Source: Verrucomicrobiota bacterium (lineage in GTDB: Bacteria; Verrucomicrobiota; Verrucomicrobiia; Opitutales; Opitutaceae). From it: a stretch of 57,292 nucleotides of DNA. The notes below the pieces were generated by a model. The model was not told where the DNA came from and did no database searches. It saw nothing but the letters and a program-made list of their open reading frames with translations. Shown in pieces: positions 1 through 57,292 of the stretch (positions are counted from its first letter, which is position 1; every line of letters starts with the position of its first letter). A program made the position numbers and the translations under genes. The DNA lies in contig JAEZSJ010000363.1 of assembly GCA_023443985.1 (NCBI GenBank), forward strand, positions 1-57,292. Direction: 5' to 3'.

Positions 1-327
1 GACTATTACGCATGCCGACTGTTGTTTGAGGTCCGTGCCGGAGACGTCGGAGTGGACTTCGGGAGCTTGACTGTCCTTGGCCCATTGCTGCGGCTGTCCC
101 GTAGCGCCGATGGAATTGAGTGGACTCCTCGGTTCTGGACAGGAGAGACGGTTCGCGTGGACTCGTCGAACCTCATCCTTTTCCGCACTCATGATGGACT
201 GCTCGAACGTGTGAACTCGATCGAGACACCGGCCGGCTCGATCTCCACCACTCGACCAATTCCGCCGCCAGACCGTTACCCGCGGCCGCGCGCACGGCTT
301 CTCCGCGAGGTGCTTGAACACCCGTGA
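1..327 (+). CDS. Partial CDS (3' end) of an unidentified protein entering from the left edge
   Basis: Frame +1 is open from nt 1 to TGA 325-327; track ORF 22..327 merely starts at an internal TTG. No family motif recognised, so coding status is itself uncertain. Confidence 0.3.
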   Translation, partial: DYYACRLLFEVRAGDVGVDFGSLTVLGPLLRLSRSADGIEWTPRFWTGETVRVDSSNLILFRTHDGLLERVNSIETPAGSISTTRPIPPPDRYPRPRARLLREVLEHP

Positions 328-397
328 CGAAGCAGCATTGACCTATGGCATATGTCCAACGTGATCTGTCTCAGGCCCAGAGGCGGGTCTGCCCAAG

Positions 398-1165
398 ATG
401 AACAATAGCATCCTCCTTGTAATTCCATGCTACCGAGAGCGCATGCGATTACCCGCATTTCTCACTGAGCTATTGGCGCAAGTGGAGACGCTCCCTTTTC
501 CAGTGACTGTCTGCCCAGTCGACGACGGATCAGGTGCTGAACATGCCAACTGGCTCCGAACGTTCGTAGAAGGTATTCGCCCCCATTCACCCAACTTGCG
601 CTCCGCAATCCTCTCACCAACGAATTTGGGAAAAGGGGGCGCAGTTTACCTCGGATGGCGCATGACTCCTGGCACTACGTGGCTCGCGTTCGCTGATGCA
701 GATGGCGCCACGCCACCCCGCGAGATCACAAGAGTCTTGCAGGAGATCGCGAGCGCACCCGCCCCTGCAGATGCCTATTTTGCCAGCCGGATCAAGATGC
801 TGGGTCGAACGATCTGTCGGCGCAAACTGCGACATGTAACTGGACGGATCTTCGCGACCGCGACTTCGACTATGCTCAACATCCCGGTCTATGACTCGCA
901 GTGTGGATTCAAGGTCGTTCGTCGCACAGCGTTCGACGAGGTATACCCGAAGTTGCGCGAGCAGCGGTTCTGCTTCGATGTCGATCTGCTGATTCAACTG
1001 CAACTGGCAGGGCGAGCCGTGGTCGAGGTGCCTGTTGACTGGGAGGATAAAGATGGGAGCAAAGTGAATATTGTTTCTGACTCGCTGTCCATGCTCTATT
1101 CCCTATTCAAGCTGCGCCGATTGATCATCCAGAGTCGACGAAACACGGATGGCCAACAAAGGTGA
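398..1165 (+). CDS. Glycosyltransferase family 2 (polyprenyl-phosphate sugar synthase-like)
   Basis: 255 aa with ATG at 398. GT-A/GT2 pattern: ILLVIPCYRE, VDDGS, FADADG (DxD), SQCGFK. GC is visibly lower than the rest of the window. Confidence 0.85.
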   Translation: MNNSILLVIPCYRERMRLPAFLTELLAQVETLPFPVTVCPVDDGSGAEHANWLRTFVEGIRPHSPNLRSAILSPTNLGKGGAVYLGWRMTPGTTWLAFADADGATPPREITRVLQEIASAPAPADAYFASRIKMLGRTICRRKLRHVTGRIFATATSTMLNIPVYDSQCGFKVVRRTAFDEVYPKLREQRFCFDVDLLIQLQLAGRAVVEVPVDWEDKDGSKVNIVSDSLSMLYSLFKLRRLIIQSRRNTDGQQR

Positions 1166-1253
1166 AGCGGGCGTCATCGCAAAGCATCCCCACGAGCCCG
1201 GGCAAGTAGGTCCTTGGCGAACCTTTTCAAAGGATAGAAGCACGCAAATACCG

Positions 1254-2024
1254 ATGCGCCTCCCCATGAGTCCGACTGAAAACATCACCCAGCACAACAC
1301 CGAGATCCACGAGAACTTGGCCCACTGGCAGCGCAAGTCGCTCCTTCGTGAGGTTTACGCCGGGTTCTATCGCGAGATCGCCGCCCGCATCGCCGGGCGT
1401 CCGGACGGTCCCGTGCTGGAGTGCGGCTCGGGCATCGGCAACCTCAAGAGCGTCATCCCGGACTGCGTCACCACCGACCTCTTCCCGAACCCGTGGATCG
1501 ATCGTGTCGAGAATGTCTTCGCGCTCTCCTGCCCCGATCGCTCCGTCGCGGCCGTGATCCTCTTCGACGTCTTCCATCACCTCGAGTACCCCGGCACCGC
1601 CCTCGCCGAAATCCAGCGTGTGCTGAAGCCTGGCGGTCGACTGGTCCTCTTCGAGCCGGCCACCGGACTGCTCGGCCGGATCGCCCTTGGCCTGTTCCAC
1701 CACGAACCGCTCGGCCTCGGCCAACCGATCACCTGGGCGGCCCCCACGGGCTGGGACCCGCACGCAGTCCGCTACTACGCAGCCCAGGGCAATGCCTGGC
1801 GACTCTTCCGCCGCGGCGAACACGCCGGGCGCCTCGCCGGCTGGACGCTCCGCGAGGTCACCTGCTTCTCCGCGCTGTCCTGGCTGCTCTGCGGCGGCTT
1901 CCGCGGACCGCAACTCTGCCCACGTTTCGCCCTGCCGCTGGTCCGCCTGCTGGAACGCGTGCTCGCGCTTGCCCCCACCCTTTCCGCCTCCCGCATGATC
2001 GTCGTCCTGGAAAAGAACGCATGA
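1254..2024 (+). CDS. Class I SAM-dependent methyltransferase
   Basis: Motif I VLECGSGIGNL and post-I LKPGGRLVLFEP. Start uncertain: ATGs at 1149, 1254 and 1266, and 1149 would overlap the GT2 stop. The stop TGA 2022-2024 overlaps the next ATG (ATGA). Confidence 0.8.
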   Translation: MRLPMSPTENITQHNTEIHENLAHWQRKSLLREVYAGFYREIAARIAGRPDGPVLECGSGIGNLKSVIPDCVTTDLFPNPWIDRVENVFALSCPDRSVAAVILFDVFHHLEYPGTALAEIQRVLKPGGRLVLFEPATGLLGRIALGLFHHEPLGLGQPITWAAPTGWDPHAVRYYAAQGNAWRLFRRGEHAGRLAGWTLREVTCFSALSWLLCGGFRGPQLCPRFALPLVRLLERVLALAPTLSASRMIVVLEKNA

Positions 2025-3457
2025 AGGCCCCCGCCACCACGCCCGCCTCCGGCCTCTCGCAGGCCCACCAACACGCGCTTGCCGCCGCCTTCGACCGGGA
2101 GGACGCCCGCCCCACCGCCGCCGCCCGATCCTACCGCCGCCTGCTCGCCCGGTACTACAATCTACTCATCCCCGCCGATGCCTCGGTGCTGGAGATCGGC
2201 TGCGGCGACGGCGAACTGCTCGCGCAGCTCAAGGCCGCCCGCAGGACCGGGGTTGATCTCTCCGCCAAGCAGCTGGAGCGGGCACGGTCGCGGATCCCCG
2301 ACGCGACCTTCATCGAGCAGGCCGGCGAGGAACTGGAGCTGCCGGGCCAGTCCTTCGACTACATCGTCGTCTCCGACACGCTCAACTTCGCGGCGGATGT
2401 GCAACAACTGCTGGCGCGGGCGCGCGCCGTCGCCATGCCGCGGACGCGGCTGCTGATCAACTCCCACAACAACCTGTGGCGGCCGCTCTTCGCCTTGGCT
2501 TCGGCGCTGGGACTTCGCTCCCGGCAGCCGCAGAGCTCCTGGCTCTCGCGCCACGACGTGGCCAACCTGCTCGAGCTCTCCGGGTGGGAAGTAATCAAAT
2601 ATCAACCACGACTGCTCTGGCCCGTCCGGACCCCGTTGCTCGCGCCGCTGTTCAATCGCTGGCTGGCTCCCCTCCTCCCGTGGGCCTGCTGCGCGGTCTT
2701 CACCATCGCCCGCCCGAAGCCCGTCGCGGTCGAGCATCCGCTGAGCGTGTCCGTCCTCATCCCGGCCCGCAATGAGGCCGGCAACATCGAGGCCGCCATC
2801 CAGCGCACGCCGCAGATGGGCTCGTGGACCGAGTTGATCTTCGTCGAGGGCAACTCCACCGACCACACCTGGGCCGAGATCCAGCGCGTGAAGGCCGCCT
2901 ATCCCGACCGCCGGATCAAGATCCTCCAGCAGCCCGGCAAGGGCAAAGGCGATGCCGTGCGCGCCGGCTACGCCGTGGCCGAGGGCGACGTGCTCATGAT
3001 CCTCGATGCCGACCTCACGATGCCGCCCGAGGAGTTGCCGAAGTTCTACCACGCGATCGCCTCCGGCCGCGCGGAGTTCGCGAACGGGTCGCGCCTCGTC
3101 TACCCCATGGAGAAGGAGGCGATGCAGTTCCTCAACATGGTCGCCAACCACTGCTTCGGCCACCTCTTCTCCTGGATGCTCGGGCAGCGCGTGAAGGACA
3201 CCCTCTGCGGCACCAAGGTCCTGCGGCGCGACCACTACCTGCAGATCGCGGCGAACCGCGCCTATTTCGGCGACTTCGATCCGTTCGGCGACTTCGACCA
3301 GCTCTTCGGCGCCGACAAGCTCAACCTCAAGATCGTCGACATTCCGATCCGCTACCGCGATCGCACGTACGGCTCGACCAACATCAGCCGCTGGCGCCAC
3401 GGCGTCCTTCTCCTGCGCATGGTGCTCTTCGCCGCCCGCAAGCTCCGCTTCGTGTAG
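2021..3457 (+). CDS. Fusion protein: class I SAM methyltransferase domain, hydrophobic segment, GT2 glycosyltransferase domain
   Basis: ATG 2021 is in frame with track ORF 1421..3457; the upstream part of that ORF is Arg/Pro-rich and overlaps the previous gene. N-terminal VLEIGCGDGELL (MT motif I); hydrophobic LLAPLFNRWLAPLLPWACCAVFTIA; C-terminal VLIPARNE, ILDADLTMPPEEL, LCGTK (GT2). Confidence 0.85.
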   Translation: MKAPATTPASGLSQAHQHALAAAFDREDARPTAAARSYRRLLARYYNLLIPADASVLEIGCGDGELLAQLKAARRTGVDLSAKQLERARSRIPDATFIEQAGEELELPGQSFDYIVVSDTLNFAADVQQLLARARAVAMPRTRLLINSHNNLWRPLFALASALGLRSRQPQSSWLSRHDVANLLELSGWEVIKYQPRLLWPVRTPLLAPLFNRWLAPLLPWACCAVFTIARPKPVAVEHPLSVSVLIPARNEAGNIEAAIQRTPQMGSWTELIFVEGNSTDHTWAEIQRVKAAYPDRRIKILQQPGKGKGDAVRAGYAVAEGDVLMILDADLTMPPEELPKFYHAIASGRAEFANGSRLVYPMEKEAMQFLNMVANHCFGHLFSWMLGQRVKDTLCGTKVLRRDHYLQIAANRAYFGDFDPFGDFDQLFGADKLNLKIVDIPIRYRDRTYGSTNISRWRHGVLLLRMVLFAARKLRFV

Positions 3458-3692
3458 GGTGCGCCCGCGCGGCCCTCCCCGGGCGCGCCGATCGCGACCG
3501 CGAAGACCTGCCCTGTCGCGTGGTTCTGGTGACCGGCCGCCCCCTGGCGGGTTTTGTGAAACCGAGCGCTTGCCACGTATTCGTCGCACCCTCAGCGTCG
3601 CACCGCATGGGTTTGGTGGCAGACCAGAACAACCGCATCTCGCGAGCGCATCCGGCACGGGTGCTTCGCGGCTCCGCAGCCCGACACCTTCG

Positions 3693-5042
3693 ATGAGAAC
3701 ACTCGTGATCATCGACGACGAGCCCGTCATCCGCGAGATGCTCGTGCGCCATCTCGAGGGCCAAGGGTGGAAGGTGCTGCAGGCCGACAGCGGCACCGAG
3801 GGTCTGGAGCTCATCGCCACCCACCGGCCCGCCGCGGTGCTCTGCGACCTGCTCATGCCGGGCACGACCGGTTTCAGCGTCTGCCGGTCCATCCGCGCGC
3901 GGCGCGACCAGCTCGGCGATGTCACGATCATCGTGACGACCGGCAGCAGCTTCCCCGCGGACCGGCAAAGCGCGCTCGAGGCCGGTGCGGACCACTTTCT
4001 GGTCAAGCCCGTCAGCCCCGCGCAGATCGCCCAGATTCTCTCCGCGCTGCCTGGTCCGCCGGAGGCGGACCCGCTCGCCGAACCGCTCCCGGCAGCCGAG
4101 GCGGCCACGGTGCGCTTCTGGGGCGTGCGCGGCTCCATCGCAACCCCCGGCGCCGAGACCGTCAGGTACGGCGGCAACACCACCTGTGTGGAGCTCCGGG
4201 TGGGCGAGGAGCTCATCATCCTCGACGCGGGCACAGGCATCCGCCCGCTCGGCGAGCGGCTGCGGCGGGAGTCCGGCGGACGGCCGGTCAGAGCCGAGAT
4301 CCTGCTCACCCACACGCACTGGGACCACATCCAGGGGCTCCCGTTTTTCGGACCGATCCACGATCGCGGCAGCATGATCTCCGTGCTGGGGTACGAAGGC
4401 GCGAAACAGAGCCTGCTCAAGACGCTGGCCGCGCAGATGGACAGCACCGTCTTCCCCATCGGCATGGATCAACTCGCCGGGAATGTGACGGTGCGCGAGC
4501 TGCACGAGCTCGAGTTTCGCGCCGGGCGCGTGCCGGTCCAGGCGGCGTTCATGAACCATCCCGGTGTCACGCTCGGCTACCGGCTGGGCACCCCCGGGGG
4601 CAGCGTCGTGTTCATGCCGGACACCGAGATCATGCCGTTTGCCCGTGAGCGTCCGGCGCGGCGCGAGCCGGAGCCGGATGCGGACACCGCGCGCTTCAAC
4701 GCCTACAAGAACCAGCTCCTCGCGGAATTCGCCGCGGGTGCGGAGCTTCTCATCTGCGATGCCCAATACACGGCCGAAGAGTACGAACGCCGCGTGGGCT
4801 GGGGGCACAGCTGCGTCGACGACACCGTCCGGCTCGCCCTCCAGGCTAAGGTGAAACGCCTCGTGCTCTTCCACCACGATCCCACCCACGACGACGACGC
4901 GATCGATGCGTTGGTCGCCCGGGCACGGGGTCTGGCGGCGGTCGAGGGCTCCGCCCTGCAGATCGATGCCGCCGCGGAGGGCATGGAGATCGAGCTCCGG
5001 CGCAAGCCCCGTCCCAGTCCTTCGGCTGCATCAACGATCTGA
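3693..5042 (+). CDS. Response regulator: receiver domain fused to an MBL-fold metallo-hydrolase domain
   Basis: ATG 3693 gives MRTLVIIDDEP. REC signature: DDE, phospho-acceptor in VLCDLLMPG, VTTG, LVKP. The C-terminal domain carries LTHTHWDHIQG (HxHxDH) and later FHHDP. Confidence 0.85.
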   Translation: MRTLVIIDDEPVIREMLVRHLEGQGWKVLQADSGTEGLELIATHRPAAVLCDLLMPGTTGFSVCRSIRARRDQLGDVTIIVTTGSSFPADRQSALEAGADHFLVKPVSPAQIAQILSALPGPPEADPLAEPLPAAEAATVRFWGVRGSIATPGAETVRYGGNTTCVELRVGEELIILDAGTGIRPLGERLRRESGGRPVRAEILLTHTHWDHIQGLPFFGPIHDRGSMISVLGYEGAKQSLLKTLAAQMDSTVFPIGMDQLAGNVTVRELHELEFRAGRVPVQAAFMNHPGVTLGYRLGTPGGSVVFMPDTEIMPFARERPARREPEPDADTARFNAYKNQLLAEFAAGAELLICDAQYTAEEYERRVGWGHSCVDDTVRLALQAKVKRLVLFHHDPTHDDDAIDALVARARGLAAVEGSALQIDAAAEGMEIELRRKPRPSPSAASTI

Positions 5043-5157
5043 CGACGTCGAGTCCGCGGCCGCAAGCGGGGTCCCTCCACGAGGTGAACAGGTCCGCAGC
5101 GCCTTCGCCCGACGGCAACCGACCGGCGGGCGAAGGGAGCCCCGGGCCGAGCGAGGC

Positions 5158-5775
5158 CTATTTCGCGTATTTCACCGAGCAGCCGTAGGCCTTCGTCACC
5201 GGCGTCTCGACGGGGCGGCCGGCCTTGAGGTCGCCGAGCGCCGCCAACACGTAGTTCTTTCCACGCGGCACGTCCTCCCGCTTCGCGGAGGGGATGCTGT
5301 CGATCGCACCGGAGTAGACCACCTTGCCCGCGGCATCGATCACGAACAACTGCGGCGTGTTCGTCGCGTGGTAGAGCCGTCCCACCTTGCCGTCGGCGTC
5401 GAGCAGCACGGCGGTCGGGGCGGCGTTCTTCTGCTGGGTGGTCGTGACCCACTCGTCGGGGGCCAGGTTTCCCTGCTGCCCGGGGGCCGAGGAGCACACC
5501 GAGAACCACACCGCCCCGTCGGCCAAGGCGGCGGCCTGCGTCTTCTGCATGTTGCCCGAGTCGTAGTGTTTCTGCACGAATGGGCAGCCGTGGTTGATCC
5601 ATTCGAGGACGACGACCTTCCCCTTGTAGGAGGAAAGCCGGTGGACCTGCCCGCGCGCATCGGTGAGCGTGAAGTCCGGCGCGGGTTTTCCGACTTCGGG
5701 GCGCTCGGCAGCAGCCGCGGAGAGGGTGAGCGAAGCGGCGACGGTCGCCGCGAGCAACAAGCGGAGTGGATTCAT
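5158..5775 (-). CDS. Secreted thioredoxin-fold / redoxin (AhpC-TSA-like) protein
   Basis: The internal ATG at 5775 gives MNPLRLLLAATVAASLTLSAAAA, a signal peptide. Followed by GKPAPDFTL...VVVLEWINHGCPFVQKHY, a redoxin-like fold. Confidence 0.75.
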   Translation of the reverse strand: MNPLRLLLAATVAASLTLSAAAAERPEVGKPAPDFTLTDARGQVHRLSSYKGKVVVLEWINHGCPFVQKHYDSGNMQKTQAAALADGAVWFSVCSSAPGQQGNLAPDEWVTTTQQKNAAPTAVLLDADGKVGRLYHATNTPQLFVIDAAGKVVYSGAIDSIPSAKREDVPRGKNYVLAALGDLKAGRPVETPVTKAYGCSVKYAK

Positions 5776-5887
5776 GGCAGAACGAGCTGAGGGTTGGAGT
5801 GTCGTCCGGGTAGGGACGGGCGAGCGGACCAAATTCGTCGTCGCCGGTTCCGCAAGTTCCGCCCATCGTGCAGCCGGAAAATTCCCG

Positions 5888-5980
5888 ATGCCATTCCGCG
5901 TCACACGTCAGGAGCAGAAGATCCTGCTGATTCTCGCCGCCCTGCTGGTGCTCGGCACGTTGGGCCTTTGGCTCATCTGA
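5888..5980 (+). CDS. Candidate 30-aa single-pass membrane micro-protein
   Basis: Translates as MPFRVTRQEQKILLILAALLVLGTLGLWLI, a basic N-terminus plus one hydrophobic helix. High GC3 (about 25/30 codons). Lies in the 350-nt divergent intergenic region upstream of fabV. No clear RBS. Confidence 0.3.
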   Translation: MPFRVTRQEQKILLILAALLVLGTLGLWLI

Positions 5981-6126
5981 AGCATCCCGTTGCACGCGCG
6001 ACCGATCAACATTAGGCCCGACGGCGGCCACGGAGTGCGTTCGTGCCCGTCCGGAATACCTGCCGGCAGGGCGCGGTTTACCTCTTGCCAGCCGGCTCCT
6101 TGGTCCGAACCTCCCCCGCCTTTACG

Positions 6127-7314
6127 ATGATCATCCGTCCGAAGACTCGCGGTTTCGTCTGCATCACGGCCCACCCGCAGGGGTGCGCCGCACATGTGCA
6201 GGAACAGATCGACACGGTCGTGCGGCGCGGGCCGATCACTGGTGGGCCCAAGAAGGTCCTGGTGATCGGTGCGTCCACCGGCTACGGGCTCGCTTCGCGC
6301 ATCGCCGCGGCCTTCGGTTCGGGCGCCGCCACGTTCGGCGTGTTCTTCGACCGCCCATCAGAAGAGGACCGCACCGCCACGGCGGGCTGGTACAACACCG
6401 CAGCATTCCACGCCGCCGCGCACCAGGCCGGCCTCTATGCCAAGAGCCTCAACGGCGACGCGTTTTCCGACGAGATCAAGCGCCAGACGATCGAAGCGCT
6501 GAAACGGGACCTCGGTCCGGTCGACCTCATCGTCTACTCCCTCGCCTCCCCCCGCCGCACCCACCCACGCACGGGCGTCGTGCACAAGTCCGTCCTCAAA
6601 CCGATCGGCGCGCCCTACACCAACAAGACGGTCGACACCGAGTCCGGCGAGGTCTCCGAGATCACGATCGAGTCCGCCACCGAAGCCGAGGTCACCGACA
6701 CCGTCGCCGTGATGGGCGGCGAGGATTGGGAACTGTGGATCAACGCCCTCGACGAGGCCAGGCTCATCGCCCCGGGCGCCACGACGATCGCGTATTCGTA
6801 CATCGGGCCCGAGGTCACCTGGGCCGTCTACAAGAACGGCACCATCGGCATGGCCAAGAACGACCTCGATGCCACCGCCAAACGGCTCAACGCCACCATG
6901 CGGGTGAACGGCTACGGTCGCGCCTTCGTCTCGGTCAACAAGGCGCTCGTGACCCAGGCCAGCTCCGCCATCCCCGTCGTGCCCCTCTACATCTCCGTCC
7001 TCTACAAGATCATGAAGGAGCGGGGGCTGCACGAGGGCTGCATCGAGCAGATCGACCGCCTCTACCGCACCCAGATGTACGGCGGCAACGCCCTCAACTT
7101 CGACGACGCCGGCCGAGTCCGCATCGACGATTGGGAGATGCGCGCCGACGTGCAATCCGAGGTCGCCCGCCTCTGGCCGCAGGTGAACACCGACAACCTC
7201 GCCGCGCTCACCGACATTGCCGGCTACCGCGCCGATTTCCTGAAACTCTTCGGCTTCGGTCTACCGGGCCTCGACTACGAGGCGGACACCGACCCCCACC
7301 TCGAGATGCCGTGA
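6127..7314 (+). CDS. fabV: Trans-2-enoyl-CoA/ACP reductase, FabV type
   Basis: MIIRPKTRGFVCITAHPQGC...VLVIGASTGYGLASRIAAAFG...YSLASP is a characteristic FabV/TER N-terminus. 395 aa. Confidence 0.9.
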   Translation: MIIRPKTRGFVCITAHPQGCAAHVQEQIDTVVRRGPITGGPKKVLVIGASTGYGLASRIAAAFGSGAATFGVFFDRPSEEDRTATAGWYNTAAFHAAAHQAGLYAKSLNGDAFSDEIKRQTIEALKRDLGPVDLIVYSLASPRRTHPRTGVVHKSVLKPIGAPYTNKTVDTESGEVSEITIESATEAEVTDTVAVMGGEDWELWINALDEARLIAPGATTIAYSYIGPEVTWAVYKNGTIGMAKNDLDATAKRLNATMRVNGYGRAFVSVNKALVTQASSAIPVVPLYISVLYKIMKERGLHEGCIEQIDRLYRTQMYGGNALNFDDAGRVRIDDWEMRADVQSEVARLWPQVNTDNLAALTDIAGYRADFLKLFGFGLPGLDYEADTDPHLEMP

Positions 7315-7475
7315 TGGCCGGGAGGTTCCGCACCGGCACGGTGGGCTGCGGAAACACCGCCGCTACAGCACGGGCCGCCGAGGGCACCAGCACCCGGGCA
7401 CAACCTCGGCTTTGGTCGAGGTCCAGCCTTTCCCATTGCCAGCCCACACGACGCCATTTTCGCTGACCGGTCTTC

Positions 7476-8672
7476 ATGGCGATCTCCTTTTTTTCCCGCG
7501 CCCGCAACGCCATCGCCGCCCGCTGCGCAAATGACCAGGCGACGAAGGCGCGACTACGGTTCGCGCCCTACTACCACGCCATGGAAGCGCAGCAGGGGAC
7601 GCGCATCCGCTTGGACGGGCGGGACCTGGTCATGCTCGCCAGCAACGACTACCTCGGTCTCTCCTTCCATCCCAAGGTGCTCGAGGCCGGCCAGCGCGCC
7701 ATGACCCAGTGGGGAGCGAGCACCACTGGCGCCCGTGTCTCCAACGGCTCCCGCACCTTCCATCACGCGCTGGAGGAGAAGCTCGCCGCGTTCCTTGGCA
7801 AGGAAGCCTGCCATGTCCATGCGGCGGGTTACCTCTCCTGCATGTCGGGCATCGCGTCGTTCGCCGCCAAGGGCGATGTCGTCCTGGCCGACAAGAACAT
7901 CCACTCCTGCCTCTGGGACGGCATCCGCCTCTCCAACGCCACCGTCGAACGCTTCGCCCACAACAACCCAGACGACCTGCGGGACGTGGCGAAGACGATC
8001 CCGGCCGACACCGCCCGGCTGATGATCCTCGAAGGCGTCTACTCGATGGAGGGCCACATCGCCCGCCTTCCGGAACTGATCGCCGTCGCCGAGGAGCATG
8101 AGTGCTTCAACGTGCTCGACGATGCCCACGGCTTCGGCGTGCTCGGCCGCGACGGGCGCGGCACCGCCGACCACTTCGGCCTCACCGACAAGATCGACGT
8201 GATCGTCGGCAGCCTCTCGAAGTCGCTCGGCAGCACCGGTGGGTTCGTCGCCGGCAAGCGCGAGTACATCGAGTACCTGCGTACCCACTCCAAGCACACG
8301 ATCTTCAGCGCCGCGCTCAGCCCCGCCCAGGCCGCCGCCGCGGAGGCCGCGCTCACGGTGCTGCAGACGGAACCGCAGCATCGCGAACGCCTCTGGGCCA
8401 ACACGCGCCGCTACGTCGCGTTCCTCAAATCGCTCGGGCTGGACACCTGGGGCAGCGAGACGCCAGCGGTCCCGGTCGTCGTCGGCTCGAAGGAGCGTGC
8501 CTATCGGTTCTGGCAGCTGCTCCGCGAGAAGGGGGTCTTCACGGTCATGTCCATCGCGCCCGCGGTCCCGCCCGGCAAGGATCTGATCCGCACCGCGATC
8601 TCCGCCCTGCACTCCGACGAGGATCTCGCCCGCATCGAGGAAGCGTTCACCTACGCCGCGAAACGGCTCTGA
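7476..8672 (+). CDS. PLP-dependent alpha-oxoamine synthase, serine-palmitoyltransferase-like
   Basis: 398 aa. Motifs SNDYLGL, LEGVYSMEG, DDAHGFG, GSLSKSLGSTGGFV (PLP lysine) and RERLWAN. From memory these resemble Spt more than BioF/Kbl. Confidence 0.85.
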   Translation: MAISFFSRARNAIAARCANDQATKARLRFAPYYHAMEAQQGTRIRLDGRDLVMLASNDYLGLSFHPKVLEAGQRAMTQWGASTTGARVSNGSRTFHHALEEKLAAFLGKEACHVHAAGYLSCMSGIASFAAKGDVVLADKNIHSCLWDGIRLSNATVERFAHNNPDDLRDVAKTIPADTARLMILEGVYSMEGHIARLPELIAVAEEHECFNVLDDAHGFGVLGRDGRGTADHFGLTDKIDVIVGSLSKSLGSTGGFVAGKREYIEYLRTHSKHTIFSAALSPAQAAAAEAALTVLQTEPQHRERLWANTRRYVAFLKSLGLDTWGSETPAVPVVVGSKERAYRFWQLLREKGVFTVMSIAPAVPPGKDLIRTAISALHSDEDLARIEEAFTYAAKRL

Positions 8673-8736
8673 CCGCCCCTGCCGCGGTGACGGGCTGACA
8701 GGCGCCGCCGCCGAAGCCAGGCGGCGCGAAACCCGG

Positions 8737-9795
8737 TTACGCCAGCGCGGCCGACACTGCGGCGGCGGAGTCCTGCCAGGTCGGCAACGCGCGGTTCAAC
8801 GCCCCGCGGCCCAGTTCCTCCACCAACCGCGCATCGGTGAGCACGCGGCGCAGCCCGGAAACCCAGGCCGCGAGATCGTCGCCCGGGAGCGTCAGGCAAC
8901 CACCGCCGGTCGCATGTTCGAGCAGAGCGGGGATGTCGCTGCACACGCAGGGCAGGCCGGACCACAGCGCCTCGATCACGGGCAGTCCGTTGCCCTCGGC
9001 GCGCGACGGAAACACACCGGCGATGCAGCGCGCCGCCAGCGCATTCACCGCCTCGTCCGGCAGCGGCCCGTGGTAGTGGAACTGTGTGCGACGGAGCGCC
9101 AGCGCGCGCGCGCGCCGCTCCACGGATTTGCCGAAATGCGGGTTCACCCGCCCGACCAGGTGCACCTCGAACTCCAGCCCCTCCGCCCAGAGCGCCTCGG
9201 CGGCGTCGAGCAGCAAGGCCTGGTTCTTCCGCGGCTCCAGGATCCCGACCATCAACAGCGCCGGCGTACCGCCGGGGCGTTCCCGGTTGCGCGCCCTCGG
9301 GCGCCCCGAGCCATCGGCGCCGAGCGGAAACGCCGTCACCTTGGCCCGCGCCGGCATGCGGCCCCACGCCCAGTACTGCTCCAGCTCCGCGCGACTCGTC
9401 TCCGAGATGGCCAGCACCCGTTCGAAGCCCGCAAGCAGCTTCATGTATCCGGGATGCCGCGCGACGCTGTGCGGCCAAGTCGTCTGCGGAAAACGCAACG
9501 GGATCGCGTCGTAATAGACGGCCGCGGTCCGGCAGCCGGGCTGCGCAACCCACGCCGAAAACCCGGGTCGCTCGTCCTCGCTGAACAGCTCGGGCGTGAA
9601 GACCCAATCGTCCTTCGCCGGGGTGACCCGCGAGCCGTCGGCCAGGGTCCACCCGCCCGCCGGCGGGTCCCAGCGGACCGCCTCGAGCGCCTGCGGCGCC
9701 CTCCCGGCCATCTCCGCGCGCAACCGCCCGCTCACGCGCTGGATCCCGGAGTGGTGGCCCGAACGGGCGGCCTTGGTGGTGTCGAAATAGATCAT
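8737..9795 (-). CDS. Glycosyltransferase family 4 (GT-B)
   Basis: ATG at 9795 (MIYFDTTKAARSGHHSGIQRV). C-terminal FPSRAEGNGLPVIEALWSG is the GT4 EX7E-type motif. The ATG overlaps the upstream gene's stop (ATGA, 9792-9795). Confidence 0.8.
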   Translation of the reverse strand: MIYFDTTKAARSGHHSGIQRVSGRLRAEMAGRAPQALEAVRWDPPAGGWTLADGSRVTPAKDDWVFTPELFSEDERPGFSAWVAQPGCRTAAVYYDAIPLRFPQTTWPHSVARHPGYMKLLAGFERVLAISETSRAELEQYWAWGRMPARAKVTAFPLGADGSGRPRARNRERPGGTPALLMVGILEPRKNQALLLDAAEALWAEGLEFEVHLVGRVNPHFGKSVERRARALALRRTQFHYHGPLPDEAVNALAARCIAGVFPSRAEGNGLPVIEALWSGLPCVCSDIPALLEHATGGGCLTLPGDDLAAWVSGLRRVLTDARLVEELGRGALNRALPTWQDSAAAVSAALA

Positions 9796-11030
9796 TCTTC
9801 CTCCCGGATGCGCGCCAACAGCCGCGCGGCGTTGCGGTGCACGTCGAAATTCTCGCGCACCCACTCCCGCGCCGCGGAGCGCAGGCGCTCGCAGAGCGCG
9901 TCGTCGCCCGCCAGGCGGCGCCAGGCGCCGACCCAGGCCGAGGCGTCCTCGATCGGCGCGACGAGCCCGGTATGCTCGTGTTGCACCGCCTCGGTCGTGG
10001 CCGCGACGGGCGAACTGACCACCACCGCACCCGCCGCCATCGCCTCCGGGATGACATTCGGCAGCCCGTCGCGATCCCCGCTGCGTGCGATCACGCCCGT
10101 GTGCACAAGCACGTCGGCCCACGCCAGTGCCGCGAAGATCTCCGGCTGGGGCCGGTGTCCCATGAGCTCCACCACCCCGCCGAGCTGCAGCGCACGGATC
10201 TGCGCCTCGAGCCGCGCGCGGAGCGGACCGCTGCCGAAGATGCGGACTTGGAGCGCCAGACCCGCGTCGCGGGCCGCGGCATGGAGTTCGAGCTGCCGCT
10301 CGAGCCCCTTCTTCTCCACCAGCCGCGCGACGCACACGATCCGCAGCGTCGTCCGCTGCGAGCGCAGCGGCTTGAAGGGAGGCAGCACCTCCAGCCCGCG
10401 GCGCACGACCAGGATCTTCCCCGGCGGCGTGCCGCGCTCGCGCAGCGTCGCGGCGCCCATCTGCGTCGAGGTGCGAACGAAGCGCGCCAGCGCGATCTTC
10501 TCGCGCAGGAGCCAGTCGCCACCGTGCTCGTAGAGATCATACGCGTGCGCCGCCATGCTGAACGGGATCCCGGTGAGCCGCCACACCGCCCAGGCCGCAC
10601 CCGCCGGCGCGGAGGCCCACACGGCGTGCAGGTGCCGCGGCTGTTCCCGCCGGTGTCGCGCCGCCTCCACCACCCCGTAGCCGGCGCCCAGGAGGTTCTC
10701 CCAGAAGTTCCACCACCCGGGCGGCGGCCGCAGCACCATCGTCCGCATCAGGTCGGCGAAGAAGCCGCCCCGCGTGCGCCACGTCTCCAGCGGCAGCCGC
10801 CAGAGCACGGTGAACAGGCGCCACCGGTTGAACTGGTCGACGGGAAGCCCGGCGAACTCGGCCGCGCCCCCCCAGAGCGACACCAGCCGCAGTCGCACGC
10901 CCGCCGCCCGCAACGCCACGACCTCGCGCTGGAGGAACGTCTCGGTCGGGTGCGGAAAGCGCGTGAACAGCAGGACGATCTCCGCGCCTGCACCTTCCTC
11001 GGTTGCTCGTGTTGATGCCGGCGCCGCCAT
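9792..11030 (-). CDS. Glycosyltransferase family 4 (WcaL-like)
   Basis: 412 aa. VLLFTRFPHPTETFLQREV at the N-terminus and DGLPNVIPEAMAAGAVVV near the C-terminus. Starts 6 nt after the upstream gene. Confidence 0.8.
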   Translation of the reverse strand: MAAPASTRATEEGAGAEIVLLFTRFPHPTETFLQREVVALRAAGVRLRLVSLWGGAAEFAGLPVDQFNRWRLFTVLWRLPLETWRTRGGFFADLMRTMVLRPPPGWWNFWENLLGAGYGVVEAARHRREQPRHLHAVWASAPAGAAWAVWRLTGIPFSMAAHAYDLYEHGGDWLLREKIALARFVRTSTQMGAATLRERGTPPGKILVVRRGLEVLPPFKPLRSQRTTLRIVCVARLVEKKGLERQLELHAAARDAGLALQVRIFGSGPLRARLEAQIRALQLGGVVELMGHRPQPEIFAALAWADVLVHTGVIARSGDRDGLPNVIPEAMAAGAVVVSSPVAATTEAVQHEHTGLVAPIEDASAWVGAWRRLAGDDALCERLRSAAREWVRENFDVHRNAARLLARIREEE

Positions 11031-11036
11031 CGCAGG

Positions 11037-12224
11037 TCACACCGGGAACGGCCGCGGCAGCTGTGCCGCGTCGAAGCCCAGCCCGATCAGCTCGTGGATG
11101 AGGACGGTGGGATCCTCCTCATAGCGCAGCGCCTCGAAACGCTGGTGCGCCTCGTCGTAGCAGCCCGGCACCCGAATCCAATTTTCCATCACTGTCCGGA
11201 GACCGGCGGCCGAGTCGATGATCGGGCACGCCGCGCCGCGCTCGAAGAACTTCACCGTGAGGCTCTCCTGCGGCATGATGCTCCCGTAGGCGTTGAAGAT
11301 GATCGGGCAGCGGAAGTTCAGCGCCTTGGCGCAGGTCGTCGTGCCGCCGCGGGTCACGATCGCGTCGCTCACCTGCAGGAGCCGGTGCATCTCGTCGGTG
11401 TAGCCGTCGATGAAGCAGGCGAACTCGGGGTGCTGGGCGCGCCAGTGGATCGCATCGGCGTAGGTGCGGGCGTTGCGCCCGGAGACGACGATGGCCTGCA
11501 CGCGGTCGGCAAACTCCGCCAGGACCGGCAGCAGCTCCATGTGCTGGTTTGCGCCGTTGCCGCCGGTGCCGAGGAGCACCGTGAAGCGGTCGGGGCGCAG
11601 ACCGAGCTTGTCCACGAGAAAGCGTCGCCGCTTCTCCGGGGTGAGGATGTCGTGGTGCGAGCGGGGCCGCATCAGGTGGCCGCGGACCTTCGTCTGCTCG
11701 GGCCGCAACCCCAGCTTCACGGCATAGTCGCGCGCGGTCGGCGTGCGGGAGAAATAGAGGTCCACGCTCCGGTCGATCCAGTTGCGGCTGTAGCCGTAGC
11801 CGCCCGAGAATTCCCCACAGTAGGTCGCGCACCGGACGTTCGCCGCACCGAGCACCTGCCGGGCGACCTCGAAATAGCCGCGGTTGAGGCAGTCATGCAC
11901 GCTGAAGATCAGATGGGGGCGGTACTCGCGCAGGAGCGCGCGATAGTACTTCTTGCCGAAGCTGATGCTGTCCCGGTTGATGATGCTCAAGCCCTCCACG
12001 AGCATGTAGTAGGGATGGTGCAACCACGGAGCTTTCCGCTGGACCCAGTTGTAGAAGCTCACGCCCCACCGGCCGATCACCGAGGACTTCTCCAGCAGTT
12101 GCTCGATCCGGACATCGACCCGGTGTTTGTAGAGCTCGAAGGCCCATTCGGCAAAGGCCTGCGCGCGGGCGTCGTGGCCGCCGCCGGTGCTGGAGGTAAG
12201 GACGAGGATGCGAACTTGGCTCAC
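11037..12224 (-). CDS. GT28-type monoglycosyl-diacylglycerol synthase-like glycosyltransferase
   Basis: GTG start at 12224. ILVLTSSTGGGHDARAQA is an MGDG-synthase/UgtP-like N-terminal signature; C-terminal ...VTRGGTTTCAKAL. Starts 3 nt after the SDR stop. Confidence 0.75.
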   Translation of the reverse strand: MSQVRILVLTSSTGGGHDARAQAFAEWAFELYKHRVDVRIEQLLEKSSVIGRWGVSFYNWVQRKAPWLHHPYYMLVEGLSIINRDSISFGKKYYRALLREYRPHLIFSVHDCLNRGYFEVARQVLGAANVRCATYCGEFSGGYGYSRNWIDRSVDLYFSRTPTARDYAVKLGLRPEQTKVRGHLMRPRSHHDILTPEKRRRFLVDKLGLRPDRFTVLLGTGGNGANQHMELLPVLAEFADRVQAIVVSGRNARTYADAIHWRAQHPEFACFIDGYTDEMHRLLQVSDAIVTRGGTTTCAKALNFRCPIIFNAYGSIMPQESLTVKFFERGAACPIIDSAAGLRTVMENWIRVPGCYDEAHQRFEALRYEEDPTVLIHELIGLGFDAAQLPRPFPV

Positions 12225-12227
12225 GGG

Positions 12228-13055
12228 TCAGGGAAGTCCGAAATAGCGGGCGAGCACCGCCCGGCGCAGCGACAGGGGGGCGAGGCGCGCGCCAAGCGGC
12301 GCGACGACCGTCTGGAAGAAGGAACCGGAACGCACGATGCCCGACCGGCCGCGGCGCAGAGCCCGACGCAGATCCTGCGCGGCCCGCCGCGGCAGCGGCG
12401 CCGCGGCGAAGGTGGCCTCGAGCCGGCGCGCGACCCGCTGCGTGCGTTCCGGCACGTTCTGGTGGGGGGTGGCGAACATCGTGTTGTTGAACTCCGTCCG
12501 GTAATCTCCAGGACGAAAGTCGATCACCGTGATTCCGGCCTCCTTCCCTTCCAACATCAAACTTTCGGAGAGCGCGGCGAGTCCCGCCTTCGCGACGTTG
12601 TAGCCGGAGAGCAGCGGAATCGGAAACTCCACCGCCATCGAGGTCACGTTGACAATCGCCCCGGCGCGGCGTCCGGCCATCGCCGCGAACGCGCCACGGT
12701 TGAGCGCCAGCGACACGCCGAGCATCTCGTCGACCTGCGCGCGCCAAGTCGAAAGTGGTTGGTCGAGAATGCCGCCAAAGATCCCGTAGCCGGCGTTGTG
12801 CACGAGCAGGCCAAGTCCGCCGCTCTCACGCTCGACTTGGGCGAACAACCCGTCCGCCGCGCCCTCGCCATCGGCGAGGTCCAGGCGCAGGCCGTGGAAA
12901 CGCGCCTGCGCAGGTAGCCGCTCCGGGCGCCGCGACGTGCCCCAGACCTCGACCCCTTCCGCCAACAACATCTCGGCGAAGGCGCGGCCCAGCCCGGTGC
13001 CCGCACCGGTCACCAGGGCCGTGCGATAGCGGGAGGCGAGCGGGGTCGATGGCAT
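12228..13055 (-). CDS. Short-chain dehydrogenase/reductase (SDR)
   Basis: ATG at 13055. ALVTGAGTGLGRA (TGxxxGxG), NAG, and YNVAKAG (YxxxK). 275 aa. Confidence 0.85.
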   Translation of the reverse strand: MPSTPLASRYRTALVTGAGTGLGRAFAEMLLAEGVEVWGTSRRPERLPAQARFHGLRLDLADGEGAADGLFAQVERESGGLGLLVHNAGYGIFGGILDQPLSTWRAQVDEMLGVSLALNRGAFAAMAGRRAGAIVNVTSMAVEFPIPLLSGYNVAKAGLAALSESLMLEGKEAGITVIDFRPGDYRTEFNNTMFATPHQNVPERTQRVARRLEATFAAAPLPRRAAQDLRRALRRGRSGIVRSGSFFQTVVAPLGARLAPLSLRRAVLARYFGLP

Positions 13056-13080
13056 GTGGCGCGCTGGAACCGCCGGACTA

Positions 13081-14346
13081 TCAGGCGGCCGGGGCGCGCA
13101 GCACAAGCGAGACGTTGGCACCGCCAAAACCGCTCGCGTTGTTCAGGACGACCTGCGGACGCACGGCGAGGGTCTGGCGCGGCAGATTGAGGTCGGCAAA
13201 CTTCGGATCCACCTCCCGCAGGCCGCCGCAACCGGGAACAAAACCGCCGCGGATCGCCAACGAGCAGATCCCCGTCTCGAATACCGTCGCCATCGAGAGG
13301 CCGTGTCCGGTGAGCGCCTTGGTGCTGCTCACCGGCACCCGGGCCGCCTCCGCGCCGAAGACGCTGCGGATCGCCTTCACCTCGGAGGCGTCGCCGATCG
13401 GGGTCGAGGTGGCGTGGGCGTTGATGTAGTCGATCTGTCCGGACGCGACATTCGCCGCCTTGAGGGCCCGCCGCATCGCTTCCGCCAGCCCGAGCCCCTC
13501 CGGATGCGAGATGGCGACATTGTGGCCGTCGGAGGCCTGTCCCCAGCCGGCGAGCTCGGCGTACGGCGAGACGCCCCGCCGCGCCACCTCGTCCTCGCTC
13601 TCGAGCACGACGACCGCCGCGCCTCCTGTGCCCACAAAACCATCACGGGCGACATCGAAGGGCCGCGAGGCGGAGGCCGGGTCGGCCGAGGTGGAGAGCG
13701 CCCGCATCGCGGCGAACGGCAGGATCGCGTCCATGTTCCCGTCCTCCGCGCCGACGACAATCATGCGCTCCTGCCTCCCCGTGACGATGTCGTCGAAGGC
13801 GAAGCCGAGCGCATGCCCCGTCGAGGCGCAGGCGGAGGAGAAACCGCAGGAATGACCGCGGATCTTGAAGGCCGCGACCAGGTTGAAGTTCAACGTGCCG
13901 GAGATCGACGCCACCACCGCGACCGGCGAGCACCGCATCACGCCGACCTGGTGCATGCGGCCCAGGTAGTGGGCGAGGATCATCGGAGAGCCGGCCGAGG
14001 CGCAGTACAGGCCGGTGTTCTCGTTCTGCAGGTCGGCCTCCGCGAGGGATGCGTCCGCGATCGCCTGCTGCATCGCACAGTGCGCATACAGGCCGTGGGG
14101 AGCCATGCTCCGGAGCAGTTCGCGGCGCACCGCGTACCGGGCGGGATAGGTCCAGTCCTCCGGCTCGATCGACGAGACGTCGAAGTCCTTCACCGTCCCC
14201 ATCACCTTCACCGGCACCTCGGGGCGCTGAAATGGTGGATACAGTTCGAAGCCGTGGCGCAGGGCGCGCACGCTGGCTTCGACGGTTTCCTTGTCGTTGC
14301 CGATGCTGCTGATGAATCCGAGGCCGGTGACGAATACTTTCCGCAT
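13081..14346 (-). CDS. Beta-ketoacyl-ACP synthase (KAS I/II family)
   Basis: ATG at 14346 (MRKVFVTGLGFISSIG). Active-site context GFSSACASTGHA; then INAHATSTP and TKALTGHGL (Cys-His-His triad). Confidence 0.9.
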   Translation of the reverse strand: MRKVFVTGLGFISSIGNDKETVEASVRALRHGFELYPPFQRPEVPVKVMGTVKDFDVSSIEPEDWTYPARYAVRRELLRSMAPHGLYAHCAMQQAIADASLAEADLQNENTGLYCASAGSPMILAHYLGRMHQVGVMRCSPVAVVASISGTLNFNLVAAFKIRGHSCGFSSACASTGHALGFAFDDIVTGRQERMIVVGAEDGNMDAILPFAAMRALSTSADPASASRPFDVARDGFVGTGGAAVVVLESEDEVARRGVSPYAELAGWGQASDGHNVAISHPEGLGLAEAMRRALKAANVASGQIDYINAHATSTPIGDASEVKAIRSVFGAEAARVPVSSTKALTGHGLSMATVFETGICSLAIRGGFVPGCGGLREVDPKFADLNLPRQTLAVRPQVVLNNASGFGGANVSLVLRAPAA

Positions 14347-14455
14347 GATTGGAGAGACCGCCGCCGGCTCGAGCTGTGCCATCCCCGGCGAACAGAAGGT
14401 CCGAGGCTCGGGACCTTCCGCCCGCTGGCAACAGGATTATCCGTACCGCGACGGC

Positions 14456-15370
14456 TCAGGCGCTCGTCGCGGCGGCCGGGGCGGCCGCCGCCGTTTCGGC
14501 GACCGGCGCCTGGTAGGCGAAGGTGAGCGTGATCTCCTCGGCGAACGCCGCCTTCTCGCCACCCACCTTGACCGTGCCCTCGAAGGTGGCCAGCGGCGCC
14601 TTGATCCGTTTCGGCCGGACCGACAGGACGATCGTCTCGCCGGGCTTCACCATCCGCTGGCAGCGTACGCCTTCGCAGCTCGTGAAGAAGACCGCGGAGG
14701 AGTCGACCGCACTCTCGAGCTCGGGCGCGCCGCTTTGTAGCAGAAAAAGGACTGCGAGCTGGCCCAGGGCCTCAAGCATGATCGAGGCGGGCAGCACCGG
14801 ATTGTCACGGAAATGTCCCTGCAGGAAGAATTCGGTGCCGGCCAGCTGGTAGCGGCCGGTGGCGGAGTTGGCCGCGATCGTGGCCTCCTGCACGAACAGG
14901 AAGGGCGGCTGCATGGGCATCACCTCAAGCACCGCCTCGATCGGCAGATGCTTGGCGGGCACCGGCACCTTGCCGCTCACCTTCGCCTCGATGAAGGCGT
15001 TGATGTCGGCGATCGTCCGGAGATCGCGCAGCTCCTCGTTCTTGATCGGCACCTTGATGCACTCCTCGACGAGCATCACCACCTCGAGCATCGTCAGGGA
15101 GTCGACCCCGAGATCCTCCACCACGCGCAGGTCGGTCGCGCCGGTGTGCAGCCGCGGGCGCTGCTCCGGATCGACGAACCGCTCGATGATCCCCAGCACC
15201 ACGGTGGGGACCGCGGCGACATCGCCCGTGCGCCGGTAGCGCAGGGCCGCTTCGAGGGTCGCCGGCGAGCAACGTTTCAGTGCTTCACGCAATGCGCCCT
15301 CGTCGGCGGCGCTCAAGCCAGCCGCGGTCGCCACGGGACGGGAATTTTCCTGTTCGGACATGAACGGCAT
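14456..15370 (-). CDS. Acyl carrier protein fused to a FabZ/FabA-like hotdog dehydratase
   Basis: ATG at 15370 (alternative 15361). ACP motif DLGVDSLTMLEVVMLVEE. The C-terminal half has FLQGHFRDNPVLPASIMLEALGQLA, a hotdog dehydratase motif. Confidence 0.8.
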   Translation of the reverse strand: MPFMSEQENSRPVATAAGLSAADEGALREALKRCSPATLEAALRYRRTGDVAAVPTVVLGIIERFVDPEQRPRLHTGATDLRVVEDLGVDSLTMLEVVMLVEECIKVPIKNEELRDLRTIADINAFIEAKVSGKVPVPAKHLPIEAVLEVMPMQPPFLFVQEATIAANSATGRYQLAGTEFFLQGHFRDNPVLPASIMLEALGQLAVLFLLQSGAPELESAVDSSAVFFTSCEGVRCQRMVKPGETIVLSVRPKRIKAPLATFEGTVKVGGEKAAFAEEITLTFAYQAPVAETAAAAPAAATSA

Positions 15371-15521
15371 GTAACAAATTCGGCAAGTACCCGGGCAAAT
15401 CCTATTTTCCTCGGACCCGCCGGTCTCCCCGTCGTTCCGCCGCCCGGCGGGGGTCCTCCCAAAAAAGCACTTGCCATGCCCGGGCCCGCCGGATGCTCTC
15501 GGCCCCTTAATCACTTTCACC

Positions 15522-15752
15522 ATGGCTCGAATCTGCGCGATCACAGGCAAGCGTCCCTCCAAAGGGAGCATCATCCACCGTAAGGGTCAGTCCAAGAAGA
15601 GCGGCGGCATCGGCACGCACGTGACCGCCAAGACCACTCGCTGGATCAAGCCGAACCTGCAAAAGGTCAAAGTCCGCCTGCCCAACGGCGGCACGAAACG
15701 CATTTTGGTCGCCGTGAAGGCAATTAAGGCTGGAAAAATCCAGAAGGCCTGA
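15522..15752 (+). CDS. rpmB: 50S ribosomal protein L28
   Basis: MARICAITGKRPSKG...HRKGQSKKSGGIG...RWIKPNLQKV, 76 aa. Confidence 0.95.
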   Translation: MARICAITGKRPSKGSIIHRKGQSKKSGGIGTHVTAKTTRWIKPNLQKVKVRLPNGGTKRILVAVKAIKAGKIQKA

Positions 15753-15781
15753 CCAGTTTGTAGCTCTCCCATCCACCCGCC

Positions 15782-15825
15782 TGCCCCCGAGCGAGCGCTT
15801 AGCGCCCTCGGGGGCACTTCTTTTT
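15782..15825 (+). terminator. Rho-independent terminator of rpmB
   Basis: 10-bp stem TGCCCCCGAG (15782-15791) / CTCGGGGGCA (15807-15816), followed by CTTCTTTTT. Confidence 0.8.
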
Positions 15826-15854
15826 CGGCGGGTTCCCCGCCCGCGGCGGCGGGT

Positions 15855-17453
15855 TCAGGTGCGGCGCAACCCGATTCGGGCGAGGAGGCGTCCGGCCAGC
15901 GCCGGCAACTCCTCGCGCCCCTCGATCCGCAACCACCACAGCATCGCGCCGTAGGCGGCCACGCCGAGCGGGATCATCGTCGCGAGCAGCACGATGTCGC
16001 GCGCCCGCGACGGCGGGAACACCCGCTCAAGGCCCAGCGCCCCGCCGGCCACGACCACCGCCATCACCAGCACCCCGCCCGTGATTTTGAGCAGGTCGCG
16101 CCACAGATGCTGGAAGGCCAGCCCCCGGTCGCTCCGCGCCAGCCGCACCTGGAGATACCACGCCTGGGCCACGACCGCCAGGTTGCTCGCGAGCGCGAGG
16201 CCCACGGTCGAAAGCGGGCCCATCAACGCCAGACCGAGGCCGATGTTGACCGCGAAGCTCAGGACCGCCGCACGCACCGGCGTGCGGGTGTCCTTCCGGG
16301 CGTAGAACGCCCGCAGCACCAGATTGACGAACGAGAACACCGGTAATCCGGCGGCGAATACCGCCAAGACCGGCACCATCGCCCCGGTGTCCTGCGCGTG
16401 GAAGGCGCCGCGCTGGAAGAGCAGCCGGATGATCGGTTCCGCGAGCAGCACCAATCCCGCCGCCGCCGGCACGTTTACCACCAGAATCAGCCGCATGCCC
16501 CGCCGGTACGCCGCCGCGAAGGCCGGCCAGTCCGCCTGTGCCGCGTGCCGCGAGATCAGCGGAAACACCACCGTCGACACCGCCACCGCGAAGACACCGA
16601 TCGGCAACTCCATCAACCGCGTCGCCAGATTCAGGAGCGAGACGGCCGCGTCGTTCAGCGAGAGGCCCACCAGCCGCAGCAGCGCCATGTTGATCAGGTA
16701 GACCGCCGAGCCCACCACCGTGGGCGCCATCAGACCGACAATCGCCCGCACCTGCGCGCTGCGCCGGAGATCGAGCCGAGGCCGCCAGCCCTCCCGCACC
16801 AGGGCCGCCGCCGGCACGGCCATCTGGAAAAAGCCGCCCACCAACACGCCGGCGCAGAGCAGCCGGATGTGCGTGGCACCGTCGGCCGCCCAGCCGCCCC
16901 ACAGGCCGCCCACCAGCGCGGTGATCATCGCGAGATTGAGCCAGATCGGCGAGAGGGCCGGCTCGAGGAACCGCTCCAGCGTCTGCAACGCCGCGCTGAA
17001 CGCGGCCGCGAGACACACGAAAACCATGTAGGGGAACAGCCATACCGCCAGCTCGGCGCCGAGGCGCCAGCGGGCGATCGTCTCCGGCGCGGCCCCCAGC
17101 GCCGCCGCCGGCCCCTCCCACCACCGGCCGCCGAGCAGCACCATCCCGATCGCCACCAGCCCGGCAGTCACCACCAGCAGCCAGCTCGCGACCTGGCTGA
17201 CCAGCTCGAAGGCGCCCGCCCGTTGGCGGCGCGCAAGCTCCTCGTTGAGCGTCGGCACGAACGCGGCCGTCAACGCCCCCTCCCCGAGCAGGCGCCGGAA
17301 CAGGTTCGGCAGCGTGAACGCGGTGAAGAACGCGCTCGCGAGTGCCGTTGTTCCGAATACAGCCGCCGTCAGCACGTCCCGGATCAGGCCGAGCACGCGT
17401 GACACCATGGTCATGCCGGCGACCAGTCCGATGCGTTCGAGTTGTTTCGACAT
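15855..17453 (-). CDS. murJ: Lipid II flippase MurJ (MviN)
   Basis: ATG at 17453. SRVLGLIRDVLTAAVFGTT...FFTAFTLPNLFRRLLGEGALTAAFVP is a MurJ signature. Polytopic, 532 aa. Confidence 0.9.
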   Translation of the reverse strand: MSKQLERIGLVAGMTMVSRVLGLIRDVLTAAVFGTTALASAFFTAFTLPNLFRRLLGEGALTAAFVPTLNEELARRQRAGAFELVSQVASWLLVVTAGLVAIGMVLLGGRWWEGPAAALGAAPETIARWRLGAELAVWLFPYMVFVCLAAAFSAALQTLERFLEPALSPIWLNLAMITALVGGLWGGWAADGATHIRLLCAGVLVGGFFQMAVPAAALVREGWRPRLDLRRSAQVRAIVGLMAPTVVGSAVYLINMALLRLVGLSLNDAAVSLLNLATRLMELPIGVFAVAVSTVVFPLISRHAAQADWPAFAAAYRRGMRLILVVNVPAAAGLVLLAEPIIRLLFQRGAFHAQDTGAMVPVLAVFAAGLPVFSFVNLVLRAFYARKDTRTPVRAAVLSFAVNIGLGLALMGPLSTVGLALASNLAVVAQAWYLQVRLARSDRGLAFQHLWRDLLKITGGVLVMAVVVAGGALGLERVFPPSRARDIVLLATMIPLGVAAYGAMLWWLRIEGREELPALAGRLLARIGLRRT

Positions 17454-17635
17454 CTGCGGAGCCACGTTCTCCCCGCCGGCGGCCCACGGGAGCAAGACCA
17501 TTAGCCGGAGGGCCGGCCCGCCCGACCAGGCCACGTCCCGCCCGTGGCCGCACACGCCCGTTTCCGGCCAATCAACTTGCCACCCCTCCCCTGCCCACGT
17601 ATCCAGCCGCTAGCTCACCCCGAACTCTTCACGCC

Positions 17636-18616
17636 ATGAAACGCCATACCATCGCCGCCCTCCTCTCCTTCGCCGCCTTCGCCGCCGCAGCCCAGGCCGA
17701 CGTCGGCACCGCGCTCCTCAAGCCGAGCACCGCGACTCGCCCCAAGGACGACACCGCCGGCAGCCAGATGGGCTCCTACGCCGGGATCAAGCGCGCCATC
17801 GGGGTCGTCGACTTCGAAGTGGACGACGGCTGCAGCTTCGACGACGGCGCCAAGTCCAACATGCGCGCCATGCTCGAGTCGGCGCTCTTCGCCACGAACC
17901 GGTTCGTGATCGTCGAACGCGGCAATCTCGACGCTGTCCTCAACGAACAGGACCTCCAGTCGAGCAAGCGCGCCGCGAAGGCCTCCGGCGTGGCGCAGAC
18001 CGGCAAGATCCGCAGCGCCCGTTACCTCGCCACCGCGCTGATCACCGAGGCGTCGAGCAACACCTCCGGCGACTCCGGCGGCGTGCGCATCCACGGCTTC
18101 TCCATCGGCGGATCGGCGACCAAGTCGAGCATCGTGCTCCTGGTGAAGCTGGTCGACAGCACGTCCGGCGAGCTCGTCGCCAGCGAGCGGATTCGCGGCG
18201 TCGCCGGCAAGTCCGGTCTCAATCTCGGATATGATGGGCACGGCTGGGGCGGCGAGCTCGGCACCTTCGCCAAGACCCCGATGGGCGAGGCTGCGCAGGA
18301 CTGCATCAACCAGGCCGTGAAATTCATCGCGGCGAAGATGGAGGCCTTCCCGGTGGAGGGGAACGTGGTCCTCGCCTCCGAGAACGCGATCATCATCAAC
18401 CTCGGCGAAAACTACGGCATCCGGGCCGGTCAGAGCTTCGTCATCCGCCGCAAGGGTGAGACGCTCGTCGCCCCCGAGACCGGCGAAGTCCTCGGCACCA
18501 GCGACGGCGAGACCCTTGGGGTGATCGAGGTCGTCAGCACCAAGGAGAAGATCTCGAGCTGCAAGCTGGTCGAAGGCGACATGCCGCAACGCGGCGACGC
18601 CGTCGTCTTGCGCTAA
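17636..18616 (+). CDS. CsgG/HfaB-family secreted protein
   Basis: ATG at 17636; signal peptide MKRHTIAALLSFAAFAAAAQA. IGVVDFEV...MRAMLESALFATNRFVIVERGNLDAVLNEQDL is CsgG-like. The family call is from memory only. Confidence 0.6.
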   Translation: MKRHTIAALLSFAAFAAAAQADVGTALLKPSTATRPKDDTAGSQMGSYAGIKRAIGVVDFEVDDGCSFDDGAKSNMRAMLESALFATNRFVIVERGNLDAVLNEQDLQSSKRAAKASGVAQTGKIRSARYLATALITEASSNTSGDSGGVRIHGFSIGGSATKSSIVLLVKLVDSTSGELVASERIRGVAGKSGLNLGYDGHGWGGELGTFAKTPMGEAAQDCINQAVKFIAAKMEAFPVEGNVVLASENAIIINLGENYGIRAGQSFVIRRKGETLVAPETGEVLGTSDGETLGVIEVVSTKEKISSCKLVEGDMPQRGDAVVLR

Positions 18617-18633
18617 CCCCGCCCGTTCTTTGC

Positions 18634-18668
18634 GCCCGCCTCCCCTGCGGAGGCGGGCTTTTTGTTGT
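18634..18668 (+). terminator. Rho-independent terminator
   Basis: Perfect 10-bp stem GCCCGCCTCC (18634-18643) / GGAGGCGGGC (18649-18658), followed by TTTTTGTTGT. Confidence 0.85.
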
Positions 18669-18746
18669 CGAGCGGGAGACGGGCTGGCGTGCCGCCGACA
18701 TTGACCGTGCCCCGGCCGCCGCCATTCTCCGTCCCACCACCCGCCC

Positions 18747-19778
18747 ATGCCGCTGATTCCCCGGCTCGCCGAAAAGCTCCAGCGCCATCCGAAACGCTTC
18801 GTGTTTCCGGAGGGGGCCGACCCGCGCGTGTTGCAGGCGGCCCGGCAGATCGTCACCCGCCGGATGGGCGCCCCCATCCTGCTCGGGGAACGCTCGGTCA
18901 TCAAGGATGCGGCCCTCCGGCTCGACATCTCGCTGCAGGGCATCCGCCTGATCGATCCCGCGCGCGCGGCCGACCTCGAGGAGTTTGCGACGCGCTACCT
19001 CGAATTGCGTCGCGGCCGCGGGTTGCAGCCGCCCGAAGCCCGCGCGGCGATGGTCGATCCCGCCTACTACGCCACCATGATGCTCGCCACGGCGCAGGCC
19101 GATGCACTCATCGGCGGCGCCACCGTCTCGGCCTCCAGCGCGTTGCGTCCGTTGTTTCAGATCATCCCCAAGCAGGAGGGGGTGAACACCGCCTCCTCCG
19201 TGATGGTGCTCGATTTCGACGAGAACAAGGTCGGTCTCGACGGCTCCCTCTTCCTCGGCGACTGCGGCGTCATCCCCGATCCCACCGCCGAGCAGCTGGC
19301 CGACATCGGCATCACCGCCGCACGGATCGCCCATCACCTCACGAACGACACCCCGCGCGTCGCCTTCCTCAGCTACTCGAGCCGCGGCACCTCGTCGCAT
19401 CCCTCGGTGTTGAAGATGCGCGCCGCCACCGAGCTCGCGCGGGCCAAGATCCCCGAGCAGAAGTTCGCCGTGGAGATCGACGGCGAGATGCAGGTCGATG
19501 CCGCGCTCGACCCGCGCACCGCCGCGGCGAAGGGCGTGCTGCCGGGTGTCGGCGGCCGGGCGAACGTGCTGATCTTCCCCGATCTGAACTCCGGCAACAT
19601 CGCCTTCAAACTCGTGCAGGTCCTCGCCGGGGCGAACACGTTCGGCCAGATCATCACCGGCCTCTCGCGCCCCGCCGCCGAGATCAGCCGCGGCTCCAGC
19701 GCCCACGATGTGCTCGGCGCCGCCGCCATCGTGGGCGTGCAGGCGATCAGCCACAATCTCCTCTACGGCGCCGACTGA
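18747..19778 (+). CDS. pta: Phosphate acetyltransferase, catalytic PTA_PTB domain only
   Basis: 343 aa. FVFPEGADPRVLQAA, GDCGVIPDPTAEQLADI, ANVLIFPDLNSGNIAFKLVQ and ISRGSS motifs. Confidence 0.9.
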   Translation: MPLIPRLAEKLQRHPKRFVFPEGADPRVLQAARQIVTRRMGAPILLGERSVIKDAALRLDISLQGIRLIDPARAADLEEFATRYLELRRGRGLQPPEARAAMVDPAYYATMMLATAQADALIGGATVSASSALRPLFQIIPKQEGVNTASSVMVLDFDENKVGLDGSLFLGDCGVIPDPTAEQLADIGITAARIAHHLTNDTPRVAFLSYSSRGTSSHPSVLKMRAATELARAKIPEQKFAVEIDGEMQVDAALDPRTAAAKGVLPGVGGRANVLIFPDLNSGNIAFKLVQVLAGANTFGQIITGLSRPAAEISRGSSAHDVLGAAAIVGVQAISHNLLYGAD

Positions 19779-19809
19779 ACGCCCGCGGCCCGCCCCCGCA
19801 CCCCCTTCC

Positions 19810-20976
19810 ATGCCGACTTCAGCCATGCCCGACGGTTATCAGGAGGCACCCGCCGGCCTTCTCGCCAAGCCGACCAACACCACCACGAAGCGCATCTTCG
19901 TCGCCGGCACCCGGATGAACGAGGGCAAGACCACCACCTGCCTCGGTCTCTTCGCCGCGCTCCAAACGCTCTACCCCCGCGTGGGCTTCATCAAACCGGT
20001 CGGCCAACGCTTCGTCGAAGTCGAAGGCCACCAGATCGACGAGGACTCCGTGCTGCTCGACACGATCTACCACGTGAAGGTCCCGATCGAGAGCATGAGC
20101 CCCGTCACCGTCGACGGGAAGTTCACCCGCCGCTACCTCACCGATCCCGCGGGCACGCTCCCTGTATTGATCGATCGGATCTGCCGCGCCTTCGACCGCG
20201 TCTCGTGGGAGAAGGATTTCACTCTCATCGAGGGCACCGGCCATGCCGGCGTCGGCTCCGTCTTCGACCTCTCCAACGCCTCCGTCGCCCGGCTGCTCGA
20301 CGCAAAGGTCATCCTCGTCTCCTCCGGCGGCATCGGTCGCCCCGTCGACGAGATCGCGATGAACAAGGCCCTCTTCGACCGCGAAGGCGTCGAGGTGATC
20401 GGGGCCATCGTCAACAAGGTCGAGCCGGACAAGCTCGGCTTCATCGCCGACTACGCCGGCCGCGGCCTCGCCCGCCACGGGGTACCCTTGCTCGGGGTGC
20501 TGCCCATCCAGAAGCCGCTCACCTCGCCCAACCTCGCGCAGATCGTCGAGGAGATCGGCGGCCGCTGGCTCAACGGGCGCGCCACCGGCGCGAACGAGCG
20601 TATCGATGAAGTCGTGATCGGGGCCATGACTGCCAAGGGCGTGATCGACACCCTCAAGCCGGGCGTCCTGCTCGTCACTCCGGGCGACCGCGACGACCTG
20701 CTGTTCGCGACCATCTCCACGGCCGGCTTGTCCGGCCGCAAGGTCGTGTCCGGCATCGTGCTCACGGGCAACACGCTCCCCCACCCGCGCCTGCTCGAGC
20801 TGCTCTCACAAACCCCGATCCCCGTCGTTGCCGTCGCCGACGAGTCCTACGCGGTGGCGTCGAAGATCAACAACATGACGATCAAGACGCAGCCGCAGGA
20901 CGCGGACAAGATCCCTATCATCAAGCGCATGGTCCTCGACCATGTGGACCTGAAGAAGCTGCTCGCGTCCTTCTAG
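19810..20976 (+). CDS. BioD-like P-loop + DRTGG domain protein (equivalent to the N-terminal half of long Pta)
   Basis: IFVAGTRMNEGKTTTCLGL (P-loop), IEGTGHAGVGSV, and LLVTPGDRDDLL (DRTGG-type). Start at 19810 or 19825. Confidence 0.75.
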   Translation: MPTSAMPDGYQEAPAGLLAKPTNTTTKRIFVAGTRMNEGKTTTCLGLFAALQTLYPRVGFIKPVGQRFVEVEGHQIDEDSVLLDTIYHVKVPIESMSPVTVDGKFTRRYLTDPAGTLPVLIDRICRAFDRVSWEKDFTLIEGTGHAGVGSVFDLSNASVARLLDAKVILVSSGGIGRPVDEIAMNKALFDREGVEVIGAIVNKVEPDKLGFIADYAGRGLARHGVPLLGVLPIQKPLTSPNLAQIVEEIGGRWLNGRATGANERIDEVVIGAMTAKGVIDTLKPGVLLVTPGDRDDLLFATISTAGLSGRKVVSGIVLTGNTLPHPRLLELLSQTPIPVVAVADESYAVASKINNMTIKTQPQDADKIPIIKRMVLDHVDLKKLLASF

Positions 20977-20992
20977 GGCGCGCCCCGCCACC

Positions 20993-21030
20993 GGGAAAAC
21001 AACACGGCCATCGCCCGGGAGCGATGGCCG
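20993..21030 (-). terminator. Terminator hairpin between convergent genes (T-rich tail on the minus strand)
   Basis: Perfect 10-bp stem CGGCCATCGC (21005-21014) / GCGATGGCCG (21021-21030). On the minus strand it is followed by TGTTGTTTTCCC. Lies 28 nt downstream of the 21058 stop. Confidence 0.6.
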
Positions 21031-21057
21031 CGTGTAGTGGGGAAACCGTTTCGCCGC

Positions 21058-21759
21058 TCAGTTGCCGGGCTTCACCAGGACCGTGTAGTTCACGAGCCGG
21101 CCCACCGGCGAGACGAAGAACACGTCGCGGTATTCGTGCGGCGGAATCTGCAGGCTGTAAAACCGCGGCATGGTCGCCTCGCCCCGCTCGCTGAGCAGGA
21201 AGGTGCAGGCCACACCCACGTTGGCCGTCGTCGACACGACGTTGCGCACGCGGACCCAGGTCCGCACGCGGCCGTCGGTGAGCGGGTGCGCCTCGATCGA
21301 GGTCAGCCTCACCATGGAGGTGTAGGCCTTGGCGAACTCGGCGTTGATCGGCACCAGCACGATGCCCGTCCAGTCGCGCTCCACCAGCTCCGCGGAGGCG
21401 CCGTCGGCCGTGAGTCCGCGCGTCGGCGGTTGGCTGCCGTAGTTGATCGGCTGATCCACCTCGGGGGCGGGCGCGCCTGTCTGGAGCGAAGCCATGGCCT
21501 GGGGGAATCCGGTGGACTCCGCCTGCTCATGCTGGACACCGCCAAGGTCGGGCTCGGTGAGCCGTTCGACCAGTTCGGCCGCCTCCGGCGGGACCGGCGG
21601 AGGCGGGGTGGCAGGCTCCGCCTCCGGAGGCGGGGTGGGCGGCGGCGCCACGGCGGGAGCCGGTTTCGAAGCGGGCTTGGCTTGTGGCTGGGGGGACGAG
21701 CAGCCGGCGAGCACCAATGCGCCCAGGGAGAGACCGAGGACAATTACGTTGGGTTTCAT
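21058..21759 (-). CDS. Lipoprotein with proline-rich linker, function unknown
   Basis: ATG at 21759 gives MKPNVIVLGLSLGALVLAGC (lipobox). This is followed by a P/A-rich tract and a ~130-aa C-terminal domain. Confidence 0.7.
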   Translation of the reverse strand: MKPNVIVLGLSLGALVLAGCSSPQPQAKPASKPAPAVAPPPTPPPEAEPATPPPPVPPEAAELVERLTEPDLGGVQHEQAESTGFPQAMASLQTGAPAPEVDQPINYGSQPPTRGLTADGASAELVERDWTGIVLVPINAEFAKAYTSMVRLTSIEAHPLTDGRVRTWVRVRNVVSTTANVGVACTFLLSERGEATMPRFYSLQIPPHEYRDVFFVSPVGRLVNYTVLVKPGN

Positions 21760-21948
21760 GCTGTGGGAGTGGGGAAGGTTACCGCGGATGATGATAAAAA
21801 GCGGCGCGGGCAAGAATATGCCGCCGATCGAAGCAGGGAAGGCTTGGTGCGGGAGCCGCCGATTTAAACAAAATCTTGTGGCGGGCATCGCACGGTCACG
21901 GATTCGTTCGTGCAATCGCGCCGCCTCCCGTGCCACAGTCGGCCCGCG

Positions 21949-22887
21949 ATGAAATCCCCTTGGGACACGCTGAAGATTGTCGCCGATCCCACCCGCCTGC
22001 GTCTGCTCGCGCTGCTCCTCCGTGAGGAGCTCTCCGTCGCCGAGATCCAGGAGATCCTCGACATGGCCCAGTCGCGTGTCTCGTCCCAGCTCTCGCTCCT
22101 GCGGCAGGCGGGCTTCGTGGTGGACCGGCGCGACGGCAAACGCGCCTACTACTCGCTCCGGCCCGGCCTCGGTGCCGGCCAGCTCACCCTGCTGCGCACC
22201 GCCGCCGAAGCGGTCGCCGACCAACCGGAATCCGCCGAGGATCGCGGCAATCTCGAACGCATTCTCGCCCGCCGCCGGCGCCAATCCGAGGAGTATTTCA
22301 ACCTCGTCGCCGGCCGCCTCGGGAAAAACTACTGCCCCGGCCGCTCGTGGGAAGCCATCGGCCACCTCGCCCTGCGGCTCGTGCCCGGGATCGTCGTCGC
22401 CGATCTCGGCGCCGGGGAGGGGCTGCTCTCGCAGTTGCTCGCCCGCCGCGCCGCCCAAGTCTGGTGCGTCGACAACTCGCCGCGCATGGTCGAGGTCGGC
22501 ACCGCGCTCGCGCACAAGAACGGACTTGAGAACCTCCGCTACCTTCTCGGCGACATCGAGGCGGTTCCGCTCGAAGAAGGCGGCGTCGATATCGCGATCC
22601 TCAGCCAGGCGCTCCATCATGCCGAGCATCCGCAGCGCGCGGTCGACGAGGCGTTCCGCATCCTCAAGCCCGGCGGCCAACTCATCGTGCTCGATCTGAA
22701 GGCCCACGACTTCGAGAAGGCCCGCGAGCTCTACGCCGACCGCTGGCTTGGCTTCAAGGAGAGCGCACTCCACGGGTTCCTCAAGCGATCCGGCTTCACC
22801 CAGGTGGAGGTCGCCACCGTCGCGCGCGAGAGCGAGGCGCCGCACTTCGAGACACTGCTCGCCGCCGGCTTCAAACCCCACGGTTGA
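21949..22887 (+). CDS. ArsR/SmtB-family HTH regulator fused to a class I SAM methyltransferase domain
   Basis: ATG at 21949. ADPTRLRLLALLLREELSVAEIQEILDMAQSRVSSQLSLLRQAGFV (ArsR wHTH), then VADLGAGEGLL and LKPGGQLIVLD (MT motifs). Confidence 0.85.
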   Translation: MKSPWDTLKIVADPTRLRLLALLLREELSVAEIQEILDMAQSRVSSQLSLLRQAGFVVDRRDGKRAYYSLRPGLGAGQLTLLRTAAEAVADQPESAEDRGNLERILARRRRQSEEYFNLVAGRLGKNYCPGRSWEAIGHLALRLVPGIVVADLGAGEGLLSQLLARRAAQVWCVDNSPRMVEVGTALAHKNGLENLRYLLGDIEAVPLEEGGVDIAILSQALHHAEHPQRAVDEAFRILKPGGQLIVLDLKAHDFEKARELYADRWLGFKESALHGFLKRSGFTQVEVATVARESEAPHFETLLAAGFKPHG

Positions 22888-22979
22888 GAGGGTCCGAGTC
22901 CGCCGGCCACCGGCCGGTCCACCCCGGGGCACGGGCGGCGGCACGCCGTGCCACGCGCCATCCGGCAACACCCCGACGC

Positions 22980-23005
22980 GCTGCTGACACCACGCTGTCA
23001 GCAGC
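22980..23005. promoter_or_regulatory. Perfect 10-bp inverted repeat GCTGCTGACA-N6-TGTCAGCAGC
   Basis: Read directly from the sequence. Lies 93 nt after the ArsR-MT stop and 40 nt before ATG 23046. No T-tract follows. Confidence 0.35.
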
Positions 23006-23045
23006 GGCTGTTAACGTGCGCGCCGCAAACCCAACCGAAGCCACC

Positions 23046-23717
23046 ATGAGCCACGCCGTCTCCATCTATGCCGACCCACTTCCTTCCCTCGCCCCGCCTG
23101 CCGGTGACGATTCCGAAACCGCCCTGCTGCCGCCCCACCCCCTGACCGAGGCGCTGTTCGGCACCTGGGCCGGTGGCCACTCTCCCGCCGCCCGCGCCCG
23201 CGCGGTGCTGGCCTCCGCCTTCCTCGCGGACGGACCCCGCCCCGAACTCGCCGCCGACCTGGCGCTCTTCGGCCAATTCGTGGGCTCGTGGGACCTGGTG
23301 GTGATCGATCACCCGGAGGGCGCACCCCCGCAGGAAACTTCCGGCGAATGGCACTTCGCCTGGGCGCTCGATGGGCGGGCCGTCGCCGATGTTTGGATAT
23401 CGCCGGCCCGCGAACACCGCACGCGCCGCGCCGACAGCGGCGACTACGGTCTCACGCTCCGGTTCCCCGATCCGGCGGTCGGCGCCTGGCGCTCCACCTG
23501 GCTTGGGCCGGTGCGTCGCACCGTCCGGCCGTTCCTCGCCCGCGCGGTCGGAGAGGAGATCGTGCTTTCCGGGTCGTTCGACCCGGGGGTCGAGACGCGC
23601 TGGATCTTCTCGCAGATCACGCGGCGCAGCTTCCACTGGCGCGCCGTGCAATCCGGCGACGGCTGGCTGACGCAGCGCCTCCGGCAGGAGATGCGCGCGC
23701 TCCGGCGCGTCGACTAG
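23046..23717 (+). CDS. Hypothetical protein
   Basis: The ATG at 23046 removes an Arg-rich leader. 223 aa with coding-like composition (WHFAWALDGRAVADVW...YGLTLRF). No family assigned. Confidence 0.55.
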   Translation: MSHAVSIYADPLPSLAPPAGDDSETALLPPHPLTEALFGTWAGGHSPAARARAVLASAFLADGPRPELAADLALFGQFVGSWDLVVIDHPEGAPPQETSGEWHFAWALDGRAVADVWISPAREHRTRRADSGDYGLTLRFPDPAVGAWRSTWLGPVRRTVRPFLARAVGEEIVLSGSFDPGVETRWIFSQITRRSFHWRAVQSGDGWLTQRLRQEMRALRRVD

Positions 23718-23785
23718 CACGCGGTCCGCGCGATCCGCCGCTTCGCCGTTTGACCACGCCGCGCCGGCCCCGCATTGCTCGCCGA

Positions 23786-24769
23786 ATGCCGTGGGATGTC
23801 CATCTCCGCCAAGGCCTCCACCTGCCCCAGATCGACTGGTGGCTCGACGCACCGCGCCCGGCGGCCCGCTCGTTCATCTCGCACGCGCATTTCGACCACA
23901 TGGCCCGCCATCGCCTCACGCTCTGCACGGAGGCGACCGCGCGCTTCATGCAGGCCCGGCAGCCTGCGCGCCGCGAACTGCTCACCCGCCCGTTCGGCCA
24001 TCCTCACGAGATCGCCCCGGGCTGCGTCGCCACCCTGCTTCCGGCCGGCCACATCGCCGGCTCCGCGCAGCTGCTGGCCGAGTCCGAGCACGGCCGCCTG
24101 CTCTACTCCGGCGATTTCAAGCTGCGGCCCGGCAAGGTCGCCGAACCCTGCGCCACGCCCCGCGCCGATGTCCTGATCATGGAGACGACGTTCGGCCTGC
24201 CGAAATACCGGCTTCCCCCGGTCGAGGAGGTCGTCGCCGCCATCGTGCGCTTCTGCCGGGAGACGCTCGCCGCCCGCGCCATCCCCGTGCTCTTCGGCTA
24301 CAGCCTCGGCAAGGCGCAGGAGATCCTCGCCAGCCTGGCGGGCGCGGAGCTGCCGCTCATGCTGCATCCGGAGATCGACCGTCTCACCCGCGTGTGCTCG
24401 ACGCTCGGTTACGAGTTCCCCGCCTACCGCGAGTTCGATGCGCTCGCCGCGCCCGGGCATGTGGTCATCGCCCCGCCGCAGGCCTCGAAGGCCTGGCTCG
24501 GCCGGCTGGCGCCGCGGCGCACCGCGATGATCACCGGCTGGGCGCTCGACTCCTCGTGCAAGTATCAGACTGGATGCGACGCCGCATTCCCGCTGTCCGA
24601 CCACGCGGACTTTCCGGAGCTGCTCGAATTTGTCGAGCGCGTGCAGCCACGCCGCGTCGTCACGGTGCACGGGTTCGCCGCCGAGTTTGCGCAGACGCTT
24701 CGCGCCCGCGGGGTCGACGCCCTGGCGATCGGGAAGGAGAACCAGCTCGAACTCGGCTTCGGTCCCTGA
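23786..24769 (+). CDS. MBL-fold / beta-CASP-like metallo-hydrolase (resembles the ligase-associated exonuclease family)
   Basis: ATG at 23786. SFISHAHFDHMARH (HxHxDH-like), GHIAGSA, LMETTFG and LSDHADFPELLEFV motifs. Confidence 0.7.
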   Translation: MPWDVHLRQGLHLPQIDWWLDAPRPAARSFISHAHFDHMARHRLTLCTEATARFMQARQPARRELLTRPFGHPHEIAPGCVATLLPAGHIAGSAQLLAESEHGRLLYSGDFKLRPGKVAEPCATPRADVLIMETTFGLPKYRLPPVEEVVAAIVRFCRETLAARAIPVLFGYSLGKAQEILASLAGAELPLMLHPEIDRLTRVCSTLGYEFPAYREFDALAAPGHVVIAPPQASKAWLGRLAPRRTAMITGWALDSSCKYQTGCDAAFPLSDHADFPELLEFVERVQPRRVVTVHGFAAEFAQTLRARGVDALAIGKENQLELGFGP

Positions 24770-24803
24770 CGCGCCGCCGGCGCGGATGCCGCGGCACCTA
24801 GGG

Positions 24804-25598
24804 TCAGCCCAGCCGCTCGGTCACCAGTTCGCAGGAGACCGCCCGCCGCGCCGCCGGGTCGTAGCGCACCAGCGCGCCCGAGAGCCGCACGTCGCCGCTC
24901 GCGACCTCGAACCGCCGCGGCATGCCGTCCACGAACCGGCCGATCACCGCCTGGATGTCGCGCCCGAGGACCGACTCGTAGGGGCCGGTCATGCCCGCGT
25001 CGGTCAGGTACGCCGTGCCCTTCGGCAACACGGTGGCGTCGGCCGTCGGCACATGCGTGTGGGTGCCCACCACGGCGAGCGCCCGTCCGTCCAGATACCA
25101 GCCCAGCGCGATCTTCTCCGAGGTCGCCTCCATGTGCGCCTCGACGAACACCGCATCGCAATCCTGTTCCCCCGCCCGGAGCAGCCGGTCGGCCGCGGCG
25201 AAGGGACAGTCGCCCTTGAGCCCGATGAAGTTGCGCCCCAGGACCGTGAATACCCCGAGCCGGAAGCCGTTCTTCTCCACGATCACCCGCTCGCGCCCGG
25301 GACAGGCGGGCGGCAGGTTCGCCGGCCGGCAGACCCGGTCGAACTGCCCGATCTCCGCCTCGAAGCCCTTCTGGTCCCACACGTGATCGCCCAGGGTGAT
25401 CACGTCGACGCCGCAGCCGAGCAGATCGCGCGCAATCGTGCCCGTGATGCCGGCGCCGGCCGCCGAGTTCTCGGCGTTGGCGATCACGAAATCCAGGGCG
25501 AGGCGTTCGCGCAGCTGCGCGAGCCGGTCCGTCACGACGGCGCGGCCGGGCCGCCCCACGATGTCGCCGATGAAAAGCAGGGAGATCACGCGCGGCAT
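24804..25598 (-). CDS. YmdB-family metallophosphoesterase
   Basis: ATG at 25598. [43 protein letters not shown] and TDAGMTGP motifs. Confidence 0.9.
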
Positions 25599-25797
25599 TC
25601 CGCACCGCGAGCCGCGCAAGTGCAAGCCGCGGCCGCAGCCCGCCCGCCCATCGGTCCGGATGCTGACGACGCCACGACAGCTCTGCCAGCCGGGTGCACG
25701 CCCCTCCGCCGCCTCCATCGCCAAGGGACCGAATCCGCCCTTGCGGCAACGGTAGTGACCGCCAAGGTTGGCCGCCTTTCATCAAGAAGCCGCTGCC

Positions 25798-27564
25798 ATG
25801 ACCGCCCAACCCGCCTCCGCCCGTCCCCACGCCACCACCAGCCGCGAGATGAAAGGCGCCGATTGCGTCGCGGAGTGCCTGATCCGCGAGGGGGTCGAGG
25901 TGGTGTTCGCCTATCCGGGCGGCGCCTCGCTCGAGCTCCACCAGGCATTCACCAAGACGGACAAGTTCCGGGTGATCCTCCCGCGCCACGAGCAGGGGGG
26001 CGGCTTCGCGGCCAACGCCTATGCGCGGGTCACCGGCAAGGCCGGCGTCTGCATGGCGACCAGCGGCCCCGGCGCCACGAACCTCGTCAGCGCCATCGCC
26101 GACGCGTACATGGACAGCGTGCCGCTCATCGCGATCACCGGCCAGGTGTTCTCGAAATACATCGGCAAGAGCGCGTTCCAAGAGACCGATTTCTACGGCA
26201 TGACCCTGCCGATCGTGAAGCACAGCTTCCTCGTGATGAACGTGCACGACCTTCCGCGGATTTTCCGCGAGGCGTTCCACATCGCGACGACCGGCCGCCC
26301 CGGCCCGGTGGTGATCGACATTCCGAAGGACATCCAGCAGGCGAAGTTCACGCCCGTCTGGCCGGTCGCGATGCAGCTGCCCGCGTACAAGCCCGAGAAG
26401 CACGCCACCGACGAGCAACTCTCCGCGCTCCTGCCCCTGCTCTCCGCGGCGAAGAAGCCGTTGCTCTACGTGGGCGGCGGGGCGATCTCGGCCGAGGCGG
26501 GCGCCGAGCTCCGCCGCTTCGCCGAGCGCAACCAGATCCCCGTCACCACCACCCTCATGGGGGTGGGTGCCTTCCCGGAGACACATCCCCTCTCGCTCAA
26601 ATGGTTCGGCATGCATGGCACCGTCGCCGGCAACTTGGCGGCGGACCACTGCGACCTGCTGCTCTGCCTCGGCGCCCGGTTCGATGACCGCGTGACCGGC
26701 GACACCAAGGCCTTCGCCCGCCATGCGACGATCGTCCACCTCGACGTCGACGCCTCCGAACACAACAAGAACAAGCGCGTGCACCACCCGATCGTGGGCG
26801 ACGTGAAGCATGCCCTCTCCCGCCTCAACGCGCTGCAGGAATCGCATCACTCGCCCGTGCCCGACACGGCCGAATGGCGGGCGCAGTGCGACGCGTGGAA
26901 GAAGGAGTTCCCCTTCACCTACGAGGAGAGCCCGCACATCCTCCCGCAGGAGGCGGTGCGTGCGCTCTACGAGCTGACCCGCGGCGAGGCCGTCGTCGTC
27001 ACCGGCGTCGGCCAGCACCAGATGTGGGCCGCGCAGTATTACGATTTCGCCGAGCCGCGCCGCTACATCAGCTCGCTCGGCCTCGGCGCGATGGGCTTCG
27101 GCTATCCGGCCGCCCTCGGCGCGAAGATGGCCCGGCCCGACAAGCAGGTCGTCGACATCGACGGCGACGGCTCGTTCACCATGAACATCCAGGAACTGGC
27201 TACCGCCGCGATCGAGAAGATCGCCGCGAAGGCGATGATCCTGAACAACCAGCACCTCGGCATGGTCGTGCAGTGGGAGGACCGCTTCTACAACAGCGTC
27301 CGCGGCAACACCATCCTGGGCGACAAGACCAACATCGGCGGACCCGAGAACCTCGACGGGCTCTACCCGGACTTCGTGAAGATCGCCGAGGGTTTCGGCG
27401 TGAAGGGCCGCCGCGTCGTGGAGAAATCCGAGCTGCGCGCCGCCATCCAGGAGATGCTCGACCATGACGGCCCCTTTGTCCTGGACGTGATTGTGCCGTA
27501 CACGGAACACGTCCTGCCGATGATTCCGGCGGGAAAGACCGTGAAGGACATGATCATCAAGTGA
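25798..27564 (+). CDS. ilvB: Acetolactate synthase large (catalytic) subunit
   Basis: [37 protein letters not shown], and the ThDP motif IDGDGSF...NN. ATG at 25798; an alternative TTG start lies at 25768. Confidence 0.92.
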
Positions 27565-27587
27565 TGCCCGGACCCCGGAGTCGGAAC

Positions 27588-27614
27588 GACGGAAGGTAAC
27601 GAAGGAAACGAAGA
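27588..27614 (+). repeat. Purine-rich dispersed intergenic repeat core, copy A
   Basis: GACGGAAGGTAACGAAGGAAACGAAGA matches the reverse complement of 48934-48960 at 25 of 27 positions. It has the same orientation relative to its flanking genes. Confidence 0.7.
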
Positions 27615-27759
27615 GCGATCCGGCGCCGGTAACTTCCGCTCCAGCACCCATCAACCGAAGCAATCGCGCTTCCGCCACTTCCGCACTCCGTTCTCCTCGC
27701 CATCTTCTGTCGTCCGCTGCCGCCCACCGCCCGCGCCCTGCCCGGCCCGGCCCGCCGCC

Positions 27760-28689
27760 ATGAGTCTCGACCAGATCAAAGCCGCCCTGCTCCAGTCGTA
27801 TTTGGAAGATGGTGGCATCAACCACCTCGACGGCTCGAACCTGCCGTCCGAAGCCGCCGTGGACGCGCTCGCCCGCGGCTTCATGCACCTGCTGTTCCCC
27901 GGGTTCTTCGAGAAGCAGGCGCCCACCCGCGACGAGGTTGCCAGCCTGGTGGGCGGCCAATTGGCGGGGATCGAGCGCAGCCTCCGCACCGAGATCGCGA
28001 AAGCCCTCGCCTACTCGGGCCATCCGGAGCCGCAGCAGGCCGCCGCCGAGGAGAGTCTCCACCTGCTCGGCCAGTTCCCCTCGCTGCGCCGCCTGATCCA
28101 GACCGACGTGGAGGCCGCCTACAACGGCGATCCCGCGGCCCGCAGCCACGACGAGATCATCCTCGCCTACCCCTGCGTATTGGTGATCTCGCTTCAACGA
28201 ATCGCCCACGTCCTCTACGCGCGCGGCGTGCCGCTGCTGCCGCGCATGCTCACGGAGTACGCGCACGAGCGCACCGGCGCCGACATCCATCCGGGCGCGC
28301 GCATCGGCACCCACTTCTTCATCGACCACTGCACCGGCGTCGTGATCGGCGAGACCACCACGATCGGCGACCACGTTAAGCTCTACCAGGGCGTCACGCT
28401 CGGCGCGAAATCGTTCGCGCTGGACCCCCAGGGCAACCCGGTGAAGGGCGTCAAACGCCACCCCGATGTCGGCGACCACGTGACGATCTATGCCGGCGCC
28501 ACCATCCTCGGCGGCGACACCCTCGTGGGCGCCCATTCGATCATCGGCTCGAACGTCTGGCTGATGAACTCGGTCCCCGCCCACAGTCTGGTGACCTACG
28601 AAGGTGCCAACCTCTCGGTGCGGCACCGCCGGCGGCACGAGTCGCTCGAGGTCGAACTTCCGTTCGCCGGATACAACTACGAGATCTGA
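27760..28689 (+). CDS. cysE: Serine O-acetyltransferase (long form)
   Basis: Left-handed beta-helix hexapeptide region IHPGARIGTHFFIDHCTGVVIGETTTIGDHVKLYQGVTLG. 309 aa. Confidence 0.88.
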   Translation: MSLDQIKAALLQSYLEDGGINHLDGSNLPSEAAVDALARGFMHLLFPGFFEKQAPTRDEVASLVGGQLAGIERSLRTEIAKALAYSGHPEPQQAAAEESLHLLGQFPSLRRLIQTDVEAAYNGDPAARSHDEIILAYPCVLVISLQRIAHVLYARGVPLLPRMLTEYAHERTGADIHPGARIGTHFFIDHCTGVVIGETTTIGDHVKLYQGVTLGAKSFALDPQGNPVKGVKRHPDVGDHVTIYAGATILGGDTLVGAHSIIGSNVWLMNSVPAHSLVTYEGANLSVRHRRRHESLEVELPFAGYNYEI

Positions 28690-28738
28690 CCCCGCTCCGC
28701 GACGGGCGTCCGGCTGCGCCGGCGCGTCGCGCAGGGCG

Positions 28739-28774
28739 AAAAAAAAGCGGGAAGCCGGCGAACCGGCTTCCCGC
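28739..28774 (-). terminator. Rho-independent terminator of the first TonB-dependent receptor gene
   Basis: 12-bp stem GCGGGAAGCCGG / CCGGCTTCCCGC (28747-28774) with loop CGAA. On the minus strand it is followed by T8 (28746-28739). Confidence 0.85.
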
Positions 28775-28796
28775 GGAGAATTGATCCGGGATCAGC

Positions 28797-31700
28797 TTAG
28801 AAGCTGAACGTGTTCGTGAGGAACCACTCGCGCGCCGGCGAGATGCGAACCATGCCCCAGGTCTTGCCGTCCGGTTGGACCGCAATCGGAATGACCTCGT
28901 CCTTGGCGAACAGGTTGCGAACGTTGAGCTGGATCTTCCAGTTGATCTTGGAGGTCAGCTTGCGCTCGTAGCTCAGCCAGGTGTCGAAGGCATCCTCGGT
29001 CGGGCCGTAGTACGGGTTCGAGAGGTCGTACGTGCCACCGTCGAGGACCGGGTAGCCGATGACCACCTTGTCCTGCCAGCGATACGCCGCACCGATGCCC
29101 GCGCCCTTGAGGAGGCCGTCGCGGAACGAGTAGTTCGTGATGAGGTTGAAGCGCCACTTGCGGACTTCGTCGACGTTGGCGCCTTCCTGCAGCTTCATCT
29201 TCACGTAGGCCGCGCGCCACGGAGCGTAGACGCTGGCACCGATGCTGTTGGCCGCACCACCCCAACGCGGCACCATGCCGGCGGGAGTCAGCGAGCCATC
29301 GGCATTGTACATCATCGAGTCCATGTACTCGACGAACTCGGAGAGAGCCGCGCCACCGACGTTGTTGCGGACCGCCTCGGTCTTCGCGGCGTTGATGGTG
29401 ATGCGCCAGTTCGGGGTCGGGTTGGCCGTGAACTCGAACTCATAACCCTTCGAGACCGTGTCACCCGTGACGGCGTATCCCTGCGGGGAAGTCGGCGAGT
29501 AGCTGTACACCGAGGCCGTGTTGGGGGCGTACTGGGTCGGGTTGGTGAGGTAGGTCGCACGATCGACGAGCGCCGTGGACGGGCCGGTCGGGGTGAAGTT
29601 CCAGACCGAGAAGAAGCCCTTTGCGTCGAGCCACTTCTGGATCTCGTTCCACCCGGTGATGGCTTGGTTCATCTGCGCCAGCGAAGCCGTGACACCCGCG
29701 TTGAACTCGGGCGTGCCGTCGGCATAGGTCTGGGTCGCACCGCTCGCATCCTGGTACTGGATGAACGACGGATAGGCGTTGGTCCAGCGATTGCGGTACG
29801 AGTCCTGGCCGCGGGAGGCGTAGTCGTAGCCACCGAGCTGGTACAGGAAGACGTTGCGCCAGTTGAGGCCGTTCGAGATGATCGCGCCCGGGGTCGTGCT
29901 GCTGTCGAGCGCGACCGTGGCGTTGTTGATCGAGGTCTCGAACTTGATCACGCGCAGCGAGTACTTGTTGTCCTTGGTGCCCAAGGTGATGCCGTACTCC
30001 TTCGTCTCGCCCTTCGGATTGGCGATCTCGCTGCCGTACATGTCGCGCCGGATGCTACCAACCTGGAAGTTGTTCGACTTGGCGTAGGACACGCTGACGT
30101 TGATCGGCAGCGGGTCGCGCTTGAAGAGCTTGTTCAGGTGGAGCGCGTAGCTGTTGCTGACGGAATGCCCCGTGGAGCGAAGCTCCCAGTCCTCCGGCAG
30201 GCTGTAGGCGCTTTCGCTCAGGTTGAGAACCTTGCGCTGGAGCGCCTGCTGGGCGGCGGTGACGTCCTTGGAGACGACCTCGTCATAGCGCCAGCCGAGG
30301 GTGACGACGAACGCGTTGTTCCAGAAGAAGCCCTGGTAGGAGCTGGAGTAGGACGTGGTCTGCTTGAGTGCCTTCTCCGCCCCGGTCAAGAGGTCGGTGT
30401 TCTCGCCGCCGTTGGCGCGGAGCAGCTGGTTGCCACCCCAGTACGACCAGCCGGTCATGTTCGCCAGATTGGACGCCTCGGTGAGGTTGGTCCCGCCGAC
30501 GACATTATCCAAGTAGTCCGGCACCGTCCACGGGTTGCCGAAGGTGGACAGGTTGACGGTCGGCATCGGGTCGAACACGTAGATCGGGGAGTCTTGGAGC
30601 TCGATCTTCGAGCCGATCCGCGGGATGTTCGCCCCGGCGGCCGAACTGCGATCCAGCAGGGAGTTGCCGAGGTAGACGATGGCCATCGGCGGGCGGTCGT
30701 CGAAGGACGAGCTGGCGCCGTTGTTCTGGTTCCAATAACCGGCCCAGAGCTGGTTGTTGGCGTACATCTGCCAGGAACGCTTCTCGTACTCGTAGCGCTC
30801 GCGGGACGCGACACCGTTGAAGCGGTGCTTGCCGAACAACTTCACGAGGAAGTCGTTGTCGGTGACGTCGGACACGCGGAACTCGGCGAAGAGCGAGGCG
30901 CGCTTCGTCTCGCGGTCGGTCCGGGTCCAGTTGCCGCTGGCGTTGTTGGCGCCGACAACAAACGGACGACCCACGTTCTCGTTGAAGCCTTCATCGGCCG
31001 CGGAACCGAGATAGTAGTCCTGGTGGTTGACGTTGATGTCCAGGTTGATGGCCGGAGCCCAGCCGAGGAACGACTCGCCGCCGTACTTGTTGGCCTGCTT
31101 GTCGTAACTCAAGTTGATGCCCACGCGATCGTCCCAACCGGTCTGGGAGAAATCGATGTTGTAGGCGGTCCAGCGCTGGAACTCGGACTTGTTCGGGCCG
31201 TCGATCAGGTTGTTGTAGAAGTCGAAGATCGACGAATCGAGCAGCCCCTGGTCGCGATAGACGCCGTACTGCGAGTTCTCGAGCTGGGCGCCGACGGTGT
31301 TCGCACGCTGGGCGAACCCGGCGATCCCGTAGAGGTTGCCCGCGTAGTACTTGCCGGGGACGCCCGCGGACACGCCGGTGAGGACGCCGTTGCTGCCGTA
31401 GGCATTGGCGTTGATCCAGCCGCCGATCACGGAGTAGTTCGCGCCGCTGGTGCCGTCGAAGGTCCAATACGGCTGCTGGGCGTTCATGGTGTCGGCCAGC
31501 CACGGGCTGAAGTTGGCGTTGCCGGAAACGGCCTGGCCGCCGGCGCTGAGGTTCGTGCGGGCCGGATAATAGGGGCTGGCGATGAGCAGCTTGCCCATGC
31601 CGCCGTCGGCGCTGGTGTTGTCCACCGGGCGGAACCACGCGGTGAGCTGATCACGCGGCGTGAGGTTGCGCGGGCGATTGGCGTCGATGTCGCCGGCCTC

Positions 31701-32528
31701 GTACTTGACCTTGAAGCTCGTACGGAAGGCGGGGTTTTTGATCAGCTTCGGATCCCAGCGCAACGCGGCGTAGACACGCTCGTCGTCCTCGAAGGCGGGC
31801 TCCTGCCGGAAGTTCTCGTGGTCCCACAGGCCGGCCACGCGAACGGCGAGCACGTCGTCGATCAACACATGGTTGTAGTTGAGCGAGGCGCGCTGGCTGC
31901 CGTAGGAACCGAAGCGGTACTCGGCGACCCCGCGGGTCGCGAAGTTGGCGCCCTGCAAGGTGGCGTTCTGGATACCGGCGGGGCTGCCCAGGCCGAACAG
32001 GAAGGAGTTCGGGCCGCGCAGGATGTCGATACGATCCGTGTTGTAGGAGTCCCACGGGATGTCCGACACGAAGTAGTCGCGGGTGTTGTCAGCCGCAGCC
32101 AGGCCGCGGACGCGCTGGCTGGAGACGGGATTGATCAGCGTCCCCTGCTCGTTGGTCGCGCCGTTCAAGCCCGAGAAGACGCCACGCGTGCCACCGACTT
32201 CGGTGTTGGTGGTGTACTGGAGCAGCGTGGTGGCATCGGTCGCACCGATGTCGTTCATCAGATCCTTGGTGACAACGGAGATGGCGGAGCCGATGTCCTT
32301 CAGATCGCTGCGGATGCGGGTGCCGGCGAGGGTGTCCGTGGCCACGTACCCCGTGTCGCTGGAGGCGGTGACTTCGAACGGACTGAGGACCACGATCTCC
32401 TCGTCGGAAGACGGCGCGGCGGGGGCCGCCGCGGGGGCCGTCTGCGCATAGAGCCCCGTGGTGACTGCGGCTCCAGCCAAGGTCAGCAGGGAGCGCACGC
32501 CACACGGGAAGGGGCGTTTTTGATGCAT
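28797..32528 (-). CDS. TonB-dependent outer-membrane receptor, 1243 aa
   Basis: Signal peptide, then the plug-like VVLSPFEVTASSDTGYVATDTLAGTRIRSDLKDIGSAISVVT. Long beta-barrel region and a C-terminal ...LTNTFSF ending in Phe. Confidence 0.9.
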   Translation of the reverse strand: MHQKRPFPCGVRSLLTLAGAAVTTGLYAQTAPAAAPAAPSSDEEIVVLSPFEVTASSDTGYVATDTLAGTRIRSDLKDIGSAISVVTKDLMNDIGATDATTLLQYTTNTEVGGTRGVFSGLNGATNEQGTLINPVSSQRVRGLAAADNTRDYFVSDIPWDSYNTDRIDILRGPNSFLFGLGSPAGIQNATLQGANFATRGVAEYRFGSYGSQRASLNYNHVLIDDVLAVRVAGLWDHENFRQEPAFEDDERVYAALRWDPKLIKNPAFRTSFKVKYEAGDIDANRPRNLTPRDQLTAWFRPVDNTSADGGMGKLLIASPYYPARTNLSAGGQAVSGNANFSPWLADTMNAQQPYWTFDGTSGANYSVIGGWINANAYGSNGVLTGVSAGVPGKYYAGNLYGIAGFAQRANTVGAQLENSQYGVYRDQGLLDSSIFDFYNNLIDGPNKSEFQRWTAYNIDFSQTGWDDRVGINLSYDKQANKYGGESFLGWAPAINLDINVNHQDYYLGSAADEGFNENVGRPFVVGANNASGNWTRTDRETKRASLFAEFRVSDVTDNDFLVKLFGKHRFNGVASRERYEYEKRSWQMYANNQLWAGYWNQNNGASSSFDDRPPMAIVYLGNSLLDRSSAAGANIPRIGSKIELQDSPIYVFDPMPTVNLSTFGNPWTVPDYLDNVVGGTNLTEASNLANMTGWSYWGGNQLLRANGGENTDLLTGAEKALKQTTSYSSSYQGFFWNNAFVVTLGWRYDEVVSKDVTAAQQALQRKVLNLSESAYSLPEDWELRSTGHSVSNSYALHLNKLFKRDPLPINVSVSYAKSNNFQVGSIRRDMYGSEIANPKGETKEYGITLGTKDNKYSLRVIKFETSINNATVALDSSTTPGAIISNGLNWRNVFLYQLGGYDYASRGQDSYRNRWTNAYPSFIQYQDASGATQTYADGTPEFNAGVTASLAQMNQAITGWNEIQKWLDAKGFFSVWNFTPTGPSTALVDRATYLTNPTQYAPNTASVYSYSPTSPQGYAVTGDTVSKGYEFEFTANPTPNWRITINAAKTEAVRNNVGGAALSEFVEYMDSMMYNADGSLTPAGMVPRWGGAANSIGASVYAPWRAAYVKMKLQEGANVDEVRKWRFNLITNYSFRDGLLKGAGIGAAYRWQDKVVIGYPVLDGGTYDLSNPYYGPTEDAFDTWLSYERKLTSKINWKIQLNVRNLFAKDEVIPIAVQPDGKTWGMVRISPAREWFLTNTFSF

Positions 32529-32564
32529 AGTATTGCGATAGCTTGTGGTTGCGTTGTTGGGGAA

Positions 32565-32587
32565 CCGGCGGGTTTGGGATCCGCCGG
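32565..32587 (-). promoter_or_regulatory. Conserved 5'-leader stem-loop, 36 nt upstream of the receptor start codon
   Basis: CCGGCGG-N9-CCGCCGG. The homologous hairpin at 36734-36754 carries one compensatory G:C to A:T change. Confidence 0.45.
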
Positions 32588-32936
32588 TCTCGCCGCGCCG
32601 GGCCGCCGCGGATGCGGCCGCCCAACCGGCAAAGGGTCTGGGAAAAGAACTGCCTGCAGGCGCAGGCTTCGGGAACCGTGACGCGGGGTTGCTTGGGGAA
32701 ACCGCGGCGTCAGTGATGGCGCTTGACTGCTTGGGGAAGCCGGAGCGTCACGGTGGTGTGCATGGCGGGAAAACGGGAGCGCAGGAGGGATTGCGTAGCC
32801 GATCGGAGATGGGGGATTTCCCGGGAATCACTGTCCCCCACCCGGCTGGAGACAATCGGTGGCCGGTACTAACTATCGAGCATCGCGGAGGCGCTTTTCC
32901 CGCCCGCCGCACGGGCCGAGGCCCCGGAGACTGGAG

Positions 32937-32967
32937 AAAAAAGAGCCCGGGCCGAAGCCCGGGCTCT
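32937..32967 (-). terminator. Rho-independent terminator of the second TonB-dependent receptor gene
   Basis: 11-bp stem AGAGCCCGGGC / GCCCGGGCTCT (32942-32967) with loop CGAA. A T-run follows on the minus strand (32941-32937). Confidence 0.85.
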
Positions 32968-33014
32968 GGTGCGAAGGGGGTTGCAAGCACTCTCCGCGTG
33001 ACGCCGTCAGCAGC

Positions 33015-36000
33015 TCAGAAGCGGAACGTGTTGGTGATCTCCCAGGTTTGGCCGGGAGCGATGCGCCAGGCAGCCACCGTGTAGTTGCTGCCATCGGTCG
33101 TCGGCTGGACGGTCAGCGGGATGACCTTCCGGCCGTCGCCCACGTTGCGCATGTTGAACTGGATGCGCCAATCGATGCGATCGGTGAGCTTCTTCTCGTA
33201 ACCGATCCAGAAGTCGATCGCGTCCTCGCGGGGTCCCATGATCGGGTGGGCGATGTCATAGGTGAAGACGCCGGCGGTGTCGGTCGCGGCCACGGGATAA
33301 CCGATGGCGACCTTGTCCTGCCAGCGGTAACCAGCACCCACGTTGAAGCCCTTCAGGCGGCCCTCGGTGAAGGTGTAGTTGGTCACCACGTTGAAGCGCC
33401 ACTTGCGCAACTCGGGCGTGAACGTGCCTTCTTGCAGCTTCATCAACACATAGTTGTTGTAGAAGTTGTTGTTCCACTGGTTGACGACCTTGTTGTTGAG
33501 GTTGCCGCCACCCCACAGGCGGATCTGGCCGGCGTCGGTGTGGTTGAACGCGTCGTTCATGATCTCGATGACCTCGTTGAACGCCGTGCCGCCCACGTTG
33601 TTGCGCATGGCCTGCGTCTTCGAGGCGTTGAGCGAGATGCGCCAGTTCTTCGTCGGGTTGGCAGTGAACTCGAACTCGTAGCCCTTCGAGATCTGGTCCT
33701 CGGTCTGCGAGAAGTTCGGCAGACCGGCCGTGGCGTTGCGGTTGCTGACGCCGGCGAAATCGTTGTAGCTGAACGCGCGCAGCACCTGCTGGATCTTCGG
33801 GTTCGACGTGAACGTGCGCCAGTCGGCCACCGCGCTCAGGCGGAGCGCGTCCGCTTGTTCCGCGGTCATGCCCGGCTCGGCGGCGTAGGTCCAGTTGCTC
33901 GGGTTGGTGTCCGCGCTGGACGCATCGCCGGTCGTGCCGAGGCGGTAGTCGTAGACATCCGCCCAGGTCTCGCCCCAGGCGAAGATCGTGGCGTCGCCGT
34001 TGTTGCCGACCAGCCAGGCGTTGAGGCCGGCCGTGCTGCTCGCATCCATCACCGTGCTCTCATATTTGTTGATACGGAGCGAGAAGCGGTCGTCCTTGGT
34101 CGAGATCAGGATGCCGCGGTCCTTGGTGGAGCCGCTGGCGGCCGGAATCTCGTTGCCGTACATGTCGTAGCGGGTGCCGATGACCTGGAAGTTCTCGGAC
34201 TCGTTGTAGTAGAGGCTCACGTTCACCGGGATGGAATCACCCCAGCGACCGAGAAGCTTCGTGAGATGGGCCACCACGCTCCAGCTCGGCGAGTTCTTCT
34301 TGGTGATCGAGGCCTGCCGCCAGCCGGTGTCGTAGATGACGTGGCCGTCCGAGTTGGTGGCGTTGAAGTCGATGTGGCCGTCGGAAGCCTCGGCGCCGCC
34401 GGCGCCCCACGACTTCACCGTGTCACGACGAATTCCGTACATGCCGACGATCGCACCGTCCCAGAAATAGGACTGGAGCACCGCGGCGCGGGAGTTCGAC
34501 TTCTTCTTGAGCAGCGTGGCCGAATAGGTGAGCGCGTCCTGCTCCGCGAAGCTGTTCGTGGCGTTGAGAACGCTGACGTTCTTGGTCGTCCAGCCCACGT
34601 AGTTGGCGGGATTCTGCGACTGCGTGGAGTTCGTGCCGGTGGCGGCGTTCACCCACGGATCGGAGTAGGCGACCGTCGAAGGAGCGTTCCAGGTGCCGTC
34701 GAAGAAGTGGTACGGGATGCTCGACGGGATCACCACCTCGTCGCCTGCGCGGGAGATGGAGACGTCGGCGAGCGACGACCCGACCAGCGAGTCGCTGAGG
34801 TAGACGACCGGATGGACGGTGCGGCCGTTGTTCTTGATCTTCTCGGTCGGGGGACCGGCCACGTAGCTGCGGATGTCATCACCCGTGCCCCAGCGCATGA
34901 AGCTGCGGGTGTCGGTCTGGATCATGTCCTGGCTGTAGAGGCCGCTGAGCATGTGCCGCCCGAGCAGCTTGTAGAACCAGCCGGCCCGGCCGTCCTGGTT
35001 GAAGTTGTGCTCGAAGAAGACGCTGGCGCGCGAGGCCTCGCGGCTGGTCTCGATGTCGCTGTTGCCGTAGATGCCGGCGTCCGCGATGTAGGCGCGGCCG
35101 AAGTTCGCGTTCGGCGTGCCGTCCATGTTCATCGTGTTGACGTCGACGGCGATGCCGGCGCGCTGGTCAGTGAGAAGCGAATACTGACCGCGGCGATGCG
35201 TGGACTGGTCGTAGGCGAGTTCGAAGCCCATCTTCTGGTTGAAGAAGGTCTGGGCGAGACTGGTGCTGAAGTTGTGGAAGTTCTGCCACTCCCGCTTGTT
35301 GTCGCCGTCGAGCAGGTTGTTGTAGAAGTCGAAGACCGAGGTGTCGCTGAACGTGGAGCTCTTGTAGAGCTCCTTGTACGGCAGGCCGGCGTTCGAGGCG
35401 TAGGTGCCCATCGGGGCGATCGCGACGCGCGAGGCGTCCGAGAAGTAGTCGAGCGTGCGCTTGGTCGTACCGTCCGCATTGCGGGCAGCGATGAGGTTGC
35501 CCACGCCGGAGGCGATCATGTAGGCCGAGCCGTCCGCGTTGAAGTACGTGAGCGGGCCGCTCTCGTAGCTGGACGCGACGTTCGTCAGCCAGGGGTTGTA
35601 GTTCGGGTTGGCGCCGCCGGCGGTCATCTGGCCCGAGGCGGTGGTGATCGGCAGGCCGACCGGGATGTAGTTGCCGCGCGTGCGCTGGTTGGCGGCGGCG
35701 TGGTAGTCGACGGTCGCGACATTGCCGGCCCCGTCGACGGTGTAGAAGGGACGGTTGTCCCGGACGGTGTTCGGGTCGAAGCCGGCCTTGTTCATCGACG
35801 TGAACCACGGGGTGATCATGTCGATCGGGGTGATCACGCGCGGGTTGTTCGAGCGGATCGTGCCGGACTCGTAGTTCGCCTTGATCGTGGTCTTGGCGCC
35901 GTTACGGCTGAGGAACTTCGGCTCGTAGCGCACGGTCGAGAAGACGCGGCGGTCCAGGCTGAATGCCGGTTTCTGCTTGTACTGCTCGTCGTTGCGCACG

Positions 36001-36707
36001 GCCGCGACACGGATCGCCAGCTCGTCCGCGAGCAACTGCTGGTTGTAGTCGAAGCTGACGCGGTTTGCGCCGTAGCTGCCGTAGCGGAACTCCAGCTCAC
36101 CGAAGGTGCGGTACTGGGCCGTCTTCGTGCTGGTGTTGATGATGCCGGCCGGGCTGCCCATGCCGAACAGGATCGAGTTCGCACCGCGCTGCATGTCGAC
36201 GCGGTCGACATTGTAGGCGTCCCACGGGATGTCCGTGATGAAGAAGTTGCGGGTGTTGTCGGCCGCTGTGAGTCCGCGGACGCGCGTGTTCGAGTTCGGC
36301 GTCGTGAAGTTGCCCTCCTCCTGCTGGTTGCTGGAGCCGGCGTTGGTGAAGTTGCCCTGGATGCTGGCGACCTCGGTGTTGGTGGTGTACTGCAGGAGCG
36401 ACTTGCTGTCGGTCGCACCGGTGTCCTTGAGGAACTCGGACGTGACCACGGAGATCGCCGAGCCGACGTCCTTGAGCTGGGTGTTGATGCGGGAACCGGC
36501 GAGAGTCGTCGTCGCCACGTAGCCGGTGGATTCGGCGGCGGTGACCTCGAACGGACTGAGGACGATCACTTCATCATCTGCAGGCGCGGCGCCCGGAGCG
36601 GTCGCCTCCTGCGCCAGTAGCCCGGAAGTCGACGCGGCGCCTGCGAGAGCAAGCAGCGTGCGAACGCCACGGGCATGCGGGATCGATGTATGCATGGATG
36701 TAGCCAT
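33015..36707 (-). CDS. TonB-dependent outer-membrane receptor, 1230 aa (paralog of 28797-32528)
   Basis: Same architecture: VIVLSPFEVTAAESTGYVATTTLAGSRINTQLKDVGSAISVVT and a C-terminal ...ITNTFRF. Confidence 0.9.
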   Translation of the reverse strand: MATSMHTSIPHARGVRTLLALAGAASTSGLLAQEATAPGAAPADDEVIVLSPFEVTAAESTGYVATTTLAGSRINTQLKDVGSAISVVTSEFLKDTGATDSKSLLQYTTNTEVASIQGNFTNAGSSNQQEEGNFTTPNSNTRVRGLTAADNTRNFFITDIPWDAYNVDRVDMQRGANSILFGMGSPAGIINTSTKTAQYRTFGELEFRYGSYGANRVSFDYNQQLLADELAIRVAAVRNDEQYKQKPAFSLDRRVFSTVRYEPKFLSRNGAKTTIKANYESGTIRSNNPRVITPIDMITPWFTSMNKAGFDPNTVRDNRPFYTVDGAGNVATVDYHAAANQRTRGNYIPVGLPITTASGQMTAGGANPNYNPWLTNVASSYESGPLTYFNADGSAYMIASGVGNLIAARNADGTTKRTLDYFSDASRVAIAPMGTYASNAGLPYKELYKSSTFSDTSVFDFYNNLLDGDNKREWQNFHNFSTSLAQTFFNQKMGFELAYDQSTHRRGQYSLLTDQRAGIAVDVNTMNMDGTPNANFGRAYIADAGIYGNSDIETSREASRASVFFEHNFNQDGRAGWFYKLLGRHMLSGLYSQDMIQTDTRSFMRWGTGDDIRSYVAGPPTEKIKNNGRTVHPVVYLSDSLVGSSLADVSISRAGDEVVIPSSIPYHFFDGTWNAPSTVAYSDPWVNAATGTNSTQSQNPANYVGWTTKNVSVLNATNSFAEQDALTYSATLLKKKSNSRAAVLQSYFWDGAIVGMYGIRRDTVKSWGAGGAEASDGHIDFNATNSDGHVIYDTGWRQASITKKNSPSWSVVAHLTKLLGRWGDSIPVNVSLYYNESENFQVIGTRYDMYGNEIPAASGSTKDRGILISTKDDRFSLRINKYESTVMDASSTAGLNAWLVGNNGDATIFAWGETWADVYDYRLGTTGDASSADTNPSNWTYAAEPGMTAEQADALRLSAVADWRTFTSNPKIQQVLRAFSYNDFAGVSNRNATAGLPNFSQTEDQISKGYEFEFTANPTKNWRISLNASKTQAMRNNVGGTAFNEVIEIMNDAFNHTDAGQIRLWGGGNLNNKVVNQWNNNFYNNYVLMKLQEGTFTPELRKWRFNVVTNYTFTEGRLKGFNVGAGYRWQDKVAIGYPVAATDTAGVFTYDIAHPIMGPREDAIDFWIGYEKKLTDRIDWRIQFNMRNVGDGRKVIPLTVQPTTDGSNYTVAAWRIAPGQTWEITNTFRF

Positions 36708-36733
36708 TAGCTTGTGTTGTTGCGTTGGGGAAA

Positions 36734-36754
36734 CGACGGGCTTGGGGACCGTCG
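36734..36754 (-). promoter_or_regulatory. Conserved 5'-leader stem-loop, 26 nt upstream of the receptor start codon
   Basis: CGACGG-N9-CCGTCG, with loop GCTTGGGGA versus GTTTGGGAT in the paralogous leader. Confidence 0.45.
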
Positions 36755-37034
36755 GATTGCCATGCCGAGCCGCCAGGGGGACAGCGGCTCAGCCGGCAAA
36801 AGGGGCGAGAAAAGAACAGGACCTCCGCGGCCTACGGCCGCCGGATGTCGGCGCAACCACGTTCTGGAGGCAGGGCTCTTTCGCGCAGTTGCAGCTATCT
36901 CGGGCTTGGGGAACCCGGGAAAATCACGGCGGGCCTCCGGGACACAACCGACGGCGGACTCTAATTGTTGAGTGGCCCGCGCGGGCGTGTTCTGCGGCTT
37001 GCCCGCAGGCGGCCGAGCTCGCAGGTTCGTCTGC

Positions 37035-38072
37035 ATGAGTCTGCGCCGCATCGCCGCCACCCTGGGGCTCTCCCCGTCCGCGGTCTCGCTCGCCCTGCGC
37101 AACAGCCCCAAGATCCCCGAGGGCACCCGGGCGAAGGTCGCGCGCGAGGCCGAGCGCATCGGCTATCGGCCGAACGCGAAGCTCAAGGAACTCATGAGCC
37201 AACTGCGGCACAGCGGAAACCGCGCGCACGAGGCGTGCTTCGGGGTCGTCTCGTTGTACGAGAACGCCAGACCCTGGGAGCAGTCGCGGCATCTGGGCCG
37301 CGTCTATTCCAGCATGCAGCGGCGCGCCGATGCGCTCGGCTACCGGCTGGAGCCGCTCTGGCTGCGCGCCCCGGGCATGACCCTGCCGCGCTTTCGCACG
37401 ATTTTGGATACACGCGGGATGCAGGGGCTGCTCTGCTTCGGAAGCCCCAACCTCGGCGACCAGTTCCCCGCCGAGCTCGACCACTTCGCAATCGTCACGC
37501 TGGGCCTGAGCATCGCGACGCCCCTCCACCGCGTGACGAGCCATTTCTACAACGACATGGCCCACGCGCTCGCGATCGCCCACGCGCGGGGTTATCGCCG
37601 CCCCGGGCTCGTGCTGGGCAACTACGAGGAGAGCCGCAGCGCCCACGCGTACAGCAGCGCCTACCTCGGCTGGTGCGAGCACACCTTTGGCATCCCCGCG
37701 CCGGTGCCGGTGCTCCGCACCAACCAGGTCGAGGAGAAGCCCCTGCTCGAGTGGCTCGGCCGGCACCGGCCCGATGTCGTGATCTTCGTCCACCTCTACA
37801 CCGTCCTCGGCGAGTTGCAGCAGGTGCTCCAGCGCAACGGCATCCACGCACCCCGCGACCTCGGGGTGATTGCGATCAGCCAGATCATCGAGGACACCTC
37901 GTTCACCGGCATGCAGCAGAACCAGGATCTCATCGGCGCCTGGGCCGTCGAGCTGCTGGTCTCGCGCATCCACAATCAGGATTTCGGCATCCCCGCCAAT
38001 CCCCGGATCGAGATGGTGGAGAGCCGCTGGTGCGAGGGCGGCACCCTCCGCCCCGCGGAAGTGCCGGGCTGA
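37035..38072 (+). CDS. LacI-family transcriptional regulator
   Basis: ATG at 37035. MSLRRIAATLGLSPSAVSLALRNSPKIPEGTRAKVAREAERIGYRPN is a LacI HTH, followed by a periplasmic-binding-protein-like domain. Divergent from the receptor gene. Confidence 0.85.
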   Translation: MSLRRIAATLGLSPSAVSLALRNSPKIPEGTRAKVAREAERIGYRPNAKLKELMSQLRHSGNRAHEACFGVVSLYENARPWEQSRHLGRVYSSMQRRADALGYRLEPLWLRAPGMTLPRFRTILDTRGMQGLLCFGSPNLGDQFPAELDHFAIVTLGLSIATPLHRVTSHFYNDMAHALAIAHARGYRRPGLVLGNYEESRSAHAYSSAYLGWCEHTFGIPAPVPVLRTNQVEEKPLLEWLGRHRPDVVIFVHLYTVLGELQQVLQRNGIHAPRDLGVIAISQIIEDTSFTGMQQNQDLIGAWAVELLVSRIHNQDFGIPANPRIEMVESRWCEGGTLRPAEVPG

Positions 38073-38093
38073 AGCGCCCGCTGCGTCGCGCCG

Positions 38094-38741
38094 TCAACAG
38101 GCCCGGGTCTCGAGCGCCGCGCGCAAGGCCGCCAGCTTCGCCGGATCCTTCCGGCCGGGCGCCGCCTCGACGCCGCTGTTCACGTCGAGCAACTCCGCCC
38201 CGGTCGCGGCCACCGCGTCGCCGATGTTCGCCGGCGACAGGCCGCCCGCGAGCACCCAGCACTTCTCGGGATGCGCCTCGCGGTGGCGGCGGAACTTCGC
38301 CCAGTCGCCCGTCCGGCCCGTGCCGCCGAAGCCCGAGGCCTGATAGGTGTCGAGCAGCCACGTCCGCGCGAGCTCGAGCGCGGCGGCCGGGACCTCCGCC
38401 TCCGGCGGCAGCTTCGGCGCCAGCCACAACCGCGCCGCCCCCGCCCGCGCCGCGGCCACGCGCACCGCCTCCGTGTCTGTGTCCGAGAAATGGATCTGCA
38501 GGAAATCAAAACCGGCCCCGAGAGCCGCCTCCACCTCATGGATCGTCGGCGCCACCATCACCGCCACCTGCGGCAGCACGGGCAGCCGCGGTCGCAGCGC
38601 GACAAAGCGCTCCAGCGGCAGATACCGCGGCGACTTCGGATGGAGGATGAAGCCGAGGTAGTCCGCGCCGATGCCGGCGGCCGCCACGGCGTCCTCCACC
38701 GTGGTCAGGCCGCAGACTTTCACCCGGAGGCCGCCGATCAT
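38094..38741 (-). CDS. trpF: Phosphoribosylanthranilate isomerase
   Basis: ATG at 38741 (MIGGLRVKVCGLT...). GADYLGFI, LLDT...GGTG, LAGGLSPANI and VDVNSGVE motifs. The ATG overlaps the DegT stop (ATGA). Confidence 0.9.
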   Translation of the reverse strand: MIGGLRVKVCGLTTVEDAVAAAGIGADYLGFILHPKSPRYLPLERFVALRPRLPVLPQVAVMVAPTIHEVEAALGAGFDFLQIHFSDTDTEAVRVAAARAGAARLWLAPKLPPEAEVPAAALELARTWLLDTYQASGFGGTGRTGDWAKFRRHREAHPEKCWVLAGGLSPANIGDAVAATGAELLDVNSGVEAAPGRKDPAKLAALRAALETRAC

Positions 38742-39838
38742 CCCTTGAACGCGTTGATCGTGGCGATCACGTGGTCGACCTGCGCGTCGGTCAGCTCGGG
38801 GAAGATCGGCAGGCTCAGGCAGTTTGCGCACACGCGCTCGGCCTGCGGGATCGAGCCGGGCTGGTAGCCGAGTGCGGCGTAGCAGGGCTGCAGATGCAGC
38901 GGCATCGGGTAGATCAGGTCGGTGCCGATCTCGGCCTTCGTCAGGTGCTCGCGCAGCGCCTCCCGGCGCGGATGGGTGACGGTGAACTGGTGGAACACCG
39001 ACTCGCCCCACGTCTGCGGCTGCGGGACGGTGAGCCCCGCCAGCGCCACACCGGCACGGTAACGGGCGGCGATCGCGCGGCGGCGCGCGGTCCAGCCGGC
39101 GAGGTGCTTGAGCTTCACGTTCAACGCCCCGGCCTGCAGCCCCTCCATGCGGAAGTTGCCGCCGACATGGTCGTGGTAGTAGCGCCGGTCGGAGCCGTGT
39201 ACCCGAAGTGTGCGGACACGCCGGAGGATGTCGGCGTGTTTCGAGACCACGGCCCCGCCCTCGCCGCAGCCACCGAGGTTCTTGGTCGGATAGAAGCTGA
39301 ACGTGCCCGCGTCGCCCACGAGGCCGACCGGCCGGCCGCGGTACTGGGCGAGGTGCGCCTGCGCACAGTCCTCGATCACCTTCAGGCCGCGCTCGGCCGC
39401 GAGCGCGAGGATCTCGTCCATCGGCGCCGGCTGGCCAAAGAGGTGCACCACCACGATGGCCTTCGTCCTCGGCGTGAGCACGGCGCGGATCGTCGCGGCG
39501 GTCACGCAATAGTGCGCCGGATCGATATCCGCGAAAACAGGACGGGCGCCCACGTACGTGGCCGTCCACGCGGAGGCGATGAAGGTGAACGCCGGCACGA
39601 TCACGTCGTCCCCCGGCCCGAGGCCGAGCGCGAGGGCGGCGAGCTGCAGGGCGCTGGTGCCGTTGTCCACACCGACCGCATCGGGCGCGCCGCTCGCGGC
39701 GGCGAACGCCCTCTCGAAGTCTTCCACATCGCGGCCGAGGCAGAAACGGTTGCCATCGAGCGTCGCGGCCCAAGCGGCGAGAATTTCGGCGCGCAGAGGC
39801 TGATGCTGGAGCGTGAGGTCGAGGAACGGTACTTTCAT
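38738..39838 (-). CDS. DegT/DnrJ/EryC1/StrS-family PLP aminotransferase (sugar aminotransferase type)
   Basis: 366 aa. VDNGTSALQLA, VPAFTFIAS, EDCAQAH, and FSFYPTKNLG (PLP lysine). Confidence 0.9.
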   Translation of the reverse strand: MKVPFLDLTLQHQPLRAEILAAWAATLDGNRFCLGRDVEDFERAFAAASGAPDAVGVDNGTSALQLAALALGLGPGDDVIVPAFTFIASAWTATYVGARPVFADIDPAHYCVTAATIRAVLTPRTKAIVVVHLFGQPAPMDEILALAAERGLKVIEDCAQAHLAQYRGRPVGLVGDAGTFSFYPTKNLGGCGEGGAVVSKHADILRRVRTLRVHGSDRRYYHDHVGGNFRMEGLQAGALNVKLKHLAGWTARRRAIAARYRAGVALAGLTVPQPQTWGESVFHQFTVTHPRREALREHLTKAEIGTDLIYPMPLHLQPCYAALGYQPGSIPQAERVCANCLSLPIFPELTDAQVDHVIATINAFKG

Positions 39839-39949
39839 CGAACCCCGACTAATTCAGACCGGCGCCGGGGAATCCACGCCAAAGTCGGCGCGAACCGTTC
39901 CGGGTCGGGCCGCGGCGCCGGCCGCTTCGACCCGCGAGCCCCGCGCCGG

Positions 39950-40231
39950 TCACCGCGGCTCGAGCTCCAGCTGCGGGTTCAACAGGCAGACGGAGAGCGC
40001 GCGCGGATCGCCCGGTTCGTGGGCACCGGCCGTGGTGGCTTGGAACCTCAGCACGGCCCAGTCGCCGCCCACCGGCAACGGATGCAACCGGATGGTCCGC
40101 CAGTCGCGCCCCACCTGCCCGCGCCACAACTCGCGCCCGCCGCAGGAGATCGCCAGCTCCCGGGAGTCGGGAGACCGGATGGTGATCACGGCCGCGATCG
40201 AGGCGCCGCCGCCCAGATCCCACGAGCGCAC
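39950..40231 (-). CDS. Coding segment in a different frame: either a 93-aa protein (GTG start) or the frameshifted C-terminal domain of the upstream membrane protein
   Basis: Very high GC3 and a globular-looking sequence (RSWDLGGGASIAAVITIRSPDSRELAISCGGRELWRGQV...LRFQ...). GTG at 40231 has AGGAGG 11 nt upstream. Overlaps the end of 40186..41490 by 46 nt. Confidence 0.4.
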   Translation of the reverse strand: MRSWDLGGGASIAAVITIRSPDSRELAISCGGRELWRGQVGRDWRTIRLHPLPVGGDWAVLRFQATTAGAHEPGDPRALSVCLLNPQLELEPR

Positions 40232-41490
40232 CCGGCACTCCGCCTCCTGGTCCGCCCAGGTCCAGCGGTCGCGAAGGTCCGCGAGTCGGCGCGGACCAGC
40301 GTGTCCGCGAGGCCCCCGGGCACCGAGAGATTCAGCAGCAGGAGCCAACCCCAGGCCCAACGGCTCCGGAGCGCCATCACATTGCAGGCCAGGAGCAGGG
40401 GCAGCAGCACGCGCGTGGTCGCGCCCAAGTACCCTTCCCACACCGCGTGGCCCAACACCAACATCAACAGGGCGAAGCCCGCGCCGAGGCGCCACCAGCG
40501 ATCGCGCACATCGACGTGGGAGACGACAAACAGCAACTGGGCCGTGCCGCCCACGAGGGCCAACAAAGACCACCACGCAAGCCACGGGTCGGGACAACTG
40601 CGCAGCCAGCCGACCGAATCCCGCCAGTACTTCACCAAGCCCGCGAACGGCATGGCGAAGTTTCCGATTCCTTCGCTCATCTGTCCGACGCGGTATCGGA
40701 CGTAAACCATCCACACGACATAGGGCACGATGGCCAGCGCGAGCCAGAGCACCCCGCGGCGCCACCGGACCGACCACTCCCACGCCTGCGCGCAGAGACC
40801 CCAAGCACCCGCGAACATCGTCTCTCGGGTGAGCAGACCCGCGCCAAGCCACGCCGCCATCCATCCCTCGCGGCCGCCCCGGGCCGCTCGCACCGCCAGC
40901 ACCAGCAGCAGCAGCGCGGGCAGGTCGGTGAGCGAATAACGGGCACTGGCCAGCGACCCGGCGGAGAACATCACCCCGCCCCACGCGAGCAGTCCGCGCC
41001 AGTGCTGATCCACTTCGAGCAACGACCACAGCAGCCCGGCGAGAACCAGCCAGCACGCGATGTTCAGCCACGGGTAGATCGCCACCGCCCGCCCGGGATC
41101 ACCAAACCCCAGGAGCCATGCCACCGCCGGCAGCAGGATACGGCGCGCGCGGTAGGAAAGGGAGTCGATCGCGGCGGGCAACGCGGGCGAGCGCAGCGTC
41201 GGATCACAAGCCAGCTGCGCATAGTACTGCCCGTCGTACCCGCCGTCGTTCAACGCCACCGGCCGCGCCCGCAGCGCGGGCATGAGCCGGGGCTCGTTGT
41301 GCCGGTCCACCTGCAGCAACGGCGTGAAGTGGTAGACCGGATGCCAGAGCTGGACGAGGAGCGCGCAGAACCCCGCGACGAGCGCCAGGCCCGCCAGGCG
41401 CCGCAGATTCCGCTGCCCCTGTGCACCGGCCAGCCGGATCCAGACCGGAGGCACGGCGGCCCACCAGCGGGAGAACGGGCCGCCTCTCAC
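40186..41490 (-). CDS. Polytopic integral membrane protein, possible GT-C-like glycosyltransferase
   Basis: GTG at 41490. Many hydrophobic helices and an NDGGYDGQYYAQLA loop motif. The last ~40 codons (Arg-rich) look non-coding. The family assignment is a guess. Confidence 0.65.
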   Translation of the reverse strand: MRGGPFSRWWAAVPPVWIRLAGAQGQRNLRRLAGLALVAGFCALLVQLWHPVYHFTPLLQVDRHNEPRLMPALRARPVALNDGGYDGQYYAQLACDPTLRSPALPAAIDSLSYRARRILLPAVAWLLGFGDPGRAVAIYPWLNIACWLVLAGLLWSLLEVDQHWRGLLAWGGVMFSAGSLASARYSLTDLPALLLLVLAVRAARGGREGWMAAWLGAGLLTRETMFAGAWGLCAQAWEWSVRWRRGVLWLALAIVPYVVWMVYVRYRVGQMSEGIGNFAMPFAGLVKYWRDSVGWLRSCPDPWLAWWSLLALVGGTAQLLFVVSHVDVRDRWWRLGAGFALLMLVLGHAVWEGYLGATTRVLLPLLLACNVMALRSRWAWGWLLLLNLSVPGGLADTLVRADSRTFATAGPGRTRRRSAGCARGIWAAAPRSRP

Positions 41491-41670
41491 GCCGCGGCCT
41501 TTCCGCGGGGTGGGAACTCTGTCGTATCCCGTTCATGAATTCTTTTCAGCATGCAGGCGCGCAGACATGCCATGCCTGCATACCACGAACAAGAGGAAAC
41601 CGGGCGACTCCGCCTCCCCGCGGAGCGGCCGGCCGGAGCAGCCTCCGGCCGACGGGGCTCGGAGCGCCCC

Positions 41671-43344
41671 TCAGCGTTCGCGGCGCACGTGCGGACCGAC
41701 GACCGCGCCCGTGAAGTGGATGCCGCCGCCGGCCGCGTTCGTCGTGATCGGCGTGAAGTCGGCCTCGGCCACGAGCGCCCGCCATTCGCCTTCGGGCTCG
41801 CGGTAGGCGAAGCCGCCCGTCAGTTCGTCGCCCCGCACGCGCAGCTCCAGGCGCTCCGCCTGCGGAACGACCGCGCTCGCGAGCTTCGCCGGCTGGCCGC
41901 CGTCGGCGAGTTCGACGAACACCTCGAGCCCCTCGGCGGCGCGGCGCACGCCGAAGAAGTAATGCTGCTTCTCGTTCTGGAAGAGCGCGAGACCGGCGGC
42001 GACGCCCGCCTCTGCCGGCGTGCTCAGCAACGTGGAGGCGTCGAACTTCGCGTGTTGCACGCGCCGCCCGAGGAAGGCCGGGTTGCCAAGGCCGGCGAGG
42101 GTGTCGGCGCGGGGGGCGAGACTCAGCTGCCCTTTCGGGGCCGCGAGGTTCCACCACGTCTCGGCCGGGGTGCGCGCCATGAGCCAGAGCGGGTCGAGCT
42201 GCGCGGAGCCGGACTCGAAATCATCGCGCCAGGTGAAGTTGCCGGAGAGCGGCACGGGGGCCGGGCTGCGCGCGGCGGTCTGCGGGGCAGGCACCACGTG
42301 GGGGACACGCACGCCGGGCGGCAGGATCAACGGCCAGCCGTCGGCGGTCCATTCCACCGGCAGGAGGAACGTCTCGCGGCCGGTGGCCTGGTAGCCGTTC
42401 TGGAACGGGCGGCAGGCGAGAAACACCGCCCACCAGTGGCCGTCGGGGCCCTCGACGAGGTTGGCATGACCGGTCGCGGTGACGGCGTGGGGCGCGTTGC
42501 CGTCGAGGTCGCGCTGGGTGAGGATCGGGTTCTTCTCCCAAGGCACGAACGGGCCGGTGGGCGACTTGCTGCGAAGGATCACCTGCGAGTGGTTGGTGCT
42601 CGTGCCGCCCTCGGCGCAACAGATGTAGTACCAGCCGTCCTTCTTGAAGAGATGCGGGCCCTCGATCCACACGGGCTTCTTGCTGAGGTCCACGCCGCCG
42701 TTGACCACGATCGAGCGGGGGCCGACGAGCTCGCGTTTCGCGACATCGAACTCCTGGATCCAGATCGCGCGGTGCCCCTCGTAGAGCGGTTTGTTGTCGG
42801 GCGGATTGCCGTTGTTCAGCATCCAGGCGCGGCCGTCGTCATCGAAGAACAACGACGGATCGATGCCGTCGAACGGCAGCCACTGCGGATCGGACCACGG
42901 GCCGGCCGGATCGGTGGCCGTCACGAGGAAGTTGCCGCCGCCGTCCACCAGCGTGCAGACGACGTAGAAGACGCCGTTGTGGTACTTGATGGTGGGGGCG
43001 AAAAGCCCCCGCGTGATGCGCAGCCCGGTGAAGCTCATCTGCGAAGGGCGGTCGATCACGTGGCCGAGCTGCTTCCAGTTCACGAGATCGCGGCTGTGGA
43101 AGACCGGGATGCCCGGGAAATACGAGAACGTGGAATTGATGAGGTAGTAGTCCTCCCCCACCCGGCAGATCGCGGGATCGGGATAGAAGCCCGCGAGGAT
43201 CGGGTTGCGGAAGTGGCCTGCGGGCAACGGCGCGGCGGAGATGTCGTCGCGGCCGGTGTACTCGAACCAGTCGAAGCGGACGGGCTCCGCGGCGAGACCG
43301 AGCGCGGAAGCGGAGAGAAGGGCGGTGGCGATGAGACGTTTCAT
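41671..43344 (-). CDS. GH43 beta-xylosidase / alpha-L-arabinofuranosidase with C-terminal beta-sandwich domain
   Basis: ATG at 43344 with a signal peptide. NPILAGFYPDPAICRVGEDYYLINSTFSYFPGIPVFHSRDLVNWKQ and IEGPHLFKKDGWYY motifs. Confidence 0.9.
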   Translation of the reverse strand: MKRLIATALLSASALGLAAEPVRFDWFEYTGRDDISAAPLPAGHFRNPILAGFYPDPAICRVGEDYYLINSTFSYFPGIPVFHSRDLVNWKQLGHVIDRPSQMSFTGLRITRGLFAPTIKYHNGVFYVVCTLVDGGGNFLVTATDPAGPWSDPQWLPFDGIDPSLFFDDDGRAWMLNNGNPPDNKPLYEGHRAIWIQEFDVAKRELVGPRSIVVNGGVDLSKKPVWIEGPHLFKKDGWYYICCAEGGTSTNHSQVILRSKSPTGPFVPWEKNPILTQRDLDGNAPHAVTATGHANLVEGPDGHWWAVFLACRPFQNGYQATGRETFLLPVEWTADGWPLILPPGVRVPHVVPAPQTAARSPAPVPLSGNFTWRDDFESGSAQLDPLWLMARTPAETWWNLAAPKGQLSLAPRADTLAGLGNPAFLGRRVQHAKFDASTLLSTPAEAGVAAGLALFQNEKQHYFFGVRRAAEGLEVFVELADGGQPAKLASAVVPQAERLELRVRGDELTGGFAYREPEGEWRALVAEADFTPITTNAAGGGIHFTGAVVGPHVRRER

Positions 43345-43381
43345 GGAGAAAGAAGCAGGCGTCGACGTGTCTTGGCGTTGG

Positions 43382-45325
43382 TTACCAGTTGTCGGAACGG
43401 AACGGGGCGGCGGGAAGACCCGCGCCGTTGAAGAGGGTGGCGAGCGGATTCGCCTGCCACGCATAGCGCACGGCGACGGGCTGTGGAACCTGCGCCGAGG
43501 AGACGACCACCGTGTCGCCCTCGATCCGCGCGTCGGCCCAGTGCCAGACCTTGTCCGCGCCGGCGACGGCGAACTCGCCGAGCTTGTCGCCCCTCACGAC
43601 CAGCCCGCCCTCCGTGCCCGAAAAGATGATGCGCAGCGCGCCCGGGAGCGGCTCCAGGCTGGCGAAGGTCGGCCCGGCGGTGACGACGTCGCGCCCGTGG
43701 ACCTCCTTCAGCGCGAGTCGGGCGAGACGCTCGCCCACGGGAACCTTCTCGGTCGGGTGGATGTTGTCGGCGTCGCCGGTGTCGACGGTGACGATCGCCG
43801 CGGCGCCGGGGATGCTGCGGCCGAGCTCAAGCTGGATCTCGCGGATCTGGGTCCAGCCGTCGGCCGTGGCCGGCGGCTCGGCCAGGCGTTTCGTGAACGC
43901 CGGGAGGCTGACGATGTAGAACGGGAAGTCGCCCTGACCGAAGGCGGCGCGCCAATCGGCGATCATCGCCGGCAGGAGCGTGCGGTATTGCTGCGCCTTG
44001 AATTGGTTGGCCTCGCCTTGGTACCAGAGCGCGCCGGTGAGCGCGAGCGGCGCGAAGGGATGGATCATGCCCTGATAGAGGACCGACGGCATCGTCGGGT
44101 AGTTTTCGAAGGCGAGCGGCATCGGGTGCGGAGCGCGGGCATCGACGCTGACCGTGCCCTTCCAAGCACCCTCGAGCGCGACCTCCGACCCATCGCCCAG
44201 GACAATCTTCAGATCCGCGGCGGGGTTGACGAAACCGCCGTCGGGTTTCGTCTTGAAAACGCGGATAGCGATCCGGTTCTTGCCCGGGCGAAGCACGTCC
44301 GGGCTGATGAAGTAGGCCCGCGGATTCTCGACCCAGGAACTGGCGCCGACCCAGCGGCCGTTGAGGTGGACAGTATCCATCTTCTCGACCACGCCGAGCA
44401 GGACCTTCGCCACGCCCGCCGGTAGCGGGTCGGGAAGATCGATCTCGCGCCGCAGCCAGACGACCGCGGGGGCCTCCGGCACGCCGAGATCGGCGAAGGC
44501 GGTCTTGAGGGTCGTCGCCTTCCAGGCGGAGTCATCGAGCGTCTCCCGGCCCCACTCCTCCTTCTGGCCGCGGTCGAATTCGTCGTACCAGTGGCTGACG
44601 AAGTTGCCGTACTCGGGCTCGCCGCGCGCCGCGAAGCGTGCGATCTCGGTCAGCGCCGGCCCAAACTCGGGCATACGCTTCAACGTCTCGGGGTCCATCC
44701 AGCACTCGGCGGGCGTACCACCGACGGCACTCTGGATCAGCCCGATGGGAACGCCGGTCTCGGCATTCACTTTGCGGGCGAAATAGTAGGCCACCGCGGA
44801 GCCGCCACCCCACAGCGGGAAGATCTCGGGCGCGCAGACTTTCCATTCACCGGCGGGCACGGCGACCGGACCGTAGGCGGACCGCGTCGGCACGCGGAAG
44901 AAGCGAATGCCGGGGTGATTCGCCGCGGCCACTTCGGCCTCACCGTCACGCGCGCCGCGCAGGCTGAACTCCATGTTCGACTGGCCGCTGCACAGCCAGA
45001 CGTCGCCCACCAGGATGTCGCCAAACTCGGCGTGCTGCGGCCCGTCGACCTTCAACGTGTAGGGACCGCCGACGGGCGGCGGGGTGAACTCGGCCTGCCA
45101 ACGACCATCGGCCGCCGCGCTCGTGGTCGCCGTCTGCCCGGCGATCTCGACGCGCACCTCGGCACCGGGAGCGGTCCAGCCCCAGATGCGGTTCGGTTTG
45201 CCGCGCTGGAGCACCATGTGCTCGCCGAAGACGGGGCTGACGAACGGCAAGGCCGCGCTGTCGGCCGCCGCGAGGCGGGCACAGAAGAGAAGGACGAGAA
45301 TCGGGGTAATCAGAACGCGGAGCAT
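43382..45325 (-). CDS. SASA-domain carbohydrate esterase (sialate O-acetylesterase family; probable acetyl-xylan esterase)
   Basis: Signal peptide, then LCSGQSNME (GDS-like nucleophile motif) and LWYQGEAN. 647 aa. Confidence 0.85.
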   Translation of the reverse strand: MLRVLITPILVLLFCARLAAADSAALPFVSPVFGEHMVLQRGKPNRIWGWTAPGAEVRVEIAGQTATTSAAADGRWQAEFTPPPVGGPYTLKVDGPQHAEFGDILVGDVWLCSGQSNMEFSLRGARDGEAEVAAANHPGIRFFRVPTRSAYGPVAVPAGEWKVCAPEIFPLWGGGSAVAYYFARKVNAETGVPIGLIQSAVGGTPAECWMDPETLKRMPEFGPALTEIARFAARGEPEYGNFVSHWYDEFDRGQKEEWGRETLDDSAWKATTLKTAFADLGVPEAPAVVWLRREIDLPDPLPAGVAKVLLGVVEKMDTVHLNGRWVGASSWVENPRAYFISPDVLRPGKNRIAIRVFKTKPDGGFVNPAADLKIVLGDGSEVALEGAWKGTVSVDARAPHPMPLAFENYPTMPSVLYQGMIHPFAPLALTGALWYQGEANQFKAQQYRTLLPAMIADWRAAFGQGDFPFYIVSLPAFTKRLAEPPATADGWTQIREIQLELGRSIPGAAAIVTVDTGDADNIHPTEKVPVGERLARLALKEVHGRDVVTAGPTFASLEPLPGALRIIFSGTEGGLVVRGDKLGEFAVAGADKVWHWADARIEGDTVVVSSAQVPQPVAVRYAWQANPLATLFNGAGLPAAPFRSDNW

Positions 45326-45459
45326 GATGGAAGGAGTCTGTCAGGCGCCGGCCGCGGCGCACGAGTGCGGCGGCACTGCATCTATAGATTGAAGCGCCCG
45401 GTGGCGGAGCGTACCCACGCGACGGGCGGGCACCGCGGAACCGGATCGACGCACGGCGC

Positions 45460-47586
45460 TCATCGCATCGCCGGATCGCCGGGCACGTACTGCAGGCGGA
45501 AGTTGATGAAGTGTTCGAGCGGCTGCGTGGCCGGCTCGACGCCCGCCGGCAGCGGCCGCTTCGAGAAGGTTTGGAAATAGAGCAGGCAGCCGTCGCGCCA
45601 GAACGCCGCGTCCTTCTCCTGCCGGCGCAGCAGTTGTTCGACGTGGGTGTGGCGCCCGTGGTCGATGCGACCGGCGATCGCCGCCCACTCTTGGCGCCAG
45701 CCGCGCACGCCGTCCACGCCGGACTGATACCGCCGCGCGAGCTCGTCCCAAAGCGTTCGCCCCGAGACAAGTGGCCGGTCCCACGGCACGTGGTGGAACC
45801 AGAGCAGGTACTTCTCGGGGCAGCGCGCCGGATCGCCGAAGAGTTGGGCGACTTCCGGCCGGTACTGGGCGACGGCGTTGGAGCCGGTGGCGGTGCGGTC
45901 GAAGCCGACACCGTGTTCGTCGGCGCGATGGTAGTACACGGACGTCCAGTCGGGCCGGCCGGACTTGGCGACCCAGGGGCCGGGGCCGTAGTGGTGGCCC
46001 TCGGCCATGATGTGATGGAGCCCCAGCGGCATCGAATAGTTCACGACCGTCTCGTGCGAGGCGAGCAGCATGGCCGCGACGGTGCGCACGACCTCGGGAT
46101 CGTTGCCGAACGTCAGGCGCGTCCACTCGTCGGCGAGGGCGGCCGAGGGGAGCGAATGATCCCAGGCGAGGCGGCCGAAGGCGTACCAGTTGGCGGCGGC
46201 GAGCGGGTGGCCAGTCCAATTGCGTACATCGCCGGTGTTGGCGACGCCGGCGATGCAGGAGTCGGCGTGGTTGTCGACGGAACCGTCCACCACGCGGGCG
46301 ACGGTCGAGCCGGCACCGGCGCAGTAGGTGTCCGCATCCAAAGTTTCCTTCCACATTGGGGCGAGGAACGCGAGCTGGAGGGCGCCGCCGAGGTATTCCT
46401 GCGCGATCTGCAGCTCGGGCGCGAGCGGCGTGCGCGGCATCGCGCCGAAGAGCGGGTGGAACGGCTCGCGCGGCATGAAGTCGATCGCACCGTTCTTCAC
46501 CTGCACAAAGACGTTCGGCCGGAAGTTGCCGTCGAGCGGTGTGAACTCGGTGTAGGCCTGCTTGTGCCGGTCGTCGGGAGCCTCGTGGCTGTAGACGAAG
46601 GCGCGCCAGATCACCACGCCGCCGTGCGGCGCGAGCGCGTCGGCGAGCAGGTTCGCGCCCTCGGCGTGCGTGCGGCCGTAGTCCTGCGGCCCGGGCTGGC
46701 CCTCGGAGTTGGCCTTCACGAGGAAACCGCCGAAGTCGGGCACGTGGCGGTAGATTTCGTCGACCTTGTTGCGCCACCACAGGCGCACGGCGGGATTCAG
46801 CGGATCGGCGGTGGGCAGGCCGCCGATCTCCTTCGGGGCGCTGAAGCGGGCCGTAAGGTAGACGCGGACACCGTAGGGGCGGAAGACATTGGCCAGCGCG
46901 GCGACCTTCTGCAGGTAGGGCTCGGTGAGGATGGTGGCGTTGGCGTTGACGTTGTTGAGCACGGTGCCGTTGAGCCCGACCGAGGCGCAGGCGCGGGCAT
47001 AGTCGACGTAACGGGGGTCAACGACCTCGGGCAGCTCGAACCATTTCCAGAGCGAGTGGCCGGCCTGGCCGCGCTCGATGGTGCCGGTGAGATTGTCCCA
47101 GTGATTGAGCATACGGCGCTTGATGCGCGGGGCGCCGGCGAGCCCGTCGAGCTCCGCCACCGGACGGGCGGTCTGGAGTTGGCGCAGCAGCGCGAAAACA
47201 CCGTAGAGCGCGCCGCTGTCGCGATTGGCGGCGATCACCACGCGCGGGGCGCTCCCCTGCTCCAGCCGTAAGGCGTAGGCGTCGTCGCCGCCGGGGACCG
47301 GTTGCGCGAGCGGCTCCGCGACGGTGTCGATGGCGACTTCGCGTCCGAGCAGACCGGACAAGCCGTTCCGCAGCTCGCTCGCCGCGGTGATGAGCGTGGG
47401 CGAGCTCGGCGTGTCCGCCGGCAAGGCGAAGGACACCCGGCCCAGCGCCTGTGTGTAGCTGGCGCGCAGGACTTCGTCGGTCATGGGTTCGTACCGCAGC
47501 CAGAGACGGTAGCCGTCCTCGGCGCGGGTGAGCGCGGTCGCAGCAAGGAACAGGAGGAGGCAACGGGCGAGAGCGACGAGTTTCAT
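45460..47586 (-). CDS. aguA: GH67 alpha-glucuronidase
   Basis: 708 aa with a signal peptide. EDGYRLWLRY, RMLNHWDNL.G.IERG and FGGFLVKANSEGQPGP are GH67 hallmarks. Confidence 0.9.
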   Translation of the reverse strand: MKLVALARCLLLFLAATALTRAEDGYRLWLRYEPMTDEVLRASYTQALGRVSFALPADTPSSPTLITAASELRNGLSGLLGREVAIDTVAEPLAQPVPGGDDAYALRLEQGSAPRVVIAANRDSGALYGVFALLRQLQTARPVAELDGLAGAPRIKRRMLNHWDNLTGTIERGQAGHSLWKWFELPEVVDPRYVDYARACASVGLNGTVLNNVNANATILTEPYLQKVAALANVFRPYGVRVYLTARFSAPKEIGGLPTADPLNPAVRLWWRNKVDEIYRHVPDFGGFLVKANSEGQPGPQDYGRTHAEGANLLADALAPHGGVVIWRAFVYSHEAPDDRHKQAYTEFTPLDGNFRPNVFVQVKNGAIDFMPREPFHPLFGAMPRTPLAPELQIAQEYLGGALQLAFLAPMWKETLDADTYCAGAGSTVARVVDGSVDNHADSCIAGVANTGDVRNWTGHPLAAANWYAFGRLAWDHSLPSAALADEWTRLTFGNDPEVVRTVAAMLLASHETVVNYSMPLGLHHIMAEGHHYGPGPWVAKSGRPDWTSVYYHRADEHGVGFDRTATGSNAVAQYRPEVAQLFGDPARCPEKYLLWFHHVPWDRPLVSGRTLWDELARRYQSGVDGVRGWRQEWAAIAGRIDHGRHTHVEQLLRRQEKDAAFWRDGCLLYFQTFSKRPLPAGVEPATQPLEHFINFRLQYVPGDPAMR

Positions 47587-47607
47587 CGGGAGCGAGGAGT
47601 CGGGCGT

Positions 47608-48834
47608 TCAGGGGGTGCGCGGCCCGTGGATCTGGTACCGTCCACCAACTTGCATCAGGGCCAGGAAGTAAAGCAGACCATCGTAGTAGCGTTTGTTCCC
47701 CGAAGGGATGGGCATGTCCCAGAGGCGCTGGACGAACAGCTTGGCCGCTTCGTTGTCGGCGGCGAGAGCGCCCACCGCCGCCATCGCGGGGAGCCCGGGC
47801 GAATAGTCTTGGGTGAGCGGCCGGCCGTCGAGCGTGTAGTTGTTCGGCAGATTCGGGCCTTGGGCGGCGAGGAAGGTGAGCACGCGGTTGCTCTGCTCCA
47901 CCTGCCACGGGTCGCGGCCGAACCACGCCCAGTCGAGCGCCACGTTGCCGATCGTGCGGAACGCATCGAAGAGGAAATGCTCGTGGCCGCCGAGCACGAA
48001 GGGCGTGCCGTCGAAGTTCGCATAGTCCGGCATCAACCCGGTGGTCGGGTGCGCGGCGGCGCGGAAGTGCCTGCGGCTGACCTCGGCCGCTTCGGCCAGG
48101 AACGCGCGATCCGCGGGATCGGCGGCCCAGCGGGCCCAGAGCTCGTAGAACGCCGGCAGGTGGTAGGACGGATCGGTGAACTGGCTGCCGCGGCCGTGCG
48201 GCACGAAGACGATCTGCTTGTGCTCGCGGTTGAACATCGGGGTGACCGCATCGTCGGCGTCGTCGCTCTTGTGGAGCATGTCGCGCAGAAGCGTCTGCGC
48301 CTCCTGCTCGTAGTTGAAAATCCCCTCTCCATTGCCCCAGCGGTGCGCGGCGAAGAAGAGCGCCATGACGAACCACTCCTCGCCGTCGGGCGCAGGGCCC
48401 TGGCTGATGCGGGTACCGTCGTAGCGGCAGTGCCACGCGAAGTAGCCGGCGAGCGGGCCTTCGGTGTGGGCCATGTAACGCTTCGTCCAGCGCCAGATGC
48501 GGTCAAACTCCGCCTGCTGGTCGAGCTGCACGGCGAGCATCATCCCATACGACTGCCCCTCGGTGCGCACGTCGTTGTTGTTGATGTCGGGCACGTAGGT
48601 CATGCCGTCGGCCGTGGTGTAGAAGAGTCGCTCGGTGGCGGGATCGCCGAGCGTGAACTGTCGCCAGGCGGCGGCGAGCTTGGCATCGAGCTCCGCCTCC
48701 GTCTTGCCGAGGTGCGCGGCGAAGAGGTTGCGGTAGCGGCCGGACTCGATGGCGGGAACCGGCACATCGGCGGCAGGCATGGAGGCGGTCAACACCAGCC
48801 CACACCCGAGAAGCGTGGATTTGAGGAGATGCAT
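47608..48834 (-). CDS. GH8 glycoside hydrolase (reducing-end xylose-releasing exo-oligoxylanase-like)
   Basis: ATG at 48834 with a signal peptide. RTEGQSYGMMLAVQLD, PDGEEWF and DPSYHLPAFYELWA motifs. Confidence 0.88.
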   Translation of the reverse strand: MHLLKSTLLGCGLVLTASMPAADVPVPAIESGRYRNLFAAHLGKTEAELDAKLAAAWRQFTLGDPATERLFYTTADGMTYVPDINNNDVRTEGQSYGMMLAVQLDQQAEFDRIWRWTKRYMAHTEGPLAGYFAWHCRYDGTRISQGPAPDGEEWFVMALFFAAHRWGNGEGIFNYEQEAQTLLRDMLHKSDDADDAVTPMFNREHKQIVFVPHGRGSQFTDPSYHLPAFYELWARWAADPADRAFLAEAAEVSRRHFRAAAHPTTGLMPDYANFDGTPFVLGGHEHFLFDAFRTIGNVALDWAWFGRDPWQVEQSNRVLTFLAAQGPNLPNNYTLDGRPLTQDYSPGLPAMAAVGALAADNEAAKLFVQRLWDMPIPSGNKRYYDGLLYFLALMQVGGRYQIHGPRTP

Positions 48835-48878
48835 AGGGGAATGCGGGTACCTCCGATGGCTCGGAGGGAGGGCGGACC

Positions 48879-48960
48879 GACAGAAAGGCAACGAGGATAA
48901 CGAAGGTTTCGGAAGGGGAAGCCGGTGACCGCTTCTTCGTTTCCTTCGTTCCCTTCTGTC
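48879..48960 (-). repeat. Dispersed repeat copy B, folded as a long imperfect inverted repeat (about 28-bp stem, 25-nt loop)
   Basis: Arms at 48879-48906 and 48932-48960. About 22 Watson-Crick pairs plus 2 G-U pairs by hand. The core 48934-48960 matches copy A at 25 of 27 positions. Lies between the two GH8 genes. Confidence 0.7.
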
Positions 48961-48970
48961 ATCCAGTTGC

Positions 48971-50206
48971 TCAGGGTTGCGCCGCGGGCGGCGCGTGGAT
49001 CTGAAACCGGCCGCCGGCCTCGAGCAGGGCGAGGAAATAGAGCAGGCCGTTGTAGTAGCGCCAGCGGCCCTCGGGCGGCGGCGCGTCCCACAGACGCTGC
49101 ACGAAGGGGCGCGCGTTCTCCGGATCCGCAGCGAGCCCGGCGACCGCGGCCATGGCGAACAGCCCGATCGAGTCGTCGGTCGAGATCGGTTTACCCTCGA
49201 GTGTGTAGCGGTCGGGGATGAACGCGCCCTGGGAGTTCAGGAACCGCAGCACGCGGTTGCTCTGCTCGATCTGCCACGGATCGGCCGCGAACCACGCGTG
49301 GTCGAGCGCCACGTGGGCGAGCGTGCGCCAGGCGTCGTATTGAAACGTTCCTTTCTCCCCGGCCAGCGGGCGGCCGTCGAAATGCGCGTACTCGGACATC
49401 AGTCCGGTCTGCGGGTGCGCGGCCTTGCGGAAATACGCGCGGCTGACAGTGGCGCACTCGGCCCAGAAACGGCGTCCCTCCTCCGTGCGATCCCAGCGCG
49501 CCCACAGCTCATAGTAGAACGGCAGGTGGTAGGAGGGGTCGGAAAAGCGGCTGGCCTCGGTGGTGGGCGAGAAGACGACTTGGCGCTGATGCGCATCGAA
49601 GATCGCGGTGATGCCGCCGCCCCGGTTGTTGTCGCGCATCGCATCGAGGACCGCTTGCGCCTCGGCGGCGTAGTCGATGTCGCCGGGAACAGAGCCCCAG
49701 CGGTTCGCCGCGAAGAGCAGCGTCATCGCGAACCACTCCTCGCCATCGCTGGCGGAACCCGGGTCGATGATCGTGCCGTCGAACCGACACTGCCAGGCGA
49801 AGTAGCCGCGGCGCGGGCCTTCGGCGTGGTACATGTGGGCCTTCACCCAGCGCCAGAGGCGGTCGAACTCGGCGCGTTTGTCCAGCTGCACCGCGAGCAT
49901 CATCCCGTAGGACATGCCCTCGCTGCGGACATCCTGGTTGCCGATGTCGGCGATGTAGGCCTGGCCGGTGCCGACCGGATAGAAGAGGCGTTGGTCCGCG
50001 TCGCGGCCTGCGAAGAAATGAGCCCAGGCGGCATCGATCTTCGCCTGCACCTCGACGTCGGACTTGCCGAGGAGTTCGGTGAAGAGGTTGCGGTGCTGGC
50101 CGGTGGCGAAGGCGCCGGCCTCGGGCGTGGCCGGCTCCGTCGCGCAGCCGGAGAGGCCGGCTGCGAGGAGGAACGCGGCGAGAGCGATGAAGCGGCGCAG
50201 TGGCAT
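48971..50206 (-). CDS. GH8 glycoside hydrolase, lipoprotein paralog
   Basis: ATG at 50206 (the track start at 50215 is TTG). MPLRRFIALAAFLLAAGLSGC lipobox. RSEGMSYGMMLAVQLD and DPSYHLPFYYELWA motifs. Confidence 0.88.
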   Translation of the reverse strand: MPLRRFIALAAFLLAAGLSGCATEPATPEAGAFATGQHRNLFTELLGKSDVEVQAKIDAAWAHFFAGRDADQRLFYPVGTGQAYIADIGNQDVRSEGMSYGMMLAVQLDKRAEFDRLWRWVKAHMYHAEGPRRGYFAWQCRFDGTIIDPGSASDGEEWFAMTLLFAANRWGSVPGDIDYAAEAQAVLDAMRDNNRGGGITAIFDAHQRQVVFSPTTEASRFSDPSYHLPFYYELWARWDRTEEGRRFWAECATVSRAYFRKAAHPQTGLMSEYAHFDGRPLAGEKGTFQYDAWRTLAHVALDHAWFAADPWQIEQSNRVLRFLNSQGAFIPDRYTLEGKPISTDDSIGLFAMAAVAGLAADPENARPFVQRLWDAPPPEGRWRYYNGLLYFLALLEAGGRFQIHAPPAAQP

Positions 50207-50243
50207 GGCGAGCAAGGGGAGAGCCCGGAAGCCGTGGCGCCGC

Positions 50244-51770
50244 TCAGGCCGCGGCTCGTGCGGCGGCGGCCTTCGCGCGACGCTCGTTGAGCTCCTCCGA
50301 CATCCGGAGCGTGAGCGACTTGTTCAGGTTGCACATCGCGATGGCGATCGCACCGCCGAAGAAGAGGAGGCCGACGCCAAAGCTGCTCGAGATGTGGTAA
50401 CCGACGATCGCGTTCGGAGCGCTGGGCGCCGAGGTCTCGTAGCCCCAGAAGCCGCTCATGGCCCAGAGGAACACGGCGGAGCCGAGCGCGAGGCCGGACT
50501 TGAGGGCGAAGCCGATCGTGGCAAAGACCATGCCGGTGAAGCGGCGGCCCGTCTGCCATTCGGAATAGTCGGCGGCATCCGCGTACATCGACCAGGCGCA
50601 GGCGATGGTGGGCGCGTAGACGACGGAGCCGAGCGCGGCGAGGACCACCATGGCCGTGGTGCTCGTCGGCGTGAGCCAGTAGTAGGCGCAGGCGTTGATG
50701 CCGGCGAGGGTGAAGCCCCAACCGATCACGGCCTTCTTGCCGAAGCGCTTGGCGAAGCTCGCGCACAGGATGATGAAGATGATCGTCGTCCCGGTGCCGA
50801 CCATGTTGACGATGCTGTTGAACACATCGGCGACGTTGGCGGGGACATTGTCCGACGTGCCGTGGGCGATGTAGCCGAGCCACGAGTCGAAGAGCGTGCC
50901 GAAGGCGCCCGAGAGCGGAGCCGCATCGGGTGTGGTGAGCCCGATCTTGGCGAGGAAGTTGAACATCGCGCTCTTGTCGGCGAACTGGTGGTAGAGGTTG
51001 TAGTGCGCACCACCACGGTAGGTGAGCATCGCGAAATTGAACACTGTGTAGGCGAGGAGGGCATACCACGCCTTGTTCTTGAGCAGGTCGCGGAAATCCT
51101 GCTTCGGGGATGCCTTCTCCTCGGAGACGGGCTTGATGCGCTCCTTGGTGGTCAGGAAGGTGAGCATGAACAACACGAAGCACAGGACGGCCCAGATCGT
51201 CATGGTCATCTGCCAGCCGTATTGCTTGTCGTGGCCATGGGCGAACTTCGCGACGAGCGGCAGCGTGAAGCCGCCGACGATGAACTGGGCGATGTTGACC
51301 GAGACGAAGCGGTAGGAGTTGAGCTTCGTGCGCTCGTTGAGATCGCCCGTCATGACCGCGCTCAGGGCCGAGTACGGCATGTTGTTCATCGAGTAGAGCG
51401 TCATCAGGACCGTGTTGGTGATGCCGGCGTAGGCGATCATCATGCCCATGCTCCAGCCCTTCGGCGTGGTGTACGCGAGGATCATCACCACCACCCACGG
51501 CACCGAGGTCCAGAGGACCCACGGGCGGAACTTGCCCCAACGGGTGTTCGTGCGGTCCGCCAAGATGCCCATGATCGGGTCAAACGCCGCATCCCAGAGG
51601 CGCGGCCAGAGCAGGATCGCCGCCGCCGCTCCCGCCGAGAGACCAAACACATCGGTGTAGAAGTTCGTCTGGAACAACACCATCGACATGAAGACGAAGT
51701 TGGCCGCGGCGTCGCCGCCGCTGTAGCCGACTTTTTCGAGGAAGGAGAGGCGCTGTGGGGTCTGGCTCAT
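50244..51770 (-). CDS. Glycoside-pentoside-hexuronide (GPH) family cation symporter
   Basis: 508 aa. GYSGGDAAANFVF...WDAAFDPIMGILADRT.TRWGKFRPW is the MelB/XynT-type signature. About 12 TM segments. Confidence 0.9.
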   Translation of the reverse strand: MSQTPQRLSFLEKVGYSGGDAAANFVFMSMVLFQTNFYTDVFGLSAGAAAAILLWPRLWDAAFDPIMGILADRTNTRWGKFRPWVLWTSVPWVVVMILAYTTPKGWSMGMMIAYAGITNTVLMTLYSMNNMPYSALSAVMTGDLNERTKLNSYRFVSVNIAQFIVGGFTLPLVAKFAHGHDKQYGWQMTMTIWAVLCFVLFMLTFLTTKERIKPVSEEKASPKQDFRDLLKNKAWYALLAYTVFNFAMLTYRGGAHYNLYHQFADKSAMFNFLAKIGLTTPDAAPLSGAFGTLFDSWLGYIAHGTSDNVPANVADVFNSIVNMVGTGTTIIFIILCASFAKRFGKKAVIGWGFTLAGINACAYYWLTPTSTTAMVVLAALGSVVYAPTIACAWSMYADAADYSEWQTGRRFTGMVFATIGFALKSGLALGSAVFLWAMSGFWGYETSAPSAPNAIVGYHISSSFGVGLLFFGGAIAIAMCNLNKSLTLRMSEELNERRAKAAAARAAA

Positions 51771-51849
51771 GGAAAGAGGCGAGGTGTTTTCTTTTTCTTC
51801 GGGGGAAACTCGGGGACGGGGGCCGGGGGGGCGGGGCCGGCGCGCTGCG

Positions 51850-53976
51850 CTACTCGCGCAGCCAGAGGATGGTGCTCACGCCGCGCGGATAGTAGCGACT
51901 GCCGCAGACGACGCCGGTCTCGCTGTTGATCTGGTCGCACATGGCGTGCTCGCCGCAGCCGGGGCGGCGCTGCCAGTCGGCGTGCACGCGGTCGGCGGCA
52001 CGGGCGGCATCGGTCATCGCCTCGGGGAAGAGCTCGCGCACGACGTGCTGCGCGATCGCGATCTTGCTGAACCAGGTGTTCGTGCTGGTGCTGCTCATCT
52101 TCCAGGCGCCGGACTTGCCGTCGAGGCAGACGCCGGGGACGAGGATGCCGCGCAGGTGCCGGGAAAGCAGGTCGAGCAGCGGGGCGAAACGGCCGTTGCG
52201 ATCGGTCGCGTCCTTGAGGCCGAGGTAGAGCGGATAGACGAAGCCCTCGACGGCCGGGATGATCCGCGAGCGGTTGCCCTTCTCGAAGACGGCGGGGAAC
52301 GACTGCGTGTCCGGCTCGAACTTCGTGGCGATCGTCCCGGCGAGCAGGTCGGCGGTCGCGCGGGCGGCGGCGGAGTCGGCCTTCAGCCCGAGGCGCTTGA
52401 ACGCCTGTTCGAGCAGGACCCAGGCGCCGAGCGTCTTGACGGAGAGGTAGAGGTTGTTGCGCGCCTGGCCGAGGGAGACGTCGAGGCTGTCGTAGGTGGT
52501 GATCTCGGAGCCGTCGAGGCCGCAGCGGGCGCTGTCGTGCTTCAGGATGCCGTCACGAAGCTTCGGATTCGGATGGTCGCGGCGGCGCAGGCTCTCGGCG
52601 CAGGCGAGCAGCACGGCCTTGCGCCGGCGCAGCCACTTCACGTCGCCGGTCTTCTCGGCGTAGGTCACCGCGCAGAGCACCCAGTTGAGGAGCTGCTCCA
52701 TCGTCATGTGGCTGAAGCAGCCGTGGAGATGGTCGCACTCGTAGCTGGAGTGGCCGGCGGGCGTGAAATGGTTCAGCACGCCCATGTCGTGCGTGAAGGA
52801 GATGCCGCCGGGCACGAGCTTGCCGCCGGCGACGATCTTGTCGGTGTACGAGTAGCGCTCGACGAACTGGTCGAGCACGTTGCGCACGGCCCAGGGCGTC
52901 CACTCGAGTTCCCAGAAGAGCTGGTCGACCGTGAGGTCGAACGTATTCATCATCCGGTACTCGCCCTCGTTCACGACCCAGAGCGGCTTGCCCTGGTGCC
53001 AGAGCAGCTCGGTGCTGCCGAGGTAGCTGTGGGCAGCCTGCGCGAGGAGGAACTTCTGGTCGGCGTCGAGCTTGGCCCGGGCGAGCTCGCGGTCGCGCTG
53101 GGCGGCGATCTTCTCGTACTTCGCCCGGTTCGCCAGCGTGTGCGCGAGCACGTCCTCGAGGCTGGTGAAGAACTCCGTGTAGGCGTAGCGCGCCGGCAGG
53201 CCGGTGGTGACGACGCCGCCCTGGAAGAAGCCGAGCACGAGCGGGAAACGTTTCCGCTGCCCGGCCGGCACTGTGAAAGTGAGCGCGCTCTCCCCGCCGA
53301 TAACATGTACCCCCCGGTAATCTCGGAACTTGGGAGCGAAAACATCAAACCCAAGCCGTTGTCCTACGGCGGAGGAGCGCGCAGTGGCGTAGCCGAAATC
53401 TGGACCGACCGCAAAACCCGGCAGGTTGAGTCCTGCATCCTGCACGGGTCGTTGCAGGCGATCCAGCTCGCCCACGCCAAACATCATCTCGACCGGCTTG
53501 GCGCCGGTCCGGTTGTCGAACTCGATCCAGCCGAGAATGGCCGGGGCGAGCGCGAAGCGGGCTGCCGCGCGCGACAGGGTCGCGGGGTCGGGCAGCTGCG
53601 AGAAAGGGGAAAGCAGGCTGAAGCCGAAACGGCCGGCTTCGGCCCGCCACGTGTCGCTGGCCCAGCCGAGCGCACGTTCGTACTCGGTCGGGGCGAGCAT
53701 CCGGAACCCCGTCGGGGCGACCGAATTGCCCGGATCGGCGCCGGTGAAGGCGCCTTCGTTCGACTGCGGCGGGCGGAAGAACGGCAGCATCTGCCACTCC
53801 GCCCCGGCGGCGCCGGTGCGGTAGCCGACATACACGTTCTGTCGGCCCGCGCCGCGCAACGACTGCCCGAAGCCGCCGGGACTGCCGACCAACCCGATCG
53901 AGAAGCTCGCAAACGCCCCGAAGGGCGCATGCTGCGCGTGGTAACTCTCGACGGCGGGGTTGGCCGGAGCAGGCAT
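51850..53976 (-). CDS. GH52 beta-xylosidase
   Basis: ATG at 53976, 708 aa, no signal peptide. Long identical stretches to the Geobacillus GH52 as I remember it: WVVNEGEYRMMNTFDLTVDQLF, ISFTHDMGV, ITTYDSLDVSLGQARNNLYL, YYPRGV. Confidence 0.9.
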   Translation of the reverse strand: MPAPANPAVESYHAQHAPFGAFASFSIGLVGSPGGFGQSLRGAGRQNVYVGYRTGAAGAEWQMLPFFRPPQSNEGAFTGADPGNSVAPTGFRMLAPTEYERALGWASDTWRAEAGRFGFSLLSPFSQLPDPATLSRAAARFALAPAILGWIEFDNRTGAKPVEMMFGVGELDRLQRPVQDAGLNLPGFAVGPDFGYATARSSAVGQRLGFDVFAPKFRDYRGVHVIGGESALTFTVPAGQRKRFPLVLGFFQGGVVTTGLPARYAYTEFFTSLEDVLAHTLANRAKYEKIAAQRDRELARAKLDADQKFLLAQAAHSYLGSTELLWHQGKPLWVVNEGEYRMMNTFDLTVDQLFWELEWTPWAVRNVLDQFVERYSYTDKIVAGGKLVPGGISFTHDMGVLNHFTPAGHSSYECDHLHGCFSHMTMEQLLNWVLCAVTYAEKTGDVKWLRRRKAVLLACAESLRRRDHPNPKLRDGILKHDSARCGLDGSEITTYDSLDVSLGQARNNLYLSVKTLGAWVLLEQAFKRLGLKADSAAARATADLLAGTIATKFEPDTQSFPAVFEKGNRSRIIPAVEGFVYPLYLGLKDATDRNGRFAPLLDLLSRHLRGILVPGVCLDGKSGAWKMSSTSTNTWFSKIAIAQHVVRELFPEAMTDAARAADRVHADWQRRPGCGEHAMCDQINSETGVVCGSRYYPRGVSTILWLRE

Positions 53977-54004
53977 GGCGGGGGGGGCGCCGCGGGCTGG
54001 ACGA

Positions 54005-55330
54005 TCAGCCGTGGAGGTAGGTGTTGAGGAGGTTCTCGAGGTACTCCTGCTTGCCGGACTTGAGTTTCGGTTCGCCGAGCTTGAAGGCGATCTTCTCGAG
54101 CTCGCGGAAGTTCGTCTTGCCCTTCTCGATGTCCTTGCCGAAGCCGGTGTCGAAGGAGGCGTAACGCTCCGCCACGAAGGCCTCGAACTTGCCCTCGGCG
54201 AGGATCTTGCGGGCGAGCTTGAACGCCAGCGCGTACGCATCCATGCCGCCGATATGCGCGTGGAAGAGATCCTCCGCGTCGATCGAGGGGCGGCGGAGCT
54301 TGGCGTCGAAGTTGAAGCCGCCCGTGCCCAGGCCGCCGGCCTTGAGGATGGAGGTCATCGCCAGCGTGAGCTCCTTGACGTCGGTGTTGAACTGGTCGGT
54401 GTCCCAGCCGAGGAGGAGGTTGCCGGTGTTGGCGTCGATCGAGCCGAGCATGCCGGCCGCCGCGGCGACCTCGATCTCGTGCTGGAAGGTGTGGCCGGCG
54501 AGCGTGGCGTGGTTCGTCTCGATGTTGAACTTGAAATGCTTGTGCAGGCCGTAGGTGCGGAGGAAGCCGATGCAGGTCGCACAGTCGAAGTCGTACTGGT
54601 GCGTGGTGGGCTCCTTCGGCTTGGGCTCGATGAGGAACTGGCCCTTGAAGCCGATCTCCTTGGCGTAGTCGACCGCCATCTGGAGCATCGCGGCGAGGTG
54701 GGCCTGCTCGCGCTTCAGATTGGTGTTGAGGAGGGTCTCGTAGCCTTCGCGGCCGCCCCAGAACACGTAGTTCTCGCCGCCGAGCTCGAGCGTGACCTCG
54801 AGGGCCTTCTTGATCTGCGCCGCGGCGTAGGCGAAGACGTGGGCGTCGGGGTTGGTGGCGGCGCCGCACATGAAGCGCGGGTTGCCGAAGAGATTGGCGG
54901 TGCCCCAGAGCAGCTTCACGCCCGTGGCCTTCTGCAGCTGCTTCGCGTGGGCGACGACCTTGTCGAGGATCTTGTTCGACTCGGCGAGCGACTTGCCCTC
55001 GGGGGCGATGTCGCGGTCGTGGAAGCACCAGAACGGCGCGCGGATCTTCTGGAAGAACTCGAAGCCGGCTTCCAGGCGCTTCAACGCCACGGAGACCGCG
55101 TCCTTGCCGGACTCCCACGGACGCACGATCGTGCCGGGGCCGAAGGGATCACCGCCCACACCGCGGAACGCGTGCCAGTAGGCGATCGAGAAACGCATGT
55201 GGTCGGCCATCGTCTGGCCGTCGACGACTTCGTCCGGGTTGTAGTGCTTGAACGCCAGAGCCTTCGTGGATTGCGGGCCCTCGAAAGCGATGGCGGGCGT
55301 TTTGAAGAAAGAAGTGGTGGTCTTTTTCAT
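54005..55330 (-). CDS. xylA: Xylose isomerase
   Basis: 441 aa. FCFHD-type [30 protein letters not shown] and the [17 protein letters not shown] motif. Confidence 0.95.
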
Positions 55331-55416
55331 GGGAAAGGCCGGGGGTTATGCCGGGGCGAGGGGCGCGAGTCGAGCGGTCAGCATTCACCCTCTCAATCGA
55401 GGCAGAATGCTAACGG

Positions 55417-55447
55417 TAGAATTGCGCTTCGCCGCGGCGCTGTTCTA
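55417..55447. promoter_or_regulatory. Imperfect 31-nt palindrome immediately upstream of the LacI gene
   Basis: TAGAATTGCGCTTCGCCGCGGCGCTGTTCTA; 11 of 15 arm positions are complementary. Ends 10 nt before ATG 55458. Confidence 0.3.
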
Positions 55448-55457
55448 GCGTGCTGCG

Positions 55458-56483
55458 ATGAACCGCCCCCGCGTCACCCTCGCCGACATCGCCGCCAAGG
55501 CCGGCGTGCACGTGACGACCGTCTCGCTCGCCCTGCGCAACAGCCCCCGCCTGCCCGCGGCCACGCGGGAGCGCATCCGCAAACTCGCCGACCAGCTCGG
55601 CTACGCCCCCGACCCGATGCTCCAGGCGCTCGTCGCCTACCGCAGCGGCTCGGCCGTGCGCCGCAGCCCCCCCACCCTCGCGTACGTGACCAACTGGAAC
55701 ACCCGCATGGGCTGGCGCGAGGTCACCGCGCATCCGGATTTCTATGCCGGCGCCGAGGGCCGTGCCAGGGAGCTCGGCTACAACCTCGAGCATTTCTGGA
55801 TGCGCGAACCGGGGCTCACCCACGGCCGCCTCAGCCGCATCCTCCACACCCGCGGCATCAACGGCGTCATCATCGCCTCGCATGTGCGCGAAATCGATGT
55901 CGCGCTGCAGTTCGACTGGAGCCGTTTCGCCGCCGTCAAGATCGACTACTTCCCCCACGAGCCGCAGCTGCCTGTCGTCACCAACGATCAACTTCAGATC
56001 ATCCGCCTCGCCATGCAGAAGGTGCTGGCGCGCGGCTACCGGCGGATCGGCTTCGTCATGGACGAGGGCTGGGACATCACCGTCGACCACCTCTACCAGG
56101 CGGGCTTCCTCTGGGAACAGCGCTCGCTCGCCCACGAGGACCGCCTGCCGCCCTACCTCATCCCGAACAAGGAGTCCCTCGCCGACTGGATCCGCCGCAA
56201 CCGGCCCGACGTGTTGATCGGCAAGACGGAGTTCGTCGCCGAGACGTTCAAGGCGATGAAGCTGCGCATCCCGCAGGATCTCGCCTTCGTGGACATCTTC
56301 CTGGACGACCAGAGCGGCAGGACTGCCGGCGTCGTCCAGAACCACACCGAGGTCGGCCGCCTGGCGGTCGAACTGCTCGCGGGCCAGCTCCAGCAGAACA
56401 AATACGGCATCCCCTCCATCCCGACCACGACCTACGTCGAGGGCACGTGGCGCGACGGGCGCTCGCTGCCGCCCAAGGCCTGA
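55458..56483 (+). CDS. LacI-family transcriptional regulator
   Basis: MNRPRVTLADIAAKAGVHVTTVSLALRNSPRLPAATRERIRKLADQLGYAPDP is a LacI HTH. 341 aa. Divergent from xylA. Confidence 0.88.
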   Translation: MNRPRVTLADIAAKAGVHVTTVSLALRNSPRLPAATRERIRKLADQLGYAPDPMLQALVAYRSGSAVRRSPPTLAYVTNWNTRMGWREVTAHPDFYAGAEGRARELGYNLEHFWMREPGLTHGRLSRILHTRGINGVIIASHVREIDVALQFDWSRFAAVKIDYFPHEPQLPVVTNDQLQIIRLAMQKVLARGYRRIGFVMDEGWDITVDHLYQAGFLWEQRSLAHEDRLPPYLIPNKESLADWIRRNRPDVLIGKTEFVAETFKAMKLRIPQDLAFVDIFLDDQSGRTAGVVQNHTEVGRLAVELLAGQLQQNKYGIPSIPTTTYVEGTWRDGRSLPPKA

Positions 56484-56494
56484 GCACCGCGGGA

Positions 56495-56512
56495 GTGTTG
56501 CACGTTCAACAC
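56495..56512. promoter_or_regulatory. Candidate LacI-type operator, near-perfect 18-nt palindrome
   Basis: GTGTTGCACGTTCAACAC; 16 of 18 positions are symmetric. Lies 12 nt after the LacI stop and 87 nt before the kdgK ATG. Confidence 0.45.
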
Positions 56513-56598
56513 ATTGACCGTCCGACGCCCTTGCCCTCCCCGCCCGGCGTCGCATCGAGTACCCCTGTCCGAACGCAACCACCCGATCACCGAATCCC

Positions 56599-57292
56599 AT
56601 GAGTCTCCCCATCAAACCCGCCGCCCAGTGCGCCTTCGACCAGATCTCGCTCGGCGAAGTGATGCTCCGCCTCGATCCCGGCGAGGGCCGCATCCGCACC
56701 GCCCGCCAGTTCACCGCCTGGGAAGGCGGCGGTGAATACAACACCTCGCGCGGCCTGCGCAAATGCTTCGGCCTGAAAACCGCCGTCTGCACCGCCTTCG
56801 TCGACAACGAGGTCGGCCACCTCGTCGAGGACTTCATCATGCAGGGCGGCGTCGCGACCGACTTCATCAAGTGGCGCGAGGACGACGGCATCGGCCGCAC
56901 CATTCGCAACGGCCTCAACTTCACCGAACGCGGCTTCGGCGTGCGCGGCGCCGTGGGCGTCTCCGACCGCGGCAACACCGCCGCCTCCCAGCTCAAGCCG
57001 GGCGACTTCGACTGGCAGCACATCTTCGGCAAGCTCGGCGTGCGCTGGCTGCACACCGGCGGCATCTTCGCCGCCCTCTCCGCCACCACCGCCGACCTCG
57101 TGATCGAGGCCGTCAAGGCCGCCAAGCAGCACGGCACCATCGTATCCTACGATCTCAATTACCGCCCCTCGCTCTGGAAATCCATCGGCGGCCTCAAGAA
57201 GGCCCAGGAGGTCAACCGCGAGATCGCCAAGTACGTCGACGTCATGATCGGCAACGAGGAGGACTTCACCGCCTCGCTCGGCTTCGAGGTCA
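56599..57292 (+). CDS. kdgK: PfkB-family sugar kinase, 2-dehydro-3-deoxygluconokinase-like (partial, runs off the right edge)
   Basis: Not in the ORF track because no stop lies in the window. My translation from ATG 56599 reads MSLPIKPAAQCAFDQISLGEVMLRLDPGEGRIRTARQFTAWEGGGEYNTSRGL...YDLNYRPSLW...VMIGNEEDF. Confidence 0.8.
   Translation, partial: MSLPIKPAAQCAFDQISLGEVMLRLDPGEGRIRTARQFTAWEGGGEYNTSRGLRKCFGLKTAVCTAFVDNEVGHLVEDFIMQGGVATDFIKWREDDGIGRTIRNGLNFTERGFGVRGAVGVSDRGNTAASQLKPGDFDWQHIFGKLGVRWLHTGGIFAALSATTADLVIEAVKAAKQHGTIVSYDLNYRPSLWKSIGGLKKAQEVNREIAKYVDVMIGNEEDFTASLGFEV

What the first reader, a model, noticed from the sequence alone, without database searches (positions are those of the whole stretch)
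6127..15370. Non-canonical lipid/glycolipid cluster: Spt-like synthase and FabV facing an ACP-DH, KAS, SDR and three-glycosyltransferase operon
Seen: two transcription units converge at 8673-8736. The plus-strand unit is fabV (6127-7314) followed by an alpha-oxoamine synthase (7476-8672). Its motifs are LEGVYSM.G, DDAHG.G, GSLSKS.G..GGFV and RERLWAN. From my memory these resemble Sphingomonas serine palmitoyltransferase more than E. coli Kbl/BioF (DGVFSMDG, GTLGKA).

The minus-strand unit has six packed genes, with gaps of 109, 25, 3 and 6 nt and one ATGA overlap. In order they are an ACP-hotdog dehydratase fusion, a KAS I/II condensing enzyme, an SDR, a GT28 MGDG-synthase-like GT and two GT4.

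Established: bacterial sphingolipid loci (for example Caulobacter) combine Spt, a dedicated ACP, a reductase and glycosyltransferases.

Inference: dedicated acyl-chain assembly, amino-acid condensation and up to three glycosylations, yielding a glycosylated sphingo-/amino-lipid or another novel glycolipid. No bCerS-like N-acyltransferase or acyl-ACP synthetase lies in the window, so it is not a copy of the known pathway.
Basis: partly seen in the sequence, partly recalled or inferred. Interest (0 to 1): 0.72.

Follow-up and report, generated by a model that had tools for sequence, protein, structure and literature searches.

The report
Opitutaceae Spt-like glycolipid gene cluster
A freshwater/soil Verrucomicrobium (family Opitutaceae) carries a family-wide conserved gene cluster that joins a serine-palmitoyltransferase-like enzyme to its own fatty-acyl-building enzymes and several sugar transferases, which most likely makes an uncharacterised sugar-decorated sphingolipid-like membrane lipid; the neighbouring fabV gene is not part of the cluster.

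Summary
Only the KAS start, and so one gap, differs.

The alpha-oxoamine synthase (AOS, 7476-8672) is Spt-like. It is not BioF or Kbl, but it misses every curated Spt cut-off and forms an isolated Opitutaceae clade.

Synteny in 160 related loci changes the picture in three ways:
- fabV is adjacent only in the window's own subclade (2/42 and 0/58 loci). It is a bona fide housekeeping FabV.
- The "six-gene operon" is two conserved modules. Module 1 is ACP-DH, KAS I, SDR and GT28. Module 2 is GT4b and GT4a, converging on the AOS.
- The two modules are neighbours in about 50-60% of genomes.

In most Opitutaceae the AOS is the last gene of a unit made of a GT-C-like membrane protein, a further GT4 and the AOS. 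A thioesterase and another GT4 flank module 1 there. The window lacks these four genes.

No bCerS, CerR, acyl-ACP synthetase, bioA/B or tdh lies nearby.

Best reading, at confidence 0.45: a dedicated ACP-bound acyl chain is condensed with serine or a similar amino acid and then glycosylated into a sphingoid-type glycolipid. The product is inferred, not shown. I rate it a new variant of a known kind, of moderate interest.

The parts
7476..8672 (+). Spt-like alpha-oxoamine synthase (PLP enzyme; Lys249 is the Schiff-base lysine)
   Evidence: Pfam Aminotran_1_2. The best NCBIfam model is SPT-CFB at 372.7 bits, below its cut-off of 640; bioF scores 337.9 against 426 and Kbl 312.8 against 460. The best PDB hit is Sphingobacterium SPT 3a2b at 306 bits, ahead of Thermus BioF/Kbl at 258. 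Active-site residues match SmSPT. The NJ bootstrap split {window, SmSPT, SwSPT}|{Kbl, Tth, BioF} is found in 75% of replicates. Identity is 66-94% across Opitutaceae.
8737..9795 (-). GT4 glycosyltransferase (GT4a), last gene of the minus-strand unit, converging on the AOS
   Evidence: Glycos_transf_1 and Glyco_trans_1_4. Found converging downstream of the AOS in 43/55 AOS-anchored loci.
9792..11030 (-). GT4 glycosyltransferase (GT4b, weakly EpsE/WcaL-like); ATGA overlap with GT4a
   Evidence: Pfam. NCBIfam EpsE 117.8 and WcaL 103.6 bits, both below cut-off. Present in 40/50 AOS-anchored loci and 41/59 ACP-DH-anchored loci.
11037..12224 (-). GT28-family glycosyltransferase resembling lipid (diacylglycerol) glycosyltransferases (UgtP/MGDG-synthase-like)
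   Evidence: Glyco_tran_28_C. PRK13609 matches over the full length at 76.7 bits, below its cut-off of 500. The only PDB hits are 9wde (processive DAG beta-glucosyltransferase) and 4wyi (MGD1). Follows the SDR in 62/68 loci and is the best-conserved GT, at 58-94% identity.
12228..13055 (-). Classical SDR oxidoreductase. It could be a 3-ketoacyl-ACP reductase or a 3-keto long-chain-base reductase; this is undecided.
   Evidence: adh_short. No NCBIfam cut-off is met: KdsR 83 bits against 400, FabG 76 against 222. Cofactor and catalytic motifs are intact and there is no signal peptide. Present in 61/71 loci and absent from the operon in several genomes.
13081..14382 (-). Elongating beta-ketoacyl-ACP synthase, closest to KAS I (FabB)
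   Evidence: ketoacyl-synt N and C domains. FabF scores 309.6 and FabB 304.8 bits, both below cut-off. PDB: FabB-type 259-214 bits, ahead of FabF at 207 or less. The Cys-His-His triad is present. Follows ACP-DH in 70/76 loci.
14456..15370 (-). Fusion protein: conserved N-terminal extension of about 35 aa, acyl carrier domain (Ser91) and FabZ/ApeI-like hotdog dehydratase
   Evidence: PP-binding and FabA Pfam domains. FabZ and ACP NCBIfam hits. PDB FabZ and ACP hits. Alignment A1 shows D90-S91-L92, His186 and Glu200 invariant. 549 relatives were found in the genome collection; the best 80 kept are all Opitutaceae, Opitutales or Verrucomicrobiota-labelled MAGs.
6127..7314 (+). fabV enoyl-ACP reductase: a neighbour, most likely housekeeping, and not a conserved member of the system
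   Evidence: NCBIfam FabV equivalog 634 bits against a cut-off of 400. Next to the AOS in only 2/42 ACP-DH-anchored loci (L005, L014) and 0/58 AOS-anchored loci. In most genomes a GT4 gene occupies this position instead.
8673..8736 (.). 64-nt spacer between the converging AOS and GT4a genes
   Evidence: Sequence read. There is an 8-bp GC stem (8702-8709 / 8720-8727), but folding is not better than shuffles and no terminator-like site was found.
15371..15521 (.). Divergent intergenic region between ACP-DH(-) and rpmB(+, 15522-15752); presumed promoter region of the minus-strand unit
   Evidence: Gene calls on L001. No sigma-70 consensus match lies in this stretch. The promoter role is inferred from position only.

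Best explanation
The locus encodes an Opitutaceae-specific pathway for a glycosylated sphingoid-type (long-chain amino-alcohol) lipid of the cell envelope.

Proposed steps:
1. The KAS I-like synthase condenses an acyl primer with malonate carried on the ACP domain of the ACP-DH fusion.
2. A ketoreductase (the SDR or housekeeping FabG) and the fused FabZ-like dehydratase process the beta-carbon. An enoyl reductase from general metabolism (FabV here) may finish the cycle. The effect is to move an acyl chain onto a private carrier.
3. The Spt-like AOS condenses this acyl thioester decarboxylatively with serine, or a similar small amino acid, to give a 3-keto long-chain base.
4. A reductase, possibly the SDR, reduces the ketone.
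5. The GT28 lipid glycosyltransferase and the GT4 enzymes add sugars. In most relatives two more GT4 enzymes and a GT-C-like membrane protein are also present.

Shown: gene content, intact catalytic motifs, Spt-like sequence character, and family-wide linkage of the AOS with glycosyltransferases and, in about half of genomes, with the ACP-DH/KAS module.

Inferred: every substrate, the order of steps, the lipid nature of the product and its location.
For: AOS is on the Spt side of its family:
- The best NCBIfam model is SPT-CFB, and this holds for its 10 nearest representatives too.
- The best PDB hit is SmSPT at 306 bits, against 258 for the next hit.
- These SmSPT active-site residues are conserved: Asn52, Tyr54, Gly80, Arg82, Asn85, His138, Ser185, Asp210, His213, Ser243, Lys244, Phe272, Ser273, Ala274.
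- TTGxRVxNG and LEGVYSM are shared with S. wittichii SPT.
- The window groups with the two solved SPTs against Kbl, Thermus BioF/Kbl and BioF in 75% of NJ bootstraps. It falls with Kbl/Thermus in 6% and with BioF in 5%.

Linkage:
- A GT4 gene lies directly upstream of the AOS in 53/59 loci.
- GT4a and GT4b converge downstream in 43/55 and 40/50 loci.
- ACP-DH lies within 10 kb in 16/27 AOS-anchored and 28/45 ACP-DH-anchored loci.
- Module 1 is tight: KAS 70/76, SDR 61/71, GT28 62/68.

Other support:
- GT28 matches only lipid-acceptor glycosyltransferases in the PDB.
- No Und-P-type initiating transferase, Wzx/Wzy or ABC exporter was seen among the recurrent neighbour families I annotated. The lipid acceptor is therefore probably made by the locus itself.
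- Precedent: Caulobacter Spt may use acyl-ACP, and sphingolipid loci there include glycosyltransferases (PMC11087976; the glycosyltransferase point is from my own knowledge).
- 22 Verrucomicrobiota MAGs were already predicted to carry Spt-like proteins (PMC11334938).
Against: - The AOS misses all three curated Spt cut-offs by a wide margin (372.7/640, 340.9/500, 277.9/670).
- It is as identical to Thermus BioF/Kbl (38.6%) as to SmSPT (38.1%).
- Its deep placement is unresolved.
- No N-acyltransferase (bCerS-like), CerR-like reductase or acyl-ACP synthetase was recognised in the locus or among its conserved neighbours, so a true ceramide is not accounted for.
- The two modules are separated in about 40-50% of genomes.
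- Five close relatives retain the ACP-DH gene but not the rest of the block at this site.
- The SDR is dispensable in some genomes.
- Chain length is unknown.
- No lipid data for Opitutaceae were found.
Confidence: 0.45

Rival explanations
1. There are two independent envelope-glycoconjugate systems that merely sit side by side. Module 1 (ACP-DH, KAS I, SDR, GT28, plus a thioesterase and GT4 in relatives) makes a special fatty acid and a glycosyl-diacylglycerol or hydroxy-fatty-acid glycolipid. Module 2 (GT-C, GT4c, AOS, GT4a, GT4b) separately makes a glycosylated amino-lipid. The whole could be a 'non-phosphorus lipid island' like the co-regulated glycoglycerolipid and glycosphingolipid routes of Caulobacter.
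For: - The break between GT28 and GT4b recurs. Many ACP-DH-anchored loci stop at GT28 (L030, L062, L065, L070, L073, L083), and many AOS-anchored loci have GT4a/GT4b but no GT28, KAS or ACP-DH within 10 kb.
- leuCD-LysR is inserted at this junction in several genomes.
- GT28 resembles DAG glycosyltransferases.
- A 4HBT thioesterase beside module 1 suggests release of a free acid rather than hand-over to the AOS.
- L003 and L004 have the AOS without module 1.
Against: The modules are still adjacent, in the same convergent arrangement, in roughly 50-60% of genomes spanning 55-86% ACP-DH identity. That is far more persistent than expected for unrelated genes in a family with otherwise fluid neighbourhoods. 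A private ACP has no obvious consumer inside module 1.
Confidence: 0.25
2. The locus decorates a polysaccharide or LPS-type glycan rather than building a lipid anchor. The ACP-DH/KAS/SDR set makes a short acyl unit (for example 3-hydroxybutyryl or crotonyl), and the AOS makes a small amino-ketone substituent that ends up on a sugar.
For: - The AOS sits at the end of polysaccharide-type gene clusters in some relatives: GT2, epimerases, an ABC-2 transporter and Poly_export in L002 and L004.
- Up to six glycosyltransferases and a GT-C-like membrane protein accompany it.
- Nothing fixes the acyl chain length.
- ACP-dependent acyl decorations of O-antigens are known (my own knowledge).
Against: - No initiating phosphoglycosyltransferase, flippase/polymerase or exporter is conserved with the core genes.
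- The AOS's nearest characterised relatives are long-chain SPTs, not Kbl.
- GT28 relatives act on lipid acceptors.
- I know of no AOS-made sugar substituent (my own knowledge).
Confidence: 0.15
3. The ACP-DH and KAS I pair is a FabA/FabB-like (or FabN/FabO-like) route to unsaturated or otherwise special fatty acids for general membrane lipids. The AOS is an unrelated neighbour.
For: - The KAS is closest to FabB among solved structures.
- The DH is FabZ-like with intact catalytic residues.
- The ACP-DH gene persists without the rest of the block in five relatives.
- FabZ-like isomerases paired with FabB-like synthases are known in Enterococcus (my own knowledge).
Against: A housekeeping fatty-acid function would not need a fused private ACP. 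It also would not be expected to be locked to an SDR-GT28 pair in about 90% of loci. KAS alone is missing where ACP-DH stands alone, so the pair is not universally kept together.
Confidence: 0.08
4. The AOS is the organism's BioF (or Kbl), and its position next to the lipid and sugar genes is coincidental.
For: - Automated pipelines call many orthologues '8-amino-7-oxononanoate synthase'.
- The bioF HMM score (337.9) is only about 35 bits below the SPT-CFB score.
- The protein is very conserved (66-94%), as a housekeeping enzyme would be.
- I could not check whether another bioF exists in the genome.
Against: - It is below the BioF and Kbl cut-offs and only 30% identical to E. coli BioF and Kbl.
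- It groups with them in only 5-6% of bootstraps.
- No bioA, bioB or tdh homologue was found in the window or in the other 167 loci fetched (tblastn E<=1e-8).
- The AOS is the terminal gene of a GT-C/GT4 unit in 53/59 loci.
Confidence: 0.05

Closest known systems
Bacterial serine palmitoyltransferases (Sphingobacterium multivorum SPT, PDB 3a2b/8guh; Sphingomonas wittichii SPT, 2x8u)
   Same: Same fold-type I AOS architecture. The PLP and substrate-contact residues are conserved. It shares the SKS lysine motif, LEGVYSM(E/M)G, TTGxRVxNG and PAVP...LIR. SmSPT is the best-scoring characterised relative, and the window falls on the same side of the family in bootstraps.
   Different: Identity is only 35-38%. 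All NCBIfam Spt equivalog cut-offs are missed. Ser81 is Ala, Thr241 is Ser and Met271 is Ile. It forms an isolated Opitutaceae clade whose next representative is 53% and then 45% identical. Substrates are untested.
Caulobacter crescentus ceramide/glycosphingolipid locus (Spt, ACP, acyl-ACP synthetase, bCerS, CerR, Sgt glycosyltransferases)
   Same: An Spt-type enzyme is clustered with a dedicated acyl carrier, a reductase-type gene and GT4 glycosyltransferases. The product is presumably destined for the outer membrane (PMC11087976 and PMC11324152; the ACP, synthetase and Sgt details are from my own knowledge).
   Different: - No bCerS-like acyltransferase, NDUFA9-like CerR or acyl-ACP synthetase was recognised.
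- The carrier is fused to a dehydratase and is loaded by a KAS I-type condensation rather than by ligation.
- The reductase candidate is a classical cytoplasmic SDR.
- A GT28 lipid glycosyltransferase and, in relatives, a GT-C protein are added.
Rhizobial acpXL-fabZXL-fabF2XL-fabF1XL cluster for the very-long-chain fatty acid of lipid A (my own knowledge)
   Same: A private ACP, a FabZ-like dehydratase and KAS I/II enzymes are grouped to build a special acyl chain, while other FAS steps are borrowed from housekeeping enzymes.
   Different: Here ACP and DH are one polypeptide and there is a single KAS. No LpxXL-type acyltransferase is present. The apparent consumer is an AOS and glycosyltransferases rather than lipid A.
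GT28 diacylglycerol glycosyltransferases (Bacillus UgtP-type processive DAG glucosyltransferase, plant MGD1)
   Same: These are the only solved-structure relatives of the GT28 gene. The match runs over the full length, and JGI annotates orthologues as processive DAG beta-glucosyltransferase.
   Different: The scores are weak: 76.7 bits against a cut-off of 500, and 45-54 bits to PDB chains. The acceptor could be DAG, a long-chain base, a ceramide-like lipid or something else.
Aryl-polyene-type type II FAS/PKS-like sets (ApeI dehydratase, ApeK thioesterase, KS, KR, ACP)
   Same: The dehydratase carries a precomputed ApeI-like Pfam hit. KS, KR, DH and ACP are present without an enoyl reductase, and a 4HBT thioesterase lies beside the cluster in relatives.
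   Different: - There is no chain-length factor and no second KS.
- There is no aryl-starter ligase or ammonia lyase and no LolA/MMPL export genes.
- The KAS is FabB/FabF-like rather than polyketide-type: PRK07103 scores 199 bits against 305-310.

Membership tests
Serine palmitoyltransferase (Spt, EC 2.3.1.50) | Fold-type I alpha-oxoamine synthase with the PLP lysine and PLP-binding His/Asp/His | tested here: met
   Aminotran_1_2. Lys249, His143, Asp215 and His218 align with SmSPT Lys244, His138, Asp210 and His213.
Serine palmitoyltransferase (Spt, EC 2.3.1.50) | Score above a curated Spt equivalog model cut-off (NCBIfam CFB 640, Beta 500, Alpha 670) | tested here: not met
   372.7, 340.9 and 277.9 bits. 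SPT-CFB is nevertheless the top-ranked model for the protein and for its 10 nearest representatives.
Serine palmitoyltransferase (Spt, EC 2.3.1.50) | Phylogenetic placement with experimentally verified Spt enzymes rather than Kbl or BioF | tested here: inconclusive
   In NJ with 300 bootstraps, {window, SmSPT, SwSPT}|{E. coli Kbl, Thermus BioF/Kbl, E. coli BioF} is found in 75% of replicates, and the alternatives in 5-6%. Deep nodes inside the Spt-like bush have 3-10% support. Only two verified SPTs were used, and no ML tree was made.
Serine palmitoyltransferase (Spt, EC 2.3.1.50) | Residues that contact L-serine and PLP in the SmSPT crystal structures | tested here: met
   Asn52, Tyr54, Gly80, His138, Ser185, Ser243, Phe272, Ser273 and Ala274 are conserved. 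Ser81 is Ala, Thr241 is Ser and Met271 is Ile; the Ser81 and Met271 contacts are partly main-chain or water-mediated. These residues do not by themselves fix serine specificity.
Serine palmitoyltransferase (Spt, EC 2.3.1.50) | Catalyses serine plus long-chain acyl-CoA/ACP to 3-ketodihydrosphingosine | not testable with these tools
   This needs an enzyme assay or lipidomics.
Known bacterial ceramide pathway (Spt + bCerS + CerR, Caulobacter type) | bCerS acyltransferase and NDUFA9-like CerR encoded with, or co-occurring with, Spt | tested here: inconclusive
   No acyltransferase or epimerase/NDUFA9-type reductase appears among the window genes or the recurrent neighbour families annotated with Pfam. 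No bCerS or CerR query sequences were available and the rest of the genome was not searchable. In Bacteroidota these genes are also unlinked (PMC11334938).
8-amino-7-oxononanoate synthase (BioF) | TIGR00858 score above cut-off and/or association with bioA/bioB/bioD | tested here: not met
   337.9 bits against a cut-off of 426.45. Identity to E. coli BioF is 30%. No BioA or BioB homologue was found in the window or in the other 167 loci fetched. bioD was not queried. Whether another bioF exists in the genome could not be tested.
Glycine C-acetyltransferase (Kbl) | Kbl model above cut-off and/or adjacency to tdh | tested here: not met
   312.8 bits against 460 and 266 against 493. Identity to E. 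coli Kbl is 30%. No Tdh homologue lies nearby. The window separates from Kbl and Thermus in 95% of bootstraps.
FabV enoyl-ACP reductase | NCBIfam equivalog NF043048 above cut-off, with all three FabV Pfam domains | tested here: met
   634.1 bits against 400, with Eno-Rase_NADH_b, Enoyl_reductase and Eno-Rase_FAD_bd present. Membership of the glycolipid system is not met: 2/42 and 0/58 loci.
KAS I / KAS II elongating condensing enzymes (FabB/FabF) | Cys-His-His triad and a score above the FabB or FabF equivalog cut-offs | tested here: inconclusive
   The triad is present. FabF scores 309.6 against 493.75 and FabB 304.8 against 630, so both cut-offs are missed. The top PDB relatives are FabB-type. 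It is a divergent KAS I/II-like enzyme, not an orthologue of either.
GT28 diacylglycerol glycosyltransferase (UgtP/MGDG synthase type) | Full-length match to the family and a score above cut-off; DAG acceptor | tested here: inconclusive
   The full-length alignment scores 76.7 bits against a cut-off of 500. PDB hits are limited to 9wde and 4wyi. The acceptor cannot be tested here.

The most novel reading that the evidence does not exclude
Opitutaceae may make a sphingosine-type (delta-4 unsaturated) long-chain base without a desaturase and without oxygen. The private KAS, ketoreductase and fused ACP-dehydratase would stop at trans-2-enoyl-ACP; no enoyl reductase is ever conserved in the locus. 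The Spt-like AOS would condense that enoyl thioester directly with serine. The resulting base would then be built, without bCerS or CerR, into an oligoglycosyl, LPS-like outer-membrane glycolipid by up to six glycosyltransferases, including a periplasm-facing GT-C enzyme.
Probability: 0.08. Interest if true: 0.85.

Novelty: new variant of a known kind. Interest (0 to 1): 0.55.

Why it matters
Bacterial sphingolipids were long thought rare. Their known pathway (Spt, bCerS, CerR) was defined only recently, in Caulobacter and Bacteroidota. Metagenome phylogenies hint at Spt-like enzymes in many phyla, Verrucomicrobiota among them, but give no pathway context.

This locus supplies that context for a whole family of abundant soil, freshwater and gut-associated Verrucomicrobia. 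It has:
- an Spt-like enzyme locked to glycosyltransferases;
- a private carrier that appears to be loaded by condensation rather than by ligation;
- none of the known downstream ceramide genes recognised nearby.

If confirmed, it would add a new route for supplying acyl chains to Spt. It would also add a new class of envelope glycolipid, with possible immunological relevance, and a marker for interpreting environmental lipidomics. Cultured carriers such as Lacunisphaera, Opitutus and Rariglobus make it directly testable.

Tried and rejected
- **fabV as part of the pathway: rejected.** It is adjacent only in the window's subclade and is a canonical FabV.
- **BioF/Kbl reading: largely rejected**.
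- **A dedicated pimeloyl-ACP (biotin) route built from KAS, SDR, DH, FabV and AOS.** I considered this because all four FAS activities, an ACP and an AOS are present in the window. I rejected it because the glycosyltransferases are the AOS's most constant partners and fabV is not conserved.
- **Bidirectional terminator in the convergent spacer: not supported**.
- **Contexts of the nearest non-Opitutaceae AOS representatives.** P0241 sits on a 2.7-kb contig and P0246 stands alone among heme and cell-wall genes, so neither was informative.
- **Literature searches.** Searches for Opitutaceae or Verrucomicrobia sphingolipids or polar lipids returned only the Black Sea metagenome study.
- **Neighbour families.** Shikimate kinase, QueG, FKBP, LOG-like, beta-eliminating lyase, purD, oligopeptide ABC transport and leuCD-LysR were annotated and dismissed as housekeeping.
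- **Biopython bootstrap timed out**. I replaced it with a numpy NJ implementation.
- **Aryl-polyene and FabA/FabB analogies.** I kept these only as minor rivals.
- **Not done.** I ran no structure prediction or fold search, because sequence searches had already placed every protein and coordinates for pocket analysis are not returned. The third large protein search was also left unused, because its top 120 hits would again have been Opitutaceae orthologues.

Full report
**1. What is there**

The window is a 57-kb, roughly 68% GC contig. Identical and near-identical proteins come from Opitutaceae (Verrucomicrobiota) MAGs. GC3-based ORF calling and the public gene call on an identical contig (L001) agree on the genes.

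| Gene | Coordinates | Key evidence |
|---|---|---|
| fabV | 6127-7314(+) | NCBIfam FabV equivalog 634 bits, cut-off 400 |
| AOS | 7476-8672(+) | Aminotran_1_2 |
| GT4a | 8737-9795(-) | Glycos_transf_1 |
| GT4b | 9792-11030(-) | Glycos_transf_1 |
| GT28-like | 11037-12224(-) | only PDB relatives are 9wde (processive DAG glucosyltransferase) and 4wyi (plant MGD1) |
| SDR | 12228-13055(-) | classical SDR, motifs intact |
| KAS | 13081-14382(-) | Cys-His-His triad; closest solved relatives are FabB-type, 259 bits against 207 for FabF |
| ACP-DH | 14456-15370(-) | acyl-carrier domain fused to a FabZ/ApeI-like dehydratase |

These assignments rest. In the ACP-DH fusion, the DSL phosphopantetheine site and the FabZ His and Glu are invariant in homologues. 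The ACP-DH to KAS gap is 73 nt if KAS starts at the ATG used in the public call. The spacer has no convincing terminator.

**2. The AOS**

No curated model claims it.

| NCBIfam model | Bits | Cut-off |
|---|---|---|
| SPT-CFB | 372.7 | 640 |
| BioF/Kbl-related TIGR01825 | 348 | 535 |
| SPT-Beta | 341 | 500 |
| BioF | 338 | 426 |
| Kbl | 313 | 460 |
| SPT-Alpha | 278 | 670 |

Other comparisons point the same way:
- Against solved structures, Sphingobacterium SPT leads at 306 bits. Thermus BioF/Kbl scores 258, Sphingomonas SPTs about 246, Kbl 237 or less, cysteate acyltransferase 211 and BioF 188 or less.
- Raw identity does not discriminate. It is 38% to SmSPT, 38.6% to the Thermus enzyme, 35% to S. 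wittichii SPT and 30% to E. coli BioF and Kbl.
- Using the residue list from the SmSPT crystal paper (PMC10196870) and the printed alignments, the PLP and substrate shell is conserved. Only three changes occur: Ser81 to Ala, Thr241 to Ser and Met271 to Ile. Several Spt-typical strings are shared: SKS around the lysine, LEGVYSM, TTGxRVxNG and PAVP...LIR.
- An exhaustive search of 50%-identity representatives shows the clade is isolated. Inside Opitutaceae identities are 66-94%. The next full-length representatives are 53% and then 45% identical, and the rest are 43% or less.
- All ten nearest representatives also score best on SPT-CFB, at 369-585 bits, and none passes the cut-off.
- In an NJ analysis of 78 sequences with 300 bootstraps, the window groups with the two verified SPTs against E. 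coli Kbl, Thermus BioF/Kbl and E. coli BioF in 75% of replicates. It falls with Kbl/Thermus in 6% and with BioF in 5%. Its position relative to the two SPTs is unresolved.

My conclusion is that this is an Spt-like AOS of a distinct subfamily. Membership of Spt proper is not demonstrated.

**3. Synteny**

I made two anchored surveys:
- An ACP-DH profile against one genome per species gave 80 loci, all from Opitutaceae or Opitutales or from MAGs labelled only at phylum or class level.
- An AOS profile against JGI metagenome contigs gave another 80 loci.

Window proteins, and extra families found by clustering the neighbours, were then mapped by tblastn.

Downstream of ACP-DH:

| Gene | Loci with the gene / loci with enough flank |
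|---|---|
| KAS | 70/76 |
| SDR | 61/71 |
| GT28 | 62/68 |
| GT4b | 41/59 |
| GT4a | 38/54 |
| AOS converging within 10 kb | 28/45 |
| fabV | 2/42 |

Around the AOS:

| Gene | Loci with the gene / loci with enough flank |
|---|---|
| GT4 (GT4c) directly upstream, same strand | 53/59 |
| Polytopic membrane protein with weak GT-C similarity, further upstream | 31/54 |
| GT4a converging | 43/55 |
| GT4b | 40/50 |
| GT28 | 19/38 |
| KAS | 18/37 |
| ACP-DH within 10 kb | 16/27 |
| fabV | 0/58 |

The GT-C-like protein scores PMT_2 30.9 bits in L003, has several (about five to seven) predicted transmembrane segments, and is sometimes present in two or three copies.

Most genomes also have a GT4 and a 4HBT thioesterase divergent from ACP-DH (44 and 37 loci). 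The window has no homologue of the thioesterase, of that divergent GT4 or of the GT-C-like protein. GT4c matches only the window's own GT4a, at 34% identity.

The family-level picture is therefore:

thioesterase - GT4d | ACP-DH - KAS - SDR - GT28 | GT4b - GT4a converging on AOS - GT4c - GT-C

The junction between GT28 and GT4b breaks recurrently. In some genomes leuCD-LysR is inserted there. The window's subclade (L005, L008, L010, L014-L016) has a reduced version in which fabV takes the place of GT4c.

Further variation:
- Rariglobus keeps AOS, ACP-DH, KAS and GT4b with a GT2 gene, and has no SDR or GT28.
- Two AOS loci have no module 1 nearby.
- Five close relatives keep murJ-rpmB-ACP-DH but lack everything from KAS to fabV at that site.
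- No bioA, bioB or tdh homologue occurs in any locus.
- The rest of the window is unrelated: pta, an acetolactate-synthase-like gene, TonB receptors and xylan CAZymes.

**4. Mechanism**

The AOS's most constant partners are glycosyltransferases. Sphingolipid synthesis is the only pathway I know of in which an AOS feeds a glycoconjugate. The GT28 enzyme resembles transferases that start glycolipids on a membrane lipid. No Und-P initiating enzyme or polysaccharide export machinery is conserved with the core.

Module 1 supplies KAS, a reductase, a dehydratase and a private ACP. This parallels the rhizobial acpXL cluster, which loads a special acyl chain onto a private carrier while borrowing the remaining FAS steps.

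I therefore favour this sequence: the acyl chain is moved onto the ACP-DH carrier by one or more KAS-driven elongations; the Spt-like AOS condenses it with serine or a similar amino acid; the ketone is reduced, possibly by the SDR; glycosylation follows. Only the gene content, motif integrity and linkage are shown. Every chemical step is inferred. I put confidence at 0.45.

The rivals are:

| Rival | Confidence |
|---|---|
| Two adjacent but independent glycolipid systems | 0.25 |
| Decoration of a polysaccharide with a short acyl or amino-ketone unit | 0.15 |
| A FabA/FabB-like fatty-acid module with an unrelated AOS | 0.08 |
| BioF or Kbl | 0.05 |

**5. Comparison with what is known**

The Caulobacter pathway uses Spt, bCerS and a periplasmic NDUFA9-like CerR. 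Its Spt may use acyl-ACP (PMC11087976; PMC11324152). Here none of the downstream genes, and no acyl-ACP synthetase, was recognised. The carrier is fused to a dehydratase, and the reductase candidate is a cytoplasmic classical SDR.

A Black Sea study predicted Spt-like proteins in 22 Verrucomicrobiota MAGs by phylogeny alone (PMC11334938). I found no paper on Opitutaceae sphingolipids or on this locus.

**6. Verdict**

The locus is a new variant of a known kind: an Spt-centred glycolipid locus with a different acyl-supply logic and without the known ceramide genes. It is conserved across a bacterial family.

Interest is moderate at 0.55. The locus is testable in cultured strains and relevant to bacterial sphingolipid diversity. 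Against that, the product is unproven and Spt-like genes in this phylum have already been reported.

Noticed in passing
L006, L007, L009, L012, L013 (ACP-DH at about 10001-10900 in L006, L007, L009 and L013; at 707-1561 in L012): Five close relatives keep an intact ACP-dehydratase fusion gene after murJ-rpmB. The KAS-to-AOS block is absent there; where annotated (L009), aldose 1-epimerase, an SSF transporter, rpsB and tsf follow. The fusion protein may have a role of its own, or its partners may have moved.
   Followed up: partly
window 14456-15370 (N-terminal residues ~20-55 of the protein); alignment A1: A conserved extension of about 35 aa (LKRCSPATxEAAxxYRxTGD, with an invariant Cys) precedes the ACP domain. 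It has no Pfam match and its function is unknown.
   Followed up: no
L022 13759-16954; L055 14803-18065; L080 15467-18507; also L039, L051: In several Opitutaceae genomes a leuC-leuD-LysR trio is inserted exactly between the GT28 and GT4b genes. This splits what looks like one operon in the window.
   Followed up: yes
L003 7241-8752; L031 19291-20799; multiple copies in L109, L156, L165: A polytopic membrane protein of about 500 aa with weak GT-C similarity (PMT_2 or Alg9-like) sits upstream of GT4c-AOS in most of the family, sometimes in 2-3 copies. It is absent from the window.
   Followed up: partly
window 28797-32747(-) and 33015-36788(-), with 36972-47607: Two very large ORFs (about 1,300 aa each) have a TonB-receptor Plug domain. 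Their GC is lower (about 0.64) and their GC skew is positive. Next to them lie a LacI-type regulator gene and GH43, a SASA esterase and GH67: a PUL-like xylan utilisation locus in a Verrucomicrobium.
   Followed up: no
window 18747-19778(+) and 19708-20976(+): Phosphotransacetylase appears as two overlapping ORFs in swapped order relative to E. coli Pta: the PTA_PTB catalytic domain comes first, then the AAA_26 (BioD-like) and DRTGG domains.
   Followed up: no
window 3195-5042(+): A response-regulator receiver domain is fused to a metallo-beta-lactamase-fold domain.
   Followed up: no
L002 (Rariglobus hedericola) 11197-15638: A variant locus: AOS converges on ACP-DH, KAS, GT4b and a GT2 gene, with no SDR or GT28, embedded among sugar epimerases and GT2/GT4 genes. 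It would be a useful natural comparison for lipidomics.
   Followed up: partly
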